A DNA stretch of 13,801 nt from a virus (lineage: Duplodnaviria > Heunggongvirae > Uroviricota > Caudoviricetes). Shown piece after piece: positions 1 through 13,801 of the stretch. The DNA is taken from IMG/VR virus record IMGVR_UViG_2534681759_000013. The stretch is one strand, 5' to 3'. Under the pieces are notes generated by a model that worked only from the letters and a program-made list of their open reading frames with translations, did no database searches and had not been told where the DNA came from. How positions within the stretch are numbered: position 1 is the stretch's first letter; each line of letters opens with the position of its first letter. The position numbers and the translations under genes were made by a program.

Positions 1-288
1 TTACCGCCGCAGCCGTTCCGGCTTCTTCCACTGGTAAGTATTTTTCGCGCTCTCCCTCCGTTGTTGAGAACGGCGACGGTATGCCAGCAACTCAAGGACT
101 CTTGTTCGTATGTTGCGCATATCCACGCCGTTAAGCTCAATACCGTCACGGAGCATCACCTCAGCCACCACACGCGCGTAATTTTCAGCGGTGACTGTAT
201 CCGGCTGCGCGGCCTGTTCGTCAGCCAACTGGCTGATTCCACCAGCACAGCGGATTAATCGCAGTATTTCAGATTCGGTCATTATCAT
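1..288 (-). CDS. hypothetical protein (95 aa), last gene of the left packaging module
   Basis: Complete ORF in the six-frame track (ATG at 288..286, TAA at 3..1). Its start overlaps the stop of the upstream Nu1-like gene (stop 287..285), indicating translational coupling. GC-rich backbone-type composition. No motif I can name. Confidence 0.45.
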   Translation of the reverse strand: MIMTESEILRLIRCAGGISQLADEQAAQPDTVTAENYARVVAEVMLRDGIELNGVDMRNIRTRVLELLAYRRRSQQRRESAKNTYQWKKPERLRR

Positions 289-770
289 GCCTGTTTTGCG
301 ACCTCATTCACTACGTCATTTTTTACCATCCGGCTGATAATCTGATTACGCAAATCGTCAATAATTGACTGCACTCTGTTTACTGCCATCGGTTTAAGCC
401 CGGCATCACGTGCCAGAATATTGGGGAGTTTTGCCAGTTCCTCGCTTACGATTTCCCCCCATATAGCCATCTCTTTTCGCACATCATCGGCGGGTATGAG
501 TTGCGCCGTTTCCTGTTCGAACCTGAGGCGCTCACGTTCGGACTGATACCAGGCCTTACGGTCATGTGGCTCCATTTCTTCCAGTGATGCCGGAACGGGA
601 AGATCAAGAAAACAGGTCAGAATGTCAGTCACCCGATAGAGTTTTAGCTTGTCATGCCCTCCGGCTGGCTGGATGTTTTTCAGCCTTGCCGCCGCAGTCT
701 GACGACATATTCCCGCTATCGCCGCCAGTTGATTAATGTTCAGCATCAGATTTTTCAGTTCTCGATCCAT
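285..770 (-). CDS. Nu1-like small terminase subunit / DNA-packaging protein (N-terminal HTH)
   Basis: The track ORF 285..857 starts at a TTG; the first ATG is residue 30 (MDRELKNL...), giving 285..770 by codon arithmetic. The N-terminus (LMLNINQLAAIAGICRQTAAARLKN...KLYRVTD) resembles the winged-HTH cosB-binding domain of lambda Nu1 as I remember it. The gene lies directly downstream, on the same strand, of a cos-like site, as in lambdoid phages. A satellite Rpp-like TerS-interacting protein cannot be excluded. Confidence 0.6.
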   Translation of the reverse strand: MDRELKNLMLNINQLAAIAGICRQTAAARLKNIQPAGGHDKLKLYRVTDILTCFLDLPVPASLEEMEPHDRKAWYQSERERLRFEQETAQLIPADDVRKEMAIWGEIVSEELAKLPNILARDAGLKPMAVNRVQSIIDDLRNQIISRMVKNDVVNEVAKQA

Positions 771-949
771 ACCCGCTCCAGAATGTTTTAAACATGCATC
801 TTGCGAACAACTTTCAGAAGAGGTCAAAAAATGCGCTATATGTTGAGCATAAAACAAGCAAAATTAACATGCTAAAAATAAAAATACTTAAAATTCAATA
901 CAATGGAAAGATGATGATGACGAATGAAAATGCAAAAACTAGCCTTTTT

Positions 950-969
950 CCGCGCCGCTCCCGCCCCGT
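950..969 (-). other. cosN-like cohesive-end site, left module (diverged copy)
   Basis: The minus strand reads CCACGGGGCGGGAGCGGCGCGGAAAAAGGC, resembling the lambda cosN region (..TTACGGGGCGGCGACCTCGCGGGTTTTCGC..) as recalled from memory. It sits between the capsid-gene terminator and the Nu1-like gene, and the same block recurs at 4583..4608. Confidence 0.4.
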
Positions 970-996
970 GGCAGGTCACTACACCGGGAGGACCCG

Positions 997-1020
997 CAAA
1001 AAAAGGCGGCTATCGCCGCC
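997..1020 (-). terminator. rho-independent terminator after the left capsid gene
   Basis: On the minus strand, GGCGGC-GATA-GCCGCC forms a perfect 6-bp GC stem followed by a T7 run, beginning 8 nt after the capsid stop codon (1030..1028). Confidence 0.55.
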
Positions 1021-1027
1021 CTTGTTG

Positions 1028-2647
1028 TCATGCTCCACTCGATTTCAGTAATCCGCGATAGTCGAGGGCCGCGACACCTGCATCTATGCGCACCTTCCAG
1101 GCGACGCCATCAACAGTAAATCCCTCCTGCTCCTCAAGATATGGCGTATCAATACCATCAAGATAAGCGACCTCTATCGTGTCCATCCCCTTCGCCGCTG
1201 CCACATACCACTCCTTGTTATTGGCTTTATCAAGACGCGGCTCGACGATAACCTCTGCCATATCTTTCACCACGTTAATGATGCCGGGGTTCTGATTGAT
1301 AGTGCCTCCACCATCAATCGGAAAGAGTGATGACGATGACAGAATGGCGCGATGTGCGGCAGACTCCAGCGCAGCAGGGACCAGAACAAAAGCGGGGGTA
1401 ATATTCAGGGAGTCGCCGTTGCCATCCTCCTGTAATCGCATCAGCTTACGGGCTTCGTTAAGCCCCTCCATGTCCATATCCTTCGCAATAAGATTTTTAT
1501 GATCGGCATGGAATAACGCTTTACCATCCGTAAATTTGCCGTTGCTGGTTAACAGAAGATAAACCAGATTACCTACTGTTCTGGCGGCCGCACGCCCCAT
1601 CGCCATGGGGATTGTAGTTAACTGGGTCAGGTCATCGTTGATAATGGCCTGACGGGTAACAGAAAAAATATTACCGTATGTGGCCAGCGCAATAGGTACA
1701 CCTTTATCGCTGGTGGTGATGTATTTATATTCCGCACCTTCCGGTACTTTATCCAGCTTTGAAAAACCATTCAGACCAACGCGCTTTGCTTCATGAAAGT
1801 TTGAAAGCGATCCGGTACACGTCCATTTCTGGAACGTTTCGCCGCTGTCCTGCCAGCCTTTCAGCACTGATTTTTCAGCACCACCAGCCAGAATATGAGA
1901 AAAATCGCTGCTGCTGTGTGTGAAAGCTGCATTAACGACCTGCGAGCGATTTAAAAAATTGCCAACACTGATACCACGATCAGTTAGTGATGCCTGGGCC
2001 ATTTCAAAAAGGCTCATCATCGCGTAAGGATTTCCCCGCTCTGGGCGTTCATACCCGAGACGAGAATAAAGCCCCTGACGAATTGCATCGCCTGTTATGT
2101 TCCCGTTACCGGCATAAATATGAGTCGGGATATTTTTATTGGATGGCGTGGACTCGCGCCCCAGCTCGTTCAACAACTTTTCACGGGCCATCTCCGGTGT
2201 ACATGATGCATCCTCCAGGCACGCCATTTTGATCCCGTCGTAACGACTGCCGAACAGGCTAAACACTTCACTTATTCCGTTGATGCGCTTCTGTTCATTA
2301 CCAGCAATATTTGCCGCTCCCTGTGGCGGTGTAATCATTCCTTTAATGGTTTCCGGCATATGTAAAAAATCTCCTGTGCGTTTCGATTCAATTCGCGCCA
2401 TTACTCTGACGGATGGCAACAATTCATCAGCAAAACCGTGCTTAAGGCATTCTTTCCCATCCATCCAGGTTTCATCCTCCAGCATGGCGGTAATTTCCTG
2501 TGCTGATTTGCCCGTTTTTCTGGCATAAGCAGGGATTAACACGGTTTCCACCTTATCCAGCAAATCAGCATAATCACGCATATCGCCAGCATTTCCGCCA
2601 GAGATCCCCCACGGTTTATGGATCATCATGCAATACATTGAAATCAT
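1028..2647 (-). CDS. major capsid protein (Mu gpT-like) paralog, 5'-truncated: retains only the distal part of the ClpP-like protease region
   Basis: 539-aa ORF, about 80% identical by eye to residues ~103-638 of the 638-aa protein at 4671..6587. It begins MISMYCMMIHKPWGISGG, so it keeps the ClpP-type His motif (MIHKP) but lacks the upstream ~100 codons that carry the Ser motif GLAASMA. Sequence upstream of 2647 is unrelated to the paralog. An internal ATG at 2638 has a better-spaced AGGA. Confidence 0.6.
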   Translation of the reverse strand: MISMYCMMIHKPWGISGGNAGDMRDYADLLDKVETVLIPAYARKTGKSAQEITAMLEDETWMDGKECLKHGFADELLPSVRVMARIESKRTGDFLHMPETIKGMITPPQGAANIAGNEQKRINGISEVFSLFGSRYDGIKMACLEDASCTPEMAREKLLNELGRESTPSNKNIPTHIYAGNGNITGDAIRQGLYSRLGYERPERGNPYAMMSLFEMAQASLTDRGISVGNFLNRSQVVNAAFTHSSSDFSHILAGGAEKSVLKGWQDSGETFQKWTCTGSLSNFHEAKRVGLNGFSKLDKVPEGAEYKYITTSDKGVPIALATYGNIFSVTRQAIINDDLTQLTTIPMAMGRAAARTVGNLVYLLLTSNGKFTDGKALFHADHKNLIAKDMDMEGLNEARKLMRLQEDGNGDSLNITPAFVLVPAALESAAHRAILSSSSLFPIDGGGTINQNPGIINVVKDMAEVIVEPRLDKANNKEWYVAAAKGMDTIEVAYLDGIDTPYLEEQEGFTVDGVAWKVRIDAGVAALDYRGLLKSSGA

Positions 2648-2696
2648 CCTACTGATAAATAAGATTAAAAATCACAATACAGATACGTTTGAGCTT

Positions 2697-2721
2697 CATT
2701 GCAATACGCATTGCAATACAC
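2697..2721. repeat. tandem ATTGCAAT palindromes (CATTGCAATACGCATTGCAATACAC); second copy at 12779..12801
   Basis: Two copies of the self-complementary octamer ATTGCAAT at 2698..2705 and 2710..2717, 12 bp apart. About 21 of 23 positions match the block immediately upstream of the integrase start codon. Confidence 0.5.
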
Positions 2722-2870
2722 GGTTGCTGGGTGATTTCAAAAGATGAATGCTGCGAAGGATGGAAATTTGGGAACTAGGTGGTGAATAGCACAACAAAAA
2801 ATCAGAATTCTACTAGCTTAAAATGATGCAAAAAGCATTCGTGGCATCGCAAGCGCTGTACAATTCGTTC

Positions 2871-2876
2871 TATAAT
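2871..2876 (+). promoter_or_regulatory. candidate -10 hexamer (TATAAT) for plus-strand transcription into cargo cassette 1
   Basis: Exact TATAAT in the 420-bp intergenic region, about 45 bp upstream of a strong-SD short ORF and about 195 bp upstream of the 3070 start. No convincing -35 identified. Confidence 0.25.
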
Positions 2877-3069
2877 GAAGAAAATTTCTAACAGACTTTA
2901 TCATTCAAAGGTGGAGGAGATGACAGCAATGCAACATGCATCACGCTCATACTTGAATTGTAAAGCTATCGTTAGAATCACAGCCTTTTTGTTCCGCTGA
3001 TCTAACGATAAAACTAGTGGTAAAAGGTATATTTTTTAATTTTTCAGACGCTGGCGCGGGGTAATTAAA

Positions 3070-3372
3070 ATGAAATTTGTAAATATACGGTCATCCGAGT
3101 TGCCTGAAATAGATACCTTTGTAAAAGAATGTATCAACCAAGGACAATGGACTCTTTTCAAGGCCGAGAAGGGTGCAGTTAATGATAATAAAGTTGCTTT
3201 TTTTCTAAAGGCTGGCAAAGATTTCTTTGCATTAAATAACAGAGGAAGTGTTATCTCTGTATTTCAATCATTAGATTATAATCTTGAAATGAATGAGGTA
3301 ATTCATTTTTCAGATATTCCTAAACCTGAATCGTTGAGCAATATTGCTAGCTTAGGATTTGCTAGAGTTTAA
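3070..3372 (+). CDS. hypothetical small protein (100 aa), first gene of AT-rich cargo cassette 1
   Basis: Track ORF with ATG at 3070 preceded by GGGG about 10 nt upstream. AT-rich codon usage (many K/N/I/F) distinct from the backbone. An 18-bp gap separates it from the next gene on the same strand. No recognisable motif. Confidence 0.55.
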   Translation: MKFVNIRSSELPEIDTFVKECINQGQWTLFKAEKGAVNDNKVAFFLKAGKDFFALNNRGSVISVFQSLDYNLEMNEVIHFSDIPKPESLSNIASLGFARV

Positions 3373-3390
3373 TATATAAGGATATGTACG

Positions 3391-4281
3391 ATGGGATTAA
3401 TATCTGGAAATACACATTGGGTATTATTTTTACCTTGTGAGCACCAACCAGAAGATCGCCATGTTCAAGATTTAGTTCATGGCGTCTTTTGCTTAGAATC
3501 CTCAGGTATACAGCCATCTAATATTAGCATATATATTGATGGCCAAAATAGAGCCAACTTTAATAAGTTAATTTCGATTGCAACCCAACATAATTATACT
3601 ATCAAGCCTACATCTGAATTTTTCACCGACTGCGATACAAATAGTTATGAAAATCTAGTTATGTTTGTGACCGGACACGGAAGTATGAATGGTTTGGACT
3701 CTGCGCCGATCATAACCCCATACCGTTTATTGGACAGGTTAAAAAACACTCCTGTTCTCAAGCAAGCAATCGTTTATCTTGGTCAATGTTTCGCTGGTGT
3801 TTTCAACTACTTACCTGCTGGGCAGCGTAAGAGAGGTGAAGATGCCGACCCCGATGTCATTCTTATCGGGGCTACGAGTCTTCATGAAAGTTTGAGTAAT
3901 CCAACAACGGAAAATATTAATGGTATAGATTTTCCTTGGGTTGCAAATCAATTTTTATATCATGTATTTAAGTGGATATCATCCCCGAATGATATCGATG
4001 GGGATGGAAAACATACAGTAATTGACTCTTATAAGTATGCTGGAATCTCATCAAACATGACCAATCGTAGAATGAAGATAGGTTCTTTTGTAGCTTCGGT
4101 AGACTTGCATGAGCAATGGAATACTGCAAAAAAAGATCATGAAGCTAACTTGGCTGATCCACAAAAACTACTCCGTTATAGAGCATTAGATCAGCAATAC
4201 TATGAAAAACTGAACATTAACTATATTCATCAAGAGTGCTGGATATTAAATTCTGTACCTGCACAATCTGTTGAATTCTAA
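3391..4281 (+). CDS. caspase-like (clan CD) cysteine peptidase-like protein with EF-hand-like Ca-binding loop
   Basis: 296 aa. A hydrophobic strand followed by His-Gly (LVMFVTGHGS, H96; codon 3676..3678) and a second hydrophobic strand followed by Cys (AIVYLGQCFAG, C133; codon 3787..3789) match the His/Cys dyad layout of caspase/metacaspase/legumain-type peptidases. DIDGDGKHTVID (residues 201-212, nt 3991..4026) fits the DxDxDGxhxxxD/E EF-hand loop pattern. AAGGA RBS 8-12 nt upstream of the ATG. Confidence 0.6.
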   Translation: MGLISGNTHWVLFLPCEHQPEDRHVQDLVHGVFCLESSGIQPSNISIYIDGQNRANFNKLISIATQHNYTIKPTSEFFTDCDTNSYENLVMFVTGHGSMNGLDSAPIITPYRLLDRLKNTPVLKQAIVYLGQCFAGVFNYLPAGQRKRGEDADPDVILIGATSLHESLSNPTTENINGIDFPWVANQFLYHVFKWISSPNDIDGDGKHTVIDSYKYAGISSNMTNRRMKIGSFVASVDLHEQWNTAKKDHEANLADPQKLLRYRALDQQYYEKLNINYIHQECWILNSVPAQSVEF

Positions 4282-4285
4282 TCCT

Positions 4286-4453
4286 TTACTTTTTTGAATA
4301 GATTGCTGCAAGTGCCGTTTTGAGGTCGTAATTTCGGCACTTGCAACTGCAACCAGAAATAGGGCGAACGTTTGACAAACGTTTAGCTATAGTCTGCCGA
4401 TGAAATCCAGTCACTTCCGCCAACTCACTTAAATTTAGAACTATCTTTTTCAT
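4286..4453 (-). CDS. short Nu1-like HTH DNA-binding protein (55 aa); apparently a truncated small-terminase gene
   Basis: Not in the ORF track (below its length cut-off); found by hand translation: MKKIVLNLSELAEVTGFHRQTIAKRLSNVRPISGCSCKCRNYDLKTALAAIYSKK. AAGGG SD 5-6 nt upstream of ATG 4453..4451, TAA at 4288..4286. It aligns across its whole length to the N-terminal HTH region of the 285..770 protein. It lies downstream of the cos-like site, and its stop is 4 bp from the convergent stop of the 3391..4281 gene. Confidence 0.5.
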   Translation of the reverse strand: MKKIVLNLSELAEVTGFHRQTIAKRLSNVRPISGCSCKCRNYDLKTALAAIYSKK

Positions 4454-4582
4454 CATAATTACCCTTCAGATGTCGAACAAATAACATACAATCCATCATC
4501 TTTTCCACTTTTATAAAGTTTTACCTAATAAAATTCAGTTAGTTAGCGAATGATGATGATGTCTATAAAATTCAAAAACTAG

Positions 4583-4608
4583 CCGTTTCCCGCGATGCCG
4601 CCGCCCCG
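4583..4608 (-). other. lambda-like cosN cohesive-end site of the satellite
   Basis: The minus strand reads CCTGCCACGGGGCGGCGGCATCGCGGGAAACGGCTAGTTTTTGAATTTTAT. Against lambda cos as recalled (CAGGTTACGGGGCGGCGACCTCGCGGGTTTTCGCTATTTATGAAAATTTT), the 11-mer ACGGGGCGGCG and the 7-mer TCGCGGG are identical and the flank is similar. It is followed about 140 bp later by the Nu1-like HTH gene on the same strand. Confidence 0.5.
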
Positions 4609-4634
4609 TGGCAGGCATCCCCGCCGGGAGTACC

Positions 4635-4662
4635 TTTTAAAAAAGGGCAGCATCTGCCGCCC
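4635..4662 (-). terminator. rho-independent terminator after the protease-capsid gene
   Basis: On the minus strand, GGGCGGC-AGAT-GCTGCCC forms a 7-bp stem (one G-U pair) followed by TTTTTT, 8 nt after the capsid stop (4673..4671). Homologous in position and form to 997..1020. Confidence 0.55.
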
Positions 4663-4670
4663 TCCTGTCG

Positions 4671-6587
4671 TCATGCCGCCCCGCTCGACTTCACCATGCC
4701 CCGATAATCCAGCGCCGCCACGCCAGCATCGATACGCACCTTCCATGCAATACCGTCCACAGTGAAGCCCTCCTGCTGTTCCAGATACGGCACGTCCATT
4801 CCATCCAGATATGCCACCTCGATAGTGTCGGTGCCTTGCGCTGCAGTGACGTACCACTCCTTGTTGTTGGCCTTGTCCAGTCGCGGCTCAACCACTACCT
4901 GCGCCATATCCTTCACGACGTTGATAATGCCTGGGTTCTGGTTCAGCATACCGTTCTGGTCTACCGGGAACAGCGAAGATGATGACAGCACAGCTCGATT
5001 GGCTGCGCCTTCCAGCGCGGCAGGTACAAGGATATAGGCTGGGATAACATTAATAGGATCGCCGTTCGCATCCTCCTGCAGACGCATAGCCTTACGGGCC
5101 TCATTGAGTCCGTCTGTATCCATCCCTTTAGCGATGAGGTTTTTATGGTCGGCGTGGAACAACGCTTTACCATCTGTGAATTTGCTGTTGGCGGTCAGTT
5201 GCAGGTAGACCAGATTGCCAACCGTTCGTGCGGCGGCACGCCCCATTGCCTGTGGAATGGTCGTGAGCTGGCTCAGGTCATCGTTGATAATGGCCTGGCG
5301 TGTAACAGAGAAGATGTTTCCATAGGTGGCCAGCGCGATCGGCACACCGCTGTCGCTGGTAGTGACATATTTGTATTCAGCACCTTCCGGGACTTTATCC
5401 AGTTCTGAAAAACCATTCAGACCGACACGTTTAGCCTCATGGAAATTCGACAGAGAACCGGTCTTTGTCCACTGCTGGAAAGTTTCCCCGCTGTTCTGCC
5501 AGCCAGTCAGCACCGACTTTTCAGCACCACCAGCCAGGATATGAGAGAAATCACTGGTGCTGTGCGTAAATGCCAGGTTCACGATCTGCGAGCGATTCCC
5601 GAAACCACTGACGCTGATACCACGATCCACCAGCGAAGCCTGCGCCATTTCAAACAGACTCATCATGGCGTAAGGGTTTCCCCTTTCGGCGCGTTCGTGA
5701 CCCAGACGGGCAAAAAGCCCCTGGCGGATAGCATCGCCGGTAATGTTGCCGTTACCTGCGTAAATGTGCGCGTTACTGGTTTTATCCGATGGGGTCGAGG
5801 TCTTACCCAGTGCCGTCAGCAGCATGTCTTTTGCTTTTTCAGGCGTGCAATCCACATCCTCCAGACACTGCATCTTGAGAGAATCATGCTTGCCGCCGAA
5901 CATGGCAAACAGATCCTTAATCTCGTTGATGCGGTTCTGTTCCGGTACAGCGCTACTGGTGGAACCTTTCGGGCTGGTGATCATCCCTTTAATTTCTTTT
6001 GGCATATGCTCAAAATCCTCAATTCGTTTTGACTCAATACAGGCCATTGCCCTGACGGCGGGTAACAATTCGTCAGCAAAACCCTGCGCTACACATTCGC
6101 GGCCATCCATCCATGTTTCATCCTCCAGCATTTCCGCCAGTGATTCGGCTGATTTACCCGTTTTGCGTGCATATGCCGGGATCAAGACACTTTCGACTTT
6201 ATCCAGAAGTTCGGCGTAGTCGCGCATGTCGTTGGCGTTCCCACCAGAGATTCCCCACGGTTTGTGAATCATCATGAGTGCGTTTTCGGGCATAACGATA
6301 CGGTCGCCAGCCATTGCAATAACTGACGCCATAGACGCGGCGAGACCGTCGATCTGCACTGTAATTTTTGCCGGGTGTTTATTCAGAAGGTTATAGATAG
6401 CGATGCCGTCAAAAACATCGCCACCGGGTGAATGAATGTGCAGGCTGATATGGGAGATATCGCCTAGGGCTTTCAGGTCTTCGGAGAACTGCTGCGCCGT
6501 AATACCCCAGCCGCCGATCTCTTCGTAGATGCTGATATTGGCGCTGGTGCCATCGCTGGCCGCTTTGATGGTGTACCAGCCTTTCAT
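4671..6587 (-). CDS. ClpP-like prohead protease fused to major capsid protein (Mu gpT-like)
   Basis: 638-aa ORF. The N-terminal ~180 aa carry ClpP/S49-type motifs (GLAASMASVIAMAGD with Ser85; MMIHKPWGISGG with His108). The C-terminal ~450 aa resemble Mu-like major head subunits as I recall them. The start ATG (6587..6585) overlaps the stop of the upstream small gene (ATGA). Confidence 0.85.
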   Translation of the reverse strand: MKGWYTIKAASDGTSANISIYEEIGGWGITAQQFSEDLKALGDISHISLHIHSPGGDVFDGIAIYNLLNKHPAKITVQIDGLAASMASVIAMAGDRIVMPENALMMIHKPWGISGGNANDMRDYAELLDKVESVLIPAYARKTGKSAESLAEMLEDETWMDGRECVAQGFADELLPAVRAMACIESKRIEDFEHMPKEIKGMITSPKGSTSSAVPEQNRINEIKDLFAMFGGKHDSLKMQCLEDVDCTPEKAKDMLLTALGKTSTPSDKTSNAHIYAGNGNITGDAIRQGLFARLGHERAERGNPYAMMSLFEMAQASLVDRGISVSGFGNRSQIVNLAFTHSTSDFSHILAGGAEKSVLTGWQNSGETFQQWTKTGSLSNFHEAKRVGLNGFSELDKVPEGAEYKYVTTSDSGVPIALATYGNIFSVTRQAIINDDLSQLTTIPQAMGRAAARTVGNLVYLQLTANSKFTDGKALFHADHKNLIAKGMDTDGLNEARKAMRLQEDANGDPINVIPAYILVPAALEGAANRAVLSSSSLFPVDQNGMLNQNPGIINVVKDMAQVVVEPRLDKANNKEWYVTAAQGTDTIEVAYLDGMDVPYLEQQEGFTVDGIAWKVRIDAGVAALDYRGMVKSSGAA

Positions 6588-6796
6588 TTTTCACCTTCCG
6601 TTACAGCGAAGCCATTTTCATCAAGCCATGCGTTGACTGCGTGCCGGACTACCTGTGCCACTCCGGGCAATGGCTGGACAGGAAGATTTTTCAGATGATC
6701 GTTGCGGTATTGCTTAAGGCGTACAACGGTTTGCGCGTCCAGATGTACGGAGCCGCCTTTAGTCTCGCCAGTGTTTAAATCGTTAATGTCACTCAT
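6584..6796 (-). CDS. hypothetical small protein (70 aa) translationally coupled to the protease-capsid gene
   Basis: The track ORF 6584..6844 starts at an alternative codon; the internal ATG at 6796 (MSDINDLNTGETKGG...) has AGAGGA 5 nt upstream. Its stop overlaps the capsid start. Confidence 0.5.
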   Translation of the reverse strand: MSDINDLNTGETKGGSVHLDAQTVVRLKQYRNDHLKNLPVQPLPGVAQVVRHAVNAWLDENGFAVTEGEK

Positions 6797-6941
6797 GATG
6801 TCCTCTACTGTATAAGTAAACAGGTTATGATGATTGATCACCAAAAGTGGTAAGTGAACAATTTTTTATCTGAAAAATAGATTTATGATGAAAAAAAATT
6901 TTTGTATGGTCTTAGATTGGAATAAACAGAAAGGTTAAAAA

Positions 6942-7655
6942 ATGGATCTCACTCGTAATGACGAACTCCTTTTGAATGATGCAGCTAGACGCTCATTTCG
7001 GGATATGGCAGACCAGGATTATCTCTCAGCTCGTCTGTGTTATAAGCACAAATTGAATTTTCAATTTTTATGGCTTTCGCAACAAGCCGTAGAGAAATAT
7101 ATTAAAGCGATTTTACTTTATAATAGAGTTCCAGTATTAAAATTAAATCACAATTTAAACAAAGGGCTGGCAAAGATTAAAGAAATCCCATATCTTGAAT
7201 TAGACCTAGATGTAAAAAGTGAGCGATTCATAGATTATCTCAATGAGCAGGGCCCAAATAGATACTTCCAAAACACTATGTATACCGAAGGCTTTGAAAT
7301 TATAACCTTGGATAGAACCATCTGGGAATTAAGAAGATACTGCAAGCCACTAAACTACTCAATTACTAACCCAAAAGGTGAAGTGATAGAAATGTTAGAA
7401 CATGAATTGAGTAGCATAAAAAATTCGAAGTCGAGGCCTTATCATACGTTCAAACTATTTGGAGGTTACTTAGAAAAAAGATTAAAAGATAATAAATTCA
7501 ATCAGGGCGACATACTTACATGGAAAAATTTATTTTTTGGAAGAAATAAAAAAAATGCAATTAGAATTGGAAGATCAATGCATGTAACTCATCCAACTCA
7601 TTATATGTACCCAAATGCAACGGAAATGCTCAGTCGTTTCTTTAAAATAAAATAA
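6942..7655 (+). CDS. hypothetical protein (237 aa), AT-rich cargo cassette 2; possible HEPN-like all-alpha N-terminus (weak)
   Basis: Track ORF with AAAGG RBS, strongly AT-rich, on the strand opposite the backbone and divergent from the capsid operon. The N-terminal segment (QQAVEKYIKAILLYNRVPVLKLNHNLNKG) has an R-x7-H arrangement loosely reminiscent of the HEPN Rx4-6H motif, but this is not convincing without a profile search. Confidence 0.55.
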   Translation: MDLTRNDELLLNDAARRSFRDMADQDYLSARLCYKHKLNFQFLWLSQQAVEKYIKAILLYNRVPVLKLNHNLNKGLAKIKEIPYLELDLDVKSERFIDYLNEQGPNRYFQNTMYTEGFEIITLDRTIWELRRYCKPLNYSITNPKGEVIEMLEHELSSIKNSKSRPYHTFKLFGGYLEKRLKDNKFNQGDILTWKNLFFGRNKKNAIRIGRSMHVTHPTHYMYPNATEMLSRFFKIK

Positions 7656-7755
7656 TTACATTCCAATTTTATTTACCGCTGTTAAATAAGTAAGGTATAT
7701 CTTTATTTATCGACATTGATAATCATGAAAGAGTATATCTTTTTTGCCGCACCTA

Positions 7756-7962
7756 GCGCATTTCTCACCGCACTTTCATCCCGCGCACTTAGGTGCGCAA
7801 TCCAACATGCACCGTACAGCCATTAAAACCAGTAATGGGGCGGGTTTGCAGGTGATTAATGCCAAACCGCGCACTTTCTTCGTATATACATGGAAAAAGT
7901 GCGGCAAGTGTATGTTTTATGAGCATTTCGCGCATCACGCGCATTTCTTGCCGCACTTTTCA
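7756..7962. repeat. iteron-like repeat cluster, putative satellite origin of replication
   Basis: GCGCATTTCTCACCGCACTTTCA (7756..7778) and GCGCATTTCTTGCCGCACTTTTCA (7939..7962) are near-identical direct repeats. Related copies include the palindrome GCGCACTTAGGTGCGC (7783..7798), CGCGCACTTTCTTCG (~7868..7882) and an inverted copy AAAAAGTGCGGCAAGTG (7895..7911). The cluster lies immediately 3' of the replication ATPase gene, where PICI-type origins usually sit. Confidence 0.4.
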
Positions 7963-7964
7963 GG

Positions 7965-9374
7965 TTAAATTATCGTGATATCTCCTGAATCATCGATAAA
8001 GATAATATTCTCCCTAACGAGTTTATCAAGCCAGCGTTTAAAACCTTTGCGGCCGTTCTCTCCAAACAGAGTGGTAATATCATCACGTATAACAGAGACA
8101 TTACACGGTTCACCTTTGGCTTTTCGGCTCCGGATTGACTGCCAGAGTGCAGCGTGGTTCCCAGTCAGGTGCTTGATATCAGCAAGTTCCGGATCAGGTT
8201 CTCGTGCCTCTCGTGGCAGGTCCTGCACCACCAGCGACGAAATAAGCTCACCATCACGATCTGTGAACAATTCGATCGGACGCAGATCGAATGCGGCCTG
8301 TTTCGGCTCCTCCGCATCTTTCATCTTCGTACAGGTCAGGATTATCGCCCCACCATCCCCCTCGCGCCGGACATTGAACTCTGCATCGAGCGCAGCCCTG
8401 AAAGCACTGGAACCACGTGCGCCTTTGGTATCGTCTTTTCCTGAATGATGCACCACCAGCAACGTGGCGCCAGTCTCACGCTTGATGACGTCGCAGCCTT
8501 CAATAAACGCCCCCATGTCACGAGCATCGTTTTCATCGTTACCACCAAAGCACCGCGCTAGAGTATCTATGACAATCAGGCGAACCGGCTGCCCCGTTTT
8601 GGACTTAACGTCACGCGCAGCTTTGATCATCTCCTGCATTTCCTCACGGCGAACCGGGAAAACCGGACGGTTTACCAGATACAGATTATTTAGTTTCACA
8701 CCATGTTTTTTCTCCCACGCCTTTATTCGCCGCGGAACGCCAATACCACCTTCACCTACTACGTACATCACAGCGCCGGCTGATACCGACTTCCCCGCCC
8801 ACTTCATCCCGGCTGCAACGTGACAAGCCCAGGACACCACCAGAAAACTTTTATACGAACCGCTCGGGCCGTAGATACTGCTCAGGCTGTTAGCGGGAAG
8901 ATAACTTTTTAACGTGTAATCCTGCTCCTGATCGTACCCATCAGAGCCCACGCTTAAAGGAAGGCTGTGCCGCAGTGACTCCTCTCGCACAGAGACTTCA
9001 ACCTGTTCACGCAGACGAGAAAGATATTCCCTCCAGTCCTCAGGCTCATGGTCGGGGATTCCTTTATACAATTTGGCATCCTGCACGCCAGCCAGCGCCA
9101 GCTTTTCAGCAATGTTATTAATCTGGATAGGCTTTATATTCCCTGCCAGGTAAATCCGCACGGCACGACGGCCATCATCCACAATGCGCAGGTTATCCAG
9201 CTCTGCCAGTTGTTTTGGCCCAAGGTAAACAGGAGGAGTGGTATCTTCGGCAATCTGTTTACCAAGCCCCTCTTCCCAACCCTTCGCATGGGCGTATGCT
9301 TCTGACCCGGCAAAAATAACTGCCTCCGTGAATTTTTCTTTTGGCAGGTGTTTCAGATTCGGTGCGTTTTTCAT
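7965..9374 (-). CDS. replication initiator / helicase-type RecA-fold P-loop ATPase (RepA/DnaB-like) with an unknown N-terminal domain
   Basis: 469-aa ORF. Walker A (IYGPSGSYKSF), Walker B-like (RLIVIDTLARCFGG) and a downstream LLVVHHSGKDDTKGARGSSAF segment are typical of AAA_25/RepA-like replicative ATPases found in PICI and P4-like primase-helicase genes. Its start overlaps the stop of the upstream gene. Confidence 0.85.
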   Translation of the reverse strand: MKNAPNLKHLPKEKFTEAVIFAGSEAYAHAKGWEEGLGKQIAEDTTPPVYLGPKQLAELDNLRIVDDGRRAVRIYLAGNIKPIQINNIAEKLALAGVQDAKLYKGIPDHEPEDWREYLSRLREQVEVSVREESLRHSLPLSVGSDGYDQEQDYTLKSYLPANSLSSIYGPSGSYKSFLVVSWACHVAAGMKWAGKSVSAGAVMYVVGEGGIGVPRRIKAWEKKHGVKLNNLYLVNRPVFPVRREEMQEMIKAARDVKSKTGQPVRLIVIDTLARCFGGNDENDARDMGAFIEGCDVIKRETGATLLVVHHSGKDDTKGARGSSAFRAALDAEFNVRREGDGGAIILTCTKMKDAEEPKQAAFDLRPIELFTDRDGELISSLVVQDLPREAREPDPELADIKHLTGNHAALWQSIRSRKAKGEPCNVSVIRDDITTLFGENGRKGFKRWLDKLVRENIIFIDDSGDITII

Positions 9375-9694
9375 TTCAGCCCCTTATCCCATCCGTCAGA
9401 TCCAACACTCAGCGGCAGAGAAGAGCGCAGAGCAGCGATTTTTTTACGCACGTTTTCTTTTACGGTCTCCTGCCACTCCCTGCTTTCCTCAGGGAGATAA
9501 ATAAATTCTTTTCGGAACCGGTACTCAGAAAAAATACACTCATGTGAATACCCATCCCGGACATACGTAATACGGCTATCCGTTATGCATGTGACAGTAA
9601 TTTTTTCTCCGCGAGAATCTTTCCAGCGACTGTTAAGCTCGATTTTTGGTTGAGCGATGCCCTCAGGCTGAACCTGATTGAATTTTTTAATCAT
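9371..9694 (-). CDS. hypothetical protein (107 aa); C-terminus shares the SLPLSVGSDG linker motif with the replication ATPase
   Basis: Track ORF with AAGGA SD 8 nt upstream of ATG 9694. The stop is coupled to the ATPase start. The C-terminal ~30 aa are similar to residues ~110-145 of the 7965..9374 protein. Confidence 0.55.
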   Translation of the reverse strand: MIKKFNQVQPEGIAQPKIELNSRWKDSRGEKITVTCITDSRITYVRDGYSHECIFSEYRFRKEFIYLPEESREWQETVKENVRKKIAALRSSLPLSVGSDGWDKGLK

Positions 9695-9698
9695 GAAT

Positions 9699-9878
9699 TT
9701 ATTCCTTGTCGGTAGCCGTTAAACCGTATGCTTCAGCAGCCTGACGAACTGCCTGGATAAAACCTTCCGGTGTGGCCACGATTTCGTCCGGACGAAGGCG
9801 GCGCTCTGTAACCTGACCGTTTTTAACCGTCACCAGTACGCGGATCTCGTAATCAGCAGGTAAGGCGGAGTTATCCAT
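9699..9878 (-). CDS. hypothetical small protein (59 aa)
   Basis: Internal ATG ([15 protein letters not shown]...) of track ORF 9699..10004. It overlaps the stop of the upstream gene (caTGGAtaa arrangement) and ends 4 nt before the next start, so it is tightly packed in the operon. Confidence 0.4.
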
Positions 9879-10158
9879 GGCGCACCTCCATTGGCACAGC
9901 TTCATTGCTGTAAGGATCGCTACCCAAGATGCTCCATAGGGTGCGATGTTCAGGATCCATAAACGACACTGAGAGCGGGCTTTCTGTTCGGATTTTGGCG
10001 GCAAAGGTCAAGTCCCAGCCGCAGAACTTTGCACGGGCAGTATCTTCAGTGTCTGCAATGGTGCGCAGAACTATCGGGAGACAAGAGTGACCTCGCGGCG
10101 TGCCAAGGAATAGCCATGTAAATTTTGGGCGAGTTTGGGTATGCTGTTGATCAGCCAT
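9871..10158 (-). CDS. hypothetical protein (95 aa), first gene of the replication operon
   Basis: Internal ATG at 10158 ([13 protein letters not shown]...) of track ORF 9871..10215, with GAGGT SD about 7 nt upstream. Divergent from the RHH gene across an operator-like intergenic region. Confidence 0.45.
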
Positions 10159-10251
10159 AACTGTTACCTCAACTAACGGTTTGTGGTTAGACGTCCCGTG
10201 AGTGGTTCCAAGCACTTCCGGGACGTTGCTTTTTTCACGTCAAGCGTGATA

Positions 10252-10289
10252 ACGTACGTAATAGCAACATCCTATGAGGTTACGTACGT
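10252..10289. promoter_or_regulatory. paired ACGTACGT palindromes, candidate operator in the divergent promoter region
   Basis: The palindromic octamer ACGTACGT occurs at 10252..10259 and 10282..10289 (30 bp centre to centre), between the divergently oriented 10158 start (minus) and 10292 start (plus). The second copy sits just upstream of the RHH gene ATG. Confidence 0.45.
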
Positions 10290-10291
10290 AC

Positions 10292-10483
10292 ATGTCAACA
10301 ATAAAACGAGATAAAACACCCAAAGGAGAGGGCTTGTCTCCGACATTCCAAATCCGAATAAGTCCTGAATTGCGCCAGCAGATGAATGAAGCTGCTGAGC
10401 GTGAGGGAGTAAGTCTTGGTAATTGGCTTAAAGGTCTGGCTAGAAATGAACTTATTAAGCAAGGAATTGAACCTAAAGGTTAG
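10292..10483 (+). CDS. ribbon-helix-helix (Arc/CopG-like) DNA-binding protein, candidate repressor
   Basis: Second ATG of track ORF 10274..10483 (the first ATG lies inside the operator palindrome). 63 aa with a beta-strand then two helices (TFQIRISPEL / RQQMNEAAEREG / VSLGNWLKGLARNEL), typical of RHH regulators. GAGGT about 11 nt upstream. Confidence 0.6.
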   Translation: MSTIKRDKTPKGEGLSPTFQIRISPELRQQMNEAAEREGVSLGNWLKGLARNELIKQGIEPKG

Positions 10484-10536
10484 TTTTCACAAGCACTCTT
10501 TGATTTTTTCAGTAAAAATTAAATTAAGGAAATTCT

Positions 10537-11247
10537 ATGGATGATTTATATACACCATCTGAATATTTTATGTTCGTAGAGAAATTTGATCATTACTTCC
10601 CACGAAAAAGCCCTTTTAACTCATTATTATTCGAGTTCAATTATAGATTAGAAGATATAGTTGTTTTTCATCGCTTTGTTATCAACACCTATTCAAAAAA
10701 TAAAAAAGCAATTGATGTACAATATAATAAATTTAATTTTCTTGATGATAAACAAAAAAATTCCCTTTCTGATGACGAGTATGAAGCGTATCAACTCAGG
10801 TTTGCAAGGCATATGGAATACATTAACCATCAAACTGATTTGAATGAAAAAGCGTCTTACATTGCTAACGATAGTGTCGTTATAAACTTATGGGCCATGA
10901 ATGAACAATATATGACTAGAGGATTGGCCAACCTAATATCTCAAAAAGAAAATAAAAATTTAAATGAAGTTAAAACGCCTTACAAATGGGATACAATCAA
11001 AAGTAAATTCCTGTCATATGGAATCAACTTTGAGACATTGCCATCTTATGATGACATTAATGAATGTAGAGTACTGAATAATAAAATAAAACATCTGAAC
11101 ATAGTAGATTCTGGTTTAGAAGTTTTCCCTCCCTTCAAAGGTAAGCTTAACGAATCACTTACTGGCATGGCCTTTCCTCTTCAAAAATATATCATAGGCT
11201 CTCATCACTTTATAGGAATGCTATTAGAAGAGTGCTCATTAAAATAA
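10537..11247 (+). CDS. hypothetical protein (236 aa), AT-rich cargo cassette 3, downstream of the RHH gene
   Basis: Track ORF with AAGGAA RBS 6-12 nt upstream, strongly AT-rich, 53 bp after the RHH stop on the same strand. No recognisable catalytic motif. Confidence 0.6.
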   Translation: MDDLYTPSEYFMFVEKFDHYFPRKSPFNSLLFEFNYRLEDIVVFHRFVINTYSKNKKAIDVQYNKFNFLDDKQKNSLSDDEYEAYQLRFARHMEYINHQTDLNEKASYIANDSVVINLWAMNEQYMTRGLANLISQKENKNLNEVKTPYKWDTIKSKFLSYGINFETLPSYDDINECRVLNNKIKHLNIVDSGLEVFPPFKGKLNESLTGMAFPLQKYIIGSHHFIGMLLEECSLK

Positions 11248-11251
11248 ACGC

Positions 11252-11288
11252 ATGGCAACGTATAATTTATCGCTTAATACGTTGCCAT
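11252..11288. terminator. hairpin between convergent genes (candidate bidirectional terminator)
   Basis: Perfect 11-bp inverted repeat ATGGCAACGTA / TACGTTGCCAT (11252..11262 and 11278..11288) with a 15-nt loop. It is 5 nt after the 10537..11247 stop and 6 nt after the alpA stop, with U-rich tracts on both transcribed strands. Confidence 0.5.
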
Positions 11289-11293
11289 ATCTC

Positions 11294-11530
11294 TCATTTA
11301 TTTTTATCGAACCAATCTCCTTTAATCCAAGCTTGCATCTCTGAGAGCCGGTAAGCAACTGCTGACGGCCCAATTTTGATTCGCTTAGGAAATTTTCCTT
11401 CCTGTTCCATGCGCCAGCGCGTTGAGTTAGACAACGTAGTCATAGCCCGGCATTCAGGTTCGCGAATCATTCTGTCAAGGTCAGGCATGTACTGGAGATC
11501 TTCTTTTTTCACAACGGATAACATAGCCAT
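11294..11530 (-). CDS. alpA: AlpA-family phage regulatory protein (excisionase-like HTH)
   Basis: The track ORF starts at GTG 11539; the first ATG is at 11530 (MAMLSVVKKE...) with AAGGAG 8 nt upstream. The segment AMTTLSNSTRWRMEQEGKFPKRIKIGPSAVAYRLSEMQAWI matches the AlpA/Xis-like HTH pattern. It lies immediately downstream of the integrase gene. Confidence 0.7.
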   Translation of the reverse strand: MAMLSVVKKEDLQYMPDLDRMIREPECRAMTTLSNSTRWRMEQEGKFPKRIKIGPSAVAYRLSEMQAWIKGDWFDKNK

Positions 11531-11531
11531 A

Positions 11532-12767
11532 TCAGGCACTCCTTTTCTTAATTACTTTTACTGTATTTTCTTCACCCACCAGCCCATCAAGGTAGTCAAC
11601 CCATCGGTCCAGTGCTTCTTGCTTTTGAGGGATATACTTGCTGCGGTTATAGACTCCGGCCACGCCCTTTATGGTATGCCCCAGCAGCTGCTCTACGACC
11701 ATAAAATCAACGCCCATATCGTTAAGGCTTGTCGAGAACGTTCGTCTCAAATCATGTAATGACCAGCGTTTTTCATGTTTCAGAGAGATAAAGTTTGTGC
11801 ATCCCATCGTACTGACGGTTGAATCAGATTTCAGTTCGCCAAATATGTAGCCTCTCCTTTTAGTCTCTTCGTGCAGGTTTACGATCCACTGGCGCATTTT
11901 TTGAGGAACGGGGCGAATAATTTCTTCGCCGTTTTTACTGTGCTCTTTAGGTACTGTCCAAATCCACTTATCGAAATCCCACTCATCCCATGTAGATAAA
12001 CGCGCCTCACTCAGCCTGCAGCCAAACACGAGACACAAAATCGCCATCCTTTTTTTGTAATTCATTACACGGGTTTTGCCTTTACCATGAAAGTACACTC
12101 CCCACAGATCGGCGACGTAGCTTTCCTCAAGTAGCCGCTCTCTCTTGTTCTGATACTTACCGATATCACCAGGGCTCAAATCATCAAGCACATTGCACCG
12201 CACATACTGGCGCACCCGGCAGTATTTGAAGATCTGCTTTAACTCAATCAGCATTGCAGCAGACTGAACCGGCGCGATTTTCTTTATGCGGTCGAAGCAC
12301 TTGATCCAGTCTGACAGACCGCATTTCTCGACAGGAAACCCGCCGATGTAGGGAAAAATGTATCTCTCATAACGGCGATAGAGCCGTAAAGTCTCTTTGC
12401 GCTTTTCCCTGGCATAGTTATCAAACCAGTAATCGATAGCGTTCTTCACAGTTACTGGAGTGAACAGGTTCTCTTTGGTGAGTTTGTTCTCTATTCGTGG
12501 GTCGAGTCCCTGAGATAGCCATGCCCGGCACTCGTCCCTTTTCTCTCTGGCCTGTTTAAGGGTCATATCTGGATACTTGCCTAACGTCATCCAGACGGGG
12601 GCGCTTTGTCGGCCGGAATGTCTGAAGAAATACACAAAGCTCACAGTGCCACTAACGCTCACTCTGACAGACAGTCCACGACCATCTGCCACCATCTTTT
12701 GACGCGGCTGGGGTTTACCATGTAAGGCCTTTAACGCCTTGTCGCTTAACTTGTTCTCGCCCGCCAT
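11532..12767 (-). CDS. int: tyrosine recombinase / phage integrase, P4-type
   Basis: 411-aa ORF with an N-terminal arm-binding-type region (GRGLSVRVSVSGTVSFVYFFR) and C-terminal catalytic signatures (HDLRRTFSTSL ... LLGHT ... YNRSKY). GAGG SD 5-8 nt upstream of the ATG. Confidence 0.9.
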   Translation of the reverse strand: MAGENKLSDKALKALHGKPQPRQKMVADGRGLSVRVSVSGTVSFVYFFRHSGRQSAPVWMTLGKYPDMTLKQAREKRDECRAWLSQGLDPRIENKLTKENLFTPVTVKNAIDYWFDNYAREKRKETLRLYRRYERYIFPYIGGFPVEKCGLSDWIKCFDRIKKIAPVQSAAMLIELKQIFKYCRVRQYVRCNVLDDLSPGDIGKYQNKRERLLEESYVADLWGVYFHGKGKTRVMNYKKRMAILCLVFGCRLSEARLSTWDEWDFDKWIWTVPKEHSKNGEEIIRPVPQKMRQWIVNLHEETKRRGYIFGELKSDSTVSTMGCTNFISLKHEKRWSLHDLRRTFSTSLNDMGVDFMVVEQLLGHTIKGVAGVYNRSKYIPQKQEALDRWVDYLDGLVGEENTVKVIKKRSA

Positions 12768-12778
12768 AAAACCTCATT

Positions 12779-12801
12779 CTGCAATACACATTGCAATACA
12801 C
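12779..12801. repeat. second copy of the ATTGCAAT tandem-palindrome block (CTGCAATACACATTGCAATACAC), 12-34 bp upstream of the integrase ATG
   Basis: Near-identical to 2699..2721. It contains the palindromic octamer ATTGCAAT at 12790..12797 and a degenerate copy 12 bp upstream. Confidence 0.5.
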
Positions 12802-12944
12802 ACTTAACTGCAACGCCGAAAAACAGTAGAAAAGCAATGCAAACAACACCTCTTCTTTCGTAAGCGCATCATTTAAACCGTCTTTCGCCTCCCTTTCCTG
12901 TTTCCGATACTAATGTCCATTTTCGCAGTAAAAGGACATTTAAG

Positions 12945-13595
12945 ATGAATGCACGAAAGGCGGTACTGGCAGATAACCCGGAATTGATCCTGCGTGTGCT
13001 ACAGCTGAGATTTGACGAGTCACTGTCGTACCCGCGCATTTCTGCGCAGACCGGTGTCAGCAAAACCGCCATTTTTTCTCTGGTGAGGCGATTTCACCAG
13101 ATATTCGCTGACTGGCCTCTTTCCGGTGAATATTCCTGCATGCAACTGGCCCGGGCTCTTTTCCCTGGGCGATATCCTTCAGCCCCGACAGTGACTCAGC
13201 CTGTGAAAACAGAGAAAATCCGCCGGAACCGATTTTCACCGGAGTTTAAATGGAGGCTTGTTCAGCAAACTCTTTTACCCGGTGCCTGTGTCGCACAAAT
13301 AGCTCGCGAGAACGGAATCAACGATAACCTGCTCTTTAACTGGCGGCATCTCTGGCGTAACGGCGGCCTGCAGCCGCCCGGCGAACATGAAACATCGCTA
13401 CTTCCCGTGACGTTAACGCCGGAGCCGGATAATAAAATCCCGGCACCAGTGCAGATACCTGAACAGATAAATACACTGCCAGACAGTCTGTGCTGCGAGC
13501 TGGTTCTGCCGGCCGGAACTCTCAGGCTGAAAGGTGAACTGACACCGGCGTTATTACAGACACTTATCCGCGAAATGAAAGGGAGCAGCCACTGA
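12945..13595 (+). CDS. tnpA: IS66-family accessory protein TnpA (orf1), with an N-terminal extension or alternative start
   Basis: The central segment RRNRFSPEFKWRLVQQTLLPGACVAQIARENGINDNLLFNWRHLWRNG matches the conserved IS66 Orf1 HTH core as I remember it. The 216-aa ORF is longer than I would expect for this family, so the true start may be internal. Confidence 0.7.
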   Translation: MNARKAVLADNPELILRVLQLRFDESLSYPRISAQTGVSKTAIFSLVRRFHQIFADWPLSGEYSCMQLARALFPGRYPSAPTVTQPVKTEKIRRNRFSPEFKWRLVQQTLLPGACVAQIARENGINDNLLFNWRHLWRNGGLQPPGEHETSLLPVTLTPEPDNKIPAPVQIPEQINTLPDSLCCELVLPAGTLRLKGELTPALLQTLIREMKGSSH

Positions 13596-13801
13596 TGATA
13601 TCTCTCCCTGCCGGTTCGCGTATCTGGCTGGTTGCCGGTATCACCGATATGCGAAATGGCTTTAACGGCCTGGCCTCAAAAGTTCAGAACGTCCTGAAGG
13701 ATGACCCGTTCTCCGGGCATCTGTTCATCTTCCGCGGACGCCGGGGTGACCAGATAAAAGTGCTGTGGGCTGACAGTGACGGACTGTGCCTCTTCACCAA
13801 A
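13595..13801 (+). CDS. tnpB: IS66-family TnpB (orf2), 3'-partial
   Basis: Hand translation from ATG 13595 gives MISLPAGSRIWLVAGITDMRNGFNGLASKVQNVLKDDPFSGHLFIFRGRRGDQIKVLWADSDGLCLFTK, the conserved IS66 Orf2 N-terminus as I recall it. It is absent from the track because it runs off the window without a stop. Confidence 0.8.
   Translation, partial: MISLPAGSRIWLVAGITDMRNGFNGLASKVQNVLKDDPFSGHLFIFRGRRGDQIKVLWADSDGLCLFTK

Follow-up and report, generated by a model that had tools for sequence, protein, structure and literature searches.

The window analysed here, the whole 13,801-nt stretch of viral DNA, raises the question of how an intact protease-capsid fusion gene came to lie 2 kb from a shortened homolog of itself (Table 1). 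An earlier note had described a 638-aa ClpP/capsid fusion and a 539-aa copy, about 80% identical over the shared region, that starts inside the protease domain and has no Ser motif. The ORF coordinates, motifs and domains bear out this description. The right (638-aa) protein carries both GLAASMA and MIHKP, consists of CLP_protease (37-175) and Phage_capsid_4 (329-634) domains in Pfam, and scores 900.9 bits against NCBIfam model NF045540, the "ClpP-like prohead protease/major capsid protein fusion" (cut-off 475). The left ORF (1028..2647, minus strand, 539 aa) is without the N-terminal ~104 residues of this fusion: it begins with MISMYC-MMIHKP, its residue 7 falls on position 109 of the CLP_protease profile, and it retains the capsid domain and profile positions 109-179 alone, positions 1-108 and the Ser motif being missing. 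BLASTP aligned left residues 7-539 with right residues 105-637 with 424/533 identities (80%) and zero gaps. The DNA identity is 73.4% (906..2630 vs 4548..6276), extending ~122 bp beyond the stop codons of both copies. Self-BLAST of the window detected no duplicated segment besides this single capsid-gene pair.

Table 1. Features of the window, by position and strand.
Position	Strand	Feature	Remarks
1..288	-	Last outer-PICI gene, 95 aa, phrog_1561, unknown function	Hypothetical protein in CP024240
285..857 (PGAP start: 285..770)	-	DUF1441/terminase-small-subunit-like gene, outer PICI	Pfam PF07278 E=4e-36, phrog_141 terS E=3e-57
906..1027	-	Conserved block 3' of outer capsid gene	Homologous to 4548..4670
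1028..2629	-	3' part (codons ~105-637) of outer PICI ClpP-protease/major-capsid fusion gene	PGAP pseudogene "missing N-terminus"
2618..2629	-	att identity block ATGATGATCCAT (coding strand; codons M-M-I-H)	Late-zone-side junction of inner element
2630..2647	-	Six codons (MISMYC) from end of inserted element, creating apparent new ATG	Homology to other copy stops at 2630
2700..2721	-	Doubled arm-type motif, reverse complement of tgTGTATTGCantgTGTATTGCa	Short arm of inner attP
3070..3372	+	AT-rich cargo gene 1, inner element, 100 aa, unknown function	phrog_30138
3391..4281	+	AT-rich cargo gene 2, inner element, 296 aa, uncharacterised family	
4548..4670	-	Conserved block 3' of inner capsid gene	Terminator-like hairpin 4658..4646
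4671..6587	-	Intact ClpP-like prohead protease/major capsid fusion gene, inner HE-PICI	638 aa
6584..6844	-	Small gene upstream of inner fusion gene	phrog_4934
6942..7655	+	AT-rich HEPN-domain cargo gene	
7965..9374	-	RepA-family helicase (AAA_25), replication zone of inner element	
11294..11539	-	AlpA-like HTH regulator/excisionase candidate	
11532..12767	-	Tyrosine integrase of inner element	Arm-DNA-bind_3 + Phage_integrase
12780..12801	-	Second doubled arm-type motif	Long arm of inner attP
12860..13801	+	IS66-family element: terminal repeat GTAAGCG..., tnpA 12945..13595, start of tnpB	

The homology between the two copies breaks off sharply at 2630/6276, exactly at the junction of an inserted element. 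The 12-bp block ATGATGATCCAT is present at both junctions (window 2618..2629 and, in a sister genome, L001 21935..21946), the insertion lies in the outer protease-capsid gene at codon ~105-108, where the His motif (MMIH) is encoded, and the reading frames meet at this core (...PENAMMMIH | MMIHKPWG...). Removal of the insert and one core copy in silico restores a 637-aa ORF. A search for an intact homolog of the left module yielded the uninterrupted gene of strain EC13 (L003), to which the restored ORF is identical at 611/637 residues, the similarity holding for both halves (97/104 and 514/533). The apparent new start MISMYC is made of chance codons from the end of the inserted element and is not an evolved N-terminus. 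Measured from the centre of the 12-bp block, the nearer edges of the two doubled arm-type motifs are 76 bp away on the late-zone side, which makes this the short arm, and 139 bp away on the int side, the long arm (sum 215).

We concluded that an inner satellite of the helper-embedded PICI (HE-PICI) type very probably integrated site-specifically into the protease-capsid gene of an outer PICI and thereby split it. The gene would thus have been split by the nesting of two elements, and therefore the 80%-identical "paralog pair" would be two orthologous genes, one from each element. Mechanistically, the P4-type tyrosine integrase of the inner element would have recombined its attP with ATGATGATCCAT, the coding sequence for MMIH within the catalytic-His motif of ClpP-like prohead proteases. 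Normally such integration hits the head protease(-capsid) gene of a lambdoid prophage; in this case the homologous gene of a second satellite, a PICI at tRNA-Ile (tRNA-Ile2 in the published nomenclature), would have served instead. The outcome is a nested, co-oriented composite with a 5' 110-codon piece past the integrase and a 3' 533-codon piece at 1028..2629. At the att position the inner element's own capsid gene reads ATGATGATTCAC, vs ATGATGATCCAT in the target, and this mismatch would prevent self-integration.

The arrangement recurs in other genomes. At least nine complete E. coli genomes, assembled independently in different projects and from different hosts, show the junction seen here with 99.9-100% identity, and in sister genomes the 5' 110 codons of the outer gene are intact ~10.3 kb away, past the inner integrase. 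In CP024240, a 330-bp pseudogene annotated as "head maturation protease, missing C-terminus" lies directly beyond this integrase; it is followed by a second satellite backbone with its own integrase next to nfeF, and a tRNA-Ile gene stands at the opposite end of the composite. A megablast search of 5,426 complete E. coli genomes detected the inner integrase in only 6; the context was the same each time, and no independent insertion site was seen among them. Rahnella victoriana and Kluyvera have integrases with 93% identity, and these too lie at this codon of a protease gene in a prophage (junction ...MMMIH|YPSHYLMGTH). The target protease gene there comes after DUF1441-terS, gpA terminase and a lambda-family portal gene, and ~11 kb further downstream there is a second copy of the core. 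Other strains (MS1679) carry partial late-zone duplications at the tRNA-Ile locus of the outer PICI, and these are recombinational in appearance.

The inner satellite is ~10.3 kb long, covering window ~2621..12859 and continuing to ~12937 in sister genomes. It follows the four-zone PICI order (an integration zone with AlpA, a Bro/dynamic zone, a replication zone and a late zone), with int, HTH/AlpA-like gene, Icd-like/DUF4222, RepA helicase and protease-capsid gene, and all its backbone genes, like the split protease-capsid gene, are on the minus strand, i.e., co-oriented. Searches of the AT-rich, opposite-strand cargo genes with PADLOC, Pfam and NCBIfam gave no defence-system or family match except HEPN in 6942..7655. 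Cargo gene 2 belongs to a widespread family, a few members of which bear the names caspase or peptidase C13. The conserved block CCTGCCACGGGGCGG... is present 3' of both capsid genes. A palindromic stem at 1005..1020 followed by a T-run lies 3' of the outer copy, and a terminator-like hairpin is present 3' of each gene; the terS-like gene that the earlier note placed after the left copy corresponds to the DUF1441/phrog_141 gene. For the cos-like site named in the earlier note, a search with the lambda-cos sequence returned a single match (4595..4606, 2 mismatches), which is chance level. We assign to the outer element the 95-aa gene (1..288), the terS-like gene and the left capsid fragment, whereas the full-length capsid gene is part of the inner element.

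The earlier note had attributed the pair to related satellites in tandem, the left capsid gene having then lost its 5' end by deletion, or to modular recombination of packaging modules. Two diverged homologous modules 2 kb apart would fit such a history, as would the partial late-zone duplications of MS1679 and the complex tandem on record at tRNA-Ile2 (PMC10111431). We nevertheless consider it very improbable: the supposedly lost 5' part, all 110 codons of it, is found beyond the inner element in the sister genomes, a 12-bp identity block marks each junction, the ORF is regained on in silico excision, and the same codon is used by the integrase in prophages of other genera. Moreover, the order 3'-half/insert/5'-half is unreachable from a tandem array by simple deletion. 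What stands of the earlier interpretation is the presence of two satellite packaging modules that are homologous but diverged long ago; they are nested rather than side by side, and nothing was deleted. A Campbell-type homologous crossover between two capsid genes was also considered and rejected, as it predicts two chimeric full-length genes and not a split gene with a 12-bp repeat.

The earlier note also allowed for an assembly chimera at ~2648. Such a chimera would come from collapse or mis-join of two similar capsid genes. Repeats of 73% identity 3.6 kb apart might in principle mislead short-read assemblers, but repeat collapse needs higher identity than this, and the identical junction in at least nine independent complete genomes, plus the 24 genomes in PMC10111431, leaves this explanation with next to no credibility. 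We give equally little credence to duplication in situ within one element followed by divergence and 5' decay, which would make the copies true paralogs. The shared orientation and the similar 120-bp block downstream are compatible with it; however, the copies belong to backbones that differ in integrase, replication genes and att sites, and the left copy shares 96% identity with intact genes of PICIs at tRNA-Ile or other sites elsewhere but only 80% with its neighbour.

In this strain the composite was further altered by an IS66-family element inserted at 12859/12860; the insertion point falls between the integrase gene and the integrase-side att core, ~75 bp short of the latter. Because of this insertion the 5' fragment and the integrase-side att core lie outside the window; their presence in this strain is deduced from the sister genomes, which match the window at 99.9-100% identity as far as 12859. 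Those sister genomes that were read directly, or aligned without a break past 12859, have no IS66 there, and the IS66/integrase junction was found in none of 5,426 complete E. coli genomes. By its position IS66 would cut off the crossover core from the integrase-proximal arm sites, and it has probably locked the composite in this strain; precise excision on induction and mobilisation by a helper may be prevented here.

[quoted passage not shown] It is conceivable, although we think it unlikely, that insertion into a satellite is no accident, such that the inner element parasitises the outer PICI with the split gene as a developmental switch, and that IS66 froze the pair with the inner capsid alone expressed. 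If true, the switch would withhold the outer capsid until the inner element excises, making a satellite of a satellite with "two helpers", an idea put forward in PMC10111431. More generally, an apparent "truncated paralog" beside an intact gene in a mobile-element region may be half of a gene split by nested integration, and annotators should therefore check past the neighbouring integrase before inferring deletion. The locus is also an example of satellites aiming at conserved active-site codons of head-maturation proteases.

The nested arrangement in these E. coli genomes was already published in 2023. Tommasini, Mageeney and Williams described helper-embedded PICIs at site C:CLP_protease:110, including 24 E. 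coli HE-PICIs inside a tRNA-Ile2 PICI as a 20.6-kb composite ("HE-PICI in a PICI", Fig. 5A; PMC10111431). They list Eco7709.10.C_CLP_protease_110 (CP024240.1/2403977-2393661; identity block atgatgatccat), the coordinates of which correspond to window 2621..12937; the supplement also lists CP023349, with coordinates matching as for CP024240, and the ATGATGATCCAT block itself appears in supplementary file 3 (PMC10111431). The inner element shares with this group the integrase group, the 12-bp attL/attR identity block at CLP_protease position ~110, the doubled arm motif, the outer tRNA-Ile2 PICI and the ~20.6-kb composite, and in sister genomes the gene halves flank the co-oriented element. The authors place the identical element in the single HE-PICI/fis/hpt integrase clade, and the inner integrase would be expected to fall there too. 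In the published attP the doubled motif tgTGTATTGCantgTGTATTGCa occurs twice in the same orientation, ~81 bp from the centre on one side and ~132 bp on the other (PMC10111431). Two doubled motifs also flank the attP centre here; the distances deviate by ~6 bp each, an offset that depends on the definition of the core centre, and the sums agree (215 vs 213). Unlike the published cases, the copy in the window has the IS66-family insertion between integrase gene and att core, and this strain-specific event is the only addition to known biology. The founding HE-PICI, Eco567.11capE, resides in the lambda-like capsid gene E of prophage 50icd, and induction experiments were done on this other element (PMC10111431). 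Like 11capE, the inner satellite has its own capsid homolog that deviates at the att block, and sits in, and is co-oriented with, the matching late gene; 11capE differs in its site (E:Phage_cap_E:80), its 10-bp block and its target in a prophage, the target here being in a satellite. The inner element also resembles Gram-negative PICIs such as EcCICFT073 in its int-alpA-replication-late zone order, its ~10-kb size and its captured late-zone capsid gene, whereas classical PICIs occupy chromosomal sites apart from the helper.

The window carries two protease-capsid genes (Table). Profile searches place both the CLP_protease and the Phage_capsid_4 domain in the 638-aa protein, which scores 901 bits against NCBIfam NF045540 ("ClpP-like prohead protease/major capsid protein fusion"); the 539-aa protein keeps the capsid domain, its CLP_protease profile is reduced to positions 109-179, and the His motif MMIHKP is present and the Ser motif GLAASMA absent. 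In BLASTP, residues 105-637 of the right copy align gap-free with residues 7-539 of the left at 80% identity, as the earlier note had judged in describing a long ORF with a protease-truncated copy. At the DNA level 4548..6276 and 906..2630 match at 73.4%, so the similarity reaches ~122 bp beyond each of the stop codons, with a sharp limit at 2630/6276. PGAP labels the left copy a pseudogene, "missing N-terminus". Its first six codons, MISMYC (2630..2647), derive from the end of an inserted element and supply the ATG fortuitously.

Coordinates of features in the window
Feature	Position	Strand	Remark
Full-length fusion ORF	4671..6587	-	638 aa
Short ORF	1028..2647	-	539 aa
Non-coding ~120-bp block, directly 3' of the capsid genes	906..1027 and 4548..4670		common to both satellites
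Doubled motif TGCAATACRCATTGCAATACAC	2700..2721 and 12780..12801		inner element
IS66-family element	12860..13801		terminal repeat GTAAGCGCATCATTTAAAC (GTAAGCG...); tnpA 12945..13595, then start of tnpB
Cargo gene, small	3070..3372	+	inner satellite's late zone
Cargo gene, large	3391..4281	+	inner satellite's late zone
HEPN-domain gene	6942..7655	+	
236-aa gene	10537..11247	+	

The left copy, taken for a paralog, is the 3' half of a gene from an outer satellite. An inner satellite has inserted into that gene, and the full-length copy is the inner satellite's own. Sister genome CP024240 (locus position minus 9000 gives window position) has, from left to right between the tRNA-Ile gene and nfeF, first an unknown gene, DUF1441 and the 3' fragment of the capsid gene; next a pair of opposite-strand cargo genes, the complete fusion gene, HEPN, RepA helicase, DUF4222, Icd-like, HTH gene and integrase; then a 330-bp pseudogene ("head maturation protease, missing C-terminus"); and finally another satellite backbone (primase, DUF4222, Icd-like, HTH), which terminates in an integrase different from the first. 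The 5' piece closes ...PENAMMMIH, the left copy opens MMIHKPWG, and ATGATGATCCAT stands at both junctions of the inner element. In silico removal of the intervening DNA and one ATGATGATCCAT copy restored a 637-aa ORF. Strain EC13 has a similar satellite whose gene is uninterrupted, and the restored ORF matches it at 611/637 residues, the two halves agreeing equally well (97/104 and 514/533); identity to the adjacent full-length copy is only ~80%. The junction blocks, the restored ORF and these identities are the reason for reading the gene as split.

The earlier note explained the pair by tandem integration of related satellites followed by deletion, or by modular recombination. Two related satellites are indeed present; the restored ORF and junction blocks identify the cause as nested site-specific integration instead. 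The inner element has no DUF1441 gene, and since its relatives in Rahnella and Kluyvera also lack one in the late zone, this absence is typical and not a deletion. A chimeric assembly at the junction is ruled out, as several complete E. coli genomes contain the entire arrangement from 1 to 12859 (99.9-100% identity), and at least nine contain its left part.

The inner element's integrase is a P4-type tyrosine enzyme (Arm-DNA-bind_3 and Phage_integrase) 158 bp from the junction. In a scan of one genome per species, Rahnella victoriana and Kluyvera proved to have integrases 93% identical to this one. Their elements occupy the same codon of a protease gene (...MMMIH|YPSHYLMGTH...) preceded by DUF1441-terS, gpA terminase and lambda-family portal, the genes of a prophage head module; the core occurs a second time, as ATGATGATCCAC, ~11 kb downstream. 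It follows that the integrase normally targets the conserved His-motif codons in the head proteases of prophages, and that the homolog carried by a satellite is an alternative target. At the att position the inner element's own gene has ATGATGATTCAC, with two mismatches to the block, which would disfavour self-integration by analogy with the published 11capE.

The 5' protease fragment escaped the earlier note because an IS66 insertion displaces it beyond the window. Sister-genome sequence is left at 12859/12860, between the integrase-proximal doubled motif (integrase-gene side) and the crossover core, which lies ~75 bp past this point in the sister genomes, where the insertion is absent. The insertion probably disables excision and immobilises the inner element. 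Sister strain 90-9280 has an IS66 copy with 100% identity on its plasmid CP024242.

The left copy is followed by a DUF1441/terS-like gene and by a hairpin with T-run, agreeing with the terS-like gene and terminator described in the earlier note; a cos search gave no substantiation of the cos-like site. Hairpin and T-run structures and the conserved ~120-bp block occur 3' of both copies, not just the left. This block, in which a hairpin and T-run are followed by CCTGCCACGGGGCGG and GCTAGTTTTTG, is a candidate for a site of packaging (cos) or regulation. Expression of the left capsid is possible but unsupported: a search for a promoter-like site on the coding strand near 2647 found none, and only a weak AGG(A) precedes the ATG. 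Transcription would need read-through from the inner element across the opposite-strand cargo genes and a terminator-like hairpin.

The two late-zone cargo genes are AT-rich (34-38% GC). The larger encodes a 296-aa protein with a GHG...QCFAG His/Cys pattern. Its proteobacterial family (~296 aa) is widespread and uncharacterised, although a few proteins in it are named caspase or peptidase C13 (PF01650). PADLOC gave no match for the two genes, which are possibly an unrecognised defence or abortive-infection pair. Two further opposite-strand genes (28-37% GC) interrupt the satellite backbone and look like additional accessory/defence hotspots, one encoding the HEPN-domain protein and the other, adjoining a HicB-like antitoxin gene, a 236-aa product without family match.

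Locus L002 (CP023815, strain IMT16316; 10514..23013) has a satellite that matches the outer PICI at 97.5% identity over window 1..2629. It is integrated within gpA, the gene for the terminase large subunit, in a lambdoid prophage with its own ClpP-protease/capsid fusion and DUF1441 terS, and so represents a further helper-embedded configuration, in which another late-gene site is used. At locus L004 (CP097719, strain MS1679; 14001..19006), the same tRNA-Ile/nfeF site is occupied by a satellite with a single integrase, in which capsid-DUF1441 and a cargo gene are followed by an internal Clp-protease fragment, a second DUF1441 and the terminal gene. Part of the late zone is duplicated here in a way that looks like the work of recombination and not of an integrase, and that may be related to the "complex tandem" shown in Fig. 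5F of PMC10111431.

"Helper-embedded PICIs" (HE-PICIs) of one integrase clade were described by Tommasini, Mageeney & Williams (NAR Genom Bioinform 2023; PMC10111431), with 14 target sites in prophage late genes, among them C:CLP_protease:110. In E. coli, 24 HE-PICIs at this site lie inside a PICI at tRNA-Ile2, not a prophage, forming a 20.6-kb composite (Fig. 5A) that was considered possibly accidental, with "two helpers" (PMC10111431). The published distances of the doubled motif, tgTGTATTGCantgTGTATTGCa, from the attP centre are 81+/-2 and 132+/-2 bp (PMC10111431); here, measured to the nearer edge of each motif, they are 76 and 139 bp, summing to 215 versus 213. The supplement lists CP023349 and, as Eco7709.10.C_CLP_protease_110, CP024240.1/2403977-2393661 with identity block atgatgatccat (PMC10111431), coordinates that convert to window 2621..12937, the mapping made here. 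The configuration, its mechanism and the sister genomes are thus already published (PMC10111431).

Follow-up and report, generated by a model that had tools for sequence, protein, structure and literature searches.

Three AT-rich accessory slots with plausibly defensive cargo in a predicted helper-embedded PICI, and opposite-strand placement as a rule at the 3′ slot only

The window analysed here, a 13,801-nt stretch of a Caudoviricetes record (IMG/VR IMGVR_UViG_2534681759_000013), contains three AT-rich segments whose genes all lie on the plus strand, set among backbone genes that are read from the minus strand. This arrangement raises the question of what kind of element carries such segments, what their genes are for, and what, if anything, their shared orientation means. 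The explanation that we consider likely is a helper-embedded PICI (HE-PICI) with three fast-turnover accessory slots holding AT-rich, defence-type cargo, in which a strand rule applies only to the 3′ slot.

Judged by its insertion site, gene content and att-flanking motifs, the region 2618-12859 is an HE-PICI of ~10.3 kb at site C:CLP_protease:110, nested in the ClpP-protease/capsid gene of an older tRNA-Ile2 PICI. A composite of this kind, an 'HE-PICI in a PICI', was described previously (Tommasini, Mageeney & Williams 2023, PMC10111431). The features on which this assignment draws are the following.

1-2647, minus: right-hand remnant of the host satellite (tRNA-Ile2 PICI, 'element B'), the interrupted target (Pfam)
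1-288, minus: 95-aa gene of element B
285-857, minus: DUF1441 terS-like gene of element B (Pfam)
1028-2647, minus: 5′-truncated ClpP-protease/capsid fusion of element B (Pfam)
2618-2629, unstranded: att identity block ATGGATCATCAT, 12 bp, left junction of the embedded satellite, within the codons of the MMIH motif of the ClpP-like protease
2700-2722, plus: left copy of the doubled, HE-PICI-specific arm-type motif, tGCAATACgcattGCAATACAc, whose reverse complement matches the published tgTGTATTGCantgTGTATTGCa
12780-12803, plus: second copy of the doubled HE-PICI motif, tGCAATACAcattGCAATACAcac
12860-13801, plus: element probably of the IS66 family, judged by its terminal repeat (terminal GTAAGCG; HTH_Tnp_1 orfA at 12945-13595, Pfam), outside the satellite

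The interrupted ClpP/capsid fusion is in two parts, 1028-2647 and, in H1, an N-terminal piece after int, so that integration into a late gene took place without a restoring replacement sequence; in the H1/L001 annotation this missing piece lies just past int and is followed by the remainder of the second satellite and tRNA-Ile. The 12-mer ATGGATCATCAT recurs at the opposite junction (L001 24935-24946). The insertion point of the relatives is identical, at amino acids 105-110 of the capsid fusion, with at least 15 of them at this codon range in prophage capsid genes, and integrases of 92-100% identity always adjoin the same ClpP/capsid site, in Kluyvera, viral-collection and metagenome contigs. 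In addition, int, alpA and the replication genes are all on the minus strand, that of the interrupted late gene, as is expected of HE-PICIs. Published HE-PICIs carry two co-oriented tgTGTATTGCantgTGTATTGCa copies around the attP centre, at ~81 and 132 bp (Tommasini 2023, PMC10111431); two copies were likewise found here. Their distances to the identity block, ~76-88 and 137-149 bp, vary with the reference point chosen and match the published spacing only approximately.

The backbone of the embedded satellite forms one unidirectional series in the direction of the interrupted late gene, from int-alpA through the icd-like gene to repA and the putative origin, and on to the small gene, the protease/capsid fusion, cos and the terS-like gene.

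11294-12767, minus: integration module (Pfam)
11532-12767, minus: tyrosine integrase (int)
11294-11539, minus: AlpA
7965-10158, minus: replication/early operon (Pfam, NCBIfam and PHROG matches; PGAP annotation)
9871-10158, minus: Icd-like gene
9699-9878, minus: 59-aa gene
9371-9694, minus: DUF4222 gene
7965-9374, minus: RepA-type AAA_25 helicase (repA)
7743-7960, unstranded: iteron-rich block 3′ of repA, probable origin of replication, with direct and inverted CCGCACTT / GCGCA(C/T)TT repeats
6830-6889, unstranded: conserved ~57-bp segment 5′ of the late module, left edge of hotspot 2
4671-6844, minus: late module
6584-6844, minus: small gene (PHROG 4934)
4671-6587, minus: ClpP-like prohead protease/major capsid fusion (Pfam CLP_protease and Phage_capsid_4)
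4550-4634, minus: cos-like segment between the capsid gene and the terS-like gene (helper similarity)
4286-4456, minus: terS-like gene, 56 aa, GC 0.40 (Pfam DUF1441 positions 1-46 of 147; PHROG terminase small subunit)

The frequent stop/start coupling noted earlier for the backbone is confirmed, with overlaps of 4-8 nt between its minus-strand genes. A sequence that lies ~70 bp in front of the DUF1441 terS gene of at least 12 surrounding helper prophages is ~80% identical to the cos-like segment, and the 56-aa terS-like protein retains only the N-terminal HTH part of DUF1441, the versions in relatives being 85 aa long and 50-67% identical. The iteron block belongs to the backbone rather than to the cargo and is kept together with repA in three relatives (L154, L164 and L169). 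With the cos-like segment, these iterons may hint at induction, excision and packaging that depend on a helper phage.

Compositionally, the three segments stand apart. Their GC content is 0.364 (2650-4460), 0.316 (6890-7743) and 0.302 (10484-11311), against 0.500 in the rest of the element, where 800-nt windows have a standard deviation of 0.027 and a minimum of 0.455. The AT-richness claimed in the original prediction is therefore borne out by the windowed profile (30-36% vs 50%, lowest backbone window 45.5%), and it holds at the codon level, GC3 being 0.25-0.33 in cargo and 0.44-0.60 in most backbone genes. The 'morons' of lambdoid phages are a familiar instance of a compositionally distinct gene placed between backbone genes. 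As had also been predicted, all five genes in the three islands (3070-3372, 3391-4281, 6942-7655, 10274-10483 and 10537-11247) are on the plus strand, and int, alpA, the icd-like gene, DUF4222, repA, the small gene, the ClpP/capsid fusion and the terS-like gene are on the minus strand. Three modules would share one strand with p = 0.25, so that 3/3 is not beyond chance, and the first island lacks a clean strand boundary because the minus-strand terS-like gene is AT-rich as well.

The slots and their contents are as follows.

2650-4460, plus: hotspot 1, accessory region at the 3′ end, before att, with c1a and c1b
3070-3372, plus: c1a, small protein of 100 aa
3391-4281, plus: c1b, protein of 296 aa with a predicted legumain/caspase-like clan CD protease fold (alignment, AlphaFold, Foldseek)
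6890-7743, plus: hotspot 2, accessory region after repA and the probable origin
6942-7655, plus: HEPN-domain protein, 237 aa (Pfam PF05168, 25.4 bits against a cut-off of 22, E = 1.6e-5)
10484-11311, plus: hotspot 3, 5′ accessory region between alpA and the RHH regulator
10537-11247, plus: c3b, all-helical protein of 236 aa, probably HEPN-like
10274/10292-10483, plus: ribbon-helix-helix (RHH) regulator gene, HicB / YlcI-YnfO / Arc-like, GC 0.42 (Pfam HicB, NCBIfam YlcI_YnfO_N, PHROG Arc-like repressor)
10159-10273, unstranded: regulatory region from which the Icd-like operon and the RHH gene diverge; its palindromic arms contain ACGT repeats (alignment)

Comparison with about 90 related elements, in which genes are longest-ORF calls rather than curated annotation, showed that the backbone is kept while precisely these three positions vary. 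Relatives with integrases 92-100% and capsids 90-100% identical to those of the window carry other AT-rich genes at the three positions, behind sharp common breakpoints that coincide with the GC dips: homology at hotspot 1 ends at 2643-2649 and 4376-4574, that at hotspot 2 breaks at 6885-6889 in L145, L154, L164, L169 and L175, and the ~57-bp segment at the edge of hotspot 2 is 82-86% identical in L002, L003 and L004, with unrelated cargo flanking it. Among elements with capsid identity of at least 86% or integrase identity of at least 90%, each slot has accommodated at least 9 to 11 AT-rich gene families (≥100 aa). The modules assort independently, c1a-c1b occurring with or without c3b and c3b with four different rep-side genes, and each cargo family is restricted to one slot. 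The claim of three independent acquisition hotspots is thus supported: the location (5′ end, 3′ end and next to rep) and the variable content among close relatives are those of PICI hotspots, and the three segments are the already reported 5′, rep-adjacent and 3′ PICI accessory ('immune') regions. The same turnover bears on the idea that the plus-strand genes are life-cycle functions of the satellite (helper interference, capsid-size redirection or packaging control) rather than exchangeable cargo. A place beside the late module and cos could suit packaging, and the terS-like gene is shortened to 56 aa, but near-identical backbones lack the genes or have unrelated ones in their place, and a Klebsiella chromosome carries the c1a-c1b cassette next to ompW, away from any satellite; we give this idea very little credence.

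One plus-strand gene does not belong to the cargo. The RHH gene had been filed as such; it is a conserved family regulator, which 31 of the 61 related elements carry on the opposite strand, regardless of the gene downstream and including elements with other integrases, and because of this recurrence it is to be counted as a plus-strand backbone gene. The islands are consequently not opposite to the entire backbone, as had been stated. The gene is also annotated in E. coli relatives, and within 9700-11700 only the divergent region and the RHH gene are conserved (80%) in other E. coli satellites. Its position, facing the Icd-like operon across this conserved divergent region, suggests a regulator. 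A different role would follow if the islands were toxin-antitoxin or addiction modules that stabilize the satellite in its host, with the RHH gene as a 'HicB-like antitoxin' of a downstream HEPN-like toxin and the HEPN protein as a lone toxin. In relatives, including those from E. coli, the RHH gene either stands alone or is followed by one of at least six mutually unrelated genes, depending on the element, so that a strictly paired type II RHH antitoxin with a HEPN-like toxin was rejected. HEPN toxins normally have MNT partners, and none is present. We regard addiction as unlikely for the islands as a whole, and the apparent regulatory role of the RHH gene speaks against it, although toxin-antitoxin and abortive-infection roles are not mutually exclusive.

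With the RHH gene set apart, the cargo of the window can be read, plausibly and from its context, as defence genes. In c1b, His96 (TGHG) and Cys133 (GQC) are invariant in 20 sequences. Its AlphaFold model (pLDDT 89.7) gave Foldseek matches to legumain, PIGK and caspase-8; in the PDB, 45 matches with E ≤ 1e-3 are legumains, GPI transamidase subunits and related asparaginyl endopeptidases/ligases, and caspase-8 ranks below these legumain-type matches (E = 1.1e-3 to 1.5e-3), with a TM score of ~0.48 for the best matches. The c1b protein had no match in Pfam. As modelled, c1b combines the caspase-hemoglobinase fold with the conserved His-Cys dyad of clan CD. None of the five plus-strand proteins was matched by PADLOC, and their anti-phage activity is therefore proposed from context only: PD-T7-1 occupies the 5′ slot of one relative (E = 3e-156) and PDC-S31 the 3′ slot of another, and further cargo in relatives includes Mrr_cat, DUF4238, DUF4145/HEPN_Swt1, DUF3800 and DUF2971. 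The HEPN domain and the clan CD protease fold of the window's own cargo point the same way. If the segments were instead neutral, recently acquired AT-rich DNA, possibly H-NS-silenced and of no use to the satellite, their strand and position would mark merely tolerated insertion sites. This would fit the PADLOC result and the positions, exactly the intergenic gaps between operons and the site beside att, where insertions are least harmful, and in some relatives the 3′ slot holds 1.7 kb of 33% GC DNA with no ORF of ≥70 aa, which suggests decay. Neutrality nevertheless appears quite improbable, given that the ORFs are intact, that c1b homologues keep ~50% identity, constant length and the invariant dyad across gamma- and beta-proteobacteria, that HEPN homologues at 62-65% identity occupy the same slot and relative strand in diverged backbones with other integrases, and that known defence genes are present in these slots in relatives.

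The remaining question is that of orientation, which the original prediction took as a general design insulating cargo expression from induction-driven backbone transcription. Orientation was counted over distinct AT-rich cargo families of ≥100 aa, because many loci are near-duplicates, and the resulting numbers are small. At the 3′ slot, 10 of the 11 families are opposite to the backbone, and the single co-oriented one is an ORF-calling artefact over a c1a homologue. The rep-adjacent slot holds 4 opposite and 6 co-oriented families, and the 5′ slot 6 and 3; several co-oriented cases are Pfam-backed (DUF4238, DUF4145/HEPN_Swt1 and DUF2971), and L196 has additional ones. Most opposite-strand cargo of the 5′ slot lies directly 3′ of the conserved RHH gene, so that its strand is explained by riding behind that gene, with no need of insulation. 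Of the three slots, the 3′ one alone thus follows a family rule of opposite orientation, and strand on the rep side is arbitrary; with strand mixed at two of three slots, orientation-based regulation is not general.

A selected insulating design at all three sites is, in our view, doubtful, even if several observations lean towards it. All five plus-strand genes oppose the backbone here, the 3′ slot is strongly biased, and late transcription of the helper is believed to run through HE-PICIs. A precedent by analogy is phi80 tai (taiEcA), an antisense defence gene in the late (Q) operon that is constitutive in the lysogen and reduced upon Q overexpression (He et al. 2024, PMC11364771). The mixed slots, the co-oriented cargo and the reassigned RHH gene argue against such a design, as do the convergent genes that end at 4281 and 4286: with a gap of only 4 bp, their transcripts would collide rather than be insulated. 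A consensus scan returned 16 promoter-like sites, fewer than the 24.6 expected from shuffled sequence, and 10 terminator-like ones, where 13.8 were expected; its hits include a -35/-10-like site at 10298-10269 on the minus strand and a terminator-like hairpin at 4646-4658.

The slot-based reading that we favour would work as follows. One accessory slot would follow alpA, a second rep/ori, and the third would lie at the 3′ end in front of att, and the conserved backbone flanking each of them would allow flank recombination to swap its content as a cassette. This content is low-GC foreign DNA and turns over much faster than the backbone. The cargo would be of abortive-infection or anti-phage type (a small protein with a legumain/caspase-like protease, a HEPN protein, and a HEPN-like protein behind the RHH gene) and most likely expressed during satellite quiescence. 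Opposite-strand cargo would stay outside transcripts that are driven by induction or run in from the helper's late genes and might be damped by them, as phi80 tai suggests by analogy; such placement is consistent only at the 3′ slot, follows at the 5′ slot from a position behind the divergent regulator, and is arbitrary on the rep side.

Much of this agrees with known systems. Like the HE-PICIs of Tommasini 2023 (PMC10111431), the element is integrated in the ClpP-like protease part of a capsid fusion, co-oriented with its late target, carries two copies of the doubled TGTATTGC motif, is nested in a PICI beside tRNA-Ile and has the order int-alpA, dynamic zone, replication, late zone. That study describes 'Bro' and 'Late' dynamic zones with all non-hypothetical genes unidirectional, and its discussion does not extend to AT-rich cargo on the opposite strand, to defence genes or to a slot beside rep. 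In PICIs, immune regions occupy the 5′ and 3′ ends and the surroundings of pri (He et al. 2024, PMC11364771), and such accessory regions go back to Fillol-Salom et al. 2022, as cited there; the three slots share these relative places, the variable content and genes often unknown to PADLOC/DefenseFinder, but those reports concern chromosomal PICIs, whereas the element here is helper-embedded. Conserved flanks, rapid cassette swapping and defence-type cargo are also features of the P4-like satellite and P2 hotspots (Rousset et al. 2022, PMC9122126; a 2026 NAR study, PMC13586616). P4-like satellites differ in family and backbone genes, P4 has one main hotspot rather than three, and the 2026 study reports that P4/P2 and PICIs have no defence homologues in common (PMC13586616). 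In the 'noncontiguous operon' of phi80 taiEcA (He et al. 2024), too, backbone genes flank a gene of different composition; in that phage the gene runs antisense to the late operon in which it lies and is active in the lysogen. Finally, unlike the HE-PICIs described, this one has a probable IS66-family element between the satellite and the attR core: the insertion lies ~75 bp short of the attR core position in other strains, and similarity to H1-H3 stops at 12859.

The window is E. coli chromosome; over 1-12859, up to the start of an insertion sequence at 12860, it has 100% identity to strain 90-9280 and others. Its main genes are the following.

Genes of the embedded satellite (2618-12859) and its surroundings
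12945-13595, HTH_Tnp_1 orfA of the IS element
11532-12767, minus strand, tyrosine integrase, backbone
11294-11539, minus strand, AlpA, backbone
10537-11247, plus strand, c3b, predicted all-helical, probably HEPN-like
10274-10483, plus strand, RHH gene
9871-10158, minus strand, Icd-like gene, backbone; a 59-aa gene and a DUF4222 gene come next
7965-9374, minus strand, RepA-type AAA_25 helicase, backbone
6942-7655, plus strand, HEPN gene
4671-6587, minus strand, ClpP-like prohead protease/major capsid fusion, preceded by an 86-aa gene
4286-4456, minus strand, terS-like gene (56 aa), only the N-terminal HTH of a DUF1441 small terminase
3391-4281, plus strand, c1b
3070-3372, plus strand, c1a
1028-2647, second protease/capsid fusion, 5′-truncated, then a full DUF1441 gene and a 95-aa gene

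In strain 90-9280, the N-terminal piece of the second capsid gene lies directly past the integrase, followed by another satellite's primase, DUF4222, Icd-like, YlcI, HTH and integrase genes, with tRNA-Ile at the end. The block ATGGATCATCAT, which codes for the MMIH motif of the protease, is common to both junctions, and the doubled motif tGCAATACAcantGCAATACAca, present at both satellite ends, is the one published for helper-embedded PICIs (HE-PICIs), as is the nested structure itself (Tommasini et al. 2023, PMC10111431). The embedded satellite is thus an HE-PICI of site type C:CLP_protease:110, in the rarer form of an HE-PICI inside a tRNA-Ile2 PICI. Tandem duplication or homologous recombination as the origin of the duplicated capsid gene was rejected, because the gene halves sit exactly at the two ends of the element, have a 12-bp block in common, and form a junction that recurs in other genera. 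In most relatives, an integrase of this type is found at the same codon range within the capsid gene of a lambdoid prophage; in two other family members (L081 and L084), the prophage terL gene is the one that is split. The nesting is seen at 1-2647 with 2618-12859 in the window and at 11384-31833 in L001.

The original prediction described three AT-rich plus-strand cargo islands in a GC-richer minus-strand backbone with overlapping genes. The compositional part is borne out by three troughs in the GC profile, set in a backbone whose GC, in 800-nt windows, has a standard deviation of 0.027 and a minimum of 0.455. GC3 is likewise low in the plus-strand genes (0.25-0.33, versus 0.44-0.60 in most backbone genes). 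All five ORFs of the troughs lie on the plus strand, so the description of strand is correct too, as is that of coupled backbone genes, which overlap by 4-8 nt; that three modules should share one strand is not improbable by chance.

GC content of the three hotspots and the rest of the element
2650-4460, hotspot 1 (3′ slot): 0.364
6890-7743, hotspot 2 (rep-adjacent slot): 0.316
10484-11311, hotspot 3 (5′ slot): 0.302
Rest of the element: 0.500

Megablast recovered the element from only 9 of 5426 complete E. coli genomes, always at 99.9% identity or more (carriers include strains 90-9280 and ETEC-2264); as it is near-clonal in this species, variation was sought in other genomes, viral contigs and metagenomes; related loci were anchored on backbone proteins, and later counts cover only ORFs inside the anchor-defined intervals. 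Nucleotide comparison with elements of 92-100% integrase and 90-100% capsid identity placed the homology breakpoints at 2643-2649 and 4376-4574 for hotspot 1, at 6885-6889 and 7744-7756 for hotspot 2, and at 10482/3 (10222-10299 if the RHH allele differs too) and 11312-11324 for hotspot 3. The intervals between these breakpoints are the GC troughs, and they abut functional backbone: a conserved segment of about 57 bp (6830-6889) upstream of the late module, the iteron block at 7743-7960, the alpA end, and the arm of the att site. Inside them, relatives carry genes that differ from those of the window, nearly all of 31-42% GC. The c1a-c1b pair is found with another 5′ gene in L086/L166, c3b alongside four distinct rep-side genes (L090, L146 and L169), and the HEPN gene, at 62-65% identity, in the same slot of elements with unrelated integrases; after clustering, each cargo family is limited to one slot. 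By these combinations, the modules of the window assort independently, and the matching breakpoints and troughs, the exchanged contents and this assortment together uphold the prediction of three acquisition hotspots. Neither outcome that would have refuted it was observed, be it a GC profile lacking a discontinuity or relatives that conserve the window's genes, except in the case of the RHH gene.

At the 3′ slot, the terS-like gene (4286-4456) is itself AT-rich. In close relatives (L003, 12060-12903) its counterpart is 85 aa long, and after it, on the backbone strand, comes a gene of 199 aa resembling lambda tail assembly protein I; cassette exchange at this slot therefore extends into the late zone. 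In L106, L113 and L169, the 3′ slot holds about 1675 bp of 33% GC with no ORF of at least 70 aa, which may be a decayed cassette or a non-coding feature; a slot of the same length in L107 has a 186-aa ORF.

The cargo genes vary among relatives as a hotspot reading expects, but one gene placed with them, the RHH gene, is conserved. It matches Pfam HicB, NCBIfam YlcI/YnfO and a PHROG Arc-like repressor (PGAP start 10292), and its GC is intermediate (0.42). Within 9700-11700, only this gene and the adjoining divergent intergenic region are common to other E. coli satellites at the DNA level; PGAP annotates an opposite-strand YlcI/YnfO gene at its position in four other E. coli family members, and an iterative profile search recovered a homologue in 31 of the 61 related elements with sufficient sequence, on the opposite strand every time. 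A role as cargo was rejected on this distribution, and the gene is best read as a putative family regulator facing the Icd-like operon across a common control region. The RHH gene being a plus-strand backbone gene, the backbone is not all on one strand, as had been claimed, and island 3 shrinks to 10484-11311.

In the control region (10252-10292), runs of the tetranucleotide ACGT flank AATAGCAACATCCTATGAGGTT on both sides, with two units in the window versus three in strain 90-9280 and two metagenome relatives; this 4-bp difference falls in a probable operator/promoter. The RHH allele follows the type of cargo in the 5′ slot (L003, L086, L154, L169 and others), with identities of 100% beside c3b, about 70% beside PD-T7-1, about 65% beside a 395-aa DUF5677 gene and 56% beside a co-oriented 207-aa gene; regulator and cargo are often swapped as a single block. 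In L107, the RHH match lies within the N-terminus of a 350-aa DUF3800 ORF.

The claim that cargo runs opposite to the backbone as a rule stood at the 3′ slot only, where the lone co-oriented case is an artefact overlapping a c1a homologue, and did not stand at the other two.

Distinct AT-rich cargo families by slot and orientation to the backbone (GC at most 0.42, at least 100 aa, close clade)
3′ end slot: opposite 10, co-oriented 1
Slot next to rep: opposite 4, co-oriented 6
5′ slot: opposite 6, co-oriented 3

Pfam-backed co-oriented cargo includes DUF4238 and DUF4145/HEPN_Swt1 next to rep and DUF2971 at the 5′ slot, and four further loci gave the same pattern. Most opposite-strand 5′-slot cargo comes immediately after the RHH gene, itself on that strand (gap of 53 nt in the window, about 20-27 nt in L003 and L154), and is probably on the same transcript; in elements that lack the RHH gene, cargo tends to come after alpA on the backbone strand. 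These counts make the triple antisense arrangement of the window part slot-specific habit and part coincidence.

It was also proposed that orientation insulates cargo expression from backbone transcription. A promoter and terminator consensus scan returned fewer sites than expected from shuffling, too few to be informative. Going by the orientation counts, insulation might hold at best for the 3′ slot. The idea is not new. In phi80, the phage defence gene taiEcA lies antisense inside the Q-dependent late operon, is on in the lysogen, and is lowered by Q overexpression (He et al. 2024, PMC11364771), and helper late transcription was proposed to read into a co-oriented HE-PICI (Tommasini et al. 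2023, PMC10111431); together, these give insulation a real precedent and a plausible setting. We consider it unlikely that the near-absolute antisense habit of the 3′ slot (10 independent families) is a regulatory coupling specific to helper-embedded satellites and the c1a/c1b protease cassette, widespread in Proteobacteria and unmatched in PADLOC, an undescribed anti-phage system. Under such coupling, an inward-facing 3′-slot gene would be unable to drive the helper's downstream late genes in the quiescent prophage, and helper late read-through at induction would turn it off, making the arrangement, if true, the satellite counterpart of the phi80 'noncontiguous operon'. That strand bias shows at the 3′ slot alone is a minor, testable clue to a possible wiring of cargo to helper late transcription.

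As for the cargo itself, the c1b family is of near-constant length (about 296 aa) and about 50% identity across gamma- and beta-proteobacteria (Enterobacteria, Pseudomonas, Burkholderia, Vibrio, Xanthomonas); some of its proteins, though few, bear the name caspase or peptidase C13, the residues His96 and Cys133 do not vary, and the structural model, a confident one (pLDDT 89.7), has matches to legumain, GPI transamidase and caspases. Its partner c1a, of about 100 aa, precedes it. On Klebsiella chromosomes (L178-L181), a 96-aa gene, comparable to c1a by position and size, lies directly upstream of a c1b homologue; ompW and a 2OG-Fe oxygenase gene flank this two-gene unit, and no satellite lies close by. 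The rep-side gene of the window encodes a HEPN domain, and in c3b the residues R178 and H186 are conserved. PADLOC matched none of the five plus-strand proteins; NCBIfam and PHROGs gave, beyond the RHH assignment, only an unknown-function PHROG for c1a; the HEPN protein had no tblastn match in the phage collection and c3b none in a profile search against PDB sequences; and no paper turned up in a full-text literature search on the five RefSeq protein accessions. Rfam gave no match at E ≤ 1, so the element lacks the C4/isrK-type immunity RNAs described for some PICI 'Bro' zones. Relatives have PD-T7-1 and PDC-S31 in the same slots and also carry Mrr-like, DUF3800, DUF2971 and DUF5677 proteins, and from this context the slot content looks like anti-phage or abortive-infection cargo. 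The slots hence yield a small catalogue of candidate defence genes missed by 2023 defence databases: the legumain/caspase-like two-gene cassette, HEPN and HEPN-like genes, DUF4238, DUF3800, DUF2971 and DUF5677.

That PICIs can carry immune systems at one end or the other, 5′ or 3′, had been reported earlier (Fillol-Salom et al. 2022, as cited by He et al. 2024, PMC11364771); He et al. added a third accessory region, next to pri, in which genes unrecognised by PADLOC and DefenseFinder proved protective. The three-island arrangement is an ordinary case of this known architecture in a known element type: the observation of composition and strand is real, with one gene misfiled, and the hotspot reading is supported. 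Cargo, defence and opposite-strand genes go undiscussed in the HE-PICI paper, which lists 491 HE-PICIs and 2701 PICIs (Tommasini et al. 2023, PMC10111431), so describing three slots for satellites of this class is a small addition. That helper-embedded satellites share the accessory slots of ordinary PICIs is of modest importance; for hotspot 2, and on the alpA side of hotspot 3, slot edges are now mapped to within about 5-15 bp.

Downstream of repA, an iteron-like array (7743-7960) of direct and inverted CCGCACTT / GCGCATTT repeats surrounds an AT-rich palindrome and is conserved alongside repA in related elements; it probably serves as the origin of replication, and the 74-aa plus-strand ORF call at 7744-7968 is probably spurious. 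Between the capsid and terS-like genes, a segment of about 85 nt (4550-4634) has about 80% identity to the DNA that immediately precedes the DUF1441 terS gene of at least 12 helper prophages, and is likely a cos region. Further copies lie at about 906-1022 in the window and at 25780-25856 in L001: in element B, the host tRNA-Ile2 PICI, one copy precedes the element's terS-like gene and another, without explanation, sits between its late module and primase. The IS element (12860-13801), which we take to be of the IS66 family from its GTAAGCG end, is absent from other strains (H1-H3), and a fourth (H4) has IS100 at another place in the element. Its start lies about 75 bp before the attR core position of other strains, between that position and the integrase-side doubled motif, and the satellite in the window's strain is probably cut off from its excision site by the insertion.

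Follow-up and report, generated by a model that had tools for sequence, protein, structure and literature searches.

The two near-identical blocks that lie close to either end of an integrase-bearing element in the window (the whole 13,801-nucleotide stretch analysed here, IMG/VR virus record IMGVR_UViG_2534681759_000013) match, in sequence and in placement, the published doubled motif of the HE-PICI attP, in which two TGTATTGC half-sites stand 12 bp apart; the feature is thus one already known. The element that carries the blocks, a ~10.3-kb int/alpA satellite, sits in the ClpP-protease/major-capsid fusion gene of another E. coli PICI at tRNA-Ile. With a probability of roughly 0.75, in our estimate, the half-sites would be arm-type sites for the N-terminal domain of the integrase (Int). 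There are several implications. First, recognition of the motif spares us from inventing either a regulator or a history of tandem recombination. Second, the window can now be annotated as a nested 20-kb composite with an interrupted capsid gene, a true 12-bp core and an IS-damaged recombination module (Table 1). Finally, two modest additions can be made to the paper of 2023 that described the motif: computational evidence that favors Int arm domains over AlpA as its reader, and a variant half-site in fis PICIs that occurs in the same architecture.

Table 1 Features of the nested satellite and of its target in the window.
Feature	Positions	Strand	Basis or remark
Helper-embedded satellite body (HE-PICI, type C:CLP_protease:110)	2630..12859	-	Pfam scans, RefSeq annotation of the identical allele, catalogue entry Eco7709.10.C_CLP_protease_110
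Tyrosine integrase	11532..12767	-	PF13356 E=8e-21, PF00589 E=2e-17; proposed motif reader
AlpA-family winged-helix protein, putative excisionase/activator	11294..11539	-	PF05930 E=4e-14; rival candidate reader
Interrupted target: 3' part of the ClpP-like prohead protease/major capsid fusion gene of the outer PICI at tRNA-Ile	1028..2629	-	
Element's own intact ClpP-protease/capsid fusion gene	4671..6587	-	
Int-distal doubled attP motif	2700..2722	-	Minus strand cgTGTATTGCaatgCGTATTGCa; half-sites 2720-2713 and 2708-2701
Int-proximal doubled attP motif	12780..12802	-	Minus strand tgTGTATTGCaatgTGTATTGCa; half-sites 12800-12793 and 12788-12781
Extra single GTATTGCA unit	2629..2636	-	Directly adjoins the att core at the junction
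Att identity block (crossover region) ATGGATCATCAT	2618..2629	.	Int-distal junction; in gene orientation ATGATGATCCAT, the Met-Met-Ile-His codons of the ClpP domain
IS66-family element, left end GTAAGCG, tnpA/tnpB-like ORFs	12860..13801	+	Left boundary uncertain by up to 15 bp

Read directly, block A (2697-2721) is CATTGCAATACGCATTGCAATACAC and block B (12775-12801) is CATTCTGCAATACACATTGCAATACAC. A repeat search pairs 2700-2721 with 12780-12801 at 95% identity (21/22) and a spacing of 10,080 bp (family D17), which bears out the original prediction that two near-identical blocks stand at these places. The blocks are co-oriented, and both lie inside the inserted element, with block A starting ~70 bp within its int-distal end and block B ~135 bp within its int-proximal end. 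The 8-mer TGCAATAC occurs six times in the window, where 0.50 occurrences are expected, and six or more were seen in none of 200 shuffles. Copies within each block are spaced by 12 bp (2700 and 2712 in A, 12780 and 12792 in B), the spacing first proposed for two ATTGCAAT-type palindromes. The palindrome itself did not hold up: the first unit of block B is ATTCTGCAAT, which is non-palindromic, and what all copies and all relatives have in common is, unlike ATTGCAAT, the asymmetric minus-strand unit GTATTGCA. The int-proximal motif ends 13 bp 5' of the int ATG, just ahead of a GAGG ribosome-binding site. At the place of the extra single unit beside the core, reconstructed attPs of relatives keep only TTGCA/T at the core edge, and this unit may therefore belong to the core-type site of Int.

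The nested arrangement and the crossover core were read from three kinds of junction. When positions 2300-3100 were compared by BLAST with complete E. coli genomes, 11 genomes matched the whole stretch and 188 matched only up to 2629; in these 188 the target gene is uninterrupted, and homology ends at window position 2629. Strain 90-9280 (L001) has an identical element, with both junctions, between two halves of the ClpP/capsid gene that RefSeq annotates as ‘missing N-terminus’ and ‘missing C-terminus’, the outer int-primase-capsid island lying between tRNA-Ile and nfeF. Strain HS13-1 (L002) has the outer island with an intact gene, and is thus the empty site; the empty-site allele for which the original prediction proposed to look therefore exists, both in this strain and as the uninterrupted gene of the 188 genomes. 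In a three-junction alignment, the 12-bp identity block is found once in the intact gene of L002 (14321-14332) and once at each end of the insert (the second copy of L001 at 30637-30648); in the case of the window, the other copy is on the far side of the IS and not part of the stretch. The inserted element measures 10,317 bp in the IS-free L001 allele and is inserted in the same orientation as int, splitting the target gene into N-terminus-less and C-terminus-less fragments. The element that received the insertion is a PICI, not a full prophage.

This mapping also bears on the two start codons once placed downstream of the blocks. A minus-strand ATG does stand downstream of each block, at 2647 and at 12767, but 2647 is not a gene start. 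The target-gene copy, listed as 1028-2647 and devoid of its 5' third, reaches 2647 through an ATG that is in frame by chance: the codon falls within the last 18 bp of the insert, and the ORF crosses the junction into the RefSeq pseudogene fragment ‘missing N-terminus’. A truncated capsid gene driven by the satellite was considered and rejected, as the corresponding upstream ATG in Klebsiella is out of frame and in-frame Met codons are supplied by the core itself.

In minus-sense order, the element encodes int, alpA, a hypothetical protein, HicB-like, Icd-like and DUF4222 proteins, a RepA-type helicase, a HEPN protein and its own ClpP/capsid fusion protein, after which the order ends with two plus-strand accessory genes. 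The helicase and the small genes are typical of Gram-negative PICIs. Int has an N-terminal arm-binding domain (PF13356, Arm-DNA-bind_3, residues 7-95, E=8.4e-21). The two ClpP-protease/capsid fusion genes of the window are paralogous and ~72% identical, and the element's own copy reads ATGATGATTCAC at the positions homologous to the core (6275-6264), differing from the target by two synonymous changes. The satellites' own ClpP/capsid genes (window 6264-6275 on the minus strand, L003 16757, L012 17185 and L014 16612) retain the MMIH residues and not the core; their sequences ATGATGATTCAC, CTCATGATTCAC and ATGATGATCCAC differ synonymously from the target ATGATGATCCAT, and such differences could protect satellites from self-targeting. 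A 30-nt likeness between 2677-2706 and 6292-6321 (family D15) is 31 bp off the capsid-gene register (spacing 3615 vs 3646), and was therefore treated as chance. Genes on the plus strand within 3070-4281 and 6942-7655, against the main direction, encode 100-aa and 296-aa proteins that have no Pfam match and a 237-aa HEPN-domain protein; the three are candidate defence cargo of the satellite.

The allele in the window is further marked by an IS66-family insertion. Identity to the IS-free L001 allele ends at 12859, BLAST matches to IS66-like elements begin at 12845-12853, and Pfam reports an HTH_Tnp_1 match. Within the int-proximal attP arm, the insertion has the doubled motif on one side and both an IHF-like site and the core on the other. 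By parting int and the proximal motif from the core, it should cripple excision, and the element is probably immobilised in its source strain. The int/IS66 junction was found in 0 of 5,426 complete E. coli genomes.

The doubled motif is conserved far beyond this allele. Int is 95% identical to integrases of Klebsiella C:CLP_protease elements and 74% identical to an E. coli homologue, and the elements that carry these integrases interrupt the ClpP/capsid gene of complete lambdoid prophages, immediately 3' of the terminase and portal genes. Homologues at 48-53% identity belong to elements that interrupt genes of the capsid-E, portal, terminase or tail-L kind; the integrases of capsid-E and portal HE-PICIs are 52-53% identical to that of the window, and it is by identity that we place the latter in their clade. 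Every relative fetched has the doubled motif upstream of int, down to ~48% Int identity, in flanks that cannot be aligned. These elements come from Klebsiella, Rahnella, Kluyvera, Cedecea, Kosakonia, Erwinia, Xenorhabdus, Arsenophonus and E. coli, and their insertion sites include capsid-E, portal and terminase genes. Read in int orientation, nearly all of them have the form (t/c)gTGTATTGCa-n-tgTGTATTGCa: the asymmetric core TGTATTGC is kept, and the bases after GCA vary (GCAC, GCAG, GCTT). A Salmonella tail-L element (L043/L044) retains the doubled motif with its second half-site changed to TGTATAGC. A co-oriented int-distal copy is present wherever the far end falls within the locus (L003-6, L009, L012, L014-16, L037 and L040).

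The geometry of these copies is as constant as their sequence is recognizable. In the IS-free allele, the distal motif starts 96.5 bp from the core centre (its 3' end at ~77 bp), and the proximal motif starts 136.5 bp from it (134.5 bp with the ‘tg’ prefix). Eleven other elements show the same motif-core distances within ±3 bp, with core centres taken from automatically found junction identity blocks; across the ClpP, capsid-E and portal groups, the proximal motif lies 133.5-137 bp and the distal start 95.5-101.5 bp from the core centre. The distance between the proximal motif and the int ATG, by contrast, varies from 33 to 85 bp. The original prediction had proposed a search of related elements for the motif and for occurrences elsewhere, and the outcome is clear: 44 of 44 doubled motifs in the 777 kb of fetched loci occupy the two attP-arm positions, and within these loci none was found in the empty site L002 or in distant integrase loci. 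Among the matches listed from viral contigs, 45 of 120 motif loci have the motif directly upstream of an Int homologue; the other 75 may be distal arms whose int falls outside the stored stretch, or chance occurrences such as those in giant-virus tandem arrays.

Some loci depart from this plan in their details. In some HE-PICIs (portal site, Erwinia), an additional lone TGTATTGCA/TGTATTGTA unit, the third, separates int from the proximal doubled motif (L040 3269 and L017 ~9975). In Kluyvera ascorbata (L013, ~9830) and Enterobacter (L026, ~9830), whose integrases are 93% and 79% identical to that of the window, the sequence upstream of the proximal arm is not ClpP sequence, and the arm junctions read …AATGAACCAT/TATCC and …GATGATCTAC/TATCC. 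The Enterobacter locus has one half-site only and a truncated int. The upstream sequence in both fits the off-target integrations reported for this integrase.

All of this accords with the published account of the HE-PICIs. Tommasini, Mageeney and Williams (2023, NAR Genom Bioinform 5:lqad036, PMC10111431) found the doubled motif tgTGTATTGCantgTGTATTGCa in every HE-PICI attP, as two co-oriented copies 81±2 bp upstream and 132±2 bp downstream of the attP centre; our distances are offset from 81 and 132 bp because motif edge and centre are defined differently. HE-PICI integrases target late genes of helper phages, and their clade was assigned 14 sites in prophage late genes (PMC10111431). Twenty-four E. 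coli HE-PICIs of type C:CLP_protease:110 were described as nested in a tRNA-Ile2 PICI, forming a 20.6-kb composite, and the supplement lists CP024240.1/2403977-2393661 with the identity block atgatgatccat (PMC10111431). This entry is our locus L001, and its length equals that derived here. Excision was shown for 11capE only (PMC10111431). The empty alleles of the 188 genomes agree with an excision that would restore attB and attP at the identity block. The element in the window has the motif sequence, copies on two sides at fixed distances, an HE-clade Int followed by alpA, and an insertion in a late gene.

A related but distinct set of elements proved informative. A Serratia relative (Int 47% identical) and ~10 viral contigs are fis PICIs, in which int is preceded by the fis 3' end in reverse complement, GTTCATGCCGTA; a scan for tRNA genes beside the Serratia relative found none, and the target proved to be fis. 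Their doubled motif is TGTATAAA-N4-TGTATAAA, again with a 12-bp period. In the distal arm (14 loci) its start precedes the fis 3'-end core TTCATGCCGTA by exactly 92 bp, and in the proximal arm (9 loci) its start follows this core by exactly 141 bp. The variant motif is seen at L045 9967-9986 and in L173, L183, L201, L275 and other viral-contig loci.

A comparison of these two groups bears on the identity of the protein that reads the motif. In the most distant HE-PICIs, which have TGTATTGC half-sites, residues 1-100 of Int are 61-68% identical to those of the window and the rest of the protein is 43-50% identical; in the fis PICIs, which have TGTATAAA half-sites, the corresponding values are 48-51% and 44-47%. 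AlpA follows no such pattern, with identities to the window of 41-46% in the Xenorhabdus and Arsenophonus HE-PICIs, 63-68% in those of Cedecea, Kosakonia and Erwinia, and 44-48% in the fis PICIs. The type of motif thus tracks the N-terminal arm-binding domain of Int and not AlpA, which favors arm-type Int sites. In the alignment, a beta-strand segment of Int reads DGRGLSVRVS..G.VSFVFF.R across HE-PICIs and DGAGLSAKVTK.GGISWVFTYR in fis PICIs. Moreover, Int has a separate N-terminal arm domain, the repeated arm sites are distinct from the core and belong to the element, being absent from the empty site, and the same doubled motif serves at least four different cores. The domain-identity argument for Int over AlpA should be read as correlative, as it draws on few independent clades and is confounded by phylogeny; residues that distinguish the HE clade from the fis clade are present in the N-terminal domain of Int and in AlpA alike.

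A rival reader is AlpA, which would act at the doubled motifs as an arm-bending excisionase and/or as an activator of int. AlpA activates int transcription in CP4-57, and the place of the proximal copy here, immediately 5' of int, would suit an activator; alpA also adjoins int in every element examined. The authors of the 2023 study listed Int arm domains, AlpA or an unknown protein as candidate binders and called AlpA tightly conserved (PMC10111431). Recombination directionality factors (RDFs) typically recognize direct repeats with a spacing of roughly one helical turn (PMC7498355), and the structure of the repeats would by itself therefore be compatible with AlpA as well. Nevertheless, we consider this reading rather unlikely. 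The identity of AlpA to that of the window is not higher in the most distant same-motif elements (41-46%) than in fis PICIs, its helix-turn-helix segment differs widely among elements with the same motif (NSTRWRM, SQYIRKL, RRHRSLL, QRTRYDM), and some elements have two AlpA paralogues and the same motif. In addition, RDFs classically occupy one arm, as lambda Xis does, whereas this motif is present on either arm in a symmetrical arrangement, each copy keeping a set distance to the core.

Far less probable is the shared operator put forward in the original prediction, in which the palindrome ATTGCAAT would bind a dimeric regulator, such as an RHH/HicB-like repressor, at promoters of int and of the truncated capsid gene. 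ATTGCAAT is indeed a perfect 8-bp palindrome that occurs three times within the two blocks, and both blocks precede minus-strand ATGs. Yet the palindrome is broken in block B, and relatives vary after GCA while TGTATTGC is kept. The position of the motif is locked to the crossover site and not to the int ATG, the ATG at 2647 is an artefact of the junction without an in-frame counterpart in relatives, and the HicB-like gene is missing from many motif-bearing elements. Two weak plus-strand matches in promoter and terminator scans near block A were not above shuffle expectation, and no promoter is claimed there. Finally, the idea that the blocks are att cores or a scar of recombination between tandem satellites can be set aside with near certainty: they are co-oriented direct repeats near the ends of a mobile element, and the predicted insertion of a roughly 10.1-kb element into a related one survives as the nested ~10.3-kb insertion, but the empty sites place the junction at 2629/2630 and the core at ATGGATCATCAT, which lies outside both blocks, ~70 bp from A and ~135 bp from B, so that the blocks are not the core; the same doubled motif accompanies quite different cores (AACCCAAGCA, AAGGCGAT), and the nested arrangement has clean junctions with both halves of the target gene preserved.

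Taking the half-sites as arm-type Int sites, we propose the following model. The HE-PICI has integrated via the 12-bp ATGATGATCCAT into the protease/capsid fusion gene of the tRNA-Ile PICI. Integration at this core has split attP, leaving the distal arm and its motif by the 3' gene fragment and the proximal arm and its motif upstream of int. The four co-oriented half-sites would be bound by an Int tetramer through its arm domains; the ~97-bp and ~135-bp arms would bend and so allow Int to bridge arms and core, forming an intasome for both integration and excision. An IHF-like site ~55 bp from the core would probably aid bending. Such a site is found at the same position and on the same strand in 7 of 8 reconstructed attPs of the ClpP and capsid-E groups, which amount to ~2 independent site groups. 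A role for IHF can be suggested only weakly, as most matches have one mismatch and matches of this kind are frequent in AT-rich DNA. In L001 the site lies at 30567-30579 (TAACAATAAGTTA), corresponding to position 163-166 of the reconstructed attPs, in the proximal arm; a capsid-E element has a perfect IHF match, TATCAAAAGATTA. In the window this site is missing because of the IS.

The placement of the proximal copy has a further possible consequence. This copy stands directly before the ribosome-binding site of int, and Int bound there may repress int and would thereby damp its own expression. A simple promoter scan found no sigma-70-like int promoter in the int-proximal arm, and a terminator scan likewise found none; autoregulation of int by the proximal copy is therefore a conjecture, drawn by analogy. 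Read-through from the helper late operon has been proposed to express int in HE-PICIs (PMC10111431).

Compared with known systems, the element in the window is closest to the published HE-PICIs. It has the same motif sequence in two co-oriented copies, the same distances from the centre, the same integrase clade, the same site (C:CLP_protease:110), the same identity block atgatgatccat and the same nesting in a tRNA-Ile2 PICI; it differs in the IS66-family element in its int-proximal arm and in a distal second half-site that reads CGTATTGC. A parallel for the proposed control of int is KplE1 (CPS-53), whose int promoter overlaps arm sites and whose int is negatively autoregulated (Panis et al. 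2010, PMC2951348). At intS/attL of KplE1, int is read outward from the att arm, so that the arm-type sites of Int (P') coincide in part with the control region of its gene; here, too, int is read outward from the att arm, the proximal motif lying 13 bp before its ATG. By contrast, the KplE1 arm consensus is a TAAA motif, its RDF is TorI and its target is a tRNA gene, and an int promoter is not predicted in the HE-PICI, where int may depend on read-through of the helper late operon.

The P2/186 integrases offer a precedent for the link between arm site and arm domain. The consensus of their arm-type repeats varies from one integrase group to another, in step with residues of the N-terminal domain (PMC3448106), much as the repeat type here, TGTATTGC in HE-PICIs and TGTATAAA in fis PICIs, tracks the N-terminal domain of Int. 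Binding has been demonstrated for the P2/186 arm sites, whereas those of HE-PICIs are putative. The P2/186 enzymes also belong to another integrase family and use another repeat sequence, the integrases considered here being P4-like with a PF13356 arm domain.

Finally, the fis PICIs resemble HE-PICIs in having a sister integrase clade, int together with alpA and the same attP geometry, but differ in their half-site (TGTATAAA in place of TGTATTGC) and in their target, the chromosomal fis 3' end. The HE-PICI motif has been stated to be absent from fis PICIs and unique to HE-PICIs (PMC10111431). To judge from the loci compared here, this statement is literally true, yet fis PICIs share the architecture, their half-sites being set apart from those of HE-PICIs by the 3' half alone (TGTAT-AAA as against TGTAT-TGC). 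More broadly, we see even odds that PICI integrases of a wider clade share a 2+2 attP architecture, in which the 3' half of each half-site would be specific to the clade and read by a few residues of the N-terminal domain, and the proximal copy would also serve as an autoregulatory operator. Candidate discriminators in the Int of the window are Q23, R35, F44 and a P-V/I-W insertion at 57-59. If this proposal is correct, the published restriction of the motif to HE-PICIs would be too narrow, and HE-PICIs and fis PICIs together would make a simple arm-site recognition code testable.

Follow-up and report, generated by a model that had tools for sequence, protein, structure and literature searches.

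Caspase-fold proteases have recently emerged as bacterial immune effectors, with examples in gasdermin operons, in the CHAT proteases and in type IV Thoeris. All of those described lie, to our knowledge, on the C14/CHAT side and are driven by a signaling or sensor domain. The underlying alpha/beta/alpha sandwich is common to caspases, legumains, gingipains and separase, and the legumain-type (C13) enzymes cleave after Asn. The locus described here is a two-gene cassette on a phage satellite in E. coli, found in a 13,801-nucleotide stretch of viral DNA (IMG/VR record IMGVR_UViG_2534681759_000013; ‘the window’, Table 1). As judged from sequence, its small partner protein and its legumain-like protease are a credible candidate for a new protease-based phage-defense or addiction module, conserved but unnamed.

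The two open reading frames are co-oriented, lie in the same frame and are separated by an 18-bp spacer. Their GC content is 0.36, whereas that of the capsid gene is 0.53, that of rep 0.51 and that of int 0.48 (48–53% in the satellite backbone), in agreement with a reading made earlier from the letters alone (the sequence-only reading), which had described two AT-rich plus-strand genes 18 bp apart. Two other cargo islands in the same satellite have a similarly low GC content. We consider the cassette to be foreign cargo because of this composition, and both reading frames to be genuine rather than chance because the protease has 207 homologues at about 50% identity, spread over the Proteobacteria, and because the upstream partner is conserved with it.

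Table 1. Positions of the cassette, its functional motifs and the surrounding satellite features in the window.
Feature	Position	Strand	Remark
Satellite carrying the cassette	2619..12801	-	Annotation of identical E. coli records
AT-rich non-coding leader, satellite int-distal end to cassette	2619..3069	.	Includes 22-nt repeat 2700-2721
Partner gene, 100 aa, WP_000673879.1	3070..3372	+	Beta-rich core (residues 1-80) and disordered C-terminal tail
Tail motif FSDIPKPESLSN, residues 80-91	3307..3342	+	N91 is the proposed P1 residue
C-terminal extension IASLGFARV past the conserved Asn	3343..3369	+	1-13 residues in homologues, unconserved
Legumain-like (clan CD, C13-like) cysteine protease gene, 296 aa, WP_000522986.1	3391..4281	+	
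R23-H24 codons, equivalent to Arg-His of the legumain RHQAD motif	3457..3462	+	From HMMER alignment to AEP/legumain chains
Catalytic His96 codon (TGHG)	3676..3678	+	Invariant in A1 and A5; aligns with legumain catalytic His-Gly
Catalytic Cys133 codon (LGQCxAG)	3787..3789	+	Invariant in A1 and A5; aligns with legumain catalytic Cys
DxDxDG loop DIDGDGKHTVID, residues 201-212	3991..4026	+	Between predicted helices 187-197 and 210-252
C-terminal motif IHQECWILNSVPAQS	4225..4269	+	After long helical hairpin, residues 210-278
56-aa N-terminal HTH fragment, DUF1441/terS-like gene	4286..4456	-	Convergent with cassette, starts 4 bp past it
Satellite ClpP-capsid fusion	4671-6587		
Satellite RepA-type helicase	7965-9374		
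Satellite alpA-like gene	11294-11539		
Satellite int	11532-12767		

The satellite, again with the cassette at the end distal to int, was found at several different chromosomal sites and within a lambdoid prophage. Identity to its other integration sites begins at 2618/2619, and the 22-nt repeat in the leader, TGCAATAC(G/A)CATTGCAATACAC, has a second copy at 12780-12801 beside int. Promoter- and terminator-like matches were not above those in shuffled sequences, and Rfam gave no match in the window. The small gene beyond the cassette matches Pfam DUF1441 over positions 1-46 of 147 (E 8.8e-7, which does not reach the gathering score) and, with E 1.8e-10, PHROG 141, ‘terminase small subunit’, and it aligns at 44% identity with residues 34-67 of a full 190-aa DUF1441 protein encoded at 285-857. 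The view that the cassette is cargo at the satellite’s end, 4 bp from a terS remnant, thus stands, except that the truncated product has 56 residues and not 55. This position beside the capsid module and the truncated terS-like gene, which recurs in two satellite types, could mean that the pair serves satellite-specific exploitation of the helper, for example by processing capsid or scaffold proteins in place of the lost packaging genes. We regard this as highly improbable, since transcription of the cassette converges with that of the morphogenesis operon, the GC content identifies the cassette as foreign, and the pair also occurs in capsid-free elements and loci of Pseudomonas, Burkholderia, Leclercia, Treponema and others.

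The 296-aa protein adopts the caspase/hemoglobinase fold of clan CD. His-Gly precedes Cys, the order typical of that clan, C133 (LGQCFAG) being 37 residues after H96 (VTGHGS), and neither H96-G97 nor C133 varies over alignments of 35 close (A1) and 39 remote (A5) sequences. The His/Cys arrangement had been proposed from the letters, with the proviso that a non-protease fold or unconserved His and Cys positions would speak against it; what we found is a caspase/legumain fold with an invariant dyad. An Arg-His pair of the C13 type follows beta-strand 1: R23 is kept in every aligned locus and in 90% or more of the distant representatives of the family, and H24 is replaced by Phe in some lineages. 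We take the legumain Arg-His to be its S1-pocket pair (human R44/H45). The acidic S1 residue beside a Trp in legumain seems not to be kept in the cassette protease, although this manual comparison with the legumain sequence is weak. Near the C-terminus, Q281, E282, W284, L286, N287, P290 and Q292 are invariant in close homologues, and across the whole family Q281 and W284 reach at least 90% conservation.

In Pfam searches the cassette protease did not match PF01650 (Peptidase_C13) at E <= 1 and so fell short of the curated threshold; matches came from 4 of the 39 remote members and one close homologue (P0104), the best at E 8.2e-6. Because only these few relatives match, we place the family as a sister group of C13 rather than as a scored member. 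No family member matched Pfam C14. The nearest peptidase family is C13 (legumain), not the C14 caspases or CHAT, which refines the earlier label ‘caspase-like’. The family comprises about 270 clusters of compact single-domain proteins of 270–350 aa, none with a fused sensor domain. Fusions of protease and partner were likewise absent from the representative library, where the longest members only add an N-terminal extension of 40–47 residues. As the protease has no fused sensor domain, its regulation must come in trans.

The protease also carries a DxDxDG loop of EF-hand/dockerin-like type. Each of D201, D203, G204, D205 and D212 is either invariant or conserved in at least 90% of sequences, and in the AF2 model the loop is part of a helix-loop-helix. 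The sequence-only reading had fitted this loop to the EF-hand pattern. Its conservation and predicted helix-loop-helix setting agree with that, but the strict pattern (PROSITE PS00018) was rejected because of mismatches at loop positions 8 and 13. Full PS00018 matches were seen in none of 35 close homologues and in 2 of 39 remote members, and Pfam EF-hand models did not match the cassette protease. Regulation by Ca2+ through the conserved loop is conceivable at most.

The partner gene lies directly upstream of the protease gene, on the same strand, in all loci with intact upstream DNA, across at least seven phyla, with Spirochaetes, Clostridia and Cyanobacteria represented besides Proteobacteria. 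Only at two contig ends, in one pseudogene and in one copy truncated by an IS was this arrangement not seen. The genes are at most about 40 bp apart and, at the other extreme, overlap by 10 nt. DNA homology to other pair-carrying loci is limited to the two coding regions, and the leader is not conserved. Synteny thus held in every assessable locus, as expected from the suggestion that the two genes form one unit, and the best explanation is that the two genes make up a self-contained operon that moves horizontally. Searches with tblastn found neither protein in 50,697 sequenced phage records (INPHARED), nor the protease in the PLSDB plasmids.

Some copies have lost the protease gene in nature while the small gene is intact, through a frameshift in TW10828 and an IS1 insertion in F11. 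Such losses are expected if the protease is a costly effector. They would also suit a toxin–antitoxin-like addiction module: the protease would be toxic, the product of the small upstream gene would be a labile protein that inhibits it, and the pair would stabilize satellites, prophages and islands with no specificity for phages. The order of the genes (small gene first), their tight or overlapping spacing, the presence of the pair on many unrelated mobile elements and a SymE toxin gene beside the Leclercia copy all point the same way. However, neither protein resembles a known toxin–antitoxin family in Pfam, NCBIfam or PADLOC, and truncated variants of the small protein occur in E. coli and Klebsiella records (P0315-P0317), which would count against such a module if the protease genes beside them are intact. 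On balance we judge an addiction module to be unlikely, though deserving of serious thought. Toxin–antitoxin and abortive-infection roles are compatible with each other and not mutually exclusive.

The surroundings of the pair differ from copy to copy. It is found on a capsid-forming satellite in Klebsiella, within a lambdoid prophage in Serratia, on a P2-like element in Vibrio and on an integrative island in Burkholderia. The P. aeruginosa copy sits between a type I R-M/Abi_2 locus and Drt3a/b, and that of P. reidholzensis adjoins a TOTE AEP-helicase. A third reverse-transcriptase neighbor flagged by PADLOC could not be placed with phmmer. Many other pair loci lie among housekeeping genes with no recognizable defense neighbor. 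The mobile elements and the R-M, DRT3 and TOTE neighbors are only suggestive of a defense role. No PADLOC-DB v2.0.0 family matched either protein at E <= 1, no Pfam or NCBIfam model names either one, and literature searches returned no named system matching protease plus partner; the sequence-only reading had likewise failed to recognize the pairing as a named system.

Cargo positions in prophages and satellites hold both defense and anti-defense genes. The pair occupies such positions, and it could accordingly be a counter-defense or inter-element weapon whose protease degrades proteins of host immunity or of phages and satellites that compete with the element. We give this a slender chance. 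Copies of the pair are also seen in a stand-alone islet of the chromosome and within a chromosomal defense island, the pair is absent from the sequenced phage records searched above, and such a role leaves the obligate small partner unexplained.

The partner itself has a small beta-rich core without a recognizable fold, followed by a disordered tail that bears FSDxPxPxSLSN and then a variable extension. Its sole match in PHROGs is PHROG 30138, of unknown function. Within the tail, F80, S81, D82, K85, P86, S88, L89, S90 and N91 are invariant in a five-sequence alignment (A2). The motif is kept over the Proteobacteria and in one spirochaete, and it becomes degenerate in more distant lineages; in the remotest, such as Melainabacteria, the Asn is not strictly kept. 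We compared the presence or absence of the tail Asn with protease R23/H24 and neighboring conserved residues and saw no clean pattern of co-variation. A conserved Asn in a disordered tail hints that the partner may be a substrate or pseudosubstrate. The invariant Asn91 bears only indirectly on whether the enzyme might cleave or transpeptidate after Asn/Asp.

We propose a model in which the protease is an effector held in check by the tail of its partner until a trigger releases it, and in which abortive infection follows. We favor this reading tentatively, as possible if not quite probable. In its favor are the strict pairing, the disordered tail with its Asn, the carriage on mobile elements, the defense-gene neighbors, the low GC content and the natural protease knock-outs. 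Speaking against it are the lack of a PADLOC match, the many loci among housekeeping genes, the tail Asn that is not strictly kept in the remotest lineages, the absence of clean co-variation, the acidic S1 residue, the mismatch to the strict EF-hand pattern and the absence of the pair from the phage records and of the protease from the plasmids. Partner and protease would form a complex, with the FSDxPxPxSLSN tail (P1 = Asn91) occupying the substrate cleft as substrate or pseudosubstrate and so restraining the enzyme. The protease would be freed or activated by a trigger, which might be a phage product bound by the folded core of the partner or, alternatively, a change in ions that the DxDxDG loop senses. 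Once released, the protease would cut proteins of the host or the phage, the infection would abort, and the population of hosts carrying the element would be protected.

The same tail allows two further readings. In one, cleavage after Asn91 would remove the variable extension and either activate the partner as an effector or transfer it to another protein by transpeptidation, in the manner of GPI8 or plant asparaginyl ligases, which we think quite unlikely. In the other, which strikes us as very unlikely, the pair would be a new kind of immune or conflict module based on legumain chemistry: the C13-like enzyme would cut the partner after its tail Asn and, through the acyl-enzyme intermediate as in GPI8 or the plant ligases, attach it covalently to a phage or host protein. 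This would amount to a ubiquitin-independent tagging defense, for which Ca2+ bound at the DxDxDG loop might serve as a gate.

Among known systems, the pair can be set beside several. The cassette protease is 12–16% identical to legumain/asparaginyl endopeptidases and peptide asparaginyl ligases (C13). It differs from legumain in being cytoplasmic (no signal peptide is evident in the sequence), in always being paired with a small partner gene, in carrying the DxDxDG loop, and in having a helical hairpin and a QExWILN tail instead of an LSAM-type prodomain. GPI8/PIG-K, also of C13, works in a five-subunit membrane complex, whereas the cassette protease has no such partners, and transamidation by the pair is purely speculative. 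Metacaspases (C14B) are Ca2+-dependent clan CD enzymes, but the lack of C14 matches throughout the family sets it apart from them; we know of no description of a DxDxDG helix-loop-helix in metacaspases. Type II toxin–antitoxin modules share with the pair a small gene before a larger enzyme gene, tight coupling, mobile spread and frequent inactivation of the enzyme gene. The Pfam, NCBIfam and PADLOC libraries contain no legumain-like protease toxin family, however, and none is known to us for type II modules.

Bacterial gasdermin operons resemble the pair in that the protease gene has beside it a gene for a protein whose activation may depend on the loss of a short C-terminal peptide, and in their carriage on mobile elements and in defense contexts. 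We rejected a gasdermin-protease system because the 100-aa partner is soluble and beta-rich with no gasdermin similarity, and the PADLOC gasdermin models did not match. Craspase (type III CRISPR), CBASS/SAVED-CHAT and type IV Thoeris, which combines a TIR protein with a caspase-like one (bioRxiv 10.1101/2024.10.24.620036), were rejected for want of a fused SAVED/CARF/TPR sensor. Nor did we find a TIR signature in the partner or conserved cyclase, TIR or CRISPR neighbors at the loci examined. The Tai systems of PICIs, which inhibit tail assembly (PMC11364771), were rejected as well, as they include no protease. Compared with these systems, the pair family stands on the legumain (C13) side and is compact, spread over multiple phyla, free of a sensor domain and strictly tied to a small partner. 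If it is a defense or abortive-infection module, it would bring to bacterial immunity a protease lineage and a regulatory logic that are both new to it, the latter being that of a trans-acting partner with an Asn-bearing tail, and would widen the evolutionary connection of prokaryotic conflict systems with the legumain and GPI8 enzymes of eukaryotes. Should the enzyme ligate as well as cleave, it might also find use as a bacterial asparaginyl ligase.

The two cassette genes lie in the same frame, 18 bp apart, and at 36% GC they differ from the capsid (53%), replication (51%) and integrase (48%) genes of the satellite that carries them. The sequence-only reading had described such a co-oriented, AT-rich pair, and the motifs that it quoted from the protease (VTGHGS with H96, LGQCFAG with C133, and DIDGDGKHTVID at residues 201–212) were all found. 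Downstream, a 56-aa ORF matches only positions 1–46 of the 147 in Pfam DUF1441, with a score under the gathering threshold; it also matches PHROG 141 ('terminase small subunit') and aligns with residues 34–67 of a complete 190-aa DUF1441 protein. Because of these matches, its earlier label as a truncated terS-like HTH gene is a fair one. The window is E. coli chromosome: positions 1–12859 are 99.95–100% identical to CP024240, CP127262 and further records, where the two cassette proteins are entered as hypothetical.

Searching 5.8 billion proteins brought up 207 homologues of the protease, nearly all of 290–305 aa and with ~50% identity across Gamma- and Betaproteobacteria. Names are lacking for almost all of them, and a few are called 'Peptidase C13' or 'caspase family'. 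When 35 of these are aligned, H96-G97, G131-Q132-C133, W10, R23 and D27 are invariant, as are the loop residues D201, D203, G204, D205 and D212 and the C-terminal Q281, E282, W284, L286 and N287, and H24 is near-invariant (at least 90%). The only PDB matches of the alignment profile were legumains, plant asparaginyl endopeptidases and peptide asparaginyl ligases (best E 0.001). HMMER alignment placed W10...R23-H24 on the legumain W...R-H(Q-A-D) segment, and H96-G and C133 on the legumain catalytic His-Gly and Cys. Comparison with known structures gave 19.8 for human legumain, 19.6 for OaAEP1, 17.7 for Metacaspase-9, 17.3 for GPI8, 15.1 for SAVED-CHAT, about 15 for caspases, and lower values for gingipains, clostripain and separase.

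Across 1.84 billion cluster representatives, searched exhaustively with HMMER, the family numbers only 270 members at E <= 0.001 (234 at E <= 1e-10), all of them single-domain proteins of about 270–350 aa with no fused sensor domain. Among 38 more remote members H96, G97, C133, G136, D27 and W183 are invariant, and R23, Q132, S167, S169, N186, the DxDGD residues, D212, Q281 and W284 are kept in at least 90%. Pfam Peptidase_C13 was touched by 4 of 39 remote sequences (best E 8.2e-6) and other Pfam peptidase families by none of the 39; the window protein itself has no Pfam match. It is a catalytically competent-looking protease of clan CD fold, with an intact dyad and a legumain-type Arg, usually followed by His. 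The clan CD-like His/Cys arrangement first noticed by eye is thus borne out by conservation and by alignment to the legumain catalytic residues. Its family stands next to C13 as a sister group and is not a scored C13 member.

Between two predicted helices, residues 198–212 make up a DxDxDG loop. The EF-hand-like loop claimed earlier stands in this form, with a modeled geometry that is EF-hand- or dockerin-like, but not as a strict EF-hand: positions 8 and 13 violate the PROSITE pattern, and no full match to it occurs in 35 close homologues. The loop may plausibly bind Ca2+.

To the 28 loci from a one-genome-per-species scan we added loci from exact-protein look-ups, and searched six-frame ORFs with HMMs of both proteins. 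Wherever upstream DNA was present, the partner gene lay directly upstream of the protease gene on the same strand, at distances from about 40 bp to a 10-nt overlap. Paired loci come from Proteobacteria, Spirochaetes, Clostridia, Melainabacteria and Cyanobacteria, Myxococcota, Bdellovibrio and gut Alphaproteobacteria. Adjacency is kept across these lineages, with four exceptions (two contig ends, a decayed pseudogene at locus L025 and an IS-truncated copy at L038). The partner is obligate and probably translationally coupled to the protease. DNA similarity between loci is restricted to the two coding regions, and therefore the conserved mobile unit is the gene pair alone.

The partner has no relative in Pfam, NCBIfam, PADLOC or PDB, and its sole library match is PHROG 30138, function unassigned. 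It ends in a disordered, conserved, Asn-bearing tail, FSD(I/V)xKPxSLSN, in which F80, S81, D82, K85, P86, S88, L89, S90 and N91 are invariant in five diverse proteobacterial partners; the 1–13 residues beyond the Asn lack conservation across homologues. In remoter lineages the motif is degenerate, with an Asn near the C-terminus usually retained. In P. reidholzensis a T-run of the partner gene, shortly before the motif, carries a frameshift, and FSDIPRPQSLSN can still be read one frame on; the cause is a sequencing error or else a very recent lesion.

We propose that partner and protease form a complex in which the tail would act as substrate or pseudosubstrate, filling the cleft and placing N91 in S1. 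The trigger would be either infection itself or an ion signal sensed by the DxDxDG loop; the protease, once released, would act on host or phage proteins, and abortive infection would follow. This composite is our preferred reading, although we put its chance somewhat short of even. The enzyme could instead trim or transfer the partner at N91, a processing or ligation role that we consider quite unlikely, and there is a slim chance that a legumain-type transpeptidase tags targets with the partner protein.

The cassette is a protease-based cargo module of mobile elements. In Klebsiella, as in the window, it lies at the end of a satellite, there a capsid-forming one with fis and terL on either side of the pair; it lies close to int of a lambdoid prophage in Serratia, beside int of a P2-like element in Vibrio, on an integrative island in Burkholderia and beside an integrase remnant in Bordetella. 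In P. aeruginosa it sits between type I R-M/Abi_2 and Drt3a/Drt3b, in P. reidholzensis it adjoins a TOTE AEP-helicase, and in Treponema a MuF_C polyvalent protein. Small islets among housekeeping genes carry it in Klebsiella, Leclercia and Xanthomonas. The satellite, prophage, integrative-island, R-M/DRT3 and TOTE contexts are suggestive of a defence role, and many other loci lie among housekeeping genes. Neither protein was found in 50,697 phage records, nor the protease in 72,556 plasmid records. A satellite-specific morphogenetic role is contradicted by the many non-satellite loci and is very improbable; that the enzyme is a counter-defence protease we also regard as improbable. In two E. 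coli lineages, TW10828 (1-bp frameshift) and F11 (IS1A insertion, with the rest of the satellite deleted), the protease gene is naturally knocked out and its partner gene is intact. A pure addiction module, toxin-antitoxin-like, is in our estimate unlikely, and a tail-held protease freed by infection or an ion signal remains the reading we prefer.

Features in the window and in collected loci (L-handles, with coordinates per locus)
Feature	Position	Strand	Basis or remark
Partner gene, 100 aa	3070-3372	+	ORF call
Protease gene, 296 aa	3391-4281	+	ORF call
56-aa ORF, DUF1441 fragment	4286-4456	opposite to cassette	Pfam/PHROG matches; 4 bp downstream of cassette
Complete 190-aa DUF1441 protein	285-857
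Carrier satellite	about 2619-12801
22-nt direct repeat, satellite ends	2700-2721 and 12780-12801		TGCAATAC(G/A)CATTGCAATACAC
Interrupted ClpP-capsid gene, older satellite	1031-2629	-	junction about 2619-2630
Second AT-rich island, 33% GC	6942-7655	+	between replication and capsid modules
Third AT-rich island, 30% GC	10274-10483 and 10537-11247	+	HicB-family antitoxin-like 69-aa gene, then 236-aa gene
New sequence	about 12860-13801
IS66-family orfA-like protein	12945-13595
80-nt GC-rich non-coding element	927-1006, 4567-4646, L055:25178-25257		just downstream of each ClpP-capsid gene; L055, third, neighbouring satellite
TW10828 protease gene	L001:12792-13544		frameshift
F11 protease gene	L048:6792-7762		IS1A insertion
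P. reidholzensis partner gene	L018:9659-9990		frameshift
N-terminal ClpP-capsid part	L001:22277-22660		residues 1-128 in CP127262
Prophage ClpP-capsid gene	L063:3590-5239		cut at residue 105

The satellite in the window is ~10 kb long, has the cassette as its int-distal end, and contains int, an alpA-like gene, Icd-like and DUF4222 genes, a RepA-type helicase, a ClpP-capsid fusion and the DUF1441 fragment. The 22-nt repeat at its ends may be att-related; it is itself an internal TGCAATAC duplication, and TGCAATAC recurs at the left junction (2629–2636). The same satellite with an identical cassette occupies several other Enterobacteriaceae chromosomal sites, also inside a lambdoid prophage, and identity to the window starts at 2618/2619 each time. 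Here it interrupts an older satellite's ClpP-capsid fusion gene, of which the left flank encodes residues 105–637; in CP127262 and CP024240 the N-terminal part lies beyond int. In another genome it adjoins the ClpP-capsid gene of a lambdoid prophage, which is 57% identical and is likewise cut at residue 105. The pattern suggests that the satellite integrase has as its target a conserved site within the prohead-protease/capsid genes of phages and of rival satellites.

On the second AT-rich island lies the gene for a HEPN-domain protein of 237 aa (Pfam E 1.6e-5). PADLOC has no match for this protein, which could act on its own as an RNase-type defence or toxin. The 236-aa protein of the third, with no match in Pfam, NCBIfam, PADLOC or PHROGs, is an orphan partner at the position where a HicA toxin would be expected. 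At 12860 the window leaves the CP024240/CP127262 sequence; the new part, starting ...GTAAGCGCATC, we read as a strain-specific IS insertion that replaces or displaces the N-terminal ClpP fragment. The window copies of the 80-nt element are 78% identical and the third-satellite copy 95%; it ends in a terminator-like hairpin and T-run, and may serve either as a terminator or as a cos/pac signal for packaging.

As first supposed, the cassette is not a named system: PADLOC models match neither protein, and full-text literature searches on legumain/C13 in phage or defence, clan CD and PICI defence turned up no description of the protease family. The window protease misses the Pfam C13 threshold of legumain and has no C14 or CHAT signature; its partner is neither a gasdermin nor a TIR protein, and, unlike CHAT and Thoeris systems, the cassette has no linked signalling genes. 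In fold and catalytic layout, however, the protease resembles legumain, AEP and GPI8; its parallels as a concept of an immune effector are gasdermin-associated proteases, CHAT proteases and the caspase-like arm of type IV Thoeris.

Follow-up and report, generated by a model that had tools for sequence, protein, structure and literature searches.

The window (the whole 13,801-nucleotide stretch of DNA that was analysed, IMG/VR virus record IMGVR_UViG_2534681759_000013) contains sequence from two satellites, here called A and B. The subject of this analysis is a short minus-strand gene of satellite B, which lies between a cos region and two convergent cargo genes. The features referred to below are as follows.

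285..770, minus strand: full-length TerS-like gene of satellite A, 161 aa, DUF1441 (Pfam, PHROG)
2620..2632, no strand assigned: attR junction at the left boundary of satellite B, within the ClpP/capsid gene of satellite A (homology break)
3070..4281, plus strand: convergent cargo, a 100-aa gene at 3070..3372 and a 296-aa gene at 3391..4281 (ORFs)
4286..4456, minus strand: 56-aa gene for a TerS-like protein with only the DNA-binding domain (DBD), a winged helix-turn-helix (ORF list, family matches, AF2 model)
4462..4467, minus strand: Shine-Dalgarno sequence GAAGGG, 5 nt before the ATG (read from the sequence)
4457..4588, minus strand: cosB-like region that contains the three R-like repeats listed next; GC content 29% (repeats, alignment)
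4480..4463, minus strand: R1 of the cosB-like region, TTGTTCGACATCTGAAGG
4500..4493, minus strand: R2 of the cosB-like region, inverted, GATGATGG
4563..4550, minus strand: R3 of the cosB-like region, GACATCATCATCAT
4581..4611, minus strand: cosN-like site CCACGGGGCGGCGGCATCGCGGGAAACGGCT, which aligns with the cosN of lambda/EcCICFT073, mEp460, and Gifsy-2
4624..4634, minus strand: cosQ-like sequence GGTACTCCCGG, kept in all aligned cos regions (compare GGTCCTTTCCGG in the EcCICFT073 cos region)
4637..4658, minus strand: intrinsic terminator after the capsid gene (terminator scan)
4671..6587, minus strand: ClpP-like prohead protease/major capsid fusion gene of satellite B, 638 aa (Pfam CLP_protease and Phage_capsid_4, RefSeq)

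In the ORF listing, the short gene encodes MMKKIVLNLSELAEVTGFHRQTIAKRLSNVRPISGCSCKCRNYDLKTALAAIYSKK; it has 56 codons, not counting the stop (TAA at 4288..4286). The first-pass annotation was right that a short HTH-only ORF exists here, but it counted 55 aa from position 4453, which is the second ATG of the ORF. The relative L009 reads ATG AGG where the window has this second ATG; the first ATG, at 4456, is therefore the conserved start. Diverged relatives have a purine-rich Shine-Dalgarno sequence at the same place (GGGGGAGA, GGAG, and AGGAGG). Promoter prediction gave nothing sigma-70-like in the interval from the capsid terminator to the start of the gene. As had been noted from the sequence, the stop codon is separated by only 4 bp from the end (4281) of the convergent 296-aa gene, which had been called caspase-like. 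The ORF had also been described as missed by gene annotation. This is true of RefSeq NZ_CP024240, from which it is absent, and most RefSeq annotations skip it; however, both NZ_CP127262 (H123) and NCBI protein records list this ORF, as a 'DUF1441 family protein'.

In a BLASTP search, the 56-aa protein matched the 161-aa protein of satellite A with 44% identity over 34 aa (E 2e-9). Pfam DUF1441 (PF07278), which is also the precomputed Pfam label on the cluster representative P0001, matched at profile positions 1-46 of 147 (E 8.8e-7, 29.4 bits); this score lies below the gathering threshold of 35.1 for the whole protein because only one third of the profile is present. The PHROG family phrog_141, 'terminase small subunit', matched at positions 13-63 of 183 (E 1.8e-10). 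The multiple alignment covers residues 5-53 of the 56-aa protein. Judged from these matches, the homology to the N-terminal HTH region of the 161-aa protein, already recognized in the first-pass annotation, is well above chance, and the ORF stops where the DNA-binding domain ends.

The 161-aa protein itself had been called Nu1-like. It belongs to DUF1441/phrog_141 (E 1e-56) and not to Pfam Nu1; this is the small terminase of mEp460/Gifsy-2-type lambdoid phages, and over residues 1-150 the satellite protein is 65-70% identical to mEp460 TerS, with the acidic C-terminal tail missing. Membership of Nu1 or Rpp by sequence was rejected, since searches of the PDB sequences with the 56-aa and 161-aa proteins (phmmer, E up to 1-10) returned no gpNu1 and no RppC chain, and RppA matches phrog_57, not phrog_141. 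Only the fold of the DUF1441-type protein, not its sequence, resembles gpNu1 and RppC. The AF2 model of the 56-aa protein (pLDDT 80) has the order strand-helix-helix-wing-helix. Its best matches among PDB folds in Foldseek were the small-terminase DBDs 7lwr and 7lxs (TM 0.67-0.69), the N-terminus of lambda TerS in the RppC complex (6hn7_B, TMq 0.64), and gpNu1 (1j9i, 0.60); the Foldseek E-values of 0.08-0.8 were weak, which is to be expected when a domain has only 56 residues.

The protein ends 3 residues past the conserved A-I-Y helix. It has neither the coiled-coil/oligomerisation part nor the acidic tail of phage TerS, and so departs from the full-length DUF1441 architecture of DBD, central helices, and C-terminal part (about 150-180 aa). 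Two hallmarks of a functional TerS, a cognate terL and a TerL-binding C-terminus, are absent, and the satellite has no terL; a third, the location of the gene directly after cosN/cosB with R repeats, is present.

The capsid fusion gene of satellite B sits directly upstream of cos. The lambda-type cosQ and cosN together span 4634..4581, and the 56-aa gene starts about 125 bp past cosN, with the cosB-like stretch between them. The presumptive cosB that had been placed at 4454..4580 is thus supported by the preceding cosQ/cosN and by the three R-like repeats. Within cosN, the 12-nt cohesive end predicted from the lambda site would be GGGCGGCGGCAT at 4606..4595, the nick positions being predictions. 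The cos alignment spans lambda/EcCICFT073, mEp460, Gifsy-2, an O157 prophage, and a Kluyvera helper. The three repeats of the cosB-like stretch are of the CATCATC type and stand in the lambdoid cosB layout of R3 (direct), R2 (inverted), and R1 (direct), a layout that recurs in relatives, in Gifsy-2, in mEp460, and in the O157 prophage. The repeat pairs in the window are direct at 4469-4482/4558-4571 and inverted at 4494-4503/4549-4558. CATCATC occurs 9 times in the window versus 2.6 expected, and five of these nine copies are inside the two cosB regions. In a scan of genomes, the two loci of the short form both had the inverted GATGATG, whereas the 22 loci in which the DUF1441 ORF is longer (21 complete ORFs of 162-175 aa and one cut by the end of the locus) all lacked it; one exception to this rule, an O157 prophage, was seen. 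The R type differs between the satellite (CATCATC), mEp460 (CATCACCAC), and Gifsy-2 (CACTGAA); CATCATC is also found in the O157 prophage and in the Kluyvera helper, which hosts an embedded related satellite. An Rfam scan of the window gave no match.

The cosB-like region is 99.2% identical to that of Klebsiella L002, whereas the adjoining cosN region is only 69.5% identical. Similarly, identity to Klebsiella is 99-99.8% across cosB, the short gene, and the cargo, compared to 82% for the capsid gene. CosB and the 56-aa gene are inherited as one block, and recombination swaps both flanks.

The two cargo genes are 99.7-99.8% identical in Klebsiella and have a GC content of 33-37%. The 100-aa protein matches phrog_30138; neither cargo protein had a match in Pfam, PADLOC, or NCBIfam. 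In relatives, the slot of the cargo is taken by a gpI-like gene and/or other cargo, and here the arrival of the cargo may have displaced such a gpI-like gene downstream of the short gene.

Homology to the Klebsiella and L009 elements ends at 2612-2619, and the capsid reading frame of satellite A picks up again at ..MMIHKPWG; the N-terminal fragment of this capsid gene is found beyond the satellite B integrase in NZ_CP024240. Satellite B is inserted at about codon 108 of the ClpP-capsid gene and is co-oriented with it. This target gene is that of another satellite, which adjoins a tRNA annotated as tRNA-Ile beside mug and has its own cos at about 880..1000, with a cosN identical to that of mEp460. 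Relatives of satellite B lie in the capsid genes of Gifsy-like prophages. Insertion into a ClpP-capsid gene and co-orientation with it are shared with helper-embedded satellites (HES) at C:CLP_protease:110, including the HES-invaded tRNA-Met PICIs, and satellite B in satellite A is similar to the composite described in the literature for a tRNA-Met gene, although the tRNA here is annotated tRNA-Ile. In the accessible part of the HES paper (Tommasini, Mageeney & Williams, bioRxiv 10.1101/2022.07.18.500453), such satellites are said to lack terS, and a DBD-only TerS-like gene is unmentioned.

A profile search recovered 80 protein clusters (at 90% identity) of short forms, none called longer than 108 aa and with cores of about 53-63 aa, from at least 10 enterobacterial genera, including Klebsiella, Salmonella, Citrobacter, Enterobacter, Dickeya, and E. 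coli. In a HMMER search of representatives, the nearest relatives of the 56-aa protein were mostly short; the closest full-length relative was 43% identical, and no close full-length one was found. A first, word-indexed homologue search returned only 2 matches and alone would wrongly have suggested a rare truncation; the exhaustive HMMER and profile searches superseded it. E. coli by itself also gives a misleading picture of the spread of the short form, which occurs in complete genomes of this species only in the 9 records with this same element.

The family motif in the core of 53-63 aa is ELAxVTGxHRQT[IV]xKRL...GSSxKxKxYDLKxALxxIY, with the stop within 15 residues, and the window copy conforms to it. 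All six family-invariant residues (L12, R20, R26, L27, G35, and Y43) are kept in this copy; its deviations are S36C and a wing that reads KCR instead of KRK. In every context examined that had upstream sequence, about 210 bp separate the gene from the ClpP-capsid fusion gene of the satellite, and cosQ/cosN and R3/R2 (inverted GATGATG)/R1 lie between the two. The downstream neighbour differs among relatives, being a lambda gpI-like, a tape-measure-like, or a p95-like gene, or other, convergent cargo. Between deeply diverged pairs, pS is 0.78-0.91 (saturated) versus a pN of 0.22-0.33. Preservation of the ORF through selection on cos DNA, not on the protein, was rejected: synonymous sites are saturated, and the amino acids are conserved. 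Copies of the gene show few or no differences within the lineages P0003 and P0053, whereas the neighbours differ by up to 10%. By these comparisons of sequence and context, the 56-aa ORF is a member of a conserved DBD-only DUF1441 family in PICI and helper-embedded satellites that carry a ClpP-capsid fusion gene.

Longer homologues exist at greater depth. The sister group of the short forms consists of the full-length satellite proteins P0009 and P0011, which makes the short gene the product of an old reduction. The reduction from a full-length TerS-like protein to the DBD alone may have happened more than once, perhaps at least two times, in the main clade and in a Salmonella group of 60 aa. 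The full-length satellite proteins (161 aa at 285..770; P0009, 153 aa) occupy the same slot after a ClpP-capsid gene and cos, and P0009 and P0011 share the Y-D...A-I-Y signature in helix 3 with the short forms. Unlike the short forms, the full-length proteins keep the central and C-terminal helices, without the acidic tail, and their cosB has no inverted GATGATG.

The DUF1441/phrog_141 TerS phages include mEp460, Gifsy-2, Fels-1, VT1-Sakai, and Stx2 lambdoid phages. Their wHTH is homologous to that of the 56-aa protein (33-51% identity), with HRQT in the recognition helix and G-S-x-x-K-x-K-x-Y in the wing as common motifs, and they have the same cosN-R3-R2-R1-gene geometry. In contrast to the 56-aa protein, these phage TerS proteins are 158-177 aa long, have a central helical region, and are encoded directly upstream of terL; those of mEp460 and Gifsy-2 have an acidic C-terminal tail. 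A literature search on DUF1441 turned up phage genome notes only, one of which names the DUF1441 protein terS, and searches on PICI together with cosB turned up no account of a DBD-only protein.

To our knowledge, Rpp provides the only worked-out case of helper-terminase capture by Gram-negative cos satellites, and it applies to lambda-type (Nu1) TerS. Rpp proteins (RppA/B/C) are found in Gram-negative cos PICIs such as EcCICFT073 (PMC6739421; Murialdo & Feiss 2022, PMC9026076). RppC binds the DBD of lambda TerS via its own wHTH (Fillol-Salom et al. 2019, PMC6739421), and the C-terminal helices of Rpp out-compete TerS homodimers (PMC6739421). Like rpp, the 56-aa gene is encoded by a satellite, directly after a lambda-type cosQ/cosN/cosB and the satellite capsid gene. 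Both proteins have an N-terminal wHTH that resembles the TerS DBD (in the AF2 model for the 56-aa protein) and no TerL-binding domain, and would therefore have to act via the TerS of the helper. In EcCICFT073, the gene after rpp encodes 93 aa and is homologous to window 1..288; a gene of this kind, of about 95 aa, thus occupies the next position in satellite A as well, but not in satellite B. There is no detectable sequence similarity between the two proteins, lambda-type TerS and RppA belonging to phrog_57 and the 56-aa protein to phrog_141/DUF1441. Rpp is 139-154 aa long, with a C-terminal dimerisation/coiled-coil region (residues ~65-139) that strengthens the heterocomplex, whereas the 56-aa protein has no such region. 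Furthermore, the cosB of Rpp PICIs is unlike that of the helper, whereas two helper-type phages examined here, the O157 prophage and the Kluyvera helper, share the R type with the satellite, and mEp460 and Gifsy-2 do not.

Our best reading, which we hold at about even odds, is that the ORF is a functional-type DBD-only family member acting as a minimal, Rpp-like cosB-binding factor on the helper terminase. The 56-aa protein would bind the R repeats of cosB. As it could not recruit TerL itself, it would have to work through the full-length TerS of the helper, either by pairing with the DNA-binding domain of helper TerS as Rpp does (a minimal Rpp) or by competing with it for cosB. Overall, the helper terminase would be expected to favour the DNA of the satellite and/or to disfavour that of the helper, and the cargo at 3070..4281 would merely abut the gene. 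The strict analogy to Rpp is weakened because the Kluyvera helper and its satellite, the one helper/embedded-satellite pair examined, share CATCATC with each other and with the O157 prophage, so that a specificity switch may be unneeded. The lack of C-terminal helices like those of Rpp, the absence of a predicted promoter, and the nonsynonymous changes in this sub-lineage (see below) also count against the reading. The first-pass annotation had offered deliberate retention of a stand-alone cosB-binding domain as one of two explanations. Retention is supported by the conservation and position of the gene and by its co-inheritance with the cosB-like repeats; the binding to cosB is a prediction.

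Among the alternatives, the strongest, though we regard it as unlikely, is that the window copy is a decaying remnant: a sub-lineage lost its gpI-like neighbour and gained the caspase-like cargo, and the ORF is no longer selected and is a pseudogene in the making, the family having once been useful or tolerated. Compared to L009, the 56-aa gene has 10 nonsynonymous changes and 1 synonymous change, and its pN of 0.077 is near the neutral pS of the neighbouring genes (0.082-0.087), whose pN/pS is 0.03-0.05. The comparison with L002 gave 2 nonsynonymous and 0 synonymous changes. The very shallow clade around the window copy contains five protein haplotypes with substitutions at near-invariant positions (S36C in the window, D44G in P0001, and T16A in L009); the altered wing and the omission of the ORF from most RefSeq annotations also agree with decay. 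However, the ORF, start, Shine-Dalgarno sequence, and stop are intact in all haplotypes, in E. coli, Klebsiella, and Enterobacter, and no family-invariant residue was lost. The gene of another lineage, P0053 (54 aa), is also followed directly by convergent cargo, yet its sequence is the same in elements with upstream regions that differ by up to 8%. An excess of nonsynonymous changes at DNA contacts would also be expected from a specificity arms race, and the counts are small (P about 0.2 versus neutrality). The count of 10 to 1 fits relaxed constraint as well as diversifying selection, and this copy may be either drifting or diversifying.

We consider it improbable that the protein is purely a competitor or decoy, a free DBD that occupies the R sites of the helper cosB and blocks assembly of the helper terminase and thereby interferes with the helper, with no heterodimer and no direct aid to satellite packaging; a decoy had been suggested in the first-pass annotation. 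The O157 prophage and the Kluyvera helper do share the CATCATC R type, the protein has no TerL-recruiting or oligomerisation parts, and satellites commonly interfere with helper packaging (PMC6739421). The near-identical cosB of the satellite itself would, however, be blocked equally unless affinities differ, and the strict co-inheritance with the adjacent cosB suggests a cognate site in cis rather than a weapon against the helper site.

Somewhat less probable still is a regulator of transcription or recombination unrelated to packaging, that is, a MerR/Xis-like wHTH derived from the TerS DBD that controls late or cargo genes or excision. MerR-family regulators and excisionases (BldC, MtaN, TorI, RdfS, and Xis) matched the model at similar fold scores, and in relatives the gene overlaps downstream late genes and may be translationally coupled to them. 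In contrast, the sequence homology is specific to TerS DBDs, the exact cosN-cosB-terS geometry of the phages is kept, cosB stays constant upstream of the gene whatever follows it on the downstream side, where the genes are highly diverse, and the satellite already carries AlpA for excision and regulation.

Very improbable is the other explanation of the first-pass annotation, a recent truncation in which a full-length terS-like gene lost its 3' part to insertion of, or replacement by, the caspase-like cargo: the 4 bp between the convergent stops, the full-length paralogue in the neighbouring satellite, and a tail past A-I-Y that varies between lineages would fit it, but short forms 42-65% identical have the same core length next to wholly different downstream genes, the nearest full-length relative is only 43% identical, the short gene and the cargo are equally AT-rich and travel together, and a tblastn search of 2500..4700 (word size 2, E up to 100) for the 3' part of terS or a p95 remnant gave only the known N-terminal match. 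That annotation had named as counter-evidence a conserved gene of about 55 aa in related elements with no longer homolog. The conserved short gene was looked for and found, in 80 clusters; longer homologs do exist, in the sister group.

Returning to the Rpp-like reading, a more specific version of it is tentative: the DBD-only proteins could be a second, independently evolved minimal solution of the Rpp kind, in which DBD-DBD pairing at cosB reprograms or poisons the terminase of DUF1441 helpers. It is possible, but doubtful, that a free TerS DBD of 55-60 residues would be enough for this, with Gifsy, mEp460, and Stx/O157 prophages as helpers. Equally speculative is the suggestion that fast nonsynonymous change in the recognition helix and wing, together with the strict co-inheritance with cosB, might record an arms race over packaging specificity.

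Among the helpers with DUF1441 TerS are the Salmonella Gifsy prophages and, in E. coli, many Stx/O157 prophages, all of medical importance. The annotation of such ORFs, often skipped or labelled only 'DUF1441', is corrected here. If the Rpp-like reading is true, a stand-alone DBD of 56 residues that controls packaging would show how little is needed to hijack a terminase, in a very small protein/site pair of 56 aa and about 130 bp, and would explain the mobilisation of ClpP-capsid and helper-embedded satellites with defence cargo.

The sequence comparisons confirmed that the short ORF next to the cos site of satellite B, the inner of two nested satellites, is real and encodes a winged helix-turn-helix DNA-binding domain (DBD) derived from a small terminase (TerS). 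It belongs to the following features:

About 2620..12860: satellite B (annotated record and junction sequences)
4634..4624, minus strand: cosQ-like GGTACTCCCGG
4611..4581, minus strand: cosN-like CCACGGGGCGGCGGCATCGCGGGAAACGGCT
4563..4550, minus strand: direct repeat element R3, GACATCATCATCAT
4500..4493, minus strand: inverted repeat element R2, GATGATGG
4480..4463, minus strand: direct repeat element R1, TTGTTCGACATCTGAAGG
5 nt upstream of the short gene's ATG: GAAGGG
4286..4456, minus strand: DBD-only TerS-like gene, 56 aa (ORF listing)

The first-pass annotation recognized this ORF and started it at 4453 (55 aa). That position is the second ATG; 4456 is the likelier start, because the related locus L009 retains the first ATG and has AGG at the second Met codon. 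The stop (4288..4286) lies 4 bp from that of the convergent 296-aa gene (4281), as first described. The 56-aa protein was 44% identical over 34 aa (E 2e-9) to the 161-aa protein of satellite A (285..770), and matched Pfam DUF1441 (profile positions 1-46 of 147) and the PHROG family phrog_141, 'terminase small subunit' (positions 13-63 of 183, E 1.8e-10); these matches uphold the proposed terS origin. The 161-aa protein is itself DUF1441/phrog_141 (E 1e-56), is 65-70% identical to mEp460 TerS, and in a PDB search matched neither gpNu1 nor RppC by sequence. Its earlier label, "Nu1-like", therefore needs refining.

An AF2 model from a 57-row alignment (pLDDT 80) consisted of strand, helix, helix, wing, and helix. 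The best PDB matches in Foldseek were the small-terminase DBDs 7lwr and 7lxs, gpNu1 (1j9i), the lambda TerS chain of the RppC complex (6hn7_B), and winged-helix proteins of the MerR/Xis type; TM-scores were 0.6-0.7, with weak E-values, as expected for 56 residues. In a manual alignment, the conserved Y43-D44 and the L49/I52/Y53 helix corresponded to the helix-3 segment of gpNu1 that provides the DBD dimer interface on which Rpp relies, Rpp being the satellite proteins that redirect helper packaging (PMC6739421). From this correspondence we infer that the protein retains the portion required for DBD-DBD pairing.

The window is E. coli chromosome (1..12859 is 100% identical to strain 90-9280), and the nesting is evident from the annotated record and the junction sequences. 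Satellite B interrupts satellite A's ClpP-capsid gene near codon 108 (..MMIH|KPW..), in the same orientation; the N-terminal fragment of that gene lies beyond B's integrase (24929..25258 of locus L001) and the C-terminal fragment at 1028..2647. The satellite A remnant at 1..2630 holds the capsid C-terminal part, the 161-aa DUF1441 gene, and a 95-aa gene; A adjoins a tRNA annotated as tRNA-Ile, beside mug. Satellite B carries an integrase, AlpA, a HicB-like gene with a 236-aa cargo gene, an Icd-like gene, DUF4222, a RepA/AAA_25 helicase, a HEPN cargo gene, a 70-aa gene, a ClpP-capsid fusion gene, cos, the 56-aa gene, and the convergent 296-aa and 100-aa cargo genes. Its relatives are inserted in the capsid gene of Gifsy-like prophages. 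This composite matches the 'HES-invaded tRNA-Met PICI', a variant of the helper-embedded satellite 'C:CLP_protease:110', as described by Tommasini, Mageeney and Williams (bioRxiv 10.1101/2022.07.18.500453); the nested setting is already published and not new here. After 12859 the window diverges from strain 90-9280; there, a 216-aa ORF (12945..13595) matching Pfam HTH_Tnp_1 indicates that the source strain acquired an IS element at B's attL or close to it. The motif GCAATACA / CATTGCAATACA, repeated near both ends of B (2690..2720 and 12780..12800), is probably the 'doubled DNA sequence motif' reported for attP regions of this integrase clade.

On the minus strand, a terminator scan placed an intrinsic terminator after the capsid stop at 4671, and the stretch from the cosN-like site to the short gene's ATG is 29% GC. 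The cos region of B aligns base for base with those of lambda/EcCICFT073, mEp460, Gifsy-2, an O157:H7 prophage, and satellite A. Its R3 (direct), R2 (inverted), and R1 (direct) layout is that of lambdoid cosB (background in PMC9026076), and CATCATC occurs nine times in the window versus 2.6 expected, five of these inside the two cosB regions. The presumptive cosB that had been placed upstream of the short gene is therefore well founded. A genome scan located the inverted GATGATG element at both short-form loci and at 0 of 22 loci with a longer DUF1441 ORF (21 complete, 162-175 aa; one cut by the locus end), with the O157 prophage as the exception to the pattern. Satellite A has its own cos at about 880..1000, with a cosN identical to that of mEp460 and a different R3 (CATCATCATC vs CATCACCAC).

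In the satellite EcCICFT073, rppA holds the slot that the short gene has here, and the next gene is a homologue of window 1..288. This 95-aa ORF (phrog_1561) corresponds to the last gene of EcCICFT073, directly after rppA. In Salmonella satellites a shorter relative (L070, 6202..6408) comes after the DBD-only gene of 60 aa. The 95-aa ORF is a conserved but uncharacterized partner of the cos-proximal gene.

A word-indexed search returned only two relatives of the short gene, both short and both with the window's cargo. In an exhaustive HMMER search the nearest relatives (45-64% identity) were mostly short, stopping 0-15 residues past a conserved A-I-Y with unrelated tails. A short-form profile recovered 80 clusters at 90% identity (maximum 108 aa as called, cores 53-63 aa) from Klebsiella, Salmonella, Citrobacter, Enterobacter, Raoultella, Kluyvera, Pluralibacter, Dickeya, Pectobacterium, and E. 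coli, many named 'DUF1441 family protein' at NCBI. In all contexts examined that extend upstream, a satellite ClpP-capsid gene and cos come first and the short gene about 210 bp after them. Downstream follows a lambda gpI-like gene with a start that overlaps the short gene's stop, a tape-measure-like gene, a p95-like gene, or, like in the window, a convergent cargo gene directly. The earlier suggestion that the cargo cassette replaced the 3' part of terS is not supported by these widespread short forms and varied downstream genes, and a search of 2500..4700 revealed no terS C-terminal or p95 remnant; the cargo at most replaced whatever formerly came after the short gene. The gpI-like (L012-L016, L028, L030; about 8230..8826 or 6195..6800) and tape-measure-like genes (L020, 429..1487), present in many related satellites with starts overlapping the DBD-only gene's stop, are late genes captured from helpers and may be coupled to the DBD-only gene in translation.

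In mEp460, Gifsy-2, Fels-1, VT1-Sakai, and Stx2 phages, the true TerS is a DUF1441 protein (158-177 aa, terL next, an acidic tail in mEp460 and Gifsy-2). The satellite proteins form a reduction series from 153-162 aa, with the acidic tail gone (satellite A, cluster P0009), through 122 aa (P0011) to 54-63 aa. Satellite A's 161-aa protein has no acidic C-terminal tail like that of mEp460 TerS; for mEp460-like helpers, A may be a full-length Rpp counterpart. Bootstrap support in a neighbor-joining tree of DBD sequences was 65% for the main short clade and 68% for the grouping of the Salmonella 60-aa proteins with the full-length satellite proteins P0009/P0011, and just 1% of replicates recovered all short forms as monophyletic. 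The tree, built on only 49 alignment columns, is a hint that reduction took place twice independently.

The convergent cargo genes (3070..4281; GC 33-37%) had no Pfam, PADLOC, or NCBIfam match. The 100-aa gene matches phrog_30138, and the 296-aa gene holds ..VTGHGS.. and ..LGQCFAG.. motifs. The pair is 99.7-99.8% identical in Klebsiella, its pN/pS of 0.03-0.05 points to strong purifying selection, and it is a candidate for an unknown type of defence system. Two further plus-strand cargo slots inside B, also AT-rich (GC 31-33%), hold a 237-aa HEPN-domain protein (6942..7655) and the HicB-like 69-aa gene with the 236-aa protein, itself without family match (10274..11247); in relatives they hold putAbiC, DUF3800, or a 449-aa protein.

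Between the window and the deeply diverged L012, L016, and L020, pS of the short gene is saturated (0.78-0.91) and pN is 0.22-0.33, and the window copy retains all family-invariant residues, which indicates long-term purifying selection on the protein, not the DNA. In the P0003 and P0053 lineages the short gene shows no or almost no differences, and its neighbors diverge by as much as 10%. The main caveat for the window's copy is the different pattern inside its own shallow sub-lineage. Against L009 the short gene has 10 nonsynonymous changes and one synonymous; its pN (0.077) about equals the neighbors' pS (0.082-0.087), and pN/pS is 0.03-0.05 for the 296-aa and 100-aa genes. Other sub-lineage haplotypes also carry only amino-acid changes, some at near-invariant positions. 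Relaxed constraint and diversifying selection would both fit, the numbers being too small to separate them.

Identity to Klebsiella L002 is 82% in the capsid 3' part, 69.5% in the terminator/cosN region, and 99-99.8% from cosB leftwards to the satellite end. In other elements, recombination breakpoints fall at cosN and at the short gene's 3' end, and the 12-nt cosN core varies among elements with a common cosB and short gene. Taken together, cosB and the short gene behave as a single heritable block, a pattern that would be expected of a cognate protein-site pair. The 12-nt cohesive-end cores at near-identical cosB and short genes are GGGCGGCGGCAT, GGGCGGCGCGCT, and GGGCGGCGAGAT, with a quite different one in Salmonella L070 (window 4589..4670 versus L002, L009, L040, L025, L070); a Kluyvera helper and its embedded satellite differ (GGGCGGCTGGCT vs GGGCGGCGGCAT).

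The short gene is DBD-only, cos-proximal, co-inherited with the R repeats, and conserved at the family level. The idea that a stand-alone cosB-binding domain was retained deliberately is supported for the family as a whole, with binding to the CATCATC repeats as a prediction. Because the protein is without the TerL-recruiting part, it would have to act via helper TerS, either by partnering it as a minimal Rpp would or by competing with it, and would bias which DNA the helper terminase cuts and packages. Two points speak against a strict Rpp analogy. The R type is common to helper and satellites in the one pair of helper and embedded satellite examined (Kluyvera, L054 and L040, contiguous), and the O157 prophage has the satellites' type; therefore, a specificity switch is possibly unnecessary. 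In addition, the 56-aa protein has none of the C-terminal helices with which Rpp outcompetes TerS homodimers. Judged from sequence, the short protein is a putative TerS-derived, Rpp-like satellite packaging factor.

Follow-up and report, generated by a model that had tools for sequence, protein, structure and literature searches.

Does the sequence at positions 4583 to 4608 of this stretch of DNA (the window, 13,801 nt in all) represent a lambda-type cos site, and what is the significance of a diverged copy at 950 to 969? Our results suggest that 4583..4608 is very probably the cosN core of a complete lambda-family cos site (cos1) carried by a helper-embedded PICI (HE-PICI) of about 10.2 kb, and that 950..969 is the equivalent site (cos2) of a tRNA-Ile2 PICI. 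Homology, architecture, conservation and the occurrence of the same cosQ and cosN in real prophages directly support this assignment. PICI cos sites and the 20.6-kb composite to which both elements belong were already known, and the cos site itself is ordinary.

The sequence quoted for cos1 in the original prediction is found on the minus strand at 4620..4561 (ggatgcctgccacggggcggcggcatcgcgggaaacggctagtttttgaattttatagac), and sequence inspection and a pattern search place its cosN core, ACG/GGGCGGCGGCAT/CGCGG, at 4590..4609 of that strand. The second, diverged copy is also present, with the core ACG/GGGCGGGAGCGG/CGCGG on the minus strand at 950..969. Likewise, the lambda junction of the original prediction agrees with both ends of the lambda record, which finishes in gatccgacaggttacg (caggttacg) and starts with gggcggcgacctcgcgggttttcgctatttatgaaaatttt. 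With nick positions transferred from lambda, the predicted 12-nt 5' cohesive ends are 4606..4595 (GGGCGGCGGCAT) for cos1 and 966..955 (GGGCGGGAGCGG) for cos2. The cos1 end has two mismatches to that of lambda (positions 9 and 11), not the "about three" of the first estimate, while cos2 has five (positions 7, 8, 9, 11 and 12). Both copies keep GGGCGG and the CG flanks at the two nick positions, and their differences from lambda are confined to bp 7-12, the right half. The left half of cosN is characteristically conserved, as are the CG dinucleotides on either side of each nick, and natural variation among lambda-like phages (N15, Gifsy-1) is concentrated in the same bp 7-12 (PMC4669245). The two-fold symmetry of the 16-bp cosN is 10/16 in both cos1 and lambda and 8/16 in cos2. 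The pattern ACGGGGCGGNNNNNNCGCGG, built to fit lambda, Fels-1, mEp213 and both window copies, has exactly two matches in the window, both on the minus strand, with 0.00 expected from 200 dinucleotide shuffles. A 77-nt lambda cos probe reached a local score of 19 against the window and 12.3 +/- 1.0 (maximum 14) against shuffles. A P2/P4-type cos, which has 19 nt in P2, was rejected as the wrong sequence class.

The other subsites of a lambda-family cos lie around this core, numbered here along the minus strand with +1 at 4606. The "capsid terminator" of the original prediction is real: a hairpin search found an intrinsic-terminator-like structure, GGCAGATGCTGCC followed by a T run (4639..4658, minus strand; stem 4658..4646), at the end of the protease-capsid gene and directly abutting cosQ. 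The cosQ-like heptamer AGGTACT, recognized in alignments (4629..4635, minus strand), equals GGGTCCT of lambda (48473-48479), which we take, after Wieczorek & Feiss, to be cosQ, at 5 of 7 positions. It begins 29 nt upstream of the nick in the top strand, compared with 30 nt in lambda, and the same variant occurs in six prophages with an identical cosN. The cosQ site is known to be a conserved one of 7 bp (PMC4669245). In cos2 the alignment gives GGGTCCT itself (989..995, minus strand), preceded by the terminator ggcggcgatagccgcc+T7.

On the other side of cosN of cos1 lies a putative cosB. An R3-like element (CATCATCATCAT; 4550..4561, +46..+57, minus strand), kept in 11 satellite copies and present also in mEp213, Eeyore and Fels-1, is followed by an IHF-site-like sequence (TAACTAACTGAAT; 4533..4545, minus strand), by an R2-like element inverted relative to R3 (AAAGATGATGGAT; 4491..4503, +104..+116, minus strand) and, from the alignment, by a degenerate R1-like element (TTCGACATCTGA, in relatives TTCATCATCAT; 4466..4477, +130, minus strand). 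This last element lies just 5' of the ribosome-binding site and start codon (ATG at 4456) of a short TerS-like gene. The R3-I1-R2-R1 order, orientation and spacing of lambda cosB are reproduced by cos1 (PMC9026076), including the inverted R2, an R3 about 46-65 bp from the nick and a position 5' of terS. The IHF-like site starts at +62 in both window copies and has 2 mismatches to YAANNNNTTGATW in each, whereas in many relatives the match at this position is perfect; of 88 unique related cos regions, 73% contain, at +61..+65, a site with no more than one mismatch, compared with 4.6% of shuffles. In cos2 the R3-like element is clear from sequence and alignment (TCATCATCATC; 910..920, +47..+57, minus strand), and this R3 core is common to both copies. 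The candidate remainder of its cosB (836..905, minus strand) is placed by positional homology with the cosB of prophages (L034, L086 and L094) and comprises a candidate IHF-like site (CATTGTATTGAAT, 905..893), a weaker, inverted R2-like element (TAGCATGTTAAT, 874..863) and an R1-like element (CTCAACATATAG, 847..836), all on the minus strand; here R2 and R1 are weaker than R3 and positionally homologous to those of the prophages. Each copy therefore reads, by its sequence, as a complete cosQ-cosN-cosB (R3, IHF-like site, inverted R2, R1) with lambda-like spacing, and the predicted placement of cos1, between a protease-capsid terminator and a small-terminase-like gene in a phage satellite, is borne out.

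The original prediction took the two copies to be modules of one satellite. They belong instead to two distinct elements, one nested in the other, and each element has an integrase and replication genes of its own; together the two form a published composite (PMC10111431). Window positions 1-12859 are 100% identical to E. coli O114:H49 strain 90-9280, in which a 20.6-kb island between tRNA-Ile and nfeF consists of an outer PICI with an inner element inside it. Characterization of the ORFs by Pfam, PHROGs and RefSeq annotation shows that the inner satellite (2618..12857, minus strand, about 10.2 kb), which we assign to the C:CLP_protease:110 type of HE-PICI from its gene content, its junctions and PMC10111431, has the gene order int (for a tyrosine integrase), alpA, Icd-like, DUF4222, RepA helicase, HEPN, protease-capsid, cos1, mini-TerS and cargo. 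Its protease-capsid gene (4671..6587, minus strand) encodes a 638-aa fusion of a ClpP-like prohead protease and a major capsid protein, while its cargo genes (3070-4281 and 10537-11247) have no PADLOC or Pfam matches. The outer PICI has its own integrase, primase, protease-capsid gene, cos2 and TerS. Its protease-capsid gene is interrupted at MMIH codons by the inner element; the C-terminal part lies at 1028..2647 (minus strand), and in the IS-free reference genome the N-terminal part is found on the far side of the inner integrase. One copy of the junction core, ATGATGATCCAT, is located at these codons (2629..2618). The insertion is co-oriented with a ClpP-protease/capsid late gene and falls at about profile position 110, as in the C:CLP_protease:110 group. 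By annotation and sequence, the inner element has int, alpA, a RepA-type helicase and a doubled GTATTGCAATGYGTATTGCA motif.

Tommasini, Mageeney & Williams (2023, PMC10111431) described 24 E. coli HE-PICIs at C:CLP_protease:110 inside a tRNA-Ile2 PICI, as a 20.6-kb composite. Theirs is the same locus: it adjoins tRNA-Ile, its ClpP-protease part is split at MMIH codons, its inner element is co-oriented, and the doubled motif lies near the att arms, as in the window. The cos sites and DUF1441 genes of the composite are not analyzed in PMC10111431. Unlike the published composite, the window strain has an IS beside the inner integrase, between that gene and its att core; because the IS separates the two, the inner copy may no longer excise. 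Two other classes of satellite were ruled out. A cf-PICI, which would have a complete capsid and packaging set of its own (capsid, protease, portal, head-tail connectors, TerS, TerL and HNH), does not fit, as the set here is limited to a protease-capsid fusion and a TerS-like gene, with no portal or TerL in the window or the composite; nor does a P4-like satellite, as the cosN is of lambda type and no psu, sid, delta or alpha is found among the ORFs.

This organization bears on the idea, put forward in the original prediction, that a single satellite has two packaging modules whose differing cohesive ends tune it to two helper terminases. Each cosN variant is exactly matched in a different set of prophages, and the R2/R1 elements and the two TerS-like proteins do differ between the copies. 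Moreover, two cos sites that differ in cosB type are frequent in the family of the outer PICI. That PICI also has a third cos, 5' of its capsid gene and outside the window (locus L006, 22822), with the cohesive end GGGCGGGAGCGT and a cosB of another type. We nevertheless regard this idea as unlikely, as the copies belong to separate integrative elements, and the R3 core and an RQT recognition-helix motif in the TerS-like proteins are common to both. Nor do the cosN differences support such tuning, since all of them fall in bp 7-12, where mutations have little effect and neither the lambda nor the N15 terminase discriminates between cosN sequences (PMC4669245). Should the nested elements differ in helper specificity, the source would be cosB (R2/R1) and the TerS proteins.

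Which phages have the cos sites closest to cos1? A search of phage records with window 4634..4549 gave 51 matches of about 85 nt at 76-84% identity, with E values down to 5e-15 (2.3 Gb), in phages that include mEp213, mEp043, mEp460, Eeyore, Fels-1, Gifsy-2 and Stx phages. Those annotated records that we inspected have the match downstream of the lysis genes and upstream of terS; in Fels-1 and Eeyore it stops about 65-75 nt 5' of terS, and terL follows. From cosQ to +45, the identity of cos1 is 58% with lambda, compared with 74% with mEp213 and 71% with Fels-1. Hence, the description of cos1 as lambda-like holds for membership of the lambda family but not for lambda as the nearest relative; its nearest kin are the cos sites of lambdoid phages with a DUF1441 TerS (mEp213/Eeyore and Fels-1/Gifsy).

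The likeness to lambda is one of plan. Subsite order is the same and spacing nearly identical, with three R elements in forward, inverted and forward orientation, an IHF-like site after R3 and a terS-like gene directly downstream; the cosQ heptamer of lambda is that of cos2. A MAFFT alignment with lambda has three common blocks, namely cosQ, cosN with its CG flanks and the block at the R3 position, TCATCATCATC. Yet the window copies are only 56-58% identical to lambda over cosQ..+45. The R elements are of CATCATC type in the satellites and of CGTTTCC type in lambda. The satellite R3 starts about 4 nt nearer cosN than that of lambda (+50..+65), while the lambda R2, at about +101..+116, corresponds to the R2-like element of cos1. 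The satellite TerS proteins belong to the DUF1441 family and have no detectable sequence similarity to lambda Nu1, and cos1 follows a capsid gene in a 10-kb satellite, whereas the lambda cos follows the lysis genes of a phage. The DUF1441-TerS phages (Fels-1/Gifsy, mEp213/mEp043/mEp460/Eeyore), by comparison, are 71-75% identical over the core, have the same R3 (TCATCATCATC) and share an HRQT-type recognition helix with the satellites; Fels-1 also has the AGGTACT variant of cosQ and the R2/R1 arrangement in common with cos1. The right halves of their cohesive ends are unlike those of the satellites (Fels-1, GGGCGGCAGCGG; mEp213, GGGCGGCGCGCT). In these phages a full-length terS is followed by terL, whereas neither satellite has a terL and the inner one encodes a DNA-binding domain only.

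That domain is the product of 4286..4456 (minus strand), a 56-aa winged-HTH protein, here called mini-TerS, that a profile match and its fold identify as the DNA-binding domain of a DUF1441-type small terminase; the match is confined to positions 1-46 of the DUF1441 profile. Calling the gene "Nu1-like" was apt for its TerS-type fold (DUF1441/phrog_141), but at 56 aa the protein is without the oligomerization and TerL-binding parts that are present in lambda TerS (PMC9026076). The outer PICI encodes a full-length DUF1441/phrog_141 small terminase of 161 aa (285..770, minus strand; Pfam, PHROGs and RefSeq annotation), with 67-84% identity to prophage TerS proteins that precede TerL. When the PDB was searched by sequence with the 56-aa and the 161-aa protein, neither a terminase nor Rpp was matched; the link is through the fold of the DNA-binding domain, the predicted fold of mini-TerS matching both the lambda TerS DNA-binding domain and RppC.

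The ORFs that follow cos1-type sites encode 55-66 aa and fall into at least six variants with only about 51-61% mutual identity, all of which end soon after a YDLKxALxxIY helix. A word-indexed homologue search with the 56-aa protein found only two close matches; the short family became visible in an exhaustive HMMER search, in which short proteins (50-85 aa as called) head the match list. Where synonymous sites are unsaturated, dN/dS is 0.05-0.46; in deeper pairs dS is saturated and dN is 0.32-0.47. A recent truncation was rejected, as none of the reading frames beyond the stop codon contains a remnant of the middle or C-terminal part of TerS, and the genes that follow differ between elements. 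The form consisting of the DNA-binding domain only is conserved under purifying selection.

Alternatively, the CATCATC-type repeats could mainly be an operator at which the short HTH protein controls transcription of its own or neighboring genes, without taking part in packaging. In favor of this, R1 overlaps the ribosome-binding region of the gene, and the fold search also matched MerR-type regulators, excisionases and a plasmid partition protein. However, complete prophages also have these repeats beside cosN, in unchanged spacing and orientation and 5' of full-length terS and terL, their order and spacing are those of the lambda R3-I1-R2-R1 (PMC9026076), and the protein belongs to a small terminase family. 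We therefore consider an operator without a packaging role highly improbable and treat the repeats as putative R elements of cosB.

The cos1 sequence is shared with prophages as well as with other satellites. The exact cos1 22-mer occurs at 19 IMG/VR loci, of which 13 are satellites, in which cos is preceded by a capsid gene and followed by a short TerS-like ORF, and 6 are prophages, in which cos comes after the lysis genes and before terS (at +235) and terL (at +711). The two groups have cosQ (AAAAGGTACTCCCGG) and cosN through GGGAAACGGCT in common, while the prophages have a cosB of TGTCA(C/G)C-type repeats and an NRGT rather than HRQT recognition helix in TerS. The cos2 21-mer is found at 73 IMG/VR loci, again in both satellites and prophages, and two of the prophages (L086 and L094) have a cosB nearly identical to that of cos2. 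In contigs with a relative of the outer PICI inserted into the terL of a helper, helper and satellite have the same cosQ and cohesive ends that differ only at position 12, while cosB is CATCACCAC in the helper and CATCATCATC in the satellite, and the helper TerS is 67% identical to that of the satellite. This gave an in-cis helper pair for the outer lineage; for the inner lineage, the loci fetched end before the helpers' own cos sites and yielded none. The late genes that house other cos1-type satellites reach only about 70-72% identity with the prophage capsid genes compared.

E. coli phages of the mEp213/Eeyore type carry the R3 core and HRQT helix found in both window copies, and when 5426 complete E. 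coli genomes were searched with a 96-nt cos1 probe, 2214 had related sites; potential helpers with a compatible cosB are therefore common. The terS region of the prophages with the exact cos1 is absent from these 5426 genomes and from the GenBank phage set, and in species-representative genomes the exact cos1 string occurs in two Kluyvera genomes only, in both cases in satellites. In strain 90-9280 only three places match the cos probe. These are presumably the three cos sites of the composite itself; hence, no resident helper of this cos subfamily is evident in that strain.

Such observations raise the question of whether these sequences are relics that no longer work here, left from a head and packaging module captured by a now decaying, nested and IS-interrupted island. 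Besides the lack of a visible resident prophage of this subfamily in the reference strain, R1 of cos1 is degenerate, the IHF-like sites of both window copies have their two mismatches, an IS adjoins the inner integrase, the outer capsid gene is split, and only 9 of the 5426 complete E. coli genomes have the inner element, in each case within the same composite. Conservation argues against decay. Across 11 diverged satellite copies the 35-nt block 4615..4581, R3 and the R2 core AAAGATGATG are invariant and the spacers vary; the cosN 22-mer was the search key for these copies, which biases its own invariance, but R3 and R2 were not selected for. These copies come from Kluyvera, Klebsiella and E. 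coli, and their synonymous sites and intervening DNA are saturated. Furthermore, the short ORF beside cos1 is intact and under purifying selection, and the same cosQ and cosN occur in prophages. We therefore judge a relic to be quite improbable; it may apply to the window's IS-interrupted copy but not to the lineage, and decay of one copy would leave the identity of the site unchanged.

Satellites of other bacteria also capture the large terminase of a helper, with a recognition subunit that they supply themselves in pac-type SaPIs or with a copied helper cos in cos-type SaPIbov5. To our knowledge, these Gram-positive elements use headful packaging or an HNH-dependent cos, and have neither a lambda-type cosQ/cosN/cosB nor a DNA-binding-only variant. 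That E. coli PICIs carry helper-compatible cos sites, as the original prediction stated, is known from the literature, in which their cosQ and cosN are helper-like (PMC6739421, PMC9026076). Closest to the present case are the EcCICFT073-type PICIs (Fillol-Salom 2018/2019; Murialdo & Feiss 2022), which, like the window satellites, have a cos with helper-like cosQ and cosN and a small winged-helix protein encoded right after it, resembling the cos-terS layout of phages, and commonly more than one cos per element. EcCICFT073 has the same cosQ and cosN as lambda but a different cosB, a pattern repeated between the cos1-type satellites and prophages. Published PICI cos sites, however, have no repeated R sequences and no IHF site (PMC9026076), whereas the window satellites have three CATCATC-type repeats and an IHF-like site in the order R3-I1-R2-R1. 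The proteins differ as well: Rpp has 139-154 aa, with an N-terminal wHTH and a C-terminal coiled-coil dimerization domain, compared with a TerS of 161 aa or a DNA-binding domain of 55-66 aa here. In the literature examined we found no earlier description of an R3-I1-R2-R1 cosB in a PICI, of a satellite DUF1441 TerS or of its DNA-binding-only form.

From these features we infer how cleavage at the sites, the choice of helper and the action of the short protein might fit together. By homology to lambda, induction of, or infection by, a lambdoid helper would lead the satellite to excise and to replicate to concatemers. A winged-helix DNA-binding domain of a small terminase would bind the CATCATC-type R elements across an IHF bend and so position the helper large terminase, which would nick cosN 12 nt apart and leave the 5' overhang GGGCGGCGGCAT at cos1 or GGGCGGGAGCGG at cos2. 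Packaging would start at the cosB end and be terminated by the next cosQ and cosN. The reader of the R elements would be partly satellite encoded, as the full-length DUF1441 TerS of the outer PICI and as the 56-aa DNA-binding-only version of the inner one. Because mini-TerS alone cannot bind TerL, it most likely acts together with, or against, the TerS of the helper. A more specific proposal, which we offer tentatively and hold to be possible rather than probable, is that mini-TerS is a minimal, independently evolved counterpart of Rpp, reduced to the DNA-binding and dimerizing wHTH of a small terminase, which would form mixed dimers with the DNA-binding domain of the helper TerS and thereby retarget the terminase to the CATCATC-type cosB of the satellite and poison the cosB of the helper. 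The prophages with identical cosQ and cosN but a TGTCAC/G-type cosB and another recognition helix fit this proposal.

The cos sites of satellites decide which phages spread pathogenicity-island-like elements among enterobacteria. The elements described here have a PICI packaging module unlike the Rpp paradigm, in that a phage-style cosB is combined with a satellite-encoded homologue of the small terminase, and the three co-oriented cos sites within 20.6 kb lead to testable predictions on the DNA segments that are packaged. If the short protein does redirect the helper terminase, it would be the smallest known switch of packaging specificity and would offer a clean system for understanding how TerS DNA-binding domains pair and read R elements.

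The inner element, a helper-embedded PICI (HE-PICI), carries a doubled motif, GTATTGCAATG(C/T)GTATTGCA, close to each of its ends (2720-2695 and 12800-12778, both on the minus strand). The attP regions of HE-PICIs are reported to contain a 'doubled DNA sequence motif', and the one seen here agrees with it. One att site has probably been separated from the element in the strain from which the window derives; the interval 12860-13801 holds a plus-strand ORF at 12945-13595.

Several genes of the inner element lie on the opposite (plus) strand. Two cargo genes (3070-3372 and 3391-4281), which separate the att junction from the short TerS-like gene, had no match in Pfam or PADLOC. By eye, GHGS...GQCFAG motifs in the 296-amino-acid cargo protein recall a caspase-like His/Cys dyad. 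Three further genes on this strand encode a HEPN-domain protein (6942-7655), a HicB-like antitoxin fragment (10274-10483) and a 236-amino-acid protein without any family match (10537-11247), and it is possible that these accessory genes are defence or addiction cargo.

The outer PICI has an additional cos outside the window, 5' of its protease-capsid gene (position 22822, minus strand, of locus L006), and hence the composite contains three co-oriented cos sites. The cohesive end of this site is GGGCGGGAGCGT and its cosB is of the GGCGGCGGCAGCATG type, as in the prophage L079. The gene order cos, capsid gene, cos and terS was found in many relatives. A different arrangement occupies the same tRNA-Ile locus in E. 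coli MS1679 (L101, 14001-26018): a single PICI whose capsid fusion is frameshifted, and which has two full-length DUF1441 genes along with a Clp-protease fragment. Here the cosN core pattern is matched by the terS-proximal cos only.

After the outer TerS gene, a minus-strand gene (1-288) encodes a 95-amino-acid protein of phrog_1561, a family of unknown function. Almost every relative of the outer PICI has this protein after TerS, and it may be a member of the packaging module. In the IMG/VR prophage L086, terS lies immediately downstream of cos. Residues 1 to about 85 of its product, together with the L086 cosB, are identical or near-identical to their counterparts in the outer satellite, while the C-terminal part is identical to a different prophage TerS type. 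The L086 TerS is a natural chimera, which suggests that the DNA-binding domain and cosB are swapped between satellites and phages.

Follow-up and report, generated by a model that had tools for sequence, protein, structure and literature searches.

Results

A solitary HEPN gene in a satellite

The window, by which we mean the whole 13,801-nt stretch of DNA analysed here, carries at 6942-7655 (+) an ATG-to-TAA open reading frame (ORF) that encodes a solo HEPN-domain protein of 237 aa (28.4 kDa, pI 9.5; RefSeq WP_000366548.1 in E. coli 90-9280). The same locus is found, identical, in nine complete E. coli genomes, where RefSeq labels the product 'HEPN domain-containing protein'. The ORF is a genuine gene under purifying selection. 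Across 1000 shuffles of 6800-7800 the longest ORF reached 171 aa and the mean was 50 aa, against the 237 aa observed, and dN/dS within the family is 0.08-0.16 for pairs with unsaturated dS, all comparisons against the window's own allele being dS-saturated. As the original prediction had described, this is an AT-rich plus-strand ORF (GC 0.332, GC3 0.307) set between GC-richer minus-strand backbone genes (capsid fusion, GC 0.533; replicase, GC 0.513), and its composition is akin to that of the remaining AT-rich plus-strand ORFs of the window (GC 0.305, 0.327 and 0.373). The ribosome-binding site proposed for it also holds up, in that a Shine-Dalgarno-like AAAGG, read from the sequence at 6930-6934 (+), 7 nt before the ATG, is a plausible one. 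The proposed AT-rich divergent promoter region fared less evenly: the 97-bp intergenic region upstream of the gene (6845-6941) does lie between divergent genes and has a GC of 0.227, but a sigma-70 consensus scan returned neither a promoter nor an intrinsic terminator for the HEPN gene. The single conserved -10-like hexamer upstream, TATGAT (6884-6889), forms the end of a backbone control block at 6830-6889 (AAAAGTGGTAAGT ... TATGAT) that lies between the capsid operon and the cargo and is common to satellites with other cargo; a promoter of the gene's own is thus unsupported. Lying upstream of a small ORF and the capsid operon, this block may control the capsid operon, may serve as a backbone promoter for whatever cargo is present, or may do both.

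On one side of the gene the flanking backbone consists of that small conserved ORF (6584-6844, minus strand) and a ClpP-like prohead protease/major capsid fusion gene (4671-6587, minus strand). On the other side, an iteron-like cluster of direct and inverted repeats at 7743-7960 adjoins the gene for a RepA-like AAA_25 replicase (7965-9374, minus strand; Pfam AAA_25, 3.6e-41). All five window copies of SCGCACTT fall within 7768-7958, compared with 1.05 expected by chance, and the cluster fits a putative PICI origin between the replicase and HEPN genes, in agreement with the predicted presence of an origin beside the HEPN gene. By gene organisation, the inner element of the window is a Gram-negative PICI. 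Its E. coli copy runs in the order integrase, AlpA, AT-rich ORF, HicB-like small gene, Icd-like gene, DUF4222 and RepA-type replicase up to the HEPN gene, which is followed by the small ORF, the ClpP-like protease/major-capsid fusion, a truncated DUF1441 gene and two AT-rich ORFs. Gram-negative PICIs often have a capsid gene, and their ori lies downstream of pri (PMC10111431). The helper is likely to be of the lambdoid prophage type that encodes homologues of the DUF1441 protein and of the protease-capsid fusion, in the gene order DUF1441, TerL, portal, protease-capsid fusion and tail, DUF1441 standing where the small terminase subunit is expected.

Nested arrangement and other cargo of the window

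The window holds one PICI nested within the capsid gene of another. The C-terminal part (residues ~105-637) of a second, outer protease/capsid fusion, 79.6% identical to the inner copy, lies at 1031-2629 (minus strand), and the N-terminal part of the outer fusion (residues 1-128) is found in E. coli 90-9280, at 18276-18659 of the retrieved locus, after the end of the inner integrase. The inner element lies within 2630-12859; similarity of the window to E. coli 90-9280 ends at 12859, and 12860-13801 is IS66-family tnpA/tnpB sequence. This nesting resembles that of 'helper-embedded' PICIs, which invade PICIs too and have integrases directed at capsid genes (PMC10111431). Close to each end of the inner element there is a doubled motif, ATTGCAATAC(G/A)C x2, at 2697-2721 and at 12779-12803, the first a little past the truncated outer capsid gene, the second a short distance upstream of the integrase start. 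These copies may represent integrase arm or att-associated sites, and the paper on helper-embedded PICIs mentions a doubled motif unique to such elements (PMC10111431). A second IMG/VR contig is nested likewise (at its positions 1978-3756 and 5745-7664), with a 59%-identical capsid-fusion fragment beside a complete HEPN-bearing PICI whose integrase is 95% identical to the window's.

The other AT-rich ORFs lie towards the ends of the element. At the far end of the inner PICI (3070-4281) is an AT-rich two-gene cassette, 3070-3372 and 3391-4281 (+), whose 296-aa product shows caspase-like His/Cys motifs by eye (FVTGHGS ... LGQCFAG) and gave no Pfam or PADLOC match; a truncated 56-aa DUF1441-like ORF (4286-4456, minus strand) adjoins the 296-aa ORF. 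The stretch 10274-11247, flanked by AlpA/integrase on one side and by the regulatory genes on the other, corresponds to the accessory position at the 5' end of PICIs and holds a HicB-family small ORF (10274-10483, +; Pfam 1.9e-5) and a 236-aa AT-rich ORF (10537-11247, +; GC 0.305) with no Pfam or PADLOC match.

A HEPN fold with a family-specific C-terminal extension

The HEPN assignment had been called weak when the gene was first described, and this proved too cautious. By profile and predicted fold the 237-aa protein is a member of the PF05168/HEPN-T group. Residues 20-101 (6999-7244, +) match Pfam PF05168 (HEPN) at 25.4 bits, above the gathering cut-off of 22 (E=1.6e-5), and the same profile was matched by 39/39 aligned homologues (best E 6.6e-10). 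From the homologue alignment we built an AlphaFold2 model (mean pLDDT 95.2, pTM 0.92), which has the up-down four-helix arrangement of HEPN domains, a fold characteristic of RNA-cleaving defence enzymes. The nearest structural neighbours of the protein are 2HSB, 1UFB and 3O10, the same as those of AbiV, and only ~134 of the 237 residues align to the matched structures. The helical core covers residues ~5-131 (6954-7334, +), with helices at 5-35, 39-60, 72-80, 91-103 and 119-131, and is followed by a family-specific C-terminal extension (residues 136-237; 7347-7652, +), which in the model appears as an added module packing on the HEPN core.

Three segments are conserved across the family, namely 11-60, 101-135 and 171-200, the last of these carrying G175, L177, E178, L192, W194 and N196, whereas 136-170 and 201-237 are much more variable. 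For example, mean identity among enterobacterial alleles is 42% over residues 136-170 and 53% over 201-237, as compared to 75% over residues 1-60. Homologues of the protein numbered 50, with E down to 1e-25, and an exhaustive profile search returned 1612 cluster representatives at E<=1e-3, of which 410 scored E<=1e-30. At 50% identity the family comprises at least 410 clusters, spread across Proteobacteria. The best 150 cluster representatives are mostly 240-260 aa long and match the profile over almost its full length; therefore, the two-part architecture of HEPN core and C-terminal extension defines a sizeable unnamed family.

Existing collections gave little on this family. PADLOC-DB v2.0.0 contained 0 families at E<=1 for the 237-aa protein and 0 at E<=0.1 for three other members, and searches of NCBIfam and PHROGs with the 237-aa protein gave nothing useful (no match at all in NCBIfam). 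Neither the family profile nor the first 138 residues found more than chance matches among PDB sequences, the BFVD viral structures gave no significant match to the 237-aa protein, and the 50,697 phage records of INPHARED contained no homologue. In the literature, too, searching for WP_000366548.1 or for PICI-borne solo HEPN genes brought up no paper about the family.

Invariant residues and a candidate active site

In an alignment of 182 family representatives, E51, K55, H70, D124, R131, L192 and N196 are 100% conserved, Y27, R31, K52, R107 and Y108 are 99% conserved, and E178 is conserved in 97%. An R-x7-H motif had been pointed out in the N-terminal part of the protein, and half of it stands. 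The string NRVPVLKLNH (R62...H70) is present and H70 (codon 7149-7151, +) is invariant in 182/182 sequences, but R62 is Arg in 53% and Lys in 10% of the 182, so that R62 and H70 are not the conserved pair and R62-x7-H70 was rejected as a catalytic motif. The conserved partner is instead R107-Y108 (codons 7260-7265, +), in the loop following core helix 3. Judged from the order of secondary-structure elements rather than from a superposition, R107 appears to take the position that the arginine occupies in the Rx4-6H motif. At 4-6 residues beyond R107 the alignment has no conserved His or Asp, positions 111-114 being variable among the 182 representatives, and the canonical Rx4-6H is therefore absent.

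In HEPN-T/PF05168 proteins of the AF0298 type and in AbiV, the basic residue is kept, the His is lost, and a conserved N-terminal His provides a possible alternative site (PMC3710099). The H70 and R107 pattern of the family is the pattern of this 'alternative active site' of PF05168-type HEPNs (PMC3710099). The missing Rx4-6H is thus a known departure, accompanied by an upstream conserved His, and is compatible with PF05168 membership. H70 is a candidate for the catalytic His of such an alternative HEPN-T site, and we infer that it may act in catalysis and may lie next to R107 in three dimensions. It is worth adding that some PF05168-type HEPNs are thought to be non-catalytic binders (PMC3710099).

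The gene fills a variable slot

The HEPN gene lies between the replicase/origin and the capsid genes, at a position whose content varies among related elements, as is characteristic of a PICI accessory region. On the GC profile and similarity to other PICIs, the cargo slot as filled here extends over 6890-7700. Backbone similarity to related elements ends at ~6889, 53 bp before the HEPN ATG, and since the 6830-6889 block recurs irrespective of cargo, the variable DNA begins on the left at ~6890. On the right its limit is approximate, the similarity shared with other HEPN-bearing PICIs stopping at 7606-7613. He et al. 2024 (PMC11364771) described the mid-region of PICIs next to pri as a hotspot for immune genes in which Tai genes occur, and noted that immune genes are found at the 5' and 3' ends of PICIs as well.

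Homologues in the same slot are 63-66% identical in E. coli and Citrobacter and 49% identical in a metagenome, and the PICIs that carry them have different integrases and att sites and a replicase of either the AAA_25 or the D5 type. IMG/VR contained further HEPN-bearing PICIs, as well as a cfPICI-like element with a 48% homologue beside the primase, in which major capsid protein, protease, portal and TerL are each encoded by a gene of their own. Elsewhere the slot is occupied differently. Among 77 loci retrieved with the capsid protein (one genome per species), a HEPN homologue was found in 0/77. Slot content was read in the nine of these loci where a replicase could be recognised immediately upstream of the capsid operon. 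It was an unrelated ORF of 249 or 178 aa, an ORF of 119 or 90 aa, or no clear ORF, or the slot was empty at only ~560 bp; the 119-aa ORF looks membrane-embedded by eye, and three alternative slot ORFs that were tested gave no Pfam or PADLOC match of note. Among complete E. coli genomes, the backbone segment 6588-6889, which we took as the measure of satellite number, is present in 217 and a HEPN allele in 34. A count based on the capsid gene (2183 E. coli genomes) was rejected for this purpose because lambdoid prophages carry the same fusion gene. The commonest alternative content in E. coli is a 57-aa ORF with an SSB gene and a small hypothetical gene; as this cluster is not an obvious defence gene, slot location alone is no proof of a defence role. 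HEPN alleles are only 62-65% identical, with saturated dS, where the PICI capsid proteins are 82-94% identical to the window's, which indicates that the cargo diverges or is exchanged independently of the backbone. Checking related satellites for different genes at this position, as had been suggested, thus turned up divergent alleles, unrelated ORFs, the SSB cluster and empty slots, and the view of a stand-alone accessory gene in a variable satellite position is borne out.

Outside this slot, distant homologues (<=48% identity) are solitary genes in variable chromosomal spots. For example, a Marinobacter homologue adjoins an AAA_15/21 ATPase gene, and one on a metagenomic contig adjoins HicAB with an EcoRI-type RM system nearby. 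Others are plasmid-borne, in Rahnella, Legionella and Yersinia ruckeri, or sit between replication and packaging genes on phage-like contigs. No conserved neighbour of the HEPN gene emerged among the homologue loci examined, and no gene for a minimal nucleotidyltransferase (MNT) was found in the window or in 10 homologue loci. Judged by this behaviour across loci, the HEPN gene appears to be a one-gene unit. Searches of the DNA around it for tandem repeats, Rfam families and known structured RNAs all came back empty. A protein antitoxin encoded by the small ORF at 6584-6844 was considered and rejected, as this ORF also stands beside the capsid gene in PICIs without the HEPN gene.

Discussion

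A possible phage-triggered RNase

We propose, with a confidence that falls slightly short of an even chance, that the gene encodes a single-protein, phage-triggered RNase that acts by abortive infection and travels as exchangeable PICI cargo. By analogy with known systems, the protein would be made from the integrated satellite and held, probably dimeric or in a larger HEPN oligomer, in an inactive state. On infection by a non-helper phage, one of the phage's proteins would bind the variable C-terminal surface (residues 136-170 and 201-237), and binding would activate a metal-independent RNase site composed of H70 and R107-Y108, near R31, E51, K52, K55, D124, R131, E178 and N196. Cleavage of tRNA, rRNA or mRNA would then stop translation and abort the infection, which would protect both the host population and the satellite's own helper.

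This reading is favoured by the HEPN fold and family, by the conserved polar residues, which are typical of an enzyme or ligand site, by the H70 and R107 pattern and by the precedent of AbiV. It is favoured also by the pI of 9.5, by the pairing of a conserved core with a variable C-terminus, by residence in an immune-hotspot slot of variable occupancy, by the divergence of the alleles and by the lack of a conserved neighbour. Homologues on mobile elements or beside RM, HicAB or AAA_15/21 genes argue in the same direction, as do HepS and Tha. The case is weakened by the absence of Rx4-6H, of a PADLOC or NCBIfam match, of an INPHARED homologue and of a clear promoter or terminator, and by the occurrence of SSB in the slot.

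The non-canonical motif would also suit a HEPN protein that lacks nuclease activity altogether and serves as a binder of nucleotides, RNA or protein, or as a regulator, like MtlR or the HEPN domain of human sacsin. Such a protein could regulate PICI genes or inhibit a phage or host factor, and Tai, from the same slot, is reported to block tail assembly and not to cleave RNA. We regard this as unlikely: eleven charged or polar residues, including one His and three Arg, are invariant or nearly so in a very divergent family, which makes a catalytic or ligand site likelier than a simple interaction surface, and AbiV, with a similarly non-standard motif, is an RNase. The location of the gene between the satellite's capsid/TerS-like module and the origin raises a different prospect, namely a factor that during PICI induction cuts or binds helper or host RNAs and biases expression or packaging in the satellite's favour, with no defence against unrelated phages. 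Divergent alleles kept in the same slot across PICI and cfPICI-like backbones would fit such a role, as would the homologous DUF1441 protein and protease-capsid fusion of the likely lambdoid helper. However, distant homologues are solitary chromosomal or plasmid genes without satellite context, the HEPN gene is transcribed divergently from the late-type capsid operon, and its absence from most related satellites implies that it is dispensable for the satellite life cycle; we therefore think a role against the helper decidedly unlikely.

An addiction module, in which a HEPN toxin stabilises the PICI and is neutralised by an unrecognised sRNA, as with AbiV and abiV2, or by a small protein, is to our minds very unlikely. 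HEPN toxins are common in toxin-antitoxin systems (PMC3710099), AbiV is controlled by an adjacent RNA (bioRxiv 10.1101/2024.05.05.592566), and one homologue does adjoin HicAB. Yet neither an MNT gene nor a conserved small ORF lies beside any homologue examined, the surroundings of the HEPN gene are free of the repeats and structured RNAs searched for, and the one small ORF beside it, at 6584-6844, is a backbone gene also present in PICIs without the HEPN gene.

The RefSeq HEPN annotation of the gene was already available, and the slot had been published as an immune region (PMC11364771). What is new is that this widespread HEPN family fills the slot, and that it is absent from PADLOC-DB v2.0.0 and from the literature searched. 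If the protein is an active, phage-triggered RNase, a widespread single-gene anti-phage family missed by current defence finders would be added, and the mid-element slot of PICIs would be seen to carry HEPN effectors besides Tai. It would also offer a tractable 28-kDa E. coli model for the catalysis of PF05168-type HEPNs without Rx4-6H, and for how a solo HEPN protein senses infection. A bolder claim, which we hold to be possible and on the whole doubtful, is that this protein is the founding example of a widespread family of single-protein Abi RNases, with a non-canonical H70 and R107 site and a hypervariable C-terminus that senses phage proteins. Were this true, there would be direct evidence of catalysis by the 'classical' HEPN domains of PF05168, for which the role of an inert binder has long been suspected. 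If the protein is non-catalytic, it is merely another annotated HEPN-domain cargo gene.

Relation to known systems

The HEPN-T family has been described as stand-alone versions and as fusions to MNTs (PMC3710099). Its classical PF05168 members (AF0298/2HSB, TT1696/1UFB, TM0613/1O3U, ST0689/1WOL and 4NQF) are ~120-150 aa long, as compared to 237 aa here, and the present protein differs from characterised members in its C-terminal module of ~100 aa, in having no MNT partner and in residing on a mobile element. It is likewise distinct from HepT/MntA (type VII), as it has no Rx4HxY motif, MNT partner or DUF86 match; HepT-like_2 gave a weak match (0.027), in 2/39 homologues only.

Tai genes (tail assembly inhibition) are carried by PICIs, by prophages and by P4-like satellites (PMC11364771). 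Like the HEPN gene, they are single genes of ~200 aa in the PICI accessory region next to pri, and are missed by PADLOC and DefenseFinder (PMC11364771). In contrast to the HEPN family, with 0 homologues in 50,697 phage records, Tai homologues are mostly found in phages, and identity with Tai was rejected on an hhalign probability of 0.3 against phi80 orf63/TaiEcA. As a separate observation, TaiEcA itself (phage phi80 orf63, 8366-8980, minus strand) contains MRNDLAH, an Rx4H-like HEPN motif, and gives weak matches to PADLOC CARF_HEPN (E=0.004). The Tai paper (PMC11364771) makes no use of the term HEPN, and the HEPN nuclease HepS has a tail protein, J, as its trigger.

HepS ('HEPN solo'), from the Salmonella prophage Gifsy-1, is an abortive-infection protein that is made constitutively and, in the mechanism proposed for it, rests as an inactive oligomer, which is opened by the phage J tail-tip protein and then cleaves tRNA anticodon loops (PMC13043305). 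The present protein is comparable to it in size, is likewise a lone HEPN protein without partner genes and likewise resides on a mobile element from the lambdoid world, and Tha is, with HepS, a precedent for single-protein HEPN Abi systems on prophages. The combination of HepS homology and a canonical R-x4-H, by which a HepS- or Tha-type protein would be recognised, was not found in the 237-aa protein. AbiV of Lactococcus, a metal-independent RNase acting on rRNA (bioRxiv 10.1101/2024.05.05.592566), is a HEPN protein that likewise stands alone, at ~200 aa; its Rx4-6H departs from the standard and is poorly conserved, and it shares the structural neighbours 2HSB, 1UFB and 3O10. The 237-aa protein does not show the AbiV-family sequence or close fold, with an adjacent abiV2-like RNA, that would place it in that family. 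Thus, while it stands outside HepS, Tha and AbiV as well as HepT/MntA and Tai, by analogy the protein would work most like HepS, Tha or AbiV.

Follow-up and report, generated by a model that had tools for sequence, protein, structure and literature searches.

The DNA immediately downstream of the rep gene is very probably, judging from its sequence and that of its relatives, the vegetative replication origin of a PICI-type phage satellite of about 10 kb in E. coli. The predicted origin occupies positions 7744-7958 (minus strand) of the window, by which is meant the whole 13,801-nt stretch of DNA that was analysed. It comprises ten iterons, a central putative melting site and one conserved non-iteron element, and its repeats recur in the same position and layout in relatives. 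A putative origin at this place was the central claim of the original prediction, and comparison supports that reading through position, layout, covariation and the match to published PICI and SaPI origins. The origin itself is an expected PICI feature and will not surprise a specialist. What is added here is a family-wide architecture, a candidate initiator in which an SF4 helicase is fused to a winged helix, and a proposed one-residue rule of specificity.

The iteron array and its layout

The convergent HEPN and rep genes are separated by an intergenic gap of 309 bp, which holds all of the repeat strings that had been quoted from this DNA: GCGCATTTCTCACCGCACTTT at 7756-7776, GCGCATTTCTTGCCGCACTTT at 7939-7959, the palindrome GCGCACTTAGGTGCGC at 7783-7798 and AAAAAGTGCGGCAAGTG at 7893-7909. 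These repeats are real; each string lies where it was reported, and the 21-mer GCGCATTTCTYRCCGCACTTT matches the window (with up to three mismatches) at 7756 and 7939 alone and has no match in 200 shuffles. The near-identical repeats of 23-24 bp that had been described are present, but the true unit is an iteron of ~11 bp and the longer repeats are therefore iteron dimers, each consisting of two adjacent units. Ten copies of this unit, AARTGCGSnnn, occur within 7744-7958, the unit (AARTGCGS plus three nucleotides) being read on the rep-sense (minus) strand. Similarly, the cluster does lie at 7756-7962, where it had been placed, but the array begins one unit to the left of 7756, at 7744. SCGCAYTT has 11 matches in the window, seven of them within 7756-7958, where the expectation for the whole window is 3.08. 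Of the 68 TGCGS cores that the window has on its two strands, 11 fall in the 265 nt of 7700-7964, where 1.1 are expected (Poisson P = 3e-8). The SCGCAYTT hits outside the array are single, and no second iteron cluster was found in the 13.8-kb window. Because the rep stop codon occupies 7965-7967, the first iteron (7948-7958) starts 6 nt past it, and the array is directly 3' of the replication ATPase gene, as predicted.

The iterons are arranged in two sets, three proximal and five distal copies, together with a central pair, and the intervening DNA is 40-60% AT overall. The proximal array (7927-7958, minus strand) consists of three co-oriented iterons, AAGTGCGGCAA at 7948-7958, AAATGCGCGTG at 7936-7946 and TGATGCGCGAA at 7927-7937, with start-to-start spacings of 12 and 9 nt; relatives carry 2-4 direct copies after the stop. 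The array has just one clearly inverted iteron, a plus-strand copy of AAGTGCGGCAA at 7897-7907. It makes up the left half of the palindromic pair at the centre, and relatives have an inverted copy at ~+40 to +66 from the stop. The right half is the direct iteron AAGTGCGCGGT (7866-7876, minus strand), so that an opposed pair of the form CAYTT-N20-AARTG spans 7866-7907. Between the two halves lies a 20-bp spacer, TCTTCGTATATACATGGAAA (7877-7896), with a TATATA core at 7883-7888, and both the length of this spacer and its core are kept in relatives. The spacer is the proposed site at which the duplex would first melt and the helicase would be loaded. Further from rep are the conserved non-iteron element, which reads AAACCCGCCCCATTACTGGTTTT in the rep sense (7825-7847, minus strand) and of which AAACCC..ATTACTGGGTTT is kept in enteric relatives, and then the distal array (7744-7801, minus strand). 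The latter contains a palindromic TGCGCA copy that is legible on both strands (7791-7801), followed by AAGTGCGCGGG at 7780-7790, AAGTGCGGTGA at 7765-7775, AAATGCGCTAG at 7753-7763 and AGGTGCGGCAA at 7744-7754, all on the minus strand; relatives have 4-5 direct copies at ~+140 to +190.

The AT-rich centre that had been noticed is a local feature. In 20-nt windows the spacer at 7877-7896 reaches 60-70% AT, and 7905-7925 is moderately AT-rich, but 7790-7870 is 40-60% AT. The very AT-rich DNA (65-90%) is the stretch 7640-7740, which is outside the array; the flank at 7656-7743, between the HEPN stop codon and the distal array, is AT-rich to the same degree. This flank is possibly an extra unwinding region; it is not a conserved part of the origin, as in relatives the ribosome-binding site and ATG of the next gene directly follow the distal array. 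A reading of the flank as DnaA boxes or an IHF site was likewise set aside. In those relatives the slot after the origin is taken by SSB, ProQ or PerC genes. The iteron core AAGTGCGGC, found at 7897-7905 and in other iterons, is nearly identical to the Haemophilus DNA-uptake signal AAGTGCGGT, a similarity judged to be coincidental; a literature search with the iteron strings returned just Haemophilus uptake-signal papers (AAGTGCGGT) and primer lists.

Conservation of the array and covariation with Rep

Rep homologues grade from 100% identity to 53%. Loci were drawn from representative Enterobacterales genomes (80 loci), from IMG/VR (80) and, in a few cases, by exact protein look-up; 159 were usable, and 140 of them are distinct. 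Among these 140 relatives there are 128 in which the 230 nt after the rep stop contain 4-12 copies (median 6) of a single RTGNGS motif, and the remaining 12 have no clear RTGNGS iterons. The same motif occurs elsewhere in the same loci at 0.37 per 230 nt, an enrichment of ~17-fold in the array, where the iteron class was picked from the same region whose enrichment was then measured. The array-bearing relatives come from two independent collections and are Enterobacterales-wide. Conservation of the repeats in related elements with the same rep was the check that the original prediction had proposed, and the origin reading is not refuted by it.

The layout is conserved along with the repeats. 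Two to four direct copies at the stop are followed by an inverted copy, the TATATA spacer, a direct copy, ~60 bp of further DNA and 4-5 direct copies, and this order is unchanged from Escherichia to Xenorhabdus and Gilliamella. Of the 58 loci in which the CAYTT-N-AARTG pair is found, 53 have a spacer of exactly 20 nt, including Gilliamella at 53% Rep identity, and the core is always (C/T)ATATA(C/T). The sequence of the iterons is more variable: AAGTGCGGCA is used in the window, Citrobacter, Kluyvera, Kosakonia and Rosenbergiella, AAGTGGGGA or AAGTGGGGG in Pantoea, Serratia, Pectobacterium, Morganella and Yersinia, and AAAGTGAGGAA in Xenorhabdus. Near-identical E. coli hits (H7-H9) were considered as informative recombinants and rejected as deletion or IS remnants. 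One relative exists as a circular 'plasmid' record of 16,971 bp, pKp_Goe_795-4 of Klebsiella pneumoniae (CP018459.1, 1-16971; locus L088), in which AAGTGCGGCA iterons lie in a 215-bp gap after a rep of the same family. This record is a circular int/alpA/rep/capsid/terminase satellite with the replicon described here and is consistent with episomal replication.

The conserved element that is not an iteron has a distribution of its own. The motif (C)CATTACTGG (window 7825-7847) lies inside the origin of enteric members, always at +100 to +130, and may serve host-factor binding or priming. In 18 of 140 loci AYDACTGG lies at +100 to +130, compared with 0.024 per 230 nt as background. It recurs in the EcCICFT073 origin (L169 ~7197-7204), whose iterons are unrelated; ATTACTGG is common to the window and EcCICFT073 origins. 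Xenorhabdus members have a different inverted repeat at this position. An AAACCC..GGGTTT hairpin has stems of at least 6 in 46% of loci versus 16% of shuffles, which is weak support.

The rep gene (7965-9374, minus strand) encodes 469 aa with a Pfam AAA_25 match (3.7e-41). The protein is predicted to be a RecA-fold helicase of the SF4 type, similar to RSF1010 RepA and T7 gp4, that is fused to a winged-helix domain; it comprises an N-domain (residues 1-~135), a RecA-fold SF4 core (~140-385, Walker A at G169-S176) and the winged helix (396-469). Walker A, Walker B and an HHSGK motif are invariant across the Rep homologues. The only solved sequence relative is RSF1010 RepA (PDB 1g8y, E = 7e-4). 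A full-length AF2 model (pLDDT 75.9) retrieves Twinkle, T7 gp4, KaiC and Rad51 with Foldseek, generic RecA-fold hits alone, and the winged helix emerged with a separate domain model. Modelled alone by AF2, residues 396-469 (7968-8189, minus strand) give a pLDDT of 90.4 and an H1-b-H2-H3-b-b topology, and Foldseek matches them to the LexA DNA-binding domain (TM 0.68-0.70), DtxR, Zur and ORC winged helices. This domain is the proposed iteron reader on the strength of AF2, Foldseek and covariation. Its recognition helix H3 (residues 439-454; 8013-8060, minus strand) is strongly basic (R442, K443, K446, R447, K451, R454) and includes the candidate specificity residue G444 (codon 8043-8045, minus strand).

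The N-terminal 135 aa have no Pfam hit and no recognisable primase domain. Over the first ~128 residues of both proteins, Rep shares 50% identity with the EcCICFT073 replicase (E = 3e-34; window 8970-9374, L169 5242-5625), and the N-domain appears to be a shuffled module. Relatives differ in this part: L031 and L045 have N-terminal Zn_Ribbon_Prim and Toprim_3 domains followed by AAA_25, a Y. pestis relative (L027) has its primase as a separate ORF, and P0113, P0118 and L013 carry an unrelated N-domain.

Rep and the array are also linked by the covariation of residue 444 with the variable base of the iteron. In the first data set no Rep column carried more mutual information about iteron class than residue 444, and in the combined set the correspondence has no exception in 128 of 128 loci: G, S or A is found with C (23/23), H with G (35/35), K with G (34/34) and N with A (36/36). 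It is the sole column of 332 with 100% predictive accuracy, the next best reaching 0.83. Lys or His with G and Asn with A are usual recognition preferences. On the helicase-core tree both characters change 17 times (17 parsimony steps), i.e. there were at least 17 switches. Forward prediction held for L084 (E. coli P0097, N444, predicted A, iterons AAAGTGAGG) and for L087 (Salmonella P0118, S444, with a different N-domain; predicted C, iterons AAATGCGCGG) and held in part for L085 (Salmonella P0064, N444), which has mixed A/G iterons. Some Reps with identical cores and only 7-12 differing residues, all in 420-468, have different iterons. L156 (H444) and L159 (N444) differ at 0 of 246 core residues and at seven residues in all, every one within 420-456, and each of their ~10 iterons reads GTGGG in the one and GTGAG in the other. 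The N-domain differs by just 0-2 residues in such near-identical pairs and is therefore not the specificity determinant. Because the C-terminal coding DNA adjoins the origin, recombinational co-transfer could explain part of the covariation. Columns nearer to the origin than 444 predict worse, however, which argues against simple hitch-hiking and for a functional link. It is thus proposed, from sequence covariation and the modelled fold, that residue 444 in the recognition helix of the predicted winged helix reads the variable iteron base.

Proposed origin function and competing explanations

In the mechanism envisaged for this origin, the winged helices of Rep would bind the ~11-bp iterons after excision of the satellite, and residue 444 would read the base that varies. 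The proximal and distal arrays, each co-oriented and with a spacing of about one helical turn, would concentrate Rep on one face of the DNA, and the single inverted/direct pair, 20 bp apart around TATATA, would set Rep head-to-head. The duplex would then open at TATATA and hexamers would be loaded there, the adjacent gene thus supplying a self-loading initiator helicase. Priming and elongation would fall to host or helper enzymes, since Rep is without the Zn-ribbon/Toprim primase of many relatives. Rep binding, melting at TATATA, self-loading, polarity and helper-phage dependence are all steps that we infer. A search of the open-access literature, in which coverage was incomplete, found no description of this replicon family or experiment on it, and nothing on DUF4222 or AAA_25 together with satellites.

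Alternatively, the repeats could be true Rep-binding sites that serve control alone, in autoregulation, handcuffing, incompatibility or a roadblock in the rep operon, with initiation taking place elsewhere. Covariation shows protein-DNA pairing and not initiation, the most AT-rich DNA sits outside the array, and plasmid iteron arrays also act in handcuffing. Control alone is nonetheless unlikely as an explanation. The window has no other iteron cluster, and in its geometry the fixed inverted pair around TATATA corresponds to a loading site rather than to an operator. The array lies at the 3' end of the operon rather than at a promoter, and promoter and terminator scans found nothing in it. Furthermore, the analogous EcCICFT073 region is needed for plasmid maintenance (PMC6092414). 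It is very unlikely that the iterons are bound instead by a host factor or a different protein of the satellite (the DUF4222 product or AlpA, for example) while the winged helix has another role, given that one Rep column predicts the base of the iteron without error. A 4-nt overlap couples the translation of the DUF4222 gene and rep, and the DUF4222 proteins of near-identical Rep pairs differ too, by 4-10 residues; covariation between DUF4222 and the iterons involved too few loci for a result (a recognisable DUF4222 gene is upstream in n = 2 representative-genome loci). However, the same origin plan is found in relatives without DUF4222 upstream, including those with ~680-aa gp4-like Reps and the Y. 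pestis relative with the split primase, and DUF4222 is also upstream of SF3-type replicases with unrelated iterons; on both grounds DUF4222 is an unlikely determinant. The DUF4222 gene is found upstream of the replicases of the outer PICI described below, EcCICFT073, L084, L085 and L087, whatever their helicase type, and its product is possibly a replication accessory rather than the iteron reader.

It is hardly credible that the region is not a protein-binding array at all but encodes the 74-aa ORF or a small RNA, serves as a packaging (cos/pac) site or is of low complexity by chance. An open frame does run across the array (7744-7968), but it begins with TTG, has no Pfam hit and is left without annotation by PGAP in the near-identical RefSeq genome examined. 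A frame of at least 60 aa is open on this strand in just 25 of 75 relatives, a third, and the ORF is spurious, as had been suspected. The best Rfam match to the array region has E = 0.06, and the sub-threshold matches are eukaryotic miRNAs, which speaks against a small RNA; the shuffles, in which the 21-mer was never matched, speak against chance. PICIs do carry cos sites (PMC6092414), but cos sites do not covary with a replicase.

With 7744-7958 taken as the origin, a broader proposition arises, and it stands about evenly between acceptance and doubt: that Enterobacterales satellites share an uncharacterised class of initiator, in which an SF4 helicase would load itself via a fused winged helix and one recognition-helix residue would largely set specificity (small residues for C, His or Lys for G, Asn for A), having been re-set at least 17 times with all ~10 iterons. 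If this is true, co-resident satellites, such as the nested pair in the window, get mutually orthogonal replicons, and origin specificity becomes predictable and re-programmable from sequence. Single-residue changes that track the concerted change of every iteron provide a natural series, usable for the study of initiator/origin specificity co-evolution and of the avoidance of replicon cross-talk among satellites sharing a cell, and for the design of orthogonal Rep/ori pairs in PICI-based delivery vectors. For annotation, the gain is that the predicted origin of a satellite family, one widespread among Enterobacterales, is fixed and that a spurious ORF is dropped.

Nested satellites and known replicons

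Six complete E. coli chromosomes match the window at 99.9% identity, and any match to it is found in only 10 of 5426 genomes. The origin belongs to an island of ~10.2 kb (~2630-12860) that is bounded by a split ClpP/capsid gene, with a gene set of int, alpA, DUF4222, rep, ori, HEPN and ClpP/capsid gene. On the minus strand are int (11532-12767), alpA (Phage_AlpA, 11294-11539), an Icd-like gene, the DUF4222 gene (9371-9694, Pfam 2e-15), the stop of which overlaps the rep start by 4 nt, and rep. The HEPN gene (6942-7655) is on the plus strand, and a complete ClpP-protease/capsid fusion gene lies at 4671-6587. With int, alpA and a replicase in one direction, a length within ~10-20 kb and a site-specific insertion, the island is a Gram-negative PICI.

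The insertion (window 1028-2647 and ~2630-12860; L001 14330-14659) is in the ClpP/capsid gene of a second PICI, which is itself located at tRNA-Ile (ileX)-nfeF. The truncated ClpP/capsid copy of this outer PICI (1028-2647) begins at CLP_protease profile position 109, and the intact copy of the island is 80% identical to it. PICIs embedded in their helpers at C:CLP_protease:110 have been reported in 24 E. coli cases (Mageeney et al. 2023, PMC10111431), and the island matches this configuration; that work concerns integration and does not describe the replicase type of Rep or its iterons. The outer PICI encodes a P4-type DNA primase followed by ~10 copies of GGTGAACAG in both orientations (L001 15400-15645). 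GGTGAACAG is the P4 type-I iteron (TGTTCACC), and the two nested satellites therefore have unrelated replicons. An 80-bp segment is found twice in intergenic regions of the outer PICI with 95% identity (window 924-1003; L001 15178-15257). To the right of int (12860-13801) the window departs from NZ_CP024240 and contains an IS3-type transposase OrfA (HTH_Tnp_1, 12945-13595), the IS having replaced or split the attR side in the window strain. Cargo of low GC content (26-37%) occupies 6942-7655 (HEPN, directly after the origin), 3070-3372, 3391-4281 and 10537-11247, and neither the HEPN protein nor any other cargo ORF matched a PADLOC defence model.

PICI and SaPI origins sit immediately 3' of rep (PMC6092414, PMC9371898), and the EcCICFT073 pri-ori is the only experimentally tested Gram-negative example (Fillol-Salom et al. 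2018, PMC6092414). EcCICFT073 is an element of the same type as the island (int, alpA, Icd-like gene, DUF4222, replicase and capsid gene in one direction), and its origin, too, directly follows the replicase gene on the 3' side and has its iterons grouped into two sets. Its replicase, however, is a 584-aa protein of SF3 type (D5_N + DUF5906 + Pox_D5), whereas Rep combines AAA_25 with the predicted winged helix, and its iterons, CTGTCTACC/GGTAGA in a 289-bp gap after the replicase, contrast with the AARTGCGS iterons of the window. As positive controls, the EcCICFT073 replicase and the P4-type primase of the outer PICI each directly precede their own, different iterons. With a predicted SF4 motor and iterons of its own, the window replicon therefore shares the PICI/SaPI design, but not the motor or the iterons.

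The Rep of SaPIs is a hexameric initiator helicase without a separate loader, and its C-terminal winged-helix domain reads iterons just after rep (PMC9371898). The window has a counterpart to this reader in the predicted fold and the 128/128 covariation, and in both systems the iterons beside the AT-rich core are opposed (CAYTT-N20-AARTG in the window). SaPI motors are of SF3 or SF6 type (3'-5'); the Rep core, in contrast, is an AAA_25 RecA fold rather than an SF3/SF6 AAA+ motor, SF4-like and by analogy probably 5'-3'. SaPI iterons are 5-6 bp long and those of the window ~11 bp. In SaPI origins a broad AT-rich centre is flanked on each side by at least two opposed iterons (PMC9371898), while the window origin has a single opposed pair, held at a fixed distance of 20 bp, and its two outer arrays point in the same direction.

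The closest solved motors to Rep are the SF4 enzymes RSF1010/IncQ RepA and T7 gp4/Twinkle. RSF1010 RepA has a homologous core, but it is without a DNA-recognition domain and relies on the iteron binder RepC; Rep, with an N-domain of ~135 aa and a winged helix of 74 aa in addition, is not a stand-alone helicase of the IncQ RepA type. T7 gp4 likewise is without an origin-binding domain, whereas Rep has the predicted winged helix fused to its motor. Nor is the window Rep a gp4-like primase-helicase, although a Zn-ribbon/Toprim N-terminus is present in many of its relatives. The P4 alpha protein joins a primase and an SF3 helicase to a C-terminal origin-binding domain that acts on octamer iterons (TGTTCACC) in two regions, ori and crr. 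Alpha is thus a satellite replicase with a C-terminal reader, as proposed here, but is without sequence relation to the Rep core or the iterons. Within the satellite design of a helicase, a winged helix and iterons after rep, SF4 would be a third type of motor.

Follow-up and report, generated by a model that had tools for sequence, protein, structure and literature searches.

The region described here lies in a 13.8-kb window (13,801 nucleotides, the whole stretch of DNA that was analysed) and belongs to a PICI, a phage satellite, of the Gram-negative type in E. coli. This element is nested in the ClpP-capsid gene of a second PICI, the target of its integrase being the CLP_protease/capsid gene of the resident PICI adjoining tRNA-Ile. 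The configuration has already been published: in the passages of Mageeney et al. 2023 (PMC10111431) covered here, a helper-embedded PICI in a tRNA-Ile2 PICI matches the whole element, and those passages describe it without mention of the module that concerns us, a ribbon-helix-helix (RHH) gene followed by a 236-aa cargo gene. The features of the region are given below in window coordinates.

9871-10158, minus strand: Icd-like gene that opens the leftward icd-DUF4222-RepA helicase operon (NCBIfam phage_ICD_like, 5.7e-16; RefSeq annotation)
10190-10236, plus strand: stem-loop followed by a T-rich tract, terminator-like (inverted repeat; -23.1 kcal/mol, z -3.2)
10226-10255, plus strand: putative rightward promoter of the RHH-cargo operon (by-eye reading of the sequence)
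10252-10259, no strand: operator-like palindrome O1, ACGTACGT (sequence count, inverted repeat, alignment of relatives)
10269-10298, minus strand: predicted leftward sigma-70 promoter (promoter scan, 10 of 12 matches)
10282-10291, no strand: operator-like palindrome O2, the 10-mer ACGTACGTAC, between the RHH ribosome-binding site and ATG (same basis as O1)
10292-10483, plus strand: 63-aa Arc-like RHH regulator, a backbone gene (Pfam, PHROG and PDB matches; conserved)
10484-10536, plus strand: intergenic spacer with ribosome-binding site AAGGAA at 10526-10531 (sequence; promoter and terminator scan)
10537-11247, plus strand: 236-aa AT-rich accessory gene; its predicted product is all-helical, HEPN-like in topology and from a family without annotation (open reading frame; model)
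11062-11094, plus strand: codons of the motif E176-C-R178-V-L-N181-N182-K-I-K185-H186 (family alignment)
11252-11288, no strand: hairpin with a perfect 12-bp stem, arms 11252-11263 and 11277-11288 (inverted repeat and folding energy)
11294-11539, minus strand: alpA (Pfam Phage_AlpA, 3.8e-14)
11532-12767, minus strand, as alpA: int (integrase domains found)

The first-pass annotation, made from the letters of this stretch, had placed a 63-aa ribbon-helix-helix gene here, and database comparison bore this out. The protein matched the Pfam HicB C-terminal RHH region (1.7e-5), PHROG 228, an Arc-like repressor (4.6e-5), and P22 Arc in the PDB (1b28, E 4e-4), with residues 11-58 lying on Arc residues 2-49 and the similarity extending across the beta-strand, helix A and helix B core, as in Arc/MetJ proteins. 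It ends five residues past the Arc-aligned region and has no C-terminal neutralising tail. The conserved start is the ATG at 10292, and RefSeq likewise annotates 63 aa; an alternative upstream ATG at 10274 is missing in some relatives. Among nine related elements, eight have the RHH protein at 70-100% identity and one has it at 41%, regardless of the gene that follows, and dN/dS was 0-0.11 where computable, which indicates strong purifying selection on this gene. RefSeq names the protein 'HicB family antitoxin' or 'YlcI/YnfO family'. We rejected an assignment to HicAB because the HicB match is limited to the RHH DNA-binding part of the model; RefSeq annotates no HicA in the element, and the 63-aa protein has neither an adjacent HicA nor the HicB N-terminal RNase-H-like domain. 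The database label should be corrected: this RHH protein is not a HicB antitoxin. In relatives, too, the gene is labelled only 'HicB' or 'YlcI/YnfO'.

The AT-rich 236-aa reading frame reported behind the RHH gene is present at 10537-11247, with a GC content of 26-31% against 43-54% in the flanks. It ends, as had been noticed, at a hairpin common to alpA. This hairpin separates the stop codons of the two convergent genes, cargo (11247) and alpA (11294), folds with -16.1 kcal/mol on the plus strand and -22.9 kcal/mol on the minus strand (z -4.4 and -4.8), and is likely a bidirectional terminator of both. Since neither a terminator nor a promoter was called in the spacer at 10484-10536, the cargo gene is probably co-transcribed with the RHH gene. 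In other alleles the gap between the two genes is 24-27 bp, and the position of the cargo right behind the RHH gene resembles cI-rexAB, in keeping with the lambda-like placement first proposed.

Comparison with relatives showed that the cargo is not a backbone gene. The slot behind the RHH gene is fixed and its occupants differ: a SWIM protein, reading frames of 41 or 58 aa, or no annotated plus-strand gene at all, and homology to a cargo-less relative ends with the stop codon of the RHH gene. The 236-aa gene is missing from most related satellites and was found in 9 of 5426 E. coli genomes (5 + 4); the family also occupies the same slot in satellites with different replication and capsid modules. 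A variably occupied slot in related islands together with foreign composition is what marks PICI cargo, and these observations support variable cargo at a fixed backbone slot. Known accessory or immune regions of PICIs lie at the 5' end, at the 3' end and beside pri (PMC11364771).

A small RHH gene followed over a short gap by a larger gene is also the typical order of a type II toxin-antitoxin pair, which the first-pass annotation had offered as an alternative. The RHH protein would then be antitoxin and autorepressor and the 236-aa protein the toxin of an island-stabilisation or abortive-infection module; the RefSeq name and the Pfam HicB match are consistent with this, and HEPN-like proteins are often toxins (PMC3710099). 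If the two genes were obligate partners, however, they should occur and evolve together, and they did not. The RHH protein retains its 70-100% identity in elements with unrelated cargo or none. In a Klebsiella element it is 100% identical to that of the window (dN 0, dS 0.44) where the cargo is only 72% identical (dN 0.21, dS too high for the estimator), and the exact RHH protein occurs on 415 contigs versus 173 for the exact cargo protein. The RHH protein is moreover Arc-sized, aligns end to end with the 53-aa Arc and has no C-terminal toxin-binding extension, its HicB match stops at the DNA-binding part with no HicA annotated nearby, and no conserved partner gene was found in 28 distant loci of cargo homologues. 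We regard a toxin-antitoxin pair as highly improbable.

Upstream of the RHH gene, ACGTACGT occurs twice in the window (10252-10259 and 10282-10289) where 0.09 copies were expected, and one of 200 shuffles reached two. The two palindromes 30 bp apart that had been pointed out are therefore real as copies, but the second is really the 10-mer ACGTACGTAC, which abuts the RHH start codon, and the spacing is not general: it is 30 bp in 4 of 10 elements examined and 33 or 35 bp in the rest. O1 in the window is one ACGT unit shorter than in the copy of one complete E. coli genome, where it reads (ACGT)3. Palindromes of the (GT)ACGTAC(GT) type occupy -6 to -11 and -40 to -45 relative to the ATG in all but one of the nine related elements that were aligned, the exception having an inverted pair at the two corresponding places, and the sequence flanking the palindromes diverges among relatives. 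In several groups of relatives the palindromes vary together with the predicted recognition strand of the RHH protein: TFQIRI pairs with ACGTACGT, AFQIRI with GGTGTGTACC/GGTACACACA, and PFQFRL with TGTAATG..CATTACA. The 41%-identical RHH protein (strand KKNIRF) still has the GTACGTAC core, in the form GGTACGTACC. Where the predicted recognition strand is most divergent, the palindromes diverge as well.

Both palindromes coincide with predicted promoter elements. The leftward promoter consists of a -35 TTGACA (10298-10293) overlapping the RHH start codon, an 18-nt spacer containing O2, and a -10 TAGGAT (10274-10269), with O1 just downstream of the predicted leftward start; in relatives its hexamers are conserved or other -10-like hexamers stand in their place. 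On the opposite strand, a -35 TTGCTT (10226-10231) and a TG-extended -10 TGATAACGT (10247-10255) overlapping O1 would form the promoter of the RHH gene, and the TGATAA of this -10 is conserved in most relatives. The promoter scan made no call at 10226-10255, so the rightward promoter is putative. The divergent regulatory region initially described is thus a conserved RHH-palindrome module that faces the icd-DUF4222-RepA helicase operon, its sites overlapping a conserved predicted promoter toward that operon.

The palindromes might instead be sites for AlpA, integrase or a helper-phage protein, or simply slippage-prone (ACGT)n tracts, the RHH protein regulating something else or being a relic. 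AlpA is a known regulator of Gram-negative PICIs, and the tract length differs by one ACGT unit between near-identical copies. Against this, the sites hold their position beside the RHH gene in eight of nine relatives despite different alpA and int types, they vary where the RHH recognition strand varies most, and the RHH gene is strongly purified by selection; Arc-family proteins (Arc, Mnt, CopG) are known to bind short repeated or palindromic sites. We consider it quite unlikely that the palindromes are something other than RHH operators.

We infer that RHH dimers would bind the two (ACGT)n palindromes and repress the leftward promoter. With O2 in the spacer of the near-consensus promoter for the icd-like/DUF4222/RepA operon, and O1 both a short way past its start and across the -10 of the putative promoter of the RHH gene itself, the palindromes are positioned on both opposed promoters, and for this reason their occupancy would autoregulate the RHH operon and would silence the replication operon and its cell-division inhibitor in the resident state. 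Since the RHH protein is conserved, the palindromes are kept in position, and the sites lie within or just after a conserved predicted leftward promoter, a role as resident-state repressor of the icd-repA operon is plausible.

Such a role would not simply follow from what is known of PICIs. The first-pass annotation had treated a divergently transcribed master repressor as established for PICI-type islands; this holds for Gram-positive PICIs (Stl/Rpr) and not for Gram-negative ones (PMC6092414, PMC11773190). For the latter, the global repressor was called 'unclear' in the founding paper (PMC6092414), and the activator AlpA is the accepted, experimentally supported master regulator, with no repressor demonstrated (PMC6092414; PMC11773190). 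Against that literature, a repressor role for the RHH protein is a new hypothesis rather than an expectation, and our literature search for RHH repressors in satellites, and for the accessions, returned no matches. The RHH protein is accordingly of interest as a candidate repressor for Gram-negative PICIs, its putative operators being placed on the replication operon's promoter. Its place resembles that of Stl/Rpr, with integration genes on one side and, divergent from it, the replication operon on the other; as a 63-aa Arc-like RHH protein it is probably unrelated to them. The module also resembles the arc-ant operon of P22 immI: Arc aligns along the whole RHH domain, each protein heads a short operon, the putative operators lie inside overlapping, opposed promoters, and autoregulation would be expected. 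The two differ in that Arc has one 21-bp operator with adjacent half-sites where the RHH gene has two putative palindromes 30-35 bp apart, in that arc is followed by an antirepressor gene and the RHH gene by variable cargo, and in that the opposed promoter here would drive a satellite replication operon.

For the cargo protein, searches of Pfam, PADLOC, PHROG and NCBIfam gave no match, and PADLOC placed it in no known defence system at E up to 1. The statement that it carries no recognisable motif therefore held for family databases; it did not hold for the family alignment, where a nearly invariant E-x-R-x2-N-N-x2-K-H closes predicted helix 171-186 at its C-terminus. Across 75 diverse members N182, K185 and H186 are invariant and conservation is 90% or more at E123, E176, R178 and N181; in a set of 29 members E123 is invariant. 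The predicted structure (pLDDT 94.5) is an all-helical, four-helix model with HEPN topology. It matches the published helix order of HEPN proteins, in which an invariant acidic residue in H2 is followed by an insert and H3 ends in a conserved histidine (PMC3710099): Glu123 lies within predicted helix 79-137 (helix 2), and His186 is invariant at the end of helix 3. The canonical HEPN motif is Rx4-6H, the R being followed by a polar residue. In the cargo protein Asn182 is invariant, but Asn181, set off from the histidine by four residues, holds the canonical arginine position, so that the motif is Rx7H via Arg178 and falls outside Rx4-6H. HEPN families that lack the arginine and have other basic residues are known (PMC3710099).

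Sequence comparison gave no corresponding similarity. Family scans of the 75 members likewise found nothing with the E cut-off raised as far as 10, Pfam HEPN models included, and sequence profiles of the family found no real match in the PDB. In hhalign comparisons neither the HEPN protein encoded in the window, nor a DUF4145 protein, nor RiboL-PSP HEPN, as a single protein or as an alignment, gave a significant match (probability 0.1 for the RiboL-PSP alignment, the only HEPN family compared profile-to-profile); one single-sequence run aligned NECRVLNNKIKH with MEIGELRNKLAH, also not significantly. Foldseek of the model against the PDB returned nothing below E 0.6; its single match among viral models, an uncharacterised Myoviridae protein (E 5e-3, TM about 0.5), is uninformative. 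On its predicted model the 236-aa protein is a candidate stand-alone HEPN-type protein that may act as a nuclease.

The cargo family comprises 103 clusters at 50% identity, spread sporadically across several phyla, and a profile search of a word-indexed database added almost no distant members. In cyanobacteria, Vibrio, Bradyrhizobium and Acinetobacter, distant homologues lie outside satellites, as single genes near housekeeping or defence genes. Their neighbours are mostly housekeeping genes, and some loci adjoin or sit inside defence operons: a weak homologue lies between HmaA and HmaB, and another adjoins a mad3/LmuB-like ATPase. A 236-aa gene on the opposite strand in another locus (L048) was tested and is not a homologue of the cargo.

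This distribution bears on whether the cargo serves the satellite itself, as an anti-repressor-like, helper-sensing or helper-interference factor in the dynamic 'Bro zone' that separates alpA from the replication genes. The cargo slot matches a regulatory zone of variable content that PMC10111431 describes in Gram-negative PICIs. All Enterobacteriaceae contexts inspected (three homologue clusters and five E. coli genomes) are this satellite slot, and tblastn found only two distant homologues on enterobacterial or Acinetobacter plasmids (28-30% identical) and none in phages. The cargo shows no Bro-N, KilA-N or ANT similarity, however, and is transcribed opposite to the life-cycle operons; since most related satellites do without it, it is dispensable for the life cycle, and the single distant homologues beside housekeeping and defence genes lie outside satellites. 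A life-cycle function of the cargo thus appears unlikely.

A solo-HEPN-like role in anti-phage defence is our best inference for the cargo, and exclusion or abortive infection would be its likely form. We propose a two-layer explanation, to which we give an even chance of being correct: an RHH-operator switch carries a defence-like HEPN-type passenger. The cargo would be a gene gained by horizontal transfer, placed right behind the RHH stop codon and transcribed together with the RHH gene, and for that reason made while the satellite is quiescent. Its product would most likely be a nuclease that stays latent until phage infection activates it, leading to abortive infection or exclusion to the benefit of the satellite's host. 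In lambda cI-rexAB and other repressor-linked prophage 'morons', too, an accessory gene of foreign composition stands directly behind the resident-state regulator, a position from which moron and cargo alike would be expressed during quiescence. The lambda regulator is a proven immunity repressor and rexAB a two-component membrane system, whereas here a satellite RHH protein is the putative regulator and the cargo a single protein, predicted to be soluble and helical.

A precedent for such a gene in a prophage is HepS of Gifsy-1 (PMC13043305), a solo HEPN abortive-infection anticodon nuclease. Like HepS, the cargo protein stands alone with no partner gene, is under 250 aa, has a HEPN-type fold (by prediction) and occupies an accessory slot of a mobile element; HepS is constitutively expressed, as the cargo would be. 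The two have no detectable sequence relationship, and where HepS has a canonical R100-x4-H105, the cargo has Asn181 at the arginine position, with Arg178 and Lys185 conserved nearby. It differs also from HepT/MntA (HEPN-MNT): no MNT nucleotidyltransferase gene was detected beside the cargo homologues examined, and the cargo protein has some 100 residues more, two of its helices are very long, and its motif is non-canonical.

In its boldest form the proposal would make the RHH protein the missing resident-state repressor of a Gram-negative PICI sub-family, in control of a switch made of two opposed and overlapping promoters that silences icd-repA until AlpA-driven transcription overrides it, and the 236-aa protein the founder of a new family of solo HEPN-like abortive-infection nucleases in which Asn-Asn-x2-Lys-His and a displaced arginine replace Rx4-6H; we think this rather unlikely. 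The family, for which Pfam, PADLOC, PHROG and NCBIfam hold no model, may be a new single-gene defence family, and its slot is of a satellite accessory type from which new anti-phage systems have come time and again. Were it true that a HEPN-type fold here carries a non-canonical catalytic motif, the definition by which such nucleases are mined would become broader.

A C4-type RNA immunity reading of the element was rejected: Rfam had no match on the whole window, and so no C4/isrK-type immunity RNA was recognised. The stem-loop at 10190-10236 is conserved and belongs to the leader of the leftward operon, a little ahead of the putative RHH promoter. It shows compensatory changes at 5 of 11 pairs among 10 related elements, and its G-U pairs favour the plus strand.

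We mapped the genes of the element carrying the 63-aa ribbon-helix-helix (RHH) protein and the 236-aa protein encoded directly behind it, hereafter the cargo.

Genes of the element
11532-12767, minus strand: int
11294-11539, minus strand: alpA
10537-11247, plus strand: 236-aa cargo gene, between alpA and the icd-like gene
10292-10483, plus strand: 63-aa RHH gene, also between alpA and the icd-like gene
9871-10158, minus strand: icd-like gene, left of alpA
Minus strand, listed between the icd-like gene and the helicase: DUF4222 gene
7965-9374, minus strand: RepA-type helicase
4671-6587, minus strand: ClpP-protease/major-capsid fusion

Of 5426 complete E. coli genomes, 5 contain the region at 99.6-99.7% identity, and the annotated E. 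coli context places the insertion site of the satellite in the ClpP/capsid gene of another island, adjoining tRNA-Ile. The C-terminal part of this split gene, without its N-terminus, lies at 1028-2647 on the minus strand, and RefSeq places the N-terminal fragment just right of int (12869-13260); the fusion gene at 4671-6587 is an intact copy carried by the satellite besides the split resident one. Such a nesting, located at tRNA-Ile2 and using an attachment site in a CLP_protease gene, is already published as a 'helper-embedded PICI in a PICI' (PMC10111431). Backbone and nesting are therefore already known, and the analysis turned to the role of the plus-strand pair. Immediately beyond the island's int end, a 216-aa ORF (12945-13595, plus strand) contains an IS-type transposase HTH (HTH_Tnp_1, 9.6e-17).

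Every feature that the first-pass annotation had described for this pair was confirmed as present. The palindrome ACGTACGT occurs in the window only at 10252-10259 and 10282-10289 (0.09 expected), the second copy reaching up to the RHH start codon. The cargo gene is AT-rich (26-31% GC, versus 43-54% in the surroundings), and the hairpin common to cargo and alpA is a 12-bp perfect stem at 11252-11288, between their convergent stops, with folding energies of -16 kcal/mol on one strand and -23 kcal/mol on the other (z about -4.5). The 30-bp distance between the palindromes held in 4 of the 10 elements examined and is 33 or 35 bp elsewhere. Of nine related elements set beside the window, eight have (GT)ACGTAC(GT)-type palindromes, one placed at -6 to -11 and the other at -40 to -45 relative to the RHH start; in the remaining one, the E. 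coli locus L007, an inverted pair takes up those two places. The sequence between the sites diverges. The sites themselves differ where the predicted RHH recognition strand differs most, as listed below, and beside this pattern it appeared quite unlikely that the palindromes are bound by something other than the RHH protein.

Predicted recognition strands and their sites
TFQIRI: ACGTACGT
AFQIRI: GGTGTGTACC/GGTACACACA
PFQFRL (plasmid copy): TGTAATG..CATTACA
KKNIRF (41%-identical RHH): GTACGTAC core kept, as GGTACGTACC

The first palindrome is (ACGT)2 in the window (10252-10259) and (ACGT)3 in a complete E. coli genome copy (L001, 12103-12114) whose identity to the window across the 1151 bp compared is 99.7%, a one-unit difference that we read as a slippage variant inside a putative operator. 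A promoter scan called a leftward promoter with TTGACA (10298-10293), an 18-nt spacer and TAGGAT (10274-10269). The -35, which overlaps the RHH start codon, is conserved in relatives, and their -10 reads TAGCAT, TAACAT, TAGTAT or TATTAT instead; the second palindrome lies in the spacer and the first just past the predicted start. A candidate promoter for the RHH gene, read by eye, has a TG-extended -10 TGATAACGT (10247-10255) and a -35 TTGCTT (10226-10231), and overlaps the first palindrome. The palindromes thus appear to be conserved putative operators sited over promoters, a geometry that fits an autoregulated repressor also closing the icd-repA operon. This agrees in spirit with the earlier proposal of a 'master repressor'; the rule cited for it belongs to Gram-positive PICIs (phage satellite islands), whereas in Gram-negative PICIs AlpA, an activator, is named as master regulator and the global repressor is called 'unclear' (PMC6092414; PMC11773190). 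The stretch from the icd-like start to the RHH promoter also contains a conserved stem-loop with a T-rich tract behind it (10190-10236). Among 10 elements, 5 of its 11 pairs have changed in a compensatory way. Its G-U pairs fit the plus strand only, suggesting that it either terminates plus-strand transcription or forms the 3' end of a small antisense RNA against the icd leader; Rfam returned no match for it.

For the RHH protein, Pfam gave a match to the RHH part of its HicB model (1.7e-5), PHROG a match to an Arc-like family, and NCBIfam a score just under threshold for YlcI/YnfO. A profile of ten homologues matches P22 Arc in the PDB across the full domain (E 4e-4), aligning Thr18/Gln20/Arg22 with Arc Gln9/Asn11/Arg13 and leaving no C-terminal extension beyond the aligned domain. 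The RefSeq name 'HicB family antitoxin' was ruled out as a domain-level artefact, since the match is limited to the RHH part of that model. Among nine related satellites the RHH protein is 70-100% identical in eight and 41% identical in one, and the slot downstream holds the cargo family, a SWIM protein, 41- or 58-aa ORFs, or no plus-strand annotation; in a cargo-less relative, homology stops at the RHH stop codon. The claim that slot contents are variable rather than conserved backbone was borne out by this comparison.

The first-pass annotation had offered an antitoxin plus toxin pair as an alternative. If the two proteins were cognate partners, the RHH protein would not be expected beside other slot contents or none, nor to be identical in a Klebsiella element (dN 0, dS 0.44) whose cargo is 72% identical (dN 0.21, dS too high for the estimator). 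Exact RHH copies occur on 415 contigs and exact cargo copies on 173, and no neighbour was found common to thirty loci with distant cargo homologues (Vibrio, cyanobacteria, Bradyrhizobium, Acinetobacter, Psychrobacter, Planctomycetota and others). On these grounds a cognate relation is unlikely and a toxin-antitoxin pair very improbable; the comparisons identify the RHH protein as a predicted Arc-like backbone regulator, not an antitoxin. An E. coli plasmid (NZ_CP021681.1; L051, 2400-2820) carries a copy of the leader hairpin and of the divergent promoter region together with a 59-aa homologue of the RHH protein, with a different beta-strand and palindromes, upstream of a WYL/DUF1819/DUF1788 (BREX-type) operon. 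This is the one plasmid inspected; the same 80-bp leader is matched in about 30 other E. coli plasmids (~32 plasmid matches in all).

The cargo protein had no match in Pfam, PADLOC, PHROG or NCBIfam. A word-indexed database gave 14 close clusters, all enterobacterial where the source names an organism, and an exhaustive search gave 103 clusters at 50% identity. In enterobacterial contexts (three homologue clusters and five E. coli genomes) the family always occupies the same satellite slot, including in satellites with other replication or capsid modules (D5 primase; lambda gpE/gpD). Two alleles of the gene were found, together in 9 of 5426 E. coli genomes; the gene is under purifying selection (dN/dS 0.12 between two alleles). 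The family is missing from the 50,697 phage records searched and occurs on two plasmids. At L007-L010 (E. coli, around 8660-11030) the second allele is carried by satellites whose insertion site is the lambda-type major capsid gene E of a prophage and which bring their own gpE and gpD copies, the helper-embedded type described in PMC10111431. Neighbours of the distant homologues are mostly housekeeping genes, with some defence genes. One weak homologue (E 1e-4), in an Ignavibacteria genome (L044, 5731-6411), has an HmaA-like helicase gene on one side and an HmaB-like methylase gene on the other, with stop and start codons that overlap; another homologue follows a mad3/LmuB-like ATPase. A life-cycle or Bro-zone regulator would share this slot, but most related satellites are without the gene and the distant homologues lie outside satellites, which makes that role unlikely.

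An AlphaFold2 model of the cargo protein is all-helical and confident (pLDDT 94.5), with helices at 25-63, 79-137, 151-160, 171-186 and 215-235. As defined in PMC3710099, HEPN domains have two alpha-hairpins, with an insert separating helices 2 and 3; helix 2 bears an acidic residue, and helix 3 ends in the Rx4-6H motif. The model has the two hairpins, an insert (residues 138-170) and a conserved Glu123 in helix 2, invariant in one comparison of the family, and an invariant His186 ends helix 3. However, the conserved string E176-x-R178-x2-N181-N182-x2-K185-H186 is non-canonical, with Asn in the arginine position and Arg178 one turn earlier. All sequence-based tests of HEPN membership failed, and Foldseek, a search the first-pass annotation had proposed, returned no match for the model in the PDB. 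We therefore describe the protein as HEPN-like in predicted topology, not as a HEPN member; that it is a HEPN-type nuclease we hold tentatively, somewhat below an even chance.

We are highly confident that the pair combines a backbone regulator with variable cargo. While the satellite is resident, the RHH operon would be transcribed at an autoregulated level, RHH would hold the leftward operon closed, and the cargo protein would be made. Acting alone, the cargo would be a latent nuclease that infection triggers, for which HepS, a solo HEPN abortive-infection protein of Gifsy-1 (PMC13043305), sets the precedent. Each functional step is one that we infer, and for the whole, RHH switch and latent nuclease together, we regard the case as evenly balanced. 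The slot is consistent with known PICI accessory/immune regions (PMC11364771), and the cargo is probably defensive, an accessory gene linked to a satellite regulator. No description of the RHH role or the 236-aa family was found in the databases and literature searched; the first-pass finding is real and was partly well interpreted.

Other accessory genes were also seen in the window. A second opposite-strand gene (6942-7655, plus strand) adjoins the helicase/primase gene, a position that falls in the pri-adjacent accessory region reported for Tai systems (PMC11364771). Its 237-aa product matches Pfam HEPN (1.6e-5) and nothing in PADLOC, and Klebsiella relatives have a 237-aa gene in the same position. 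A two-gene plus-strand cassette at the 3' accessory end encodes proteins of 100 aa (3070-3372) and 296 aa (3391-4281); its neighbour is a truncated DUF1441 gene (4286-4456). Neither protein matched Pfam or PADLOC; the 296-aa protein has, by eye, a GHGS...GQCFAG His/Cys pattern reminiscent of caspase-like proteases.
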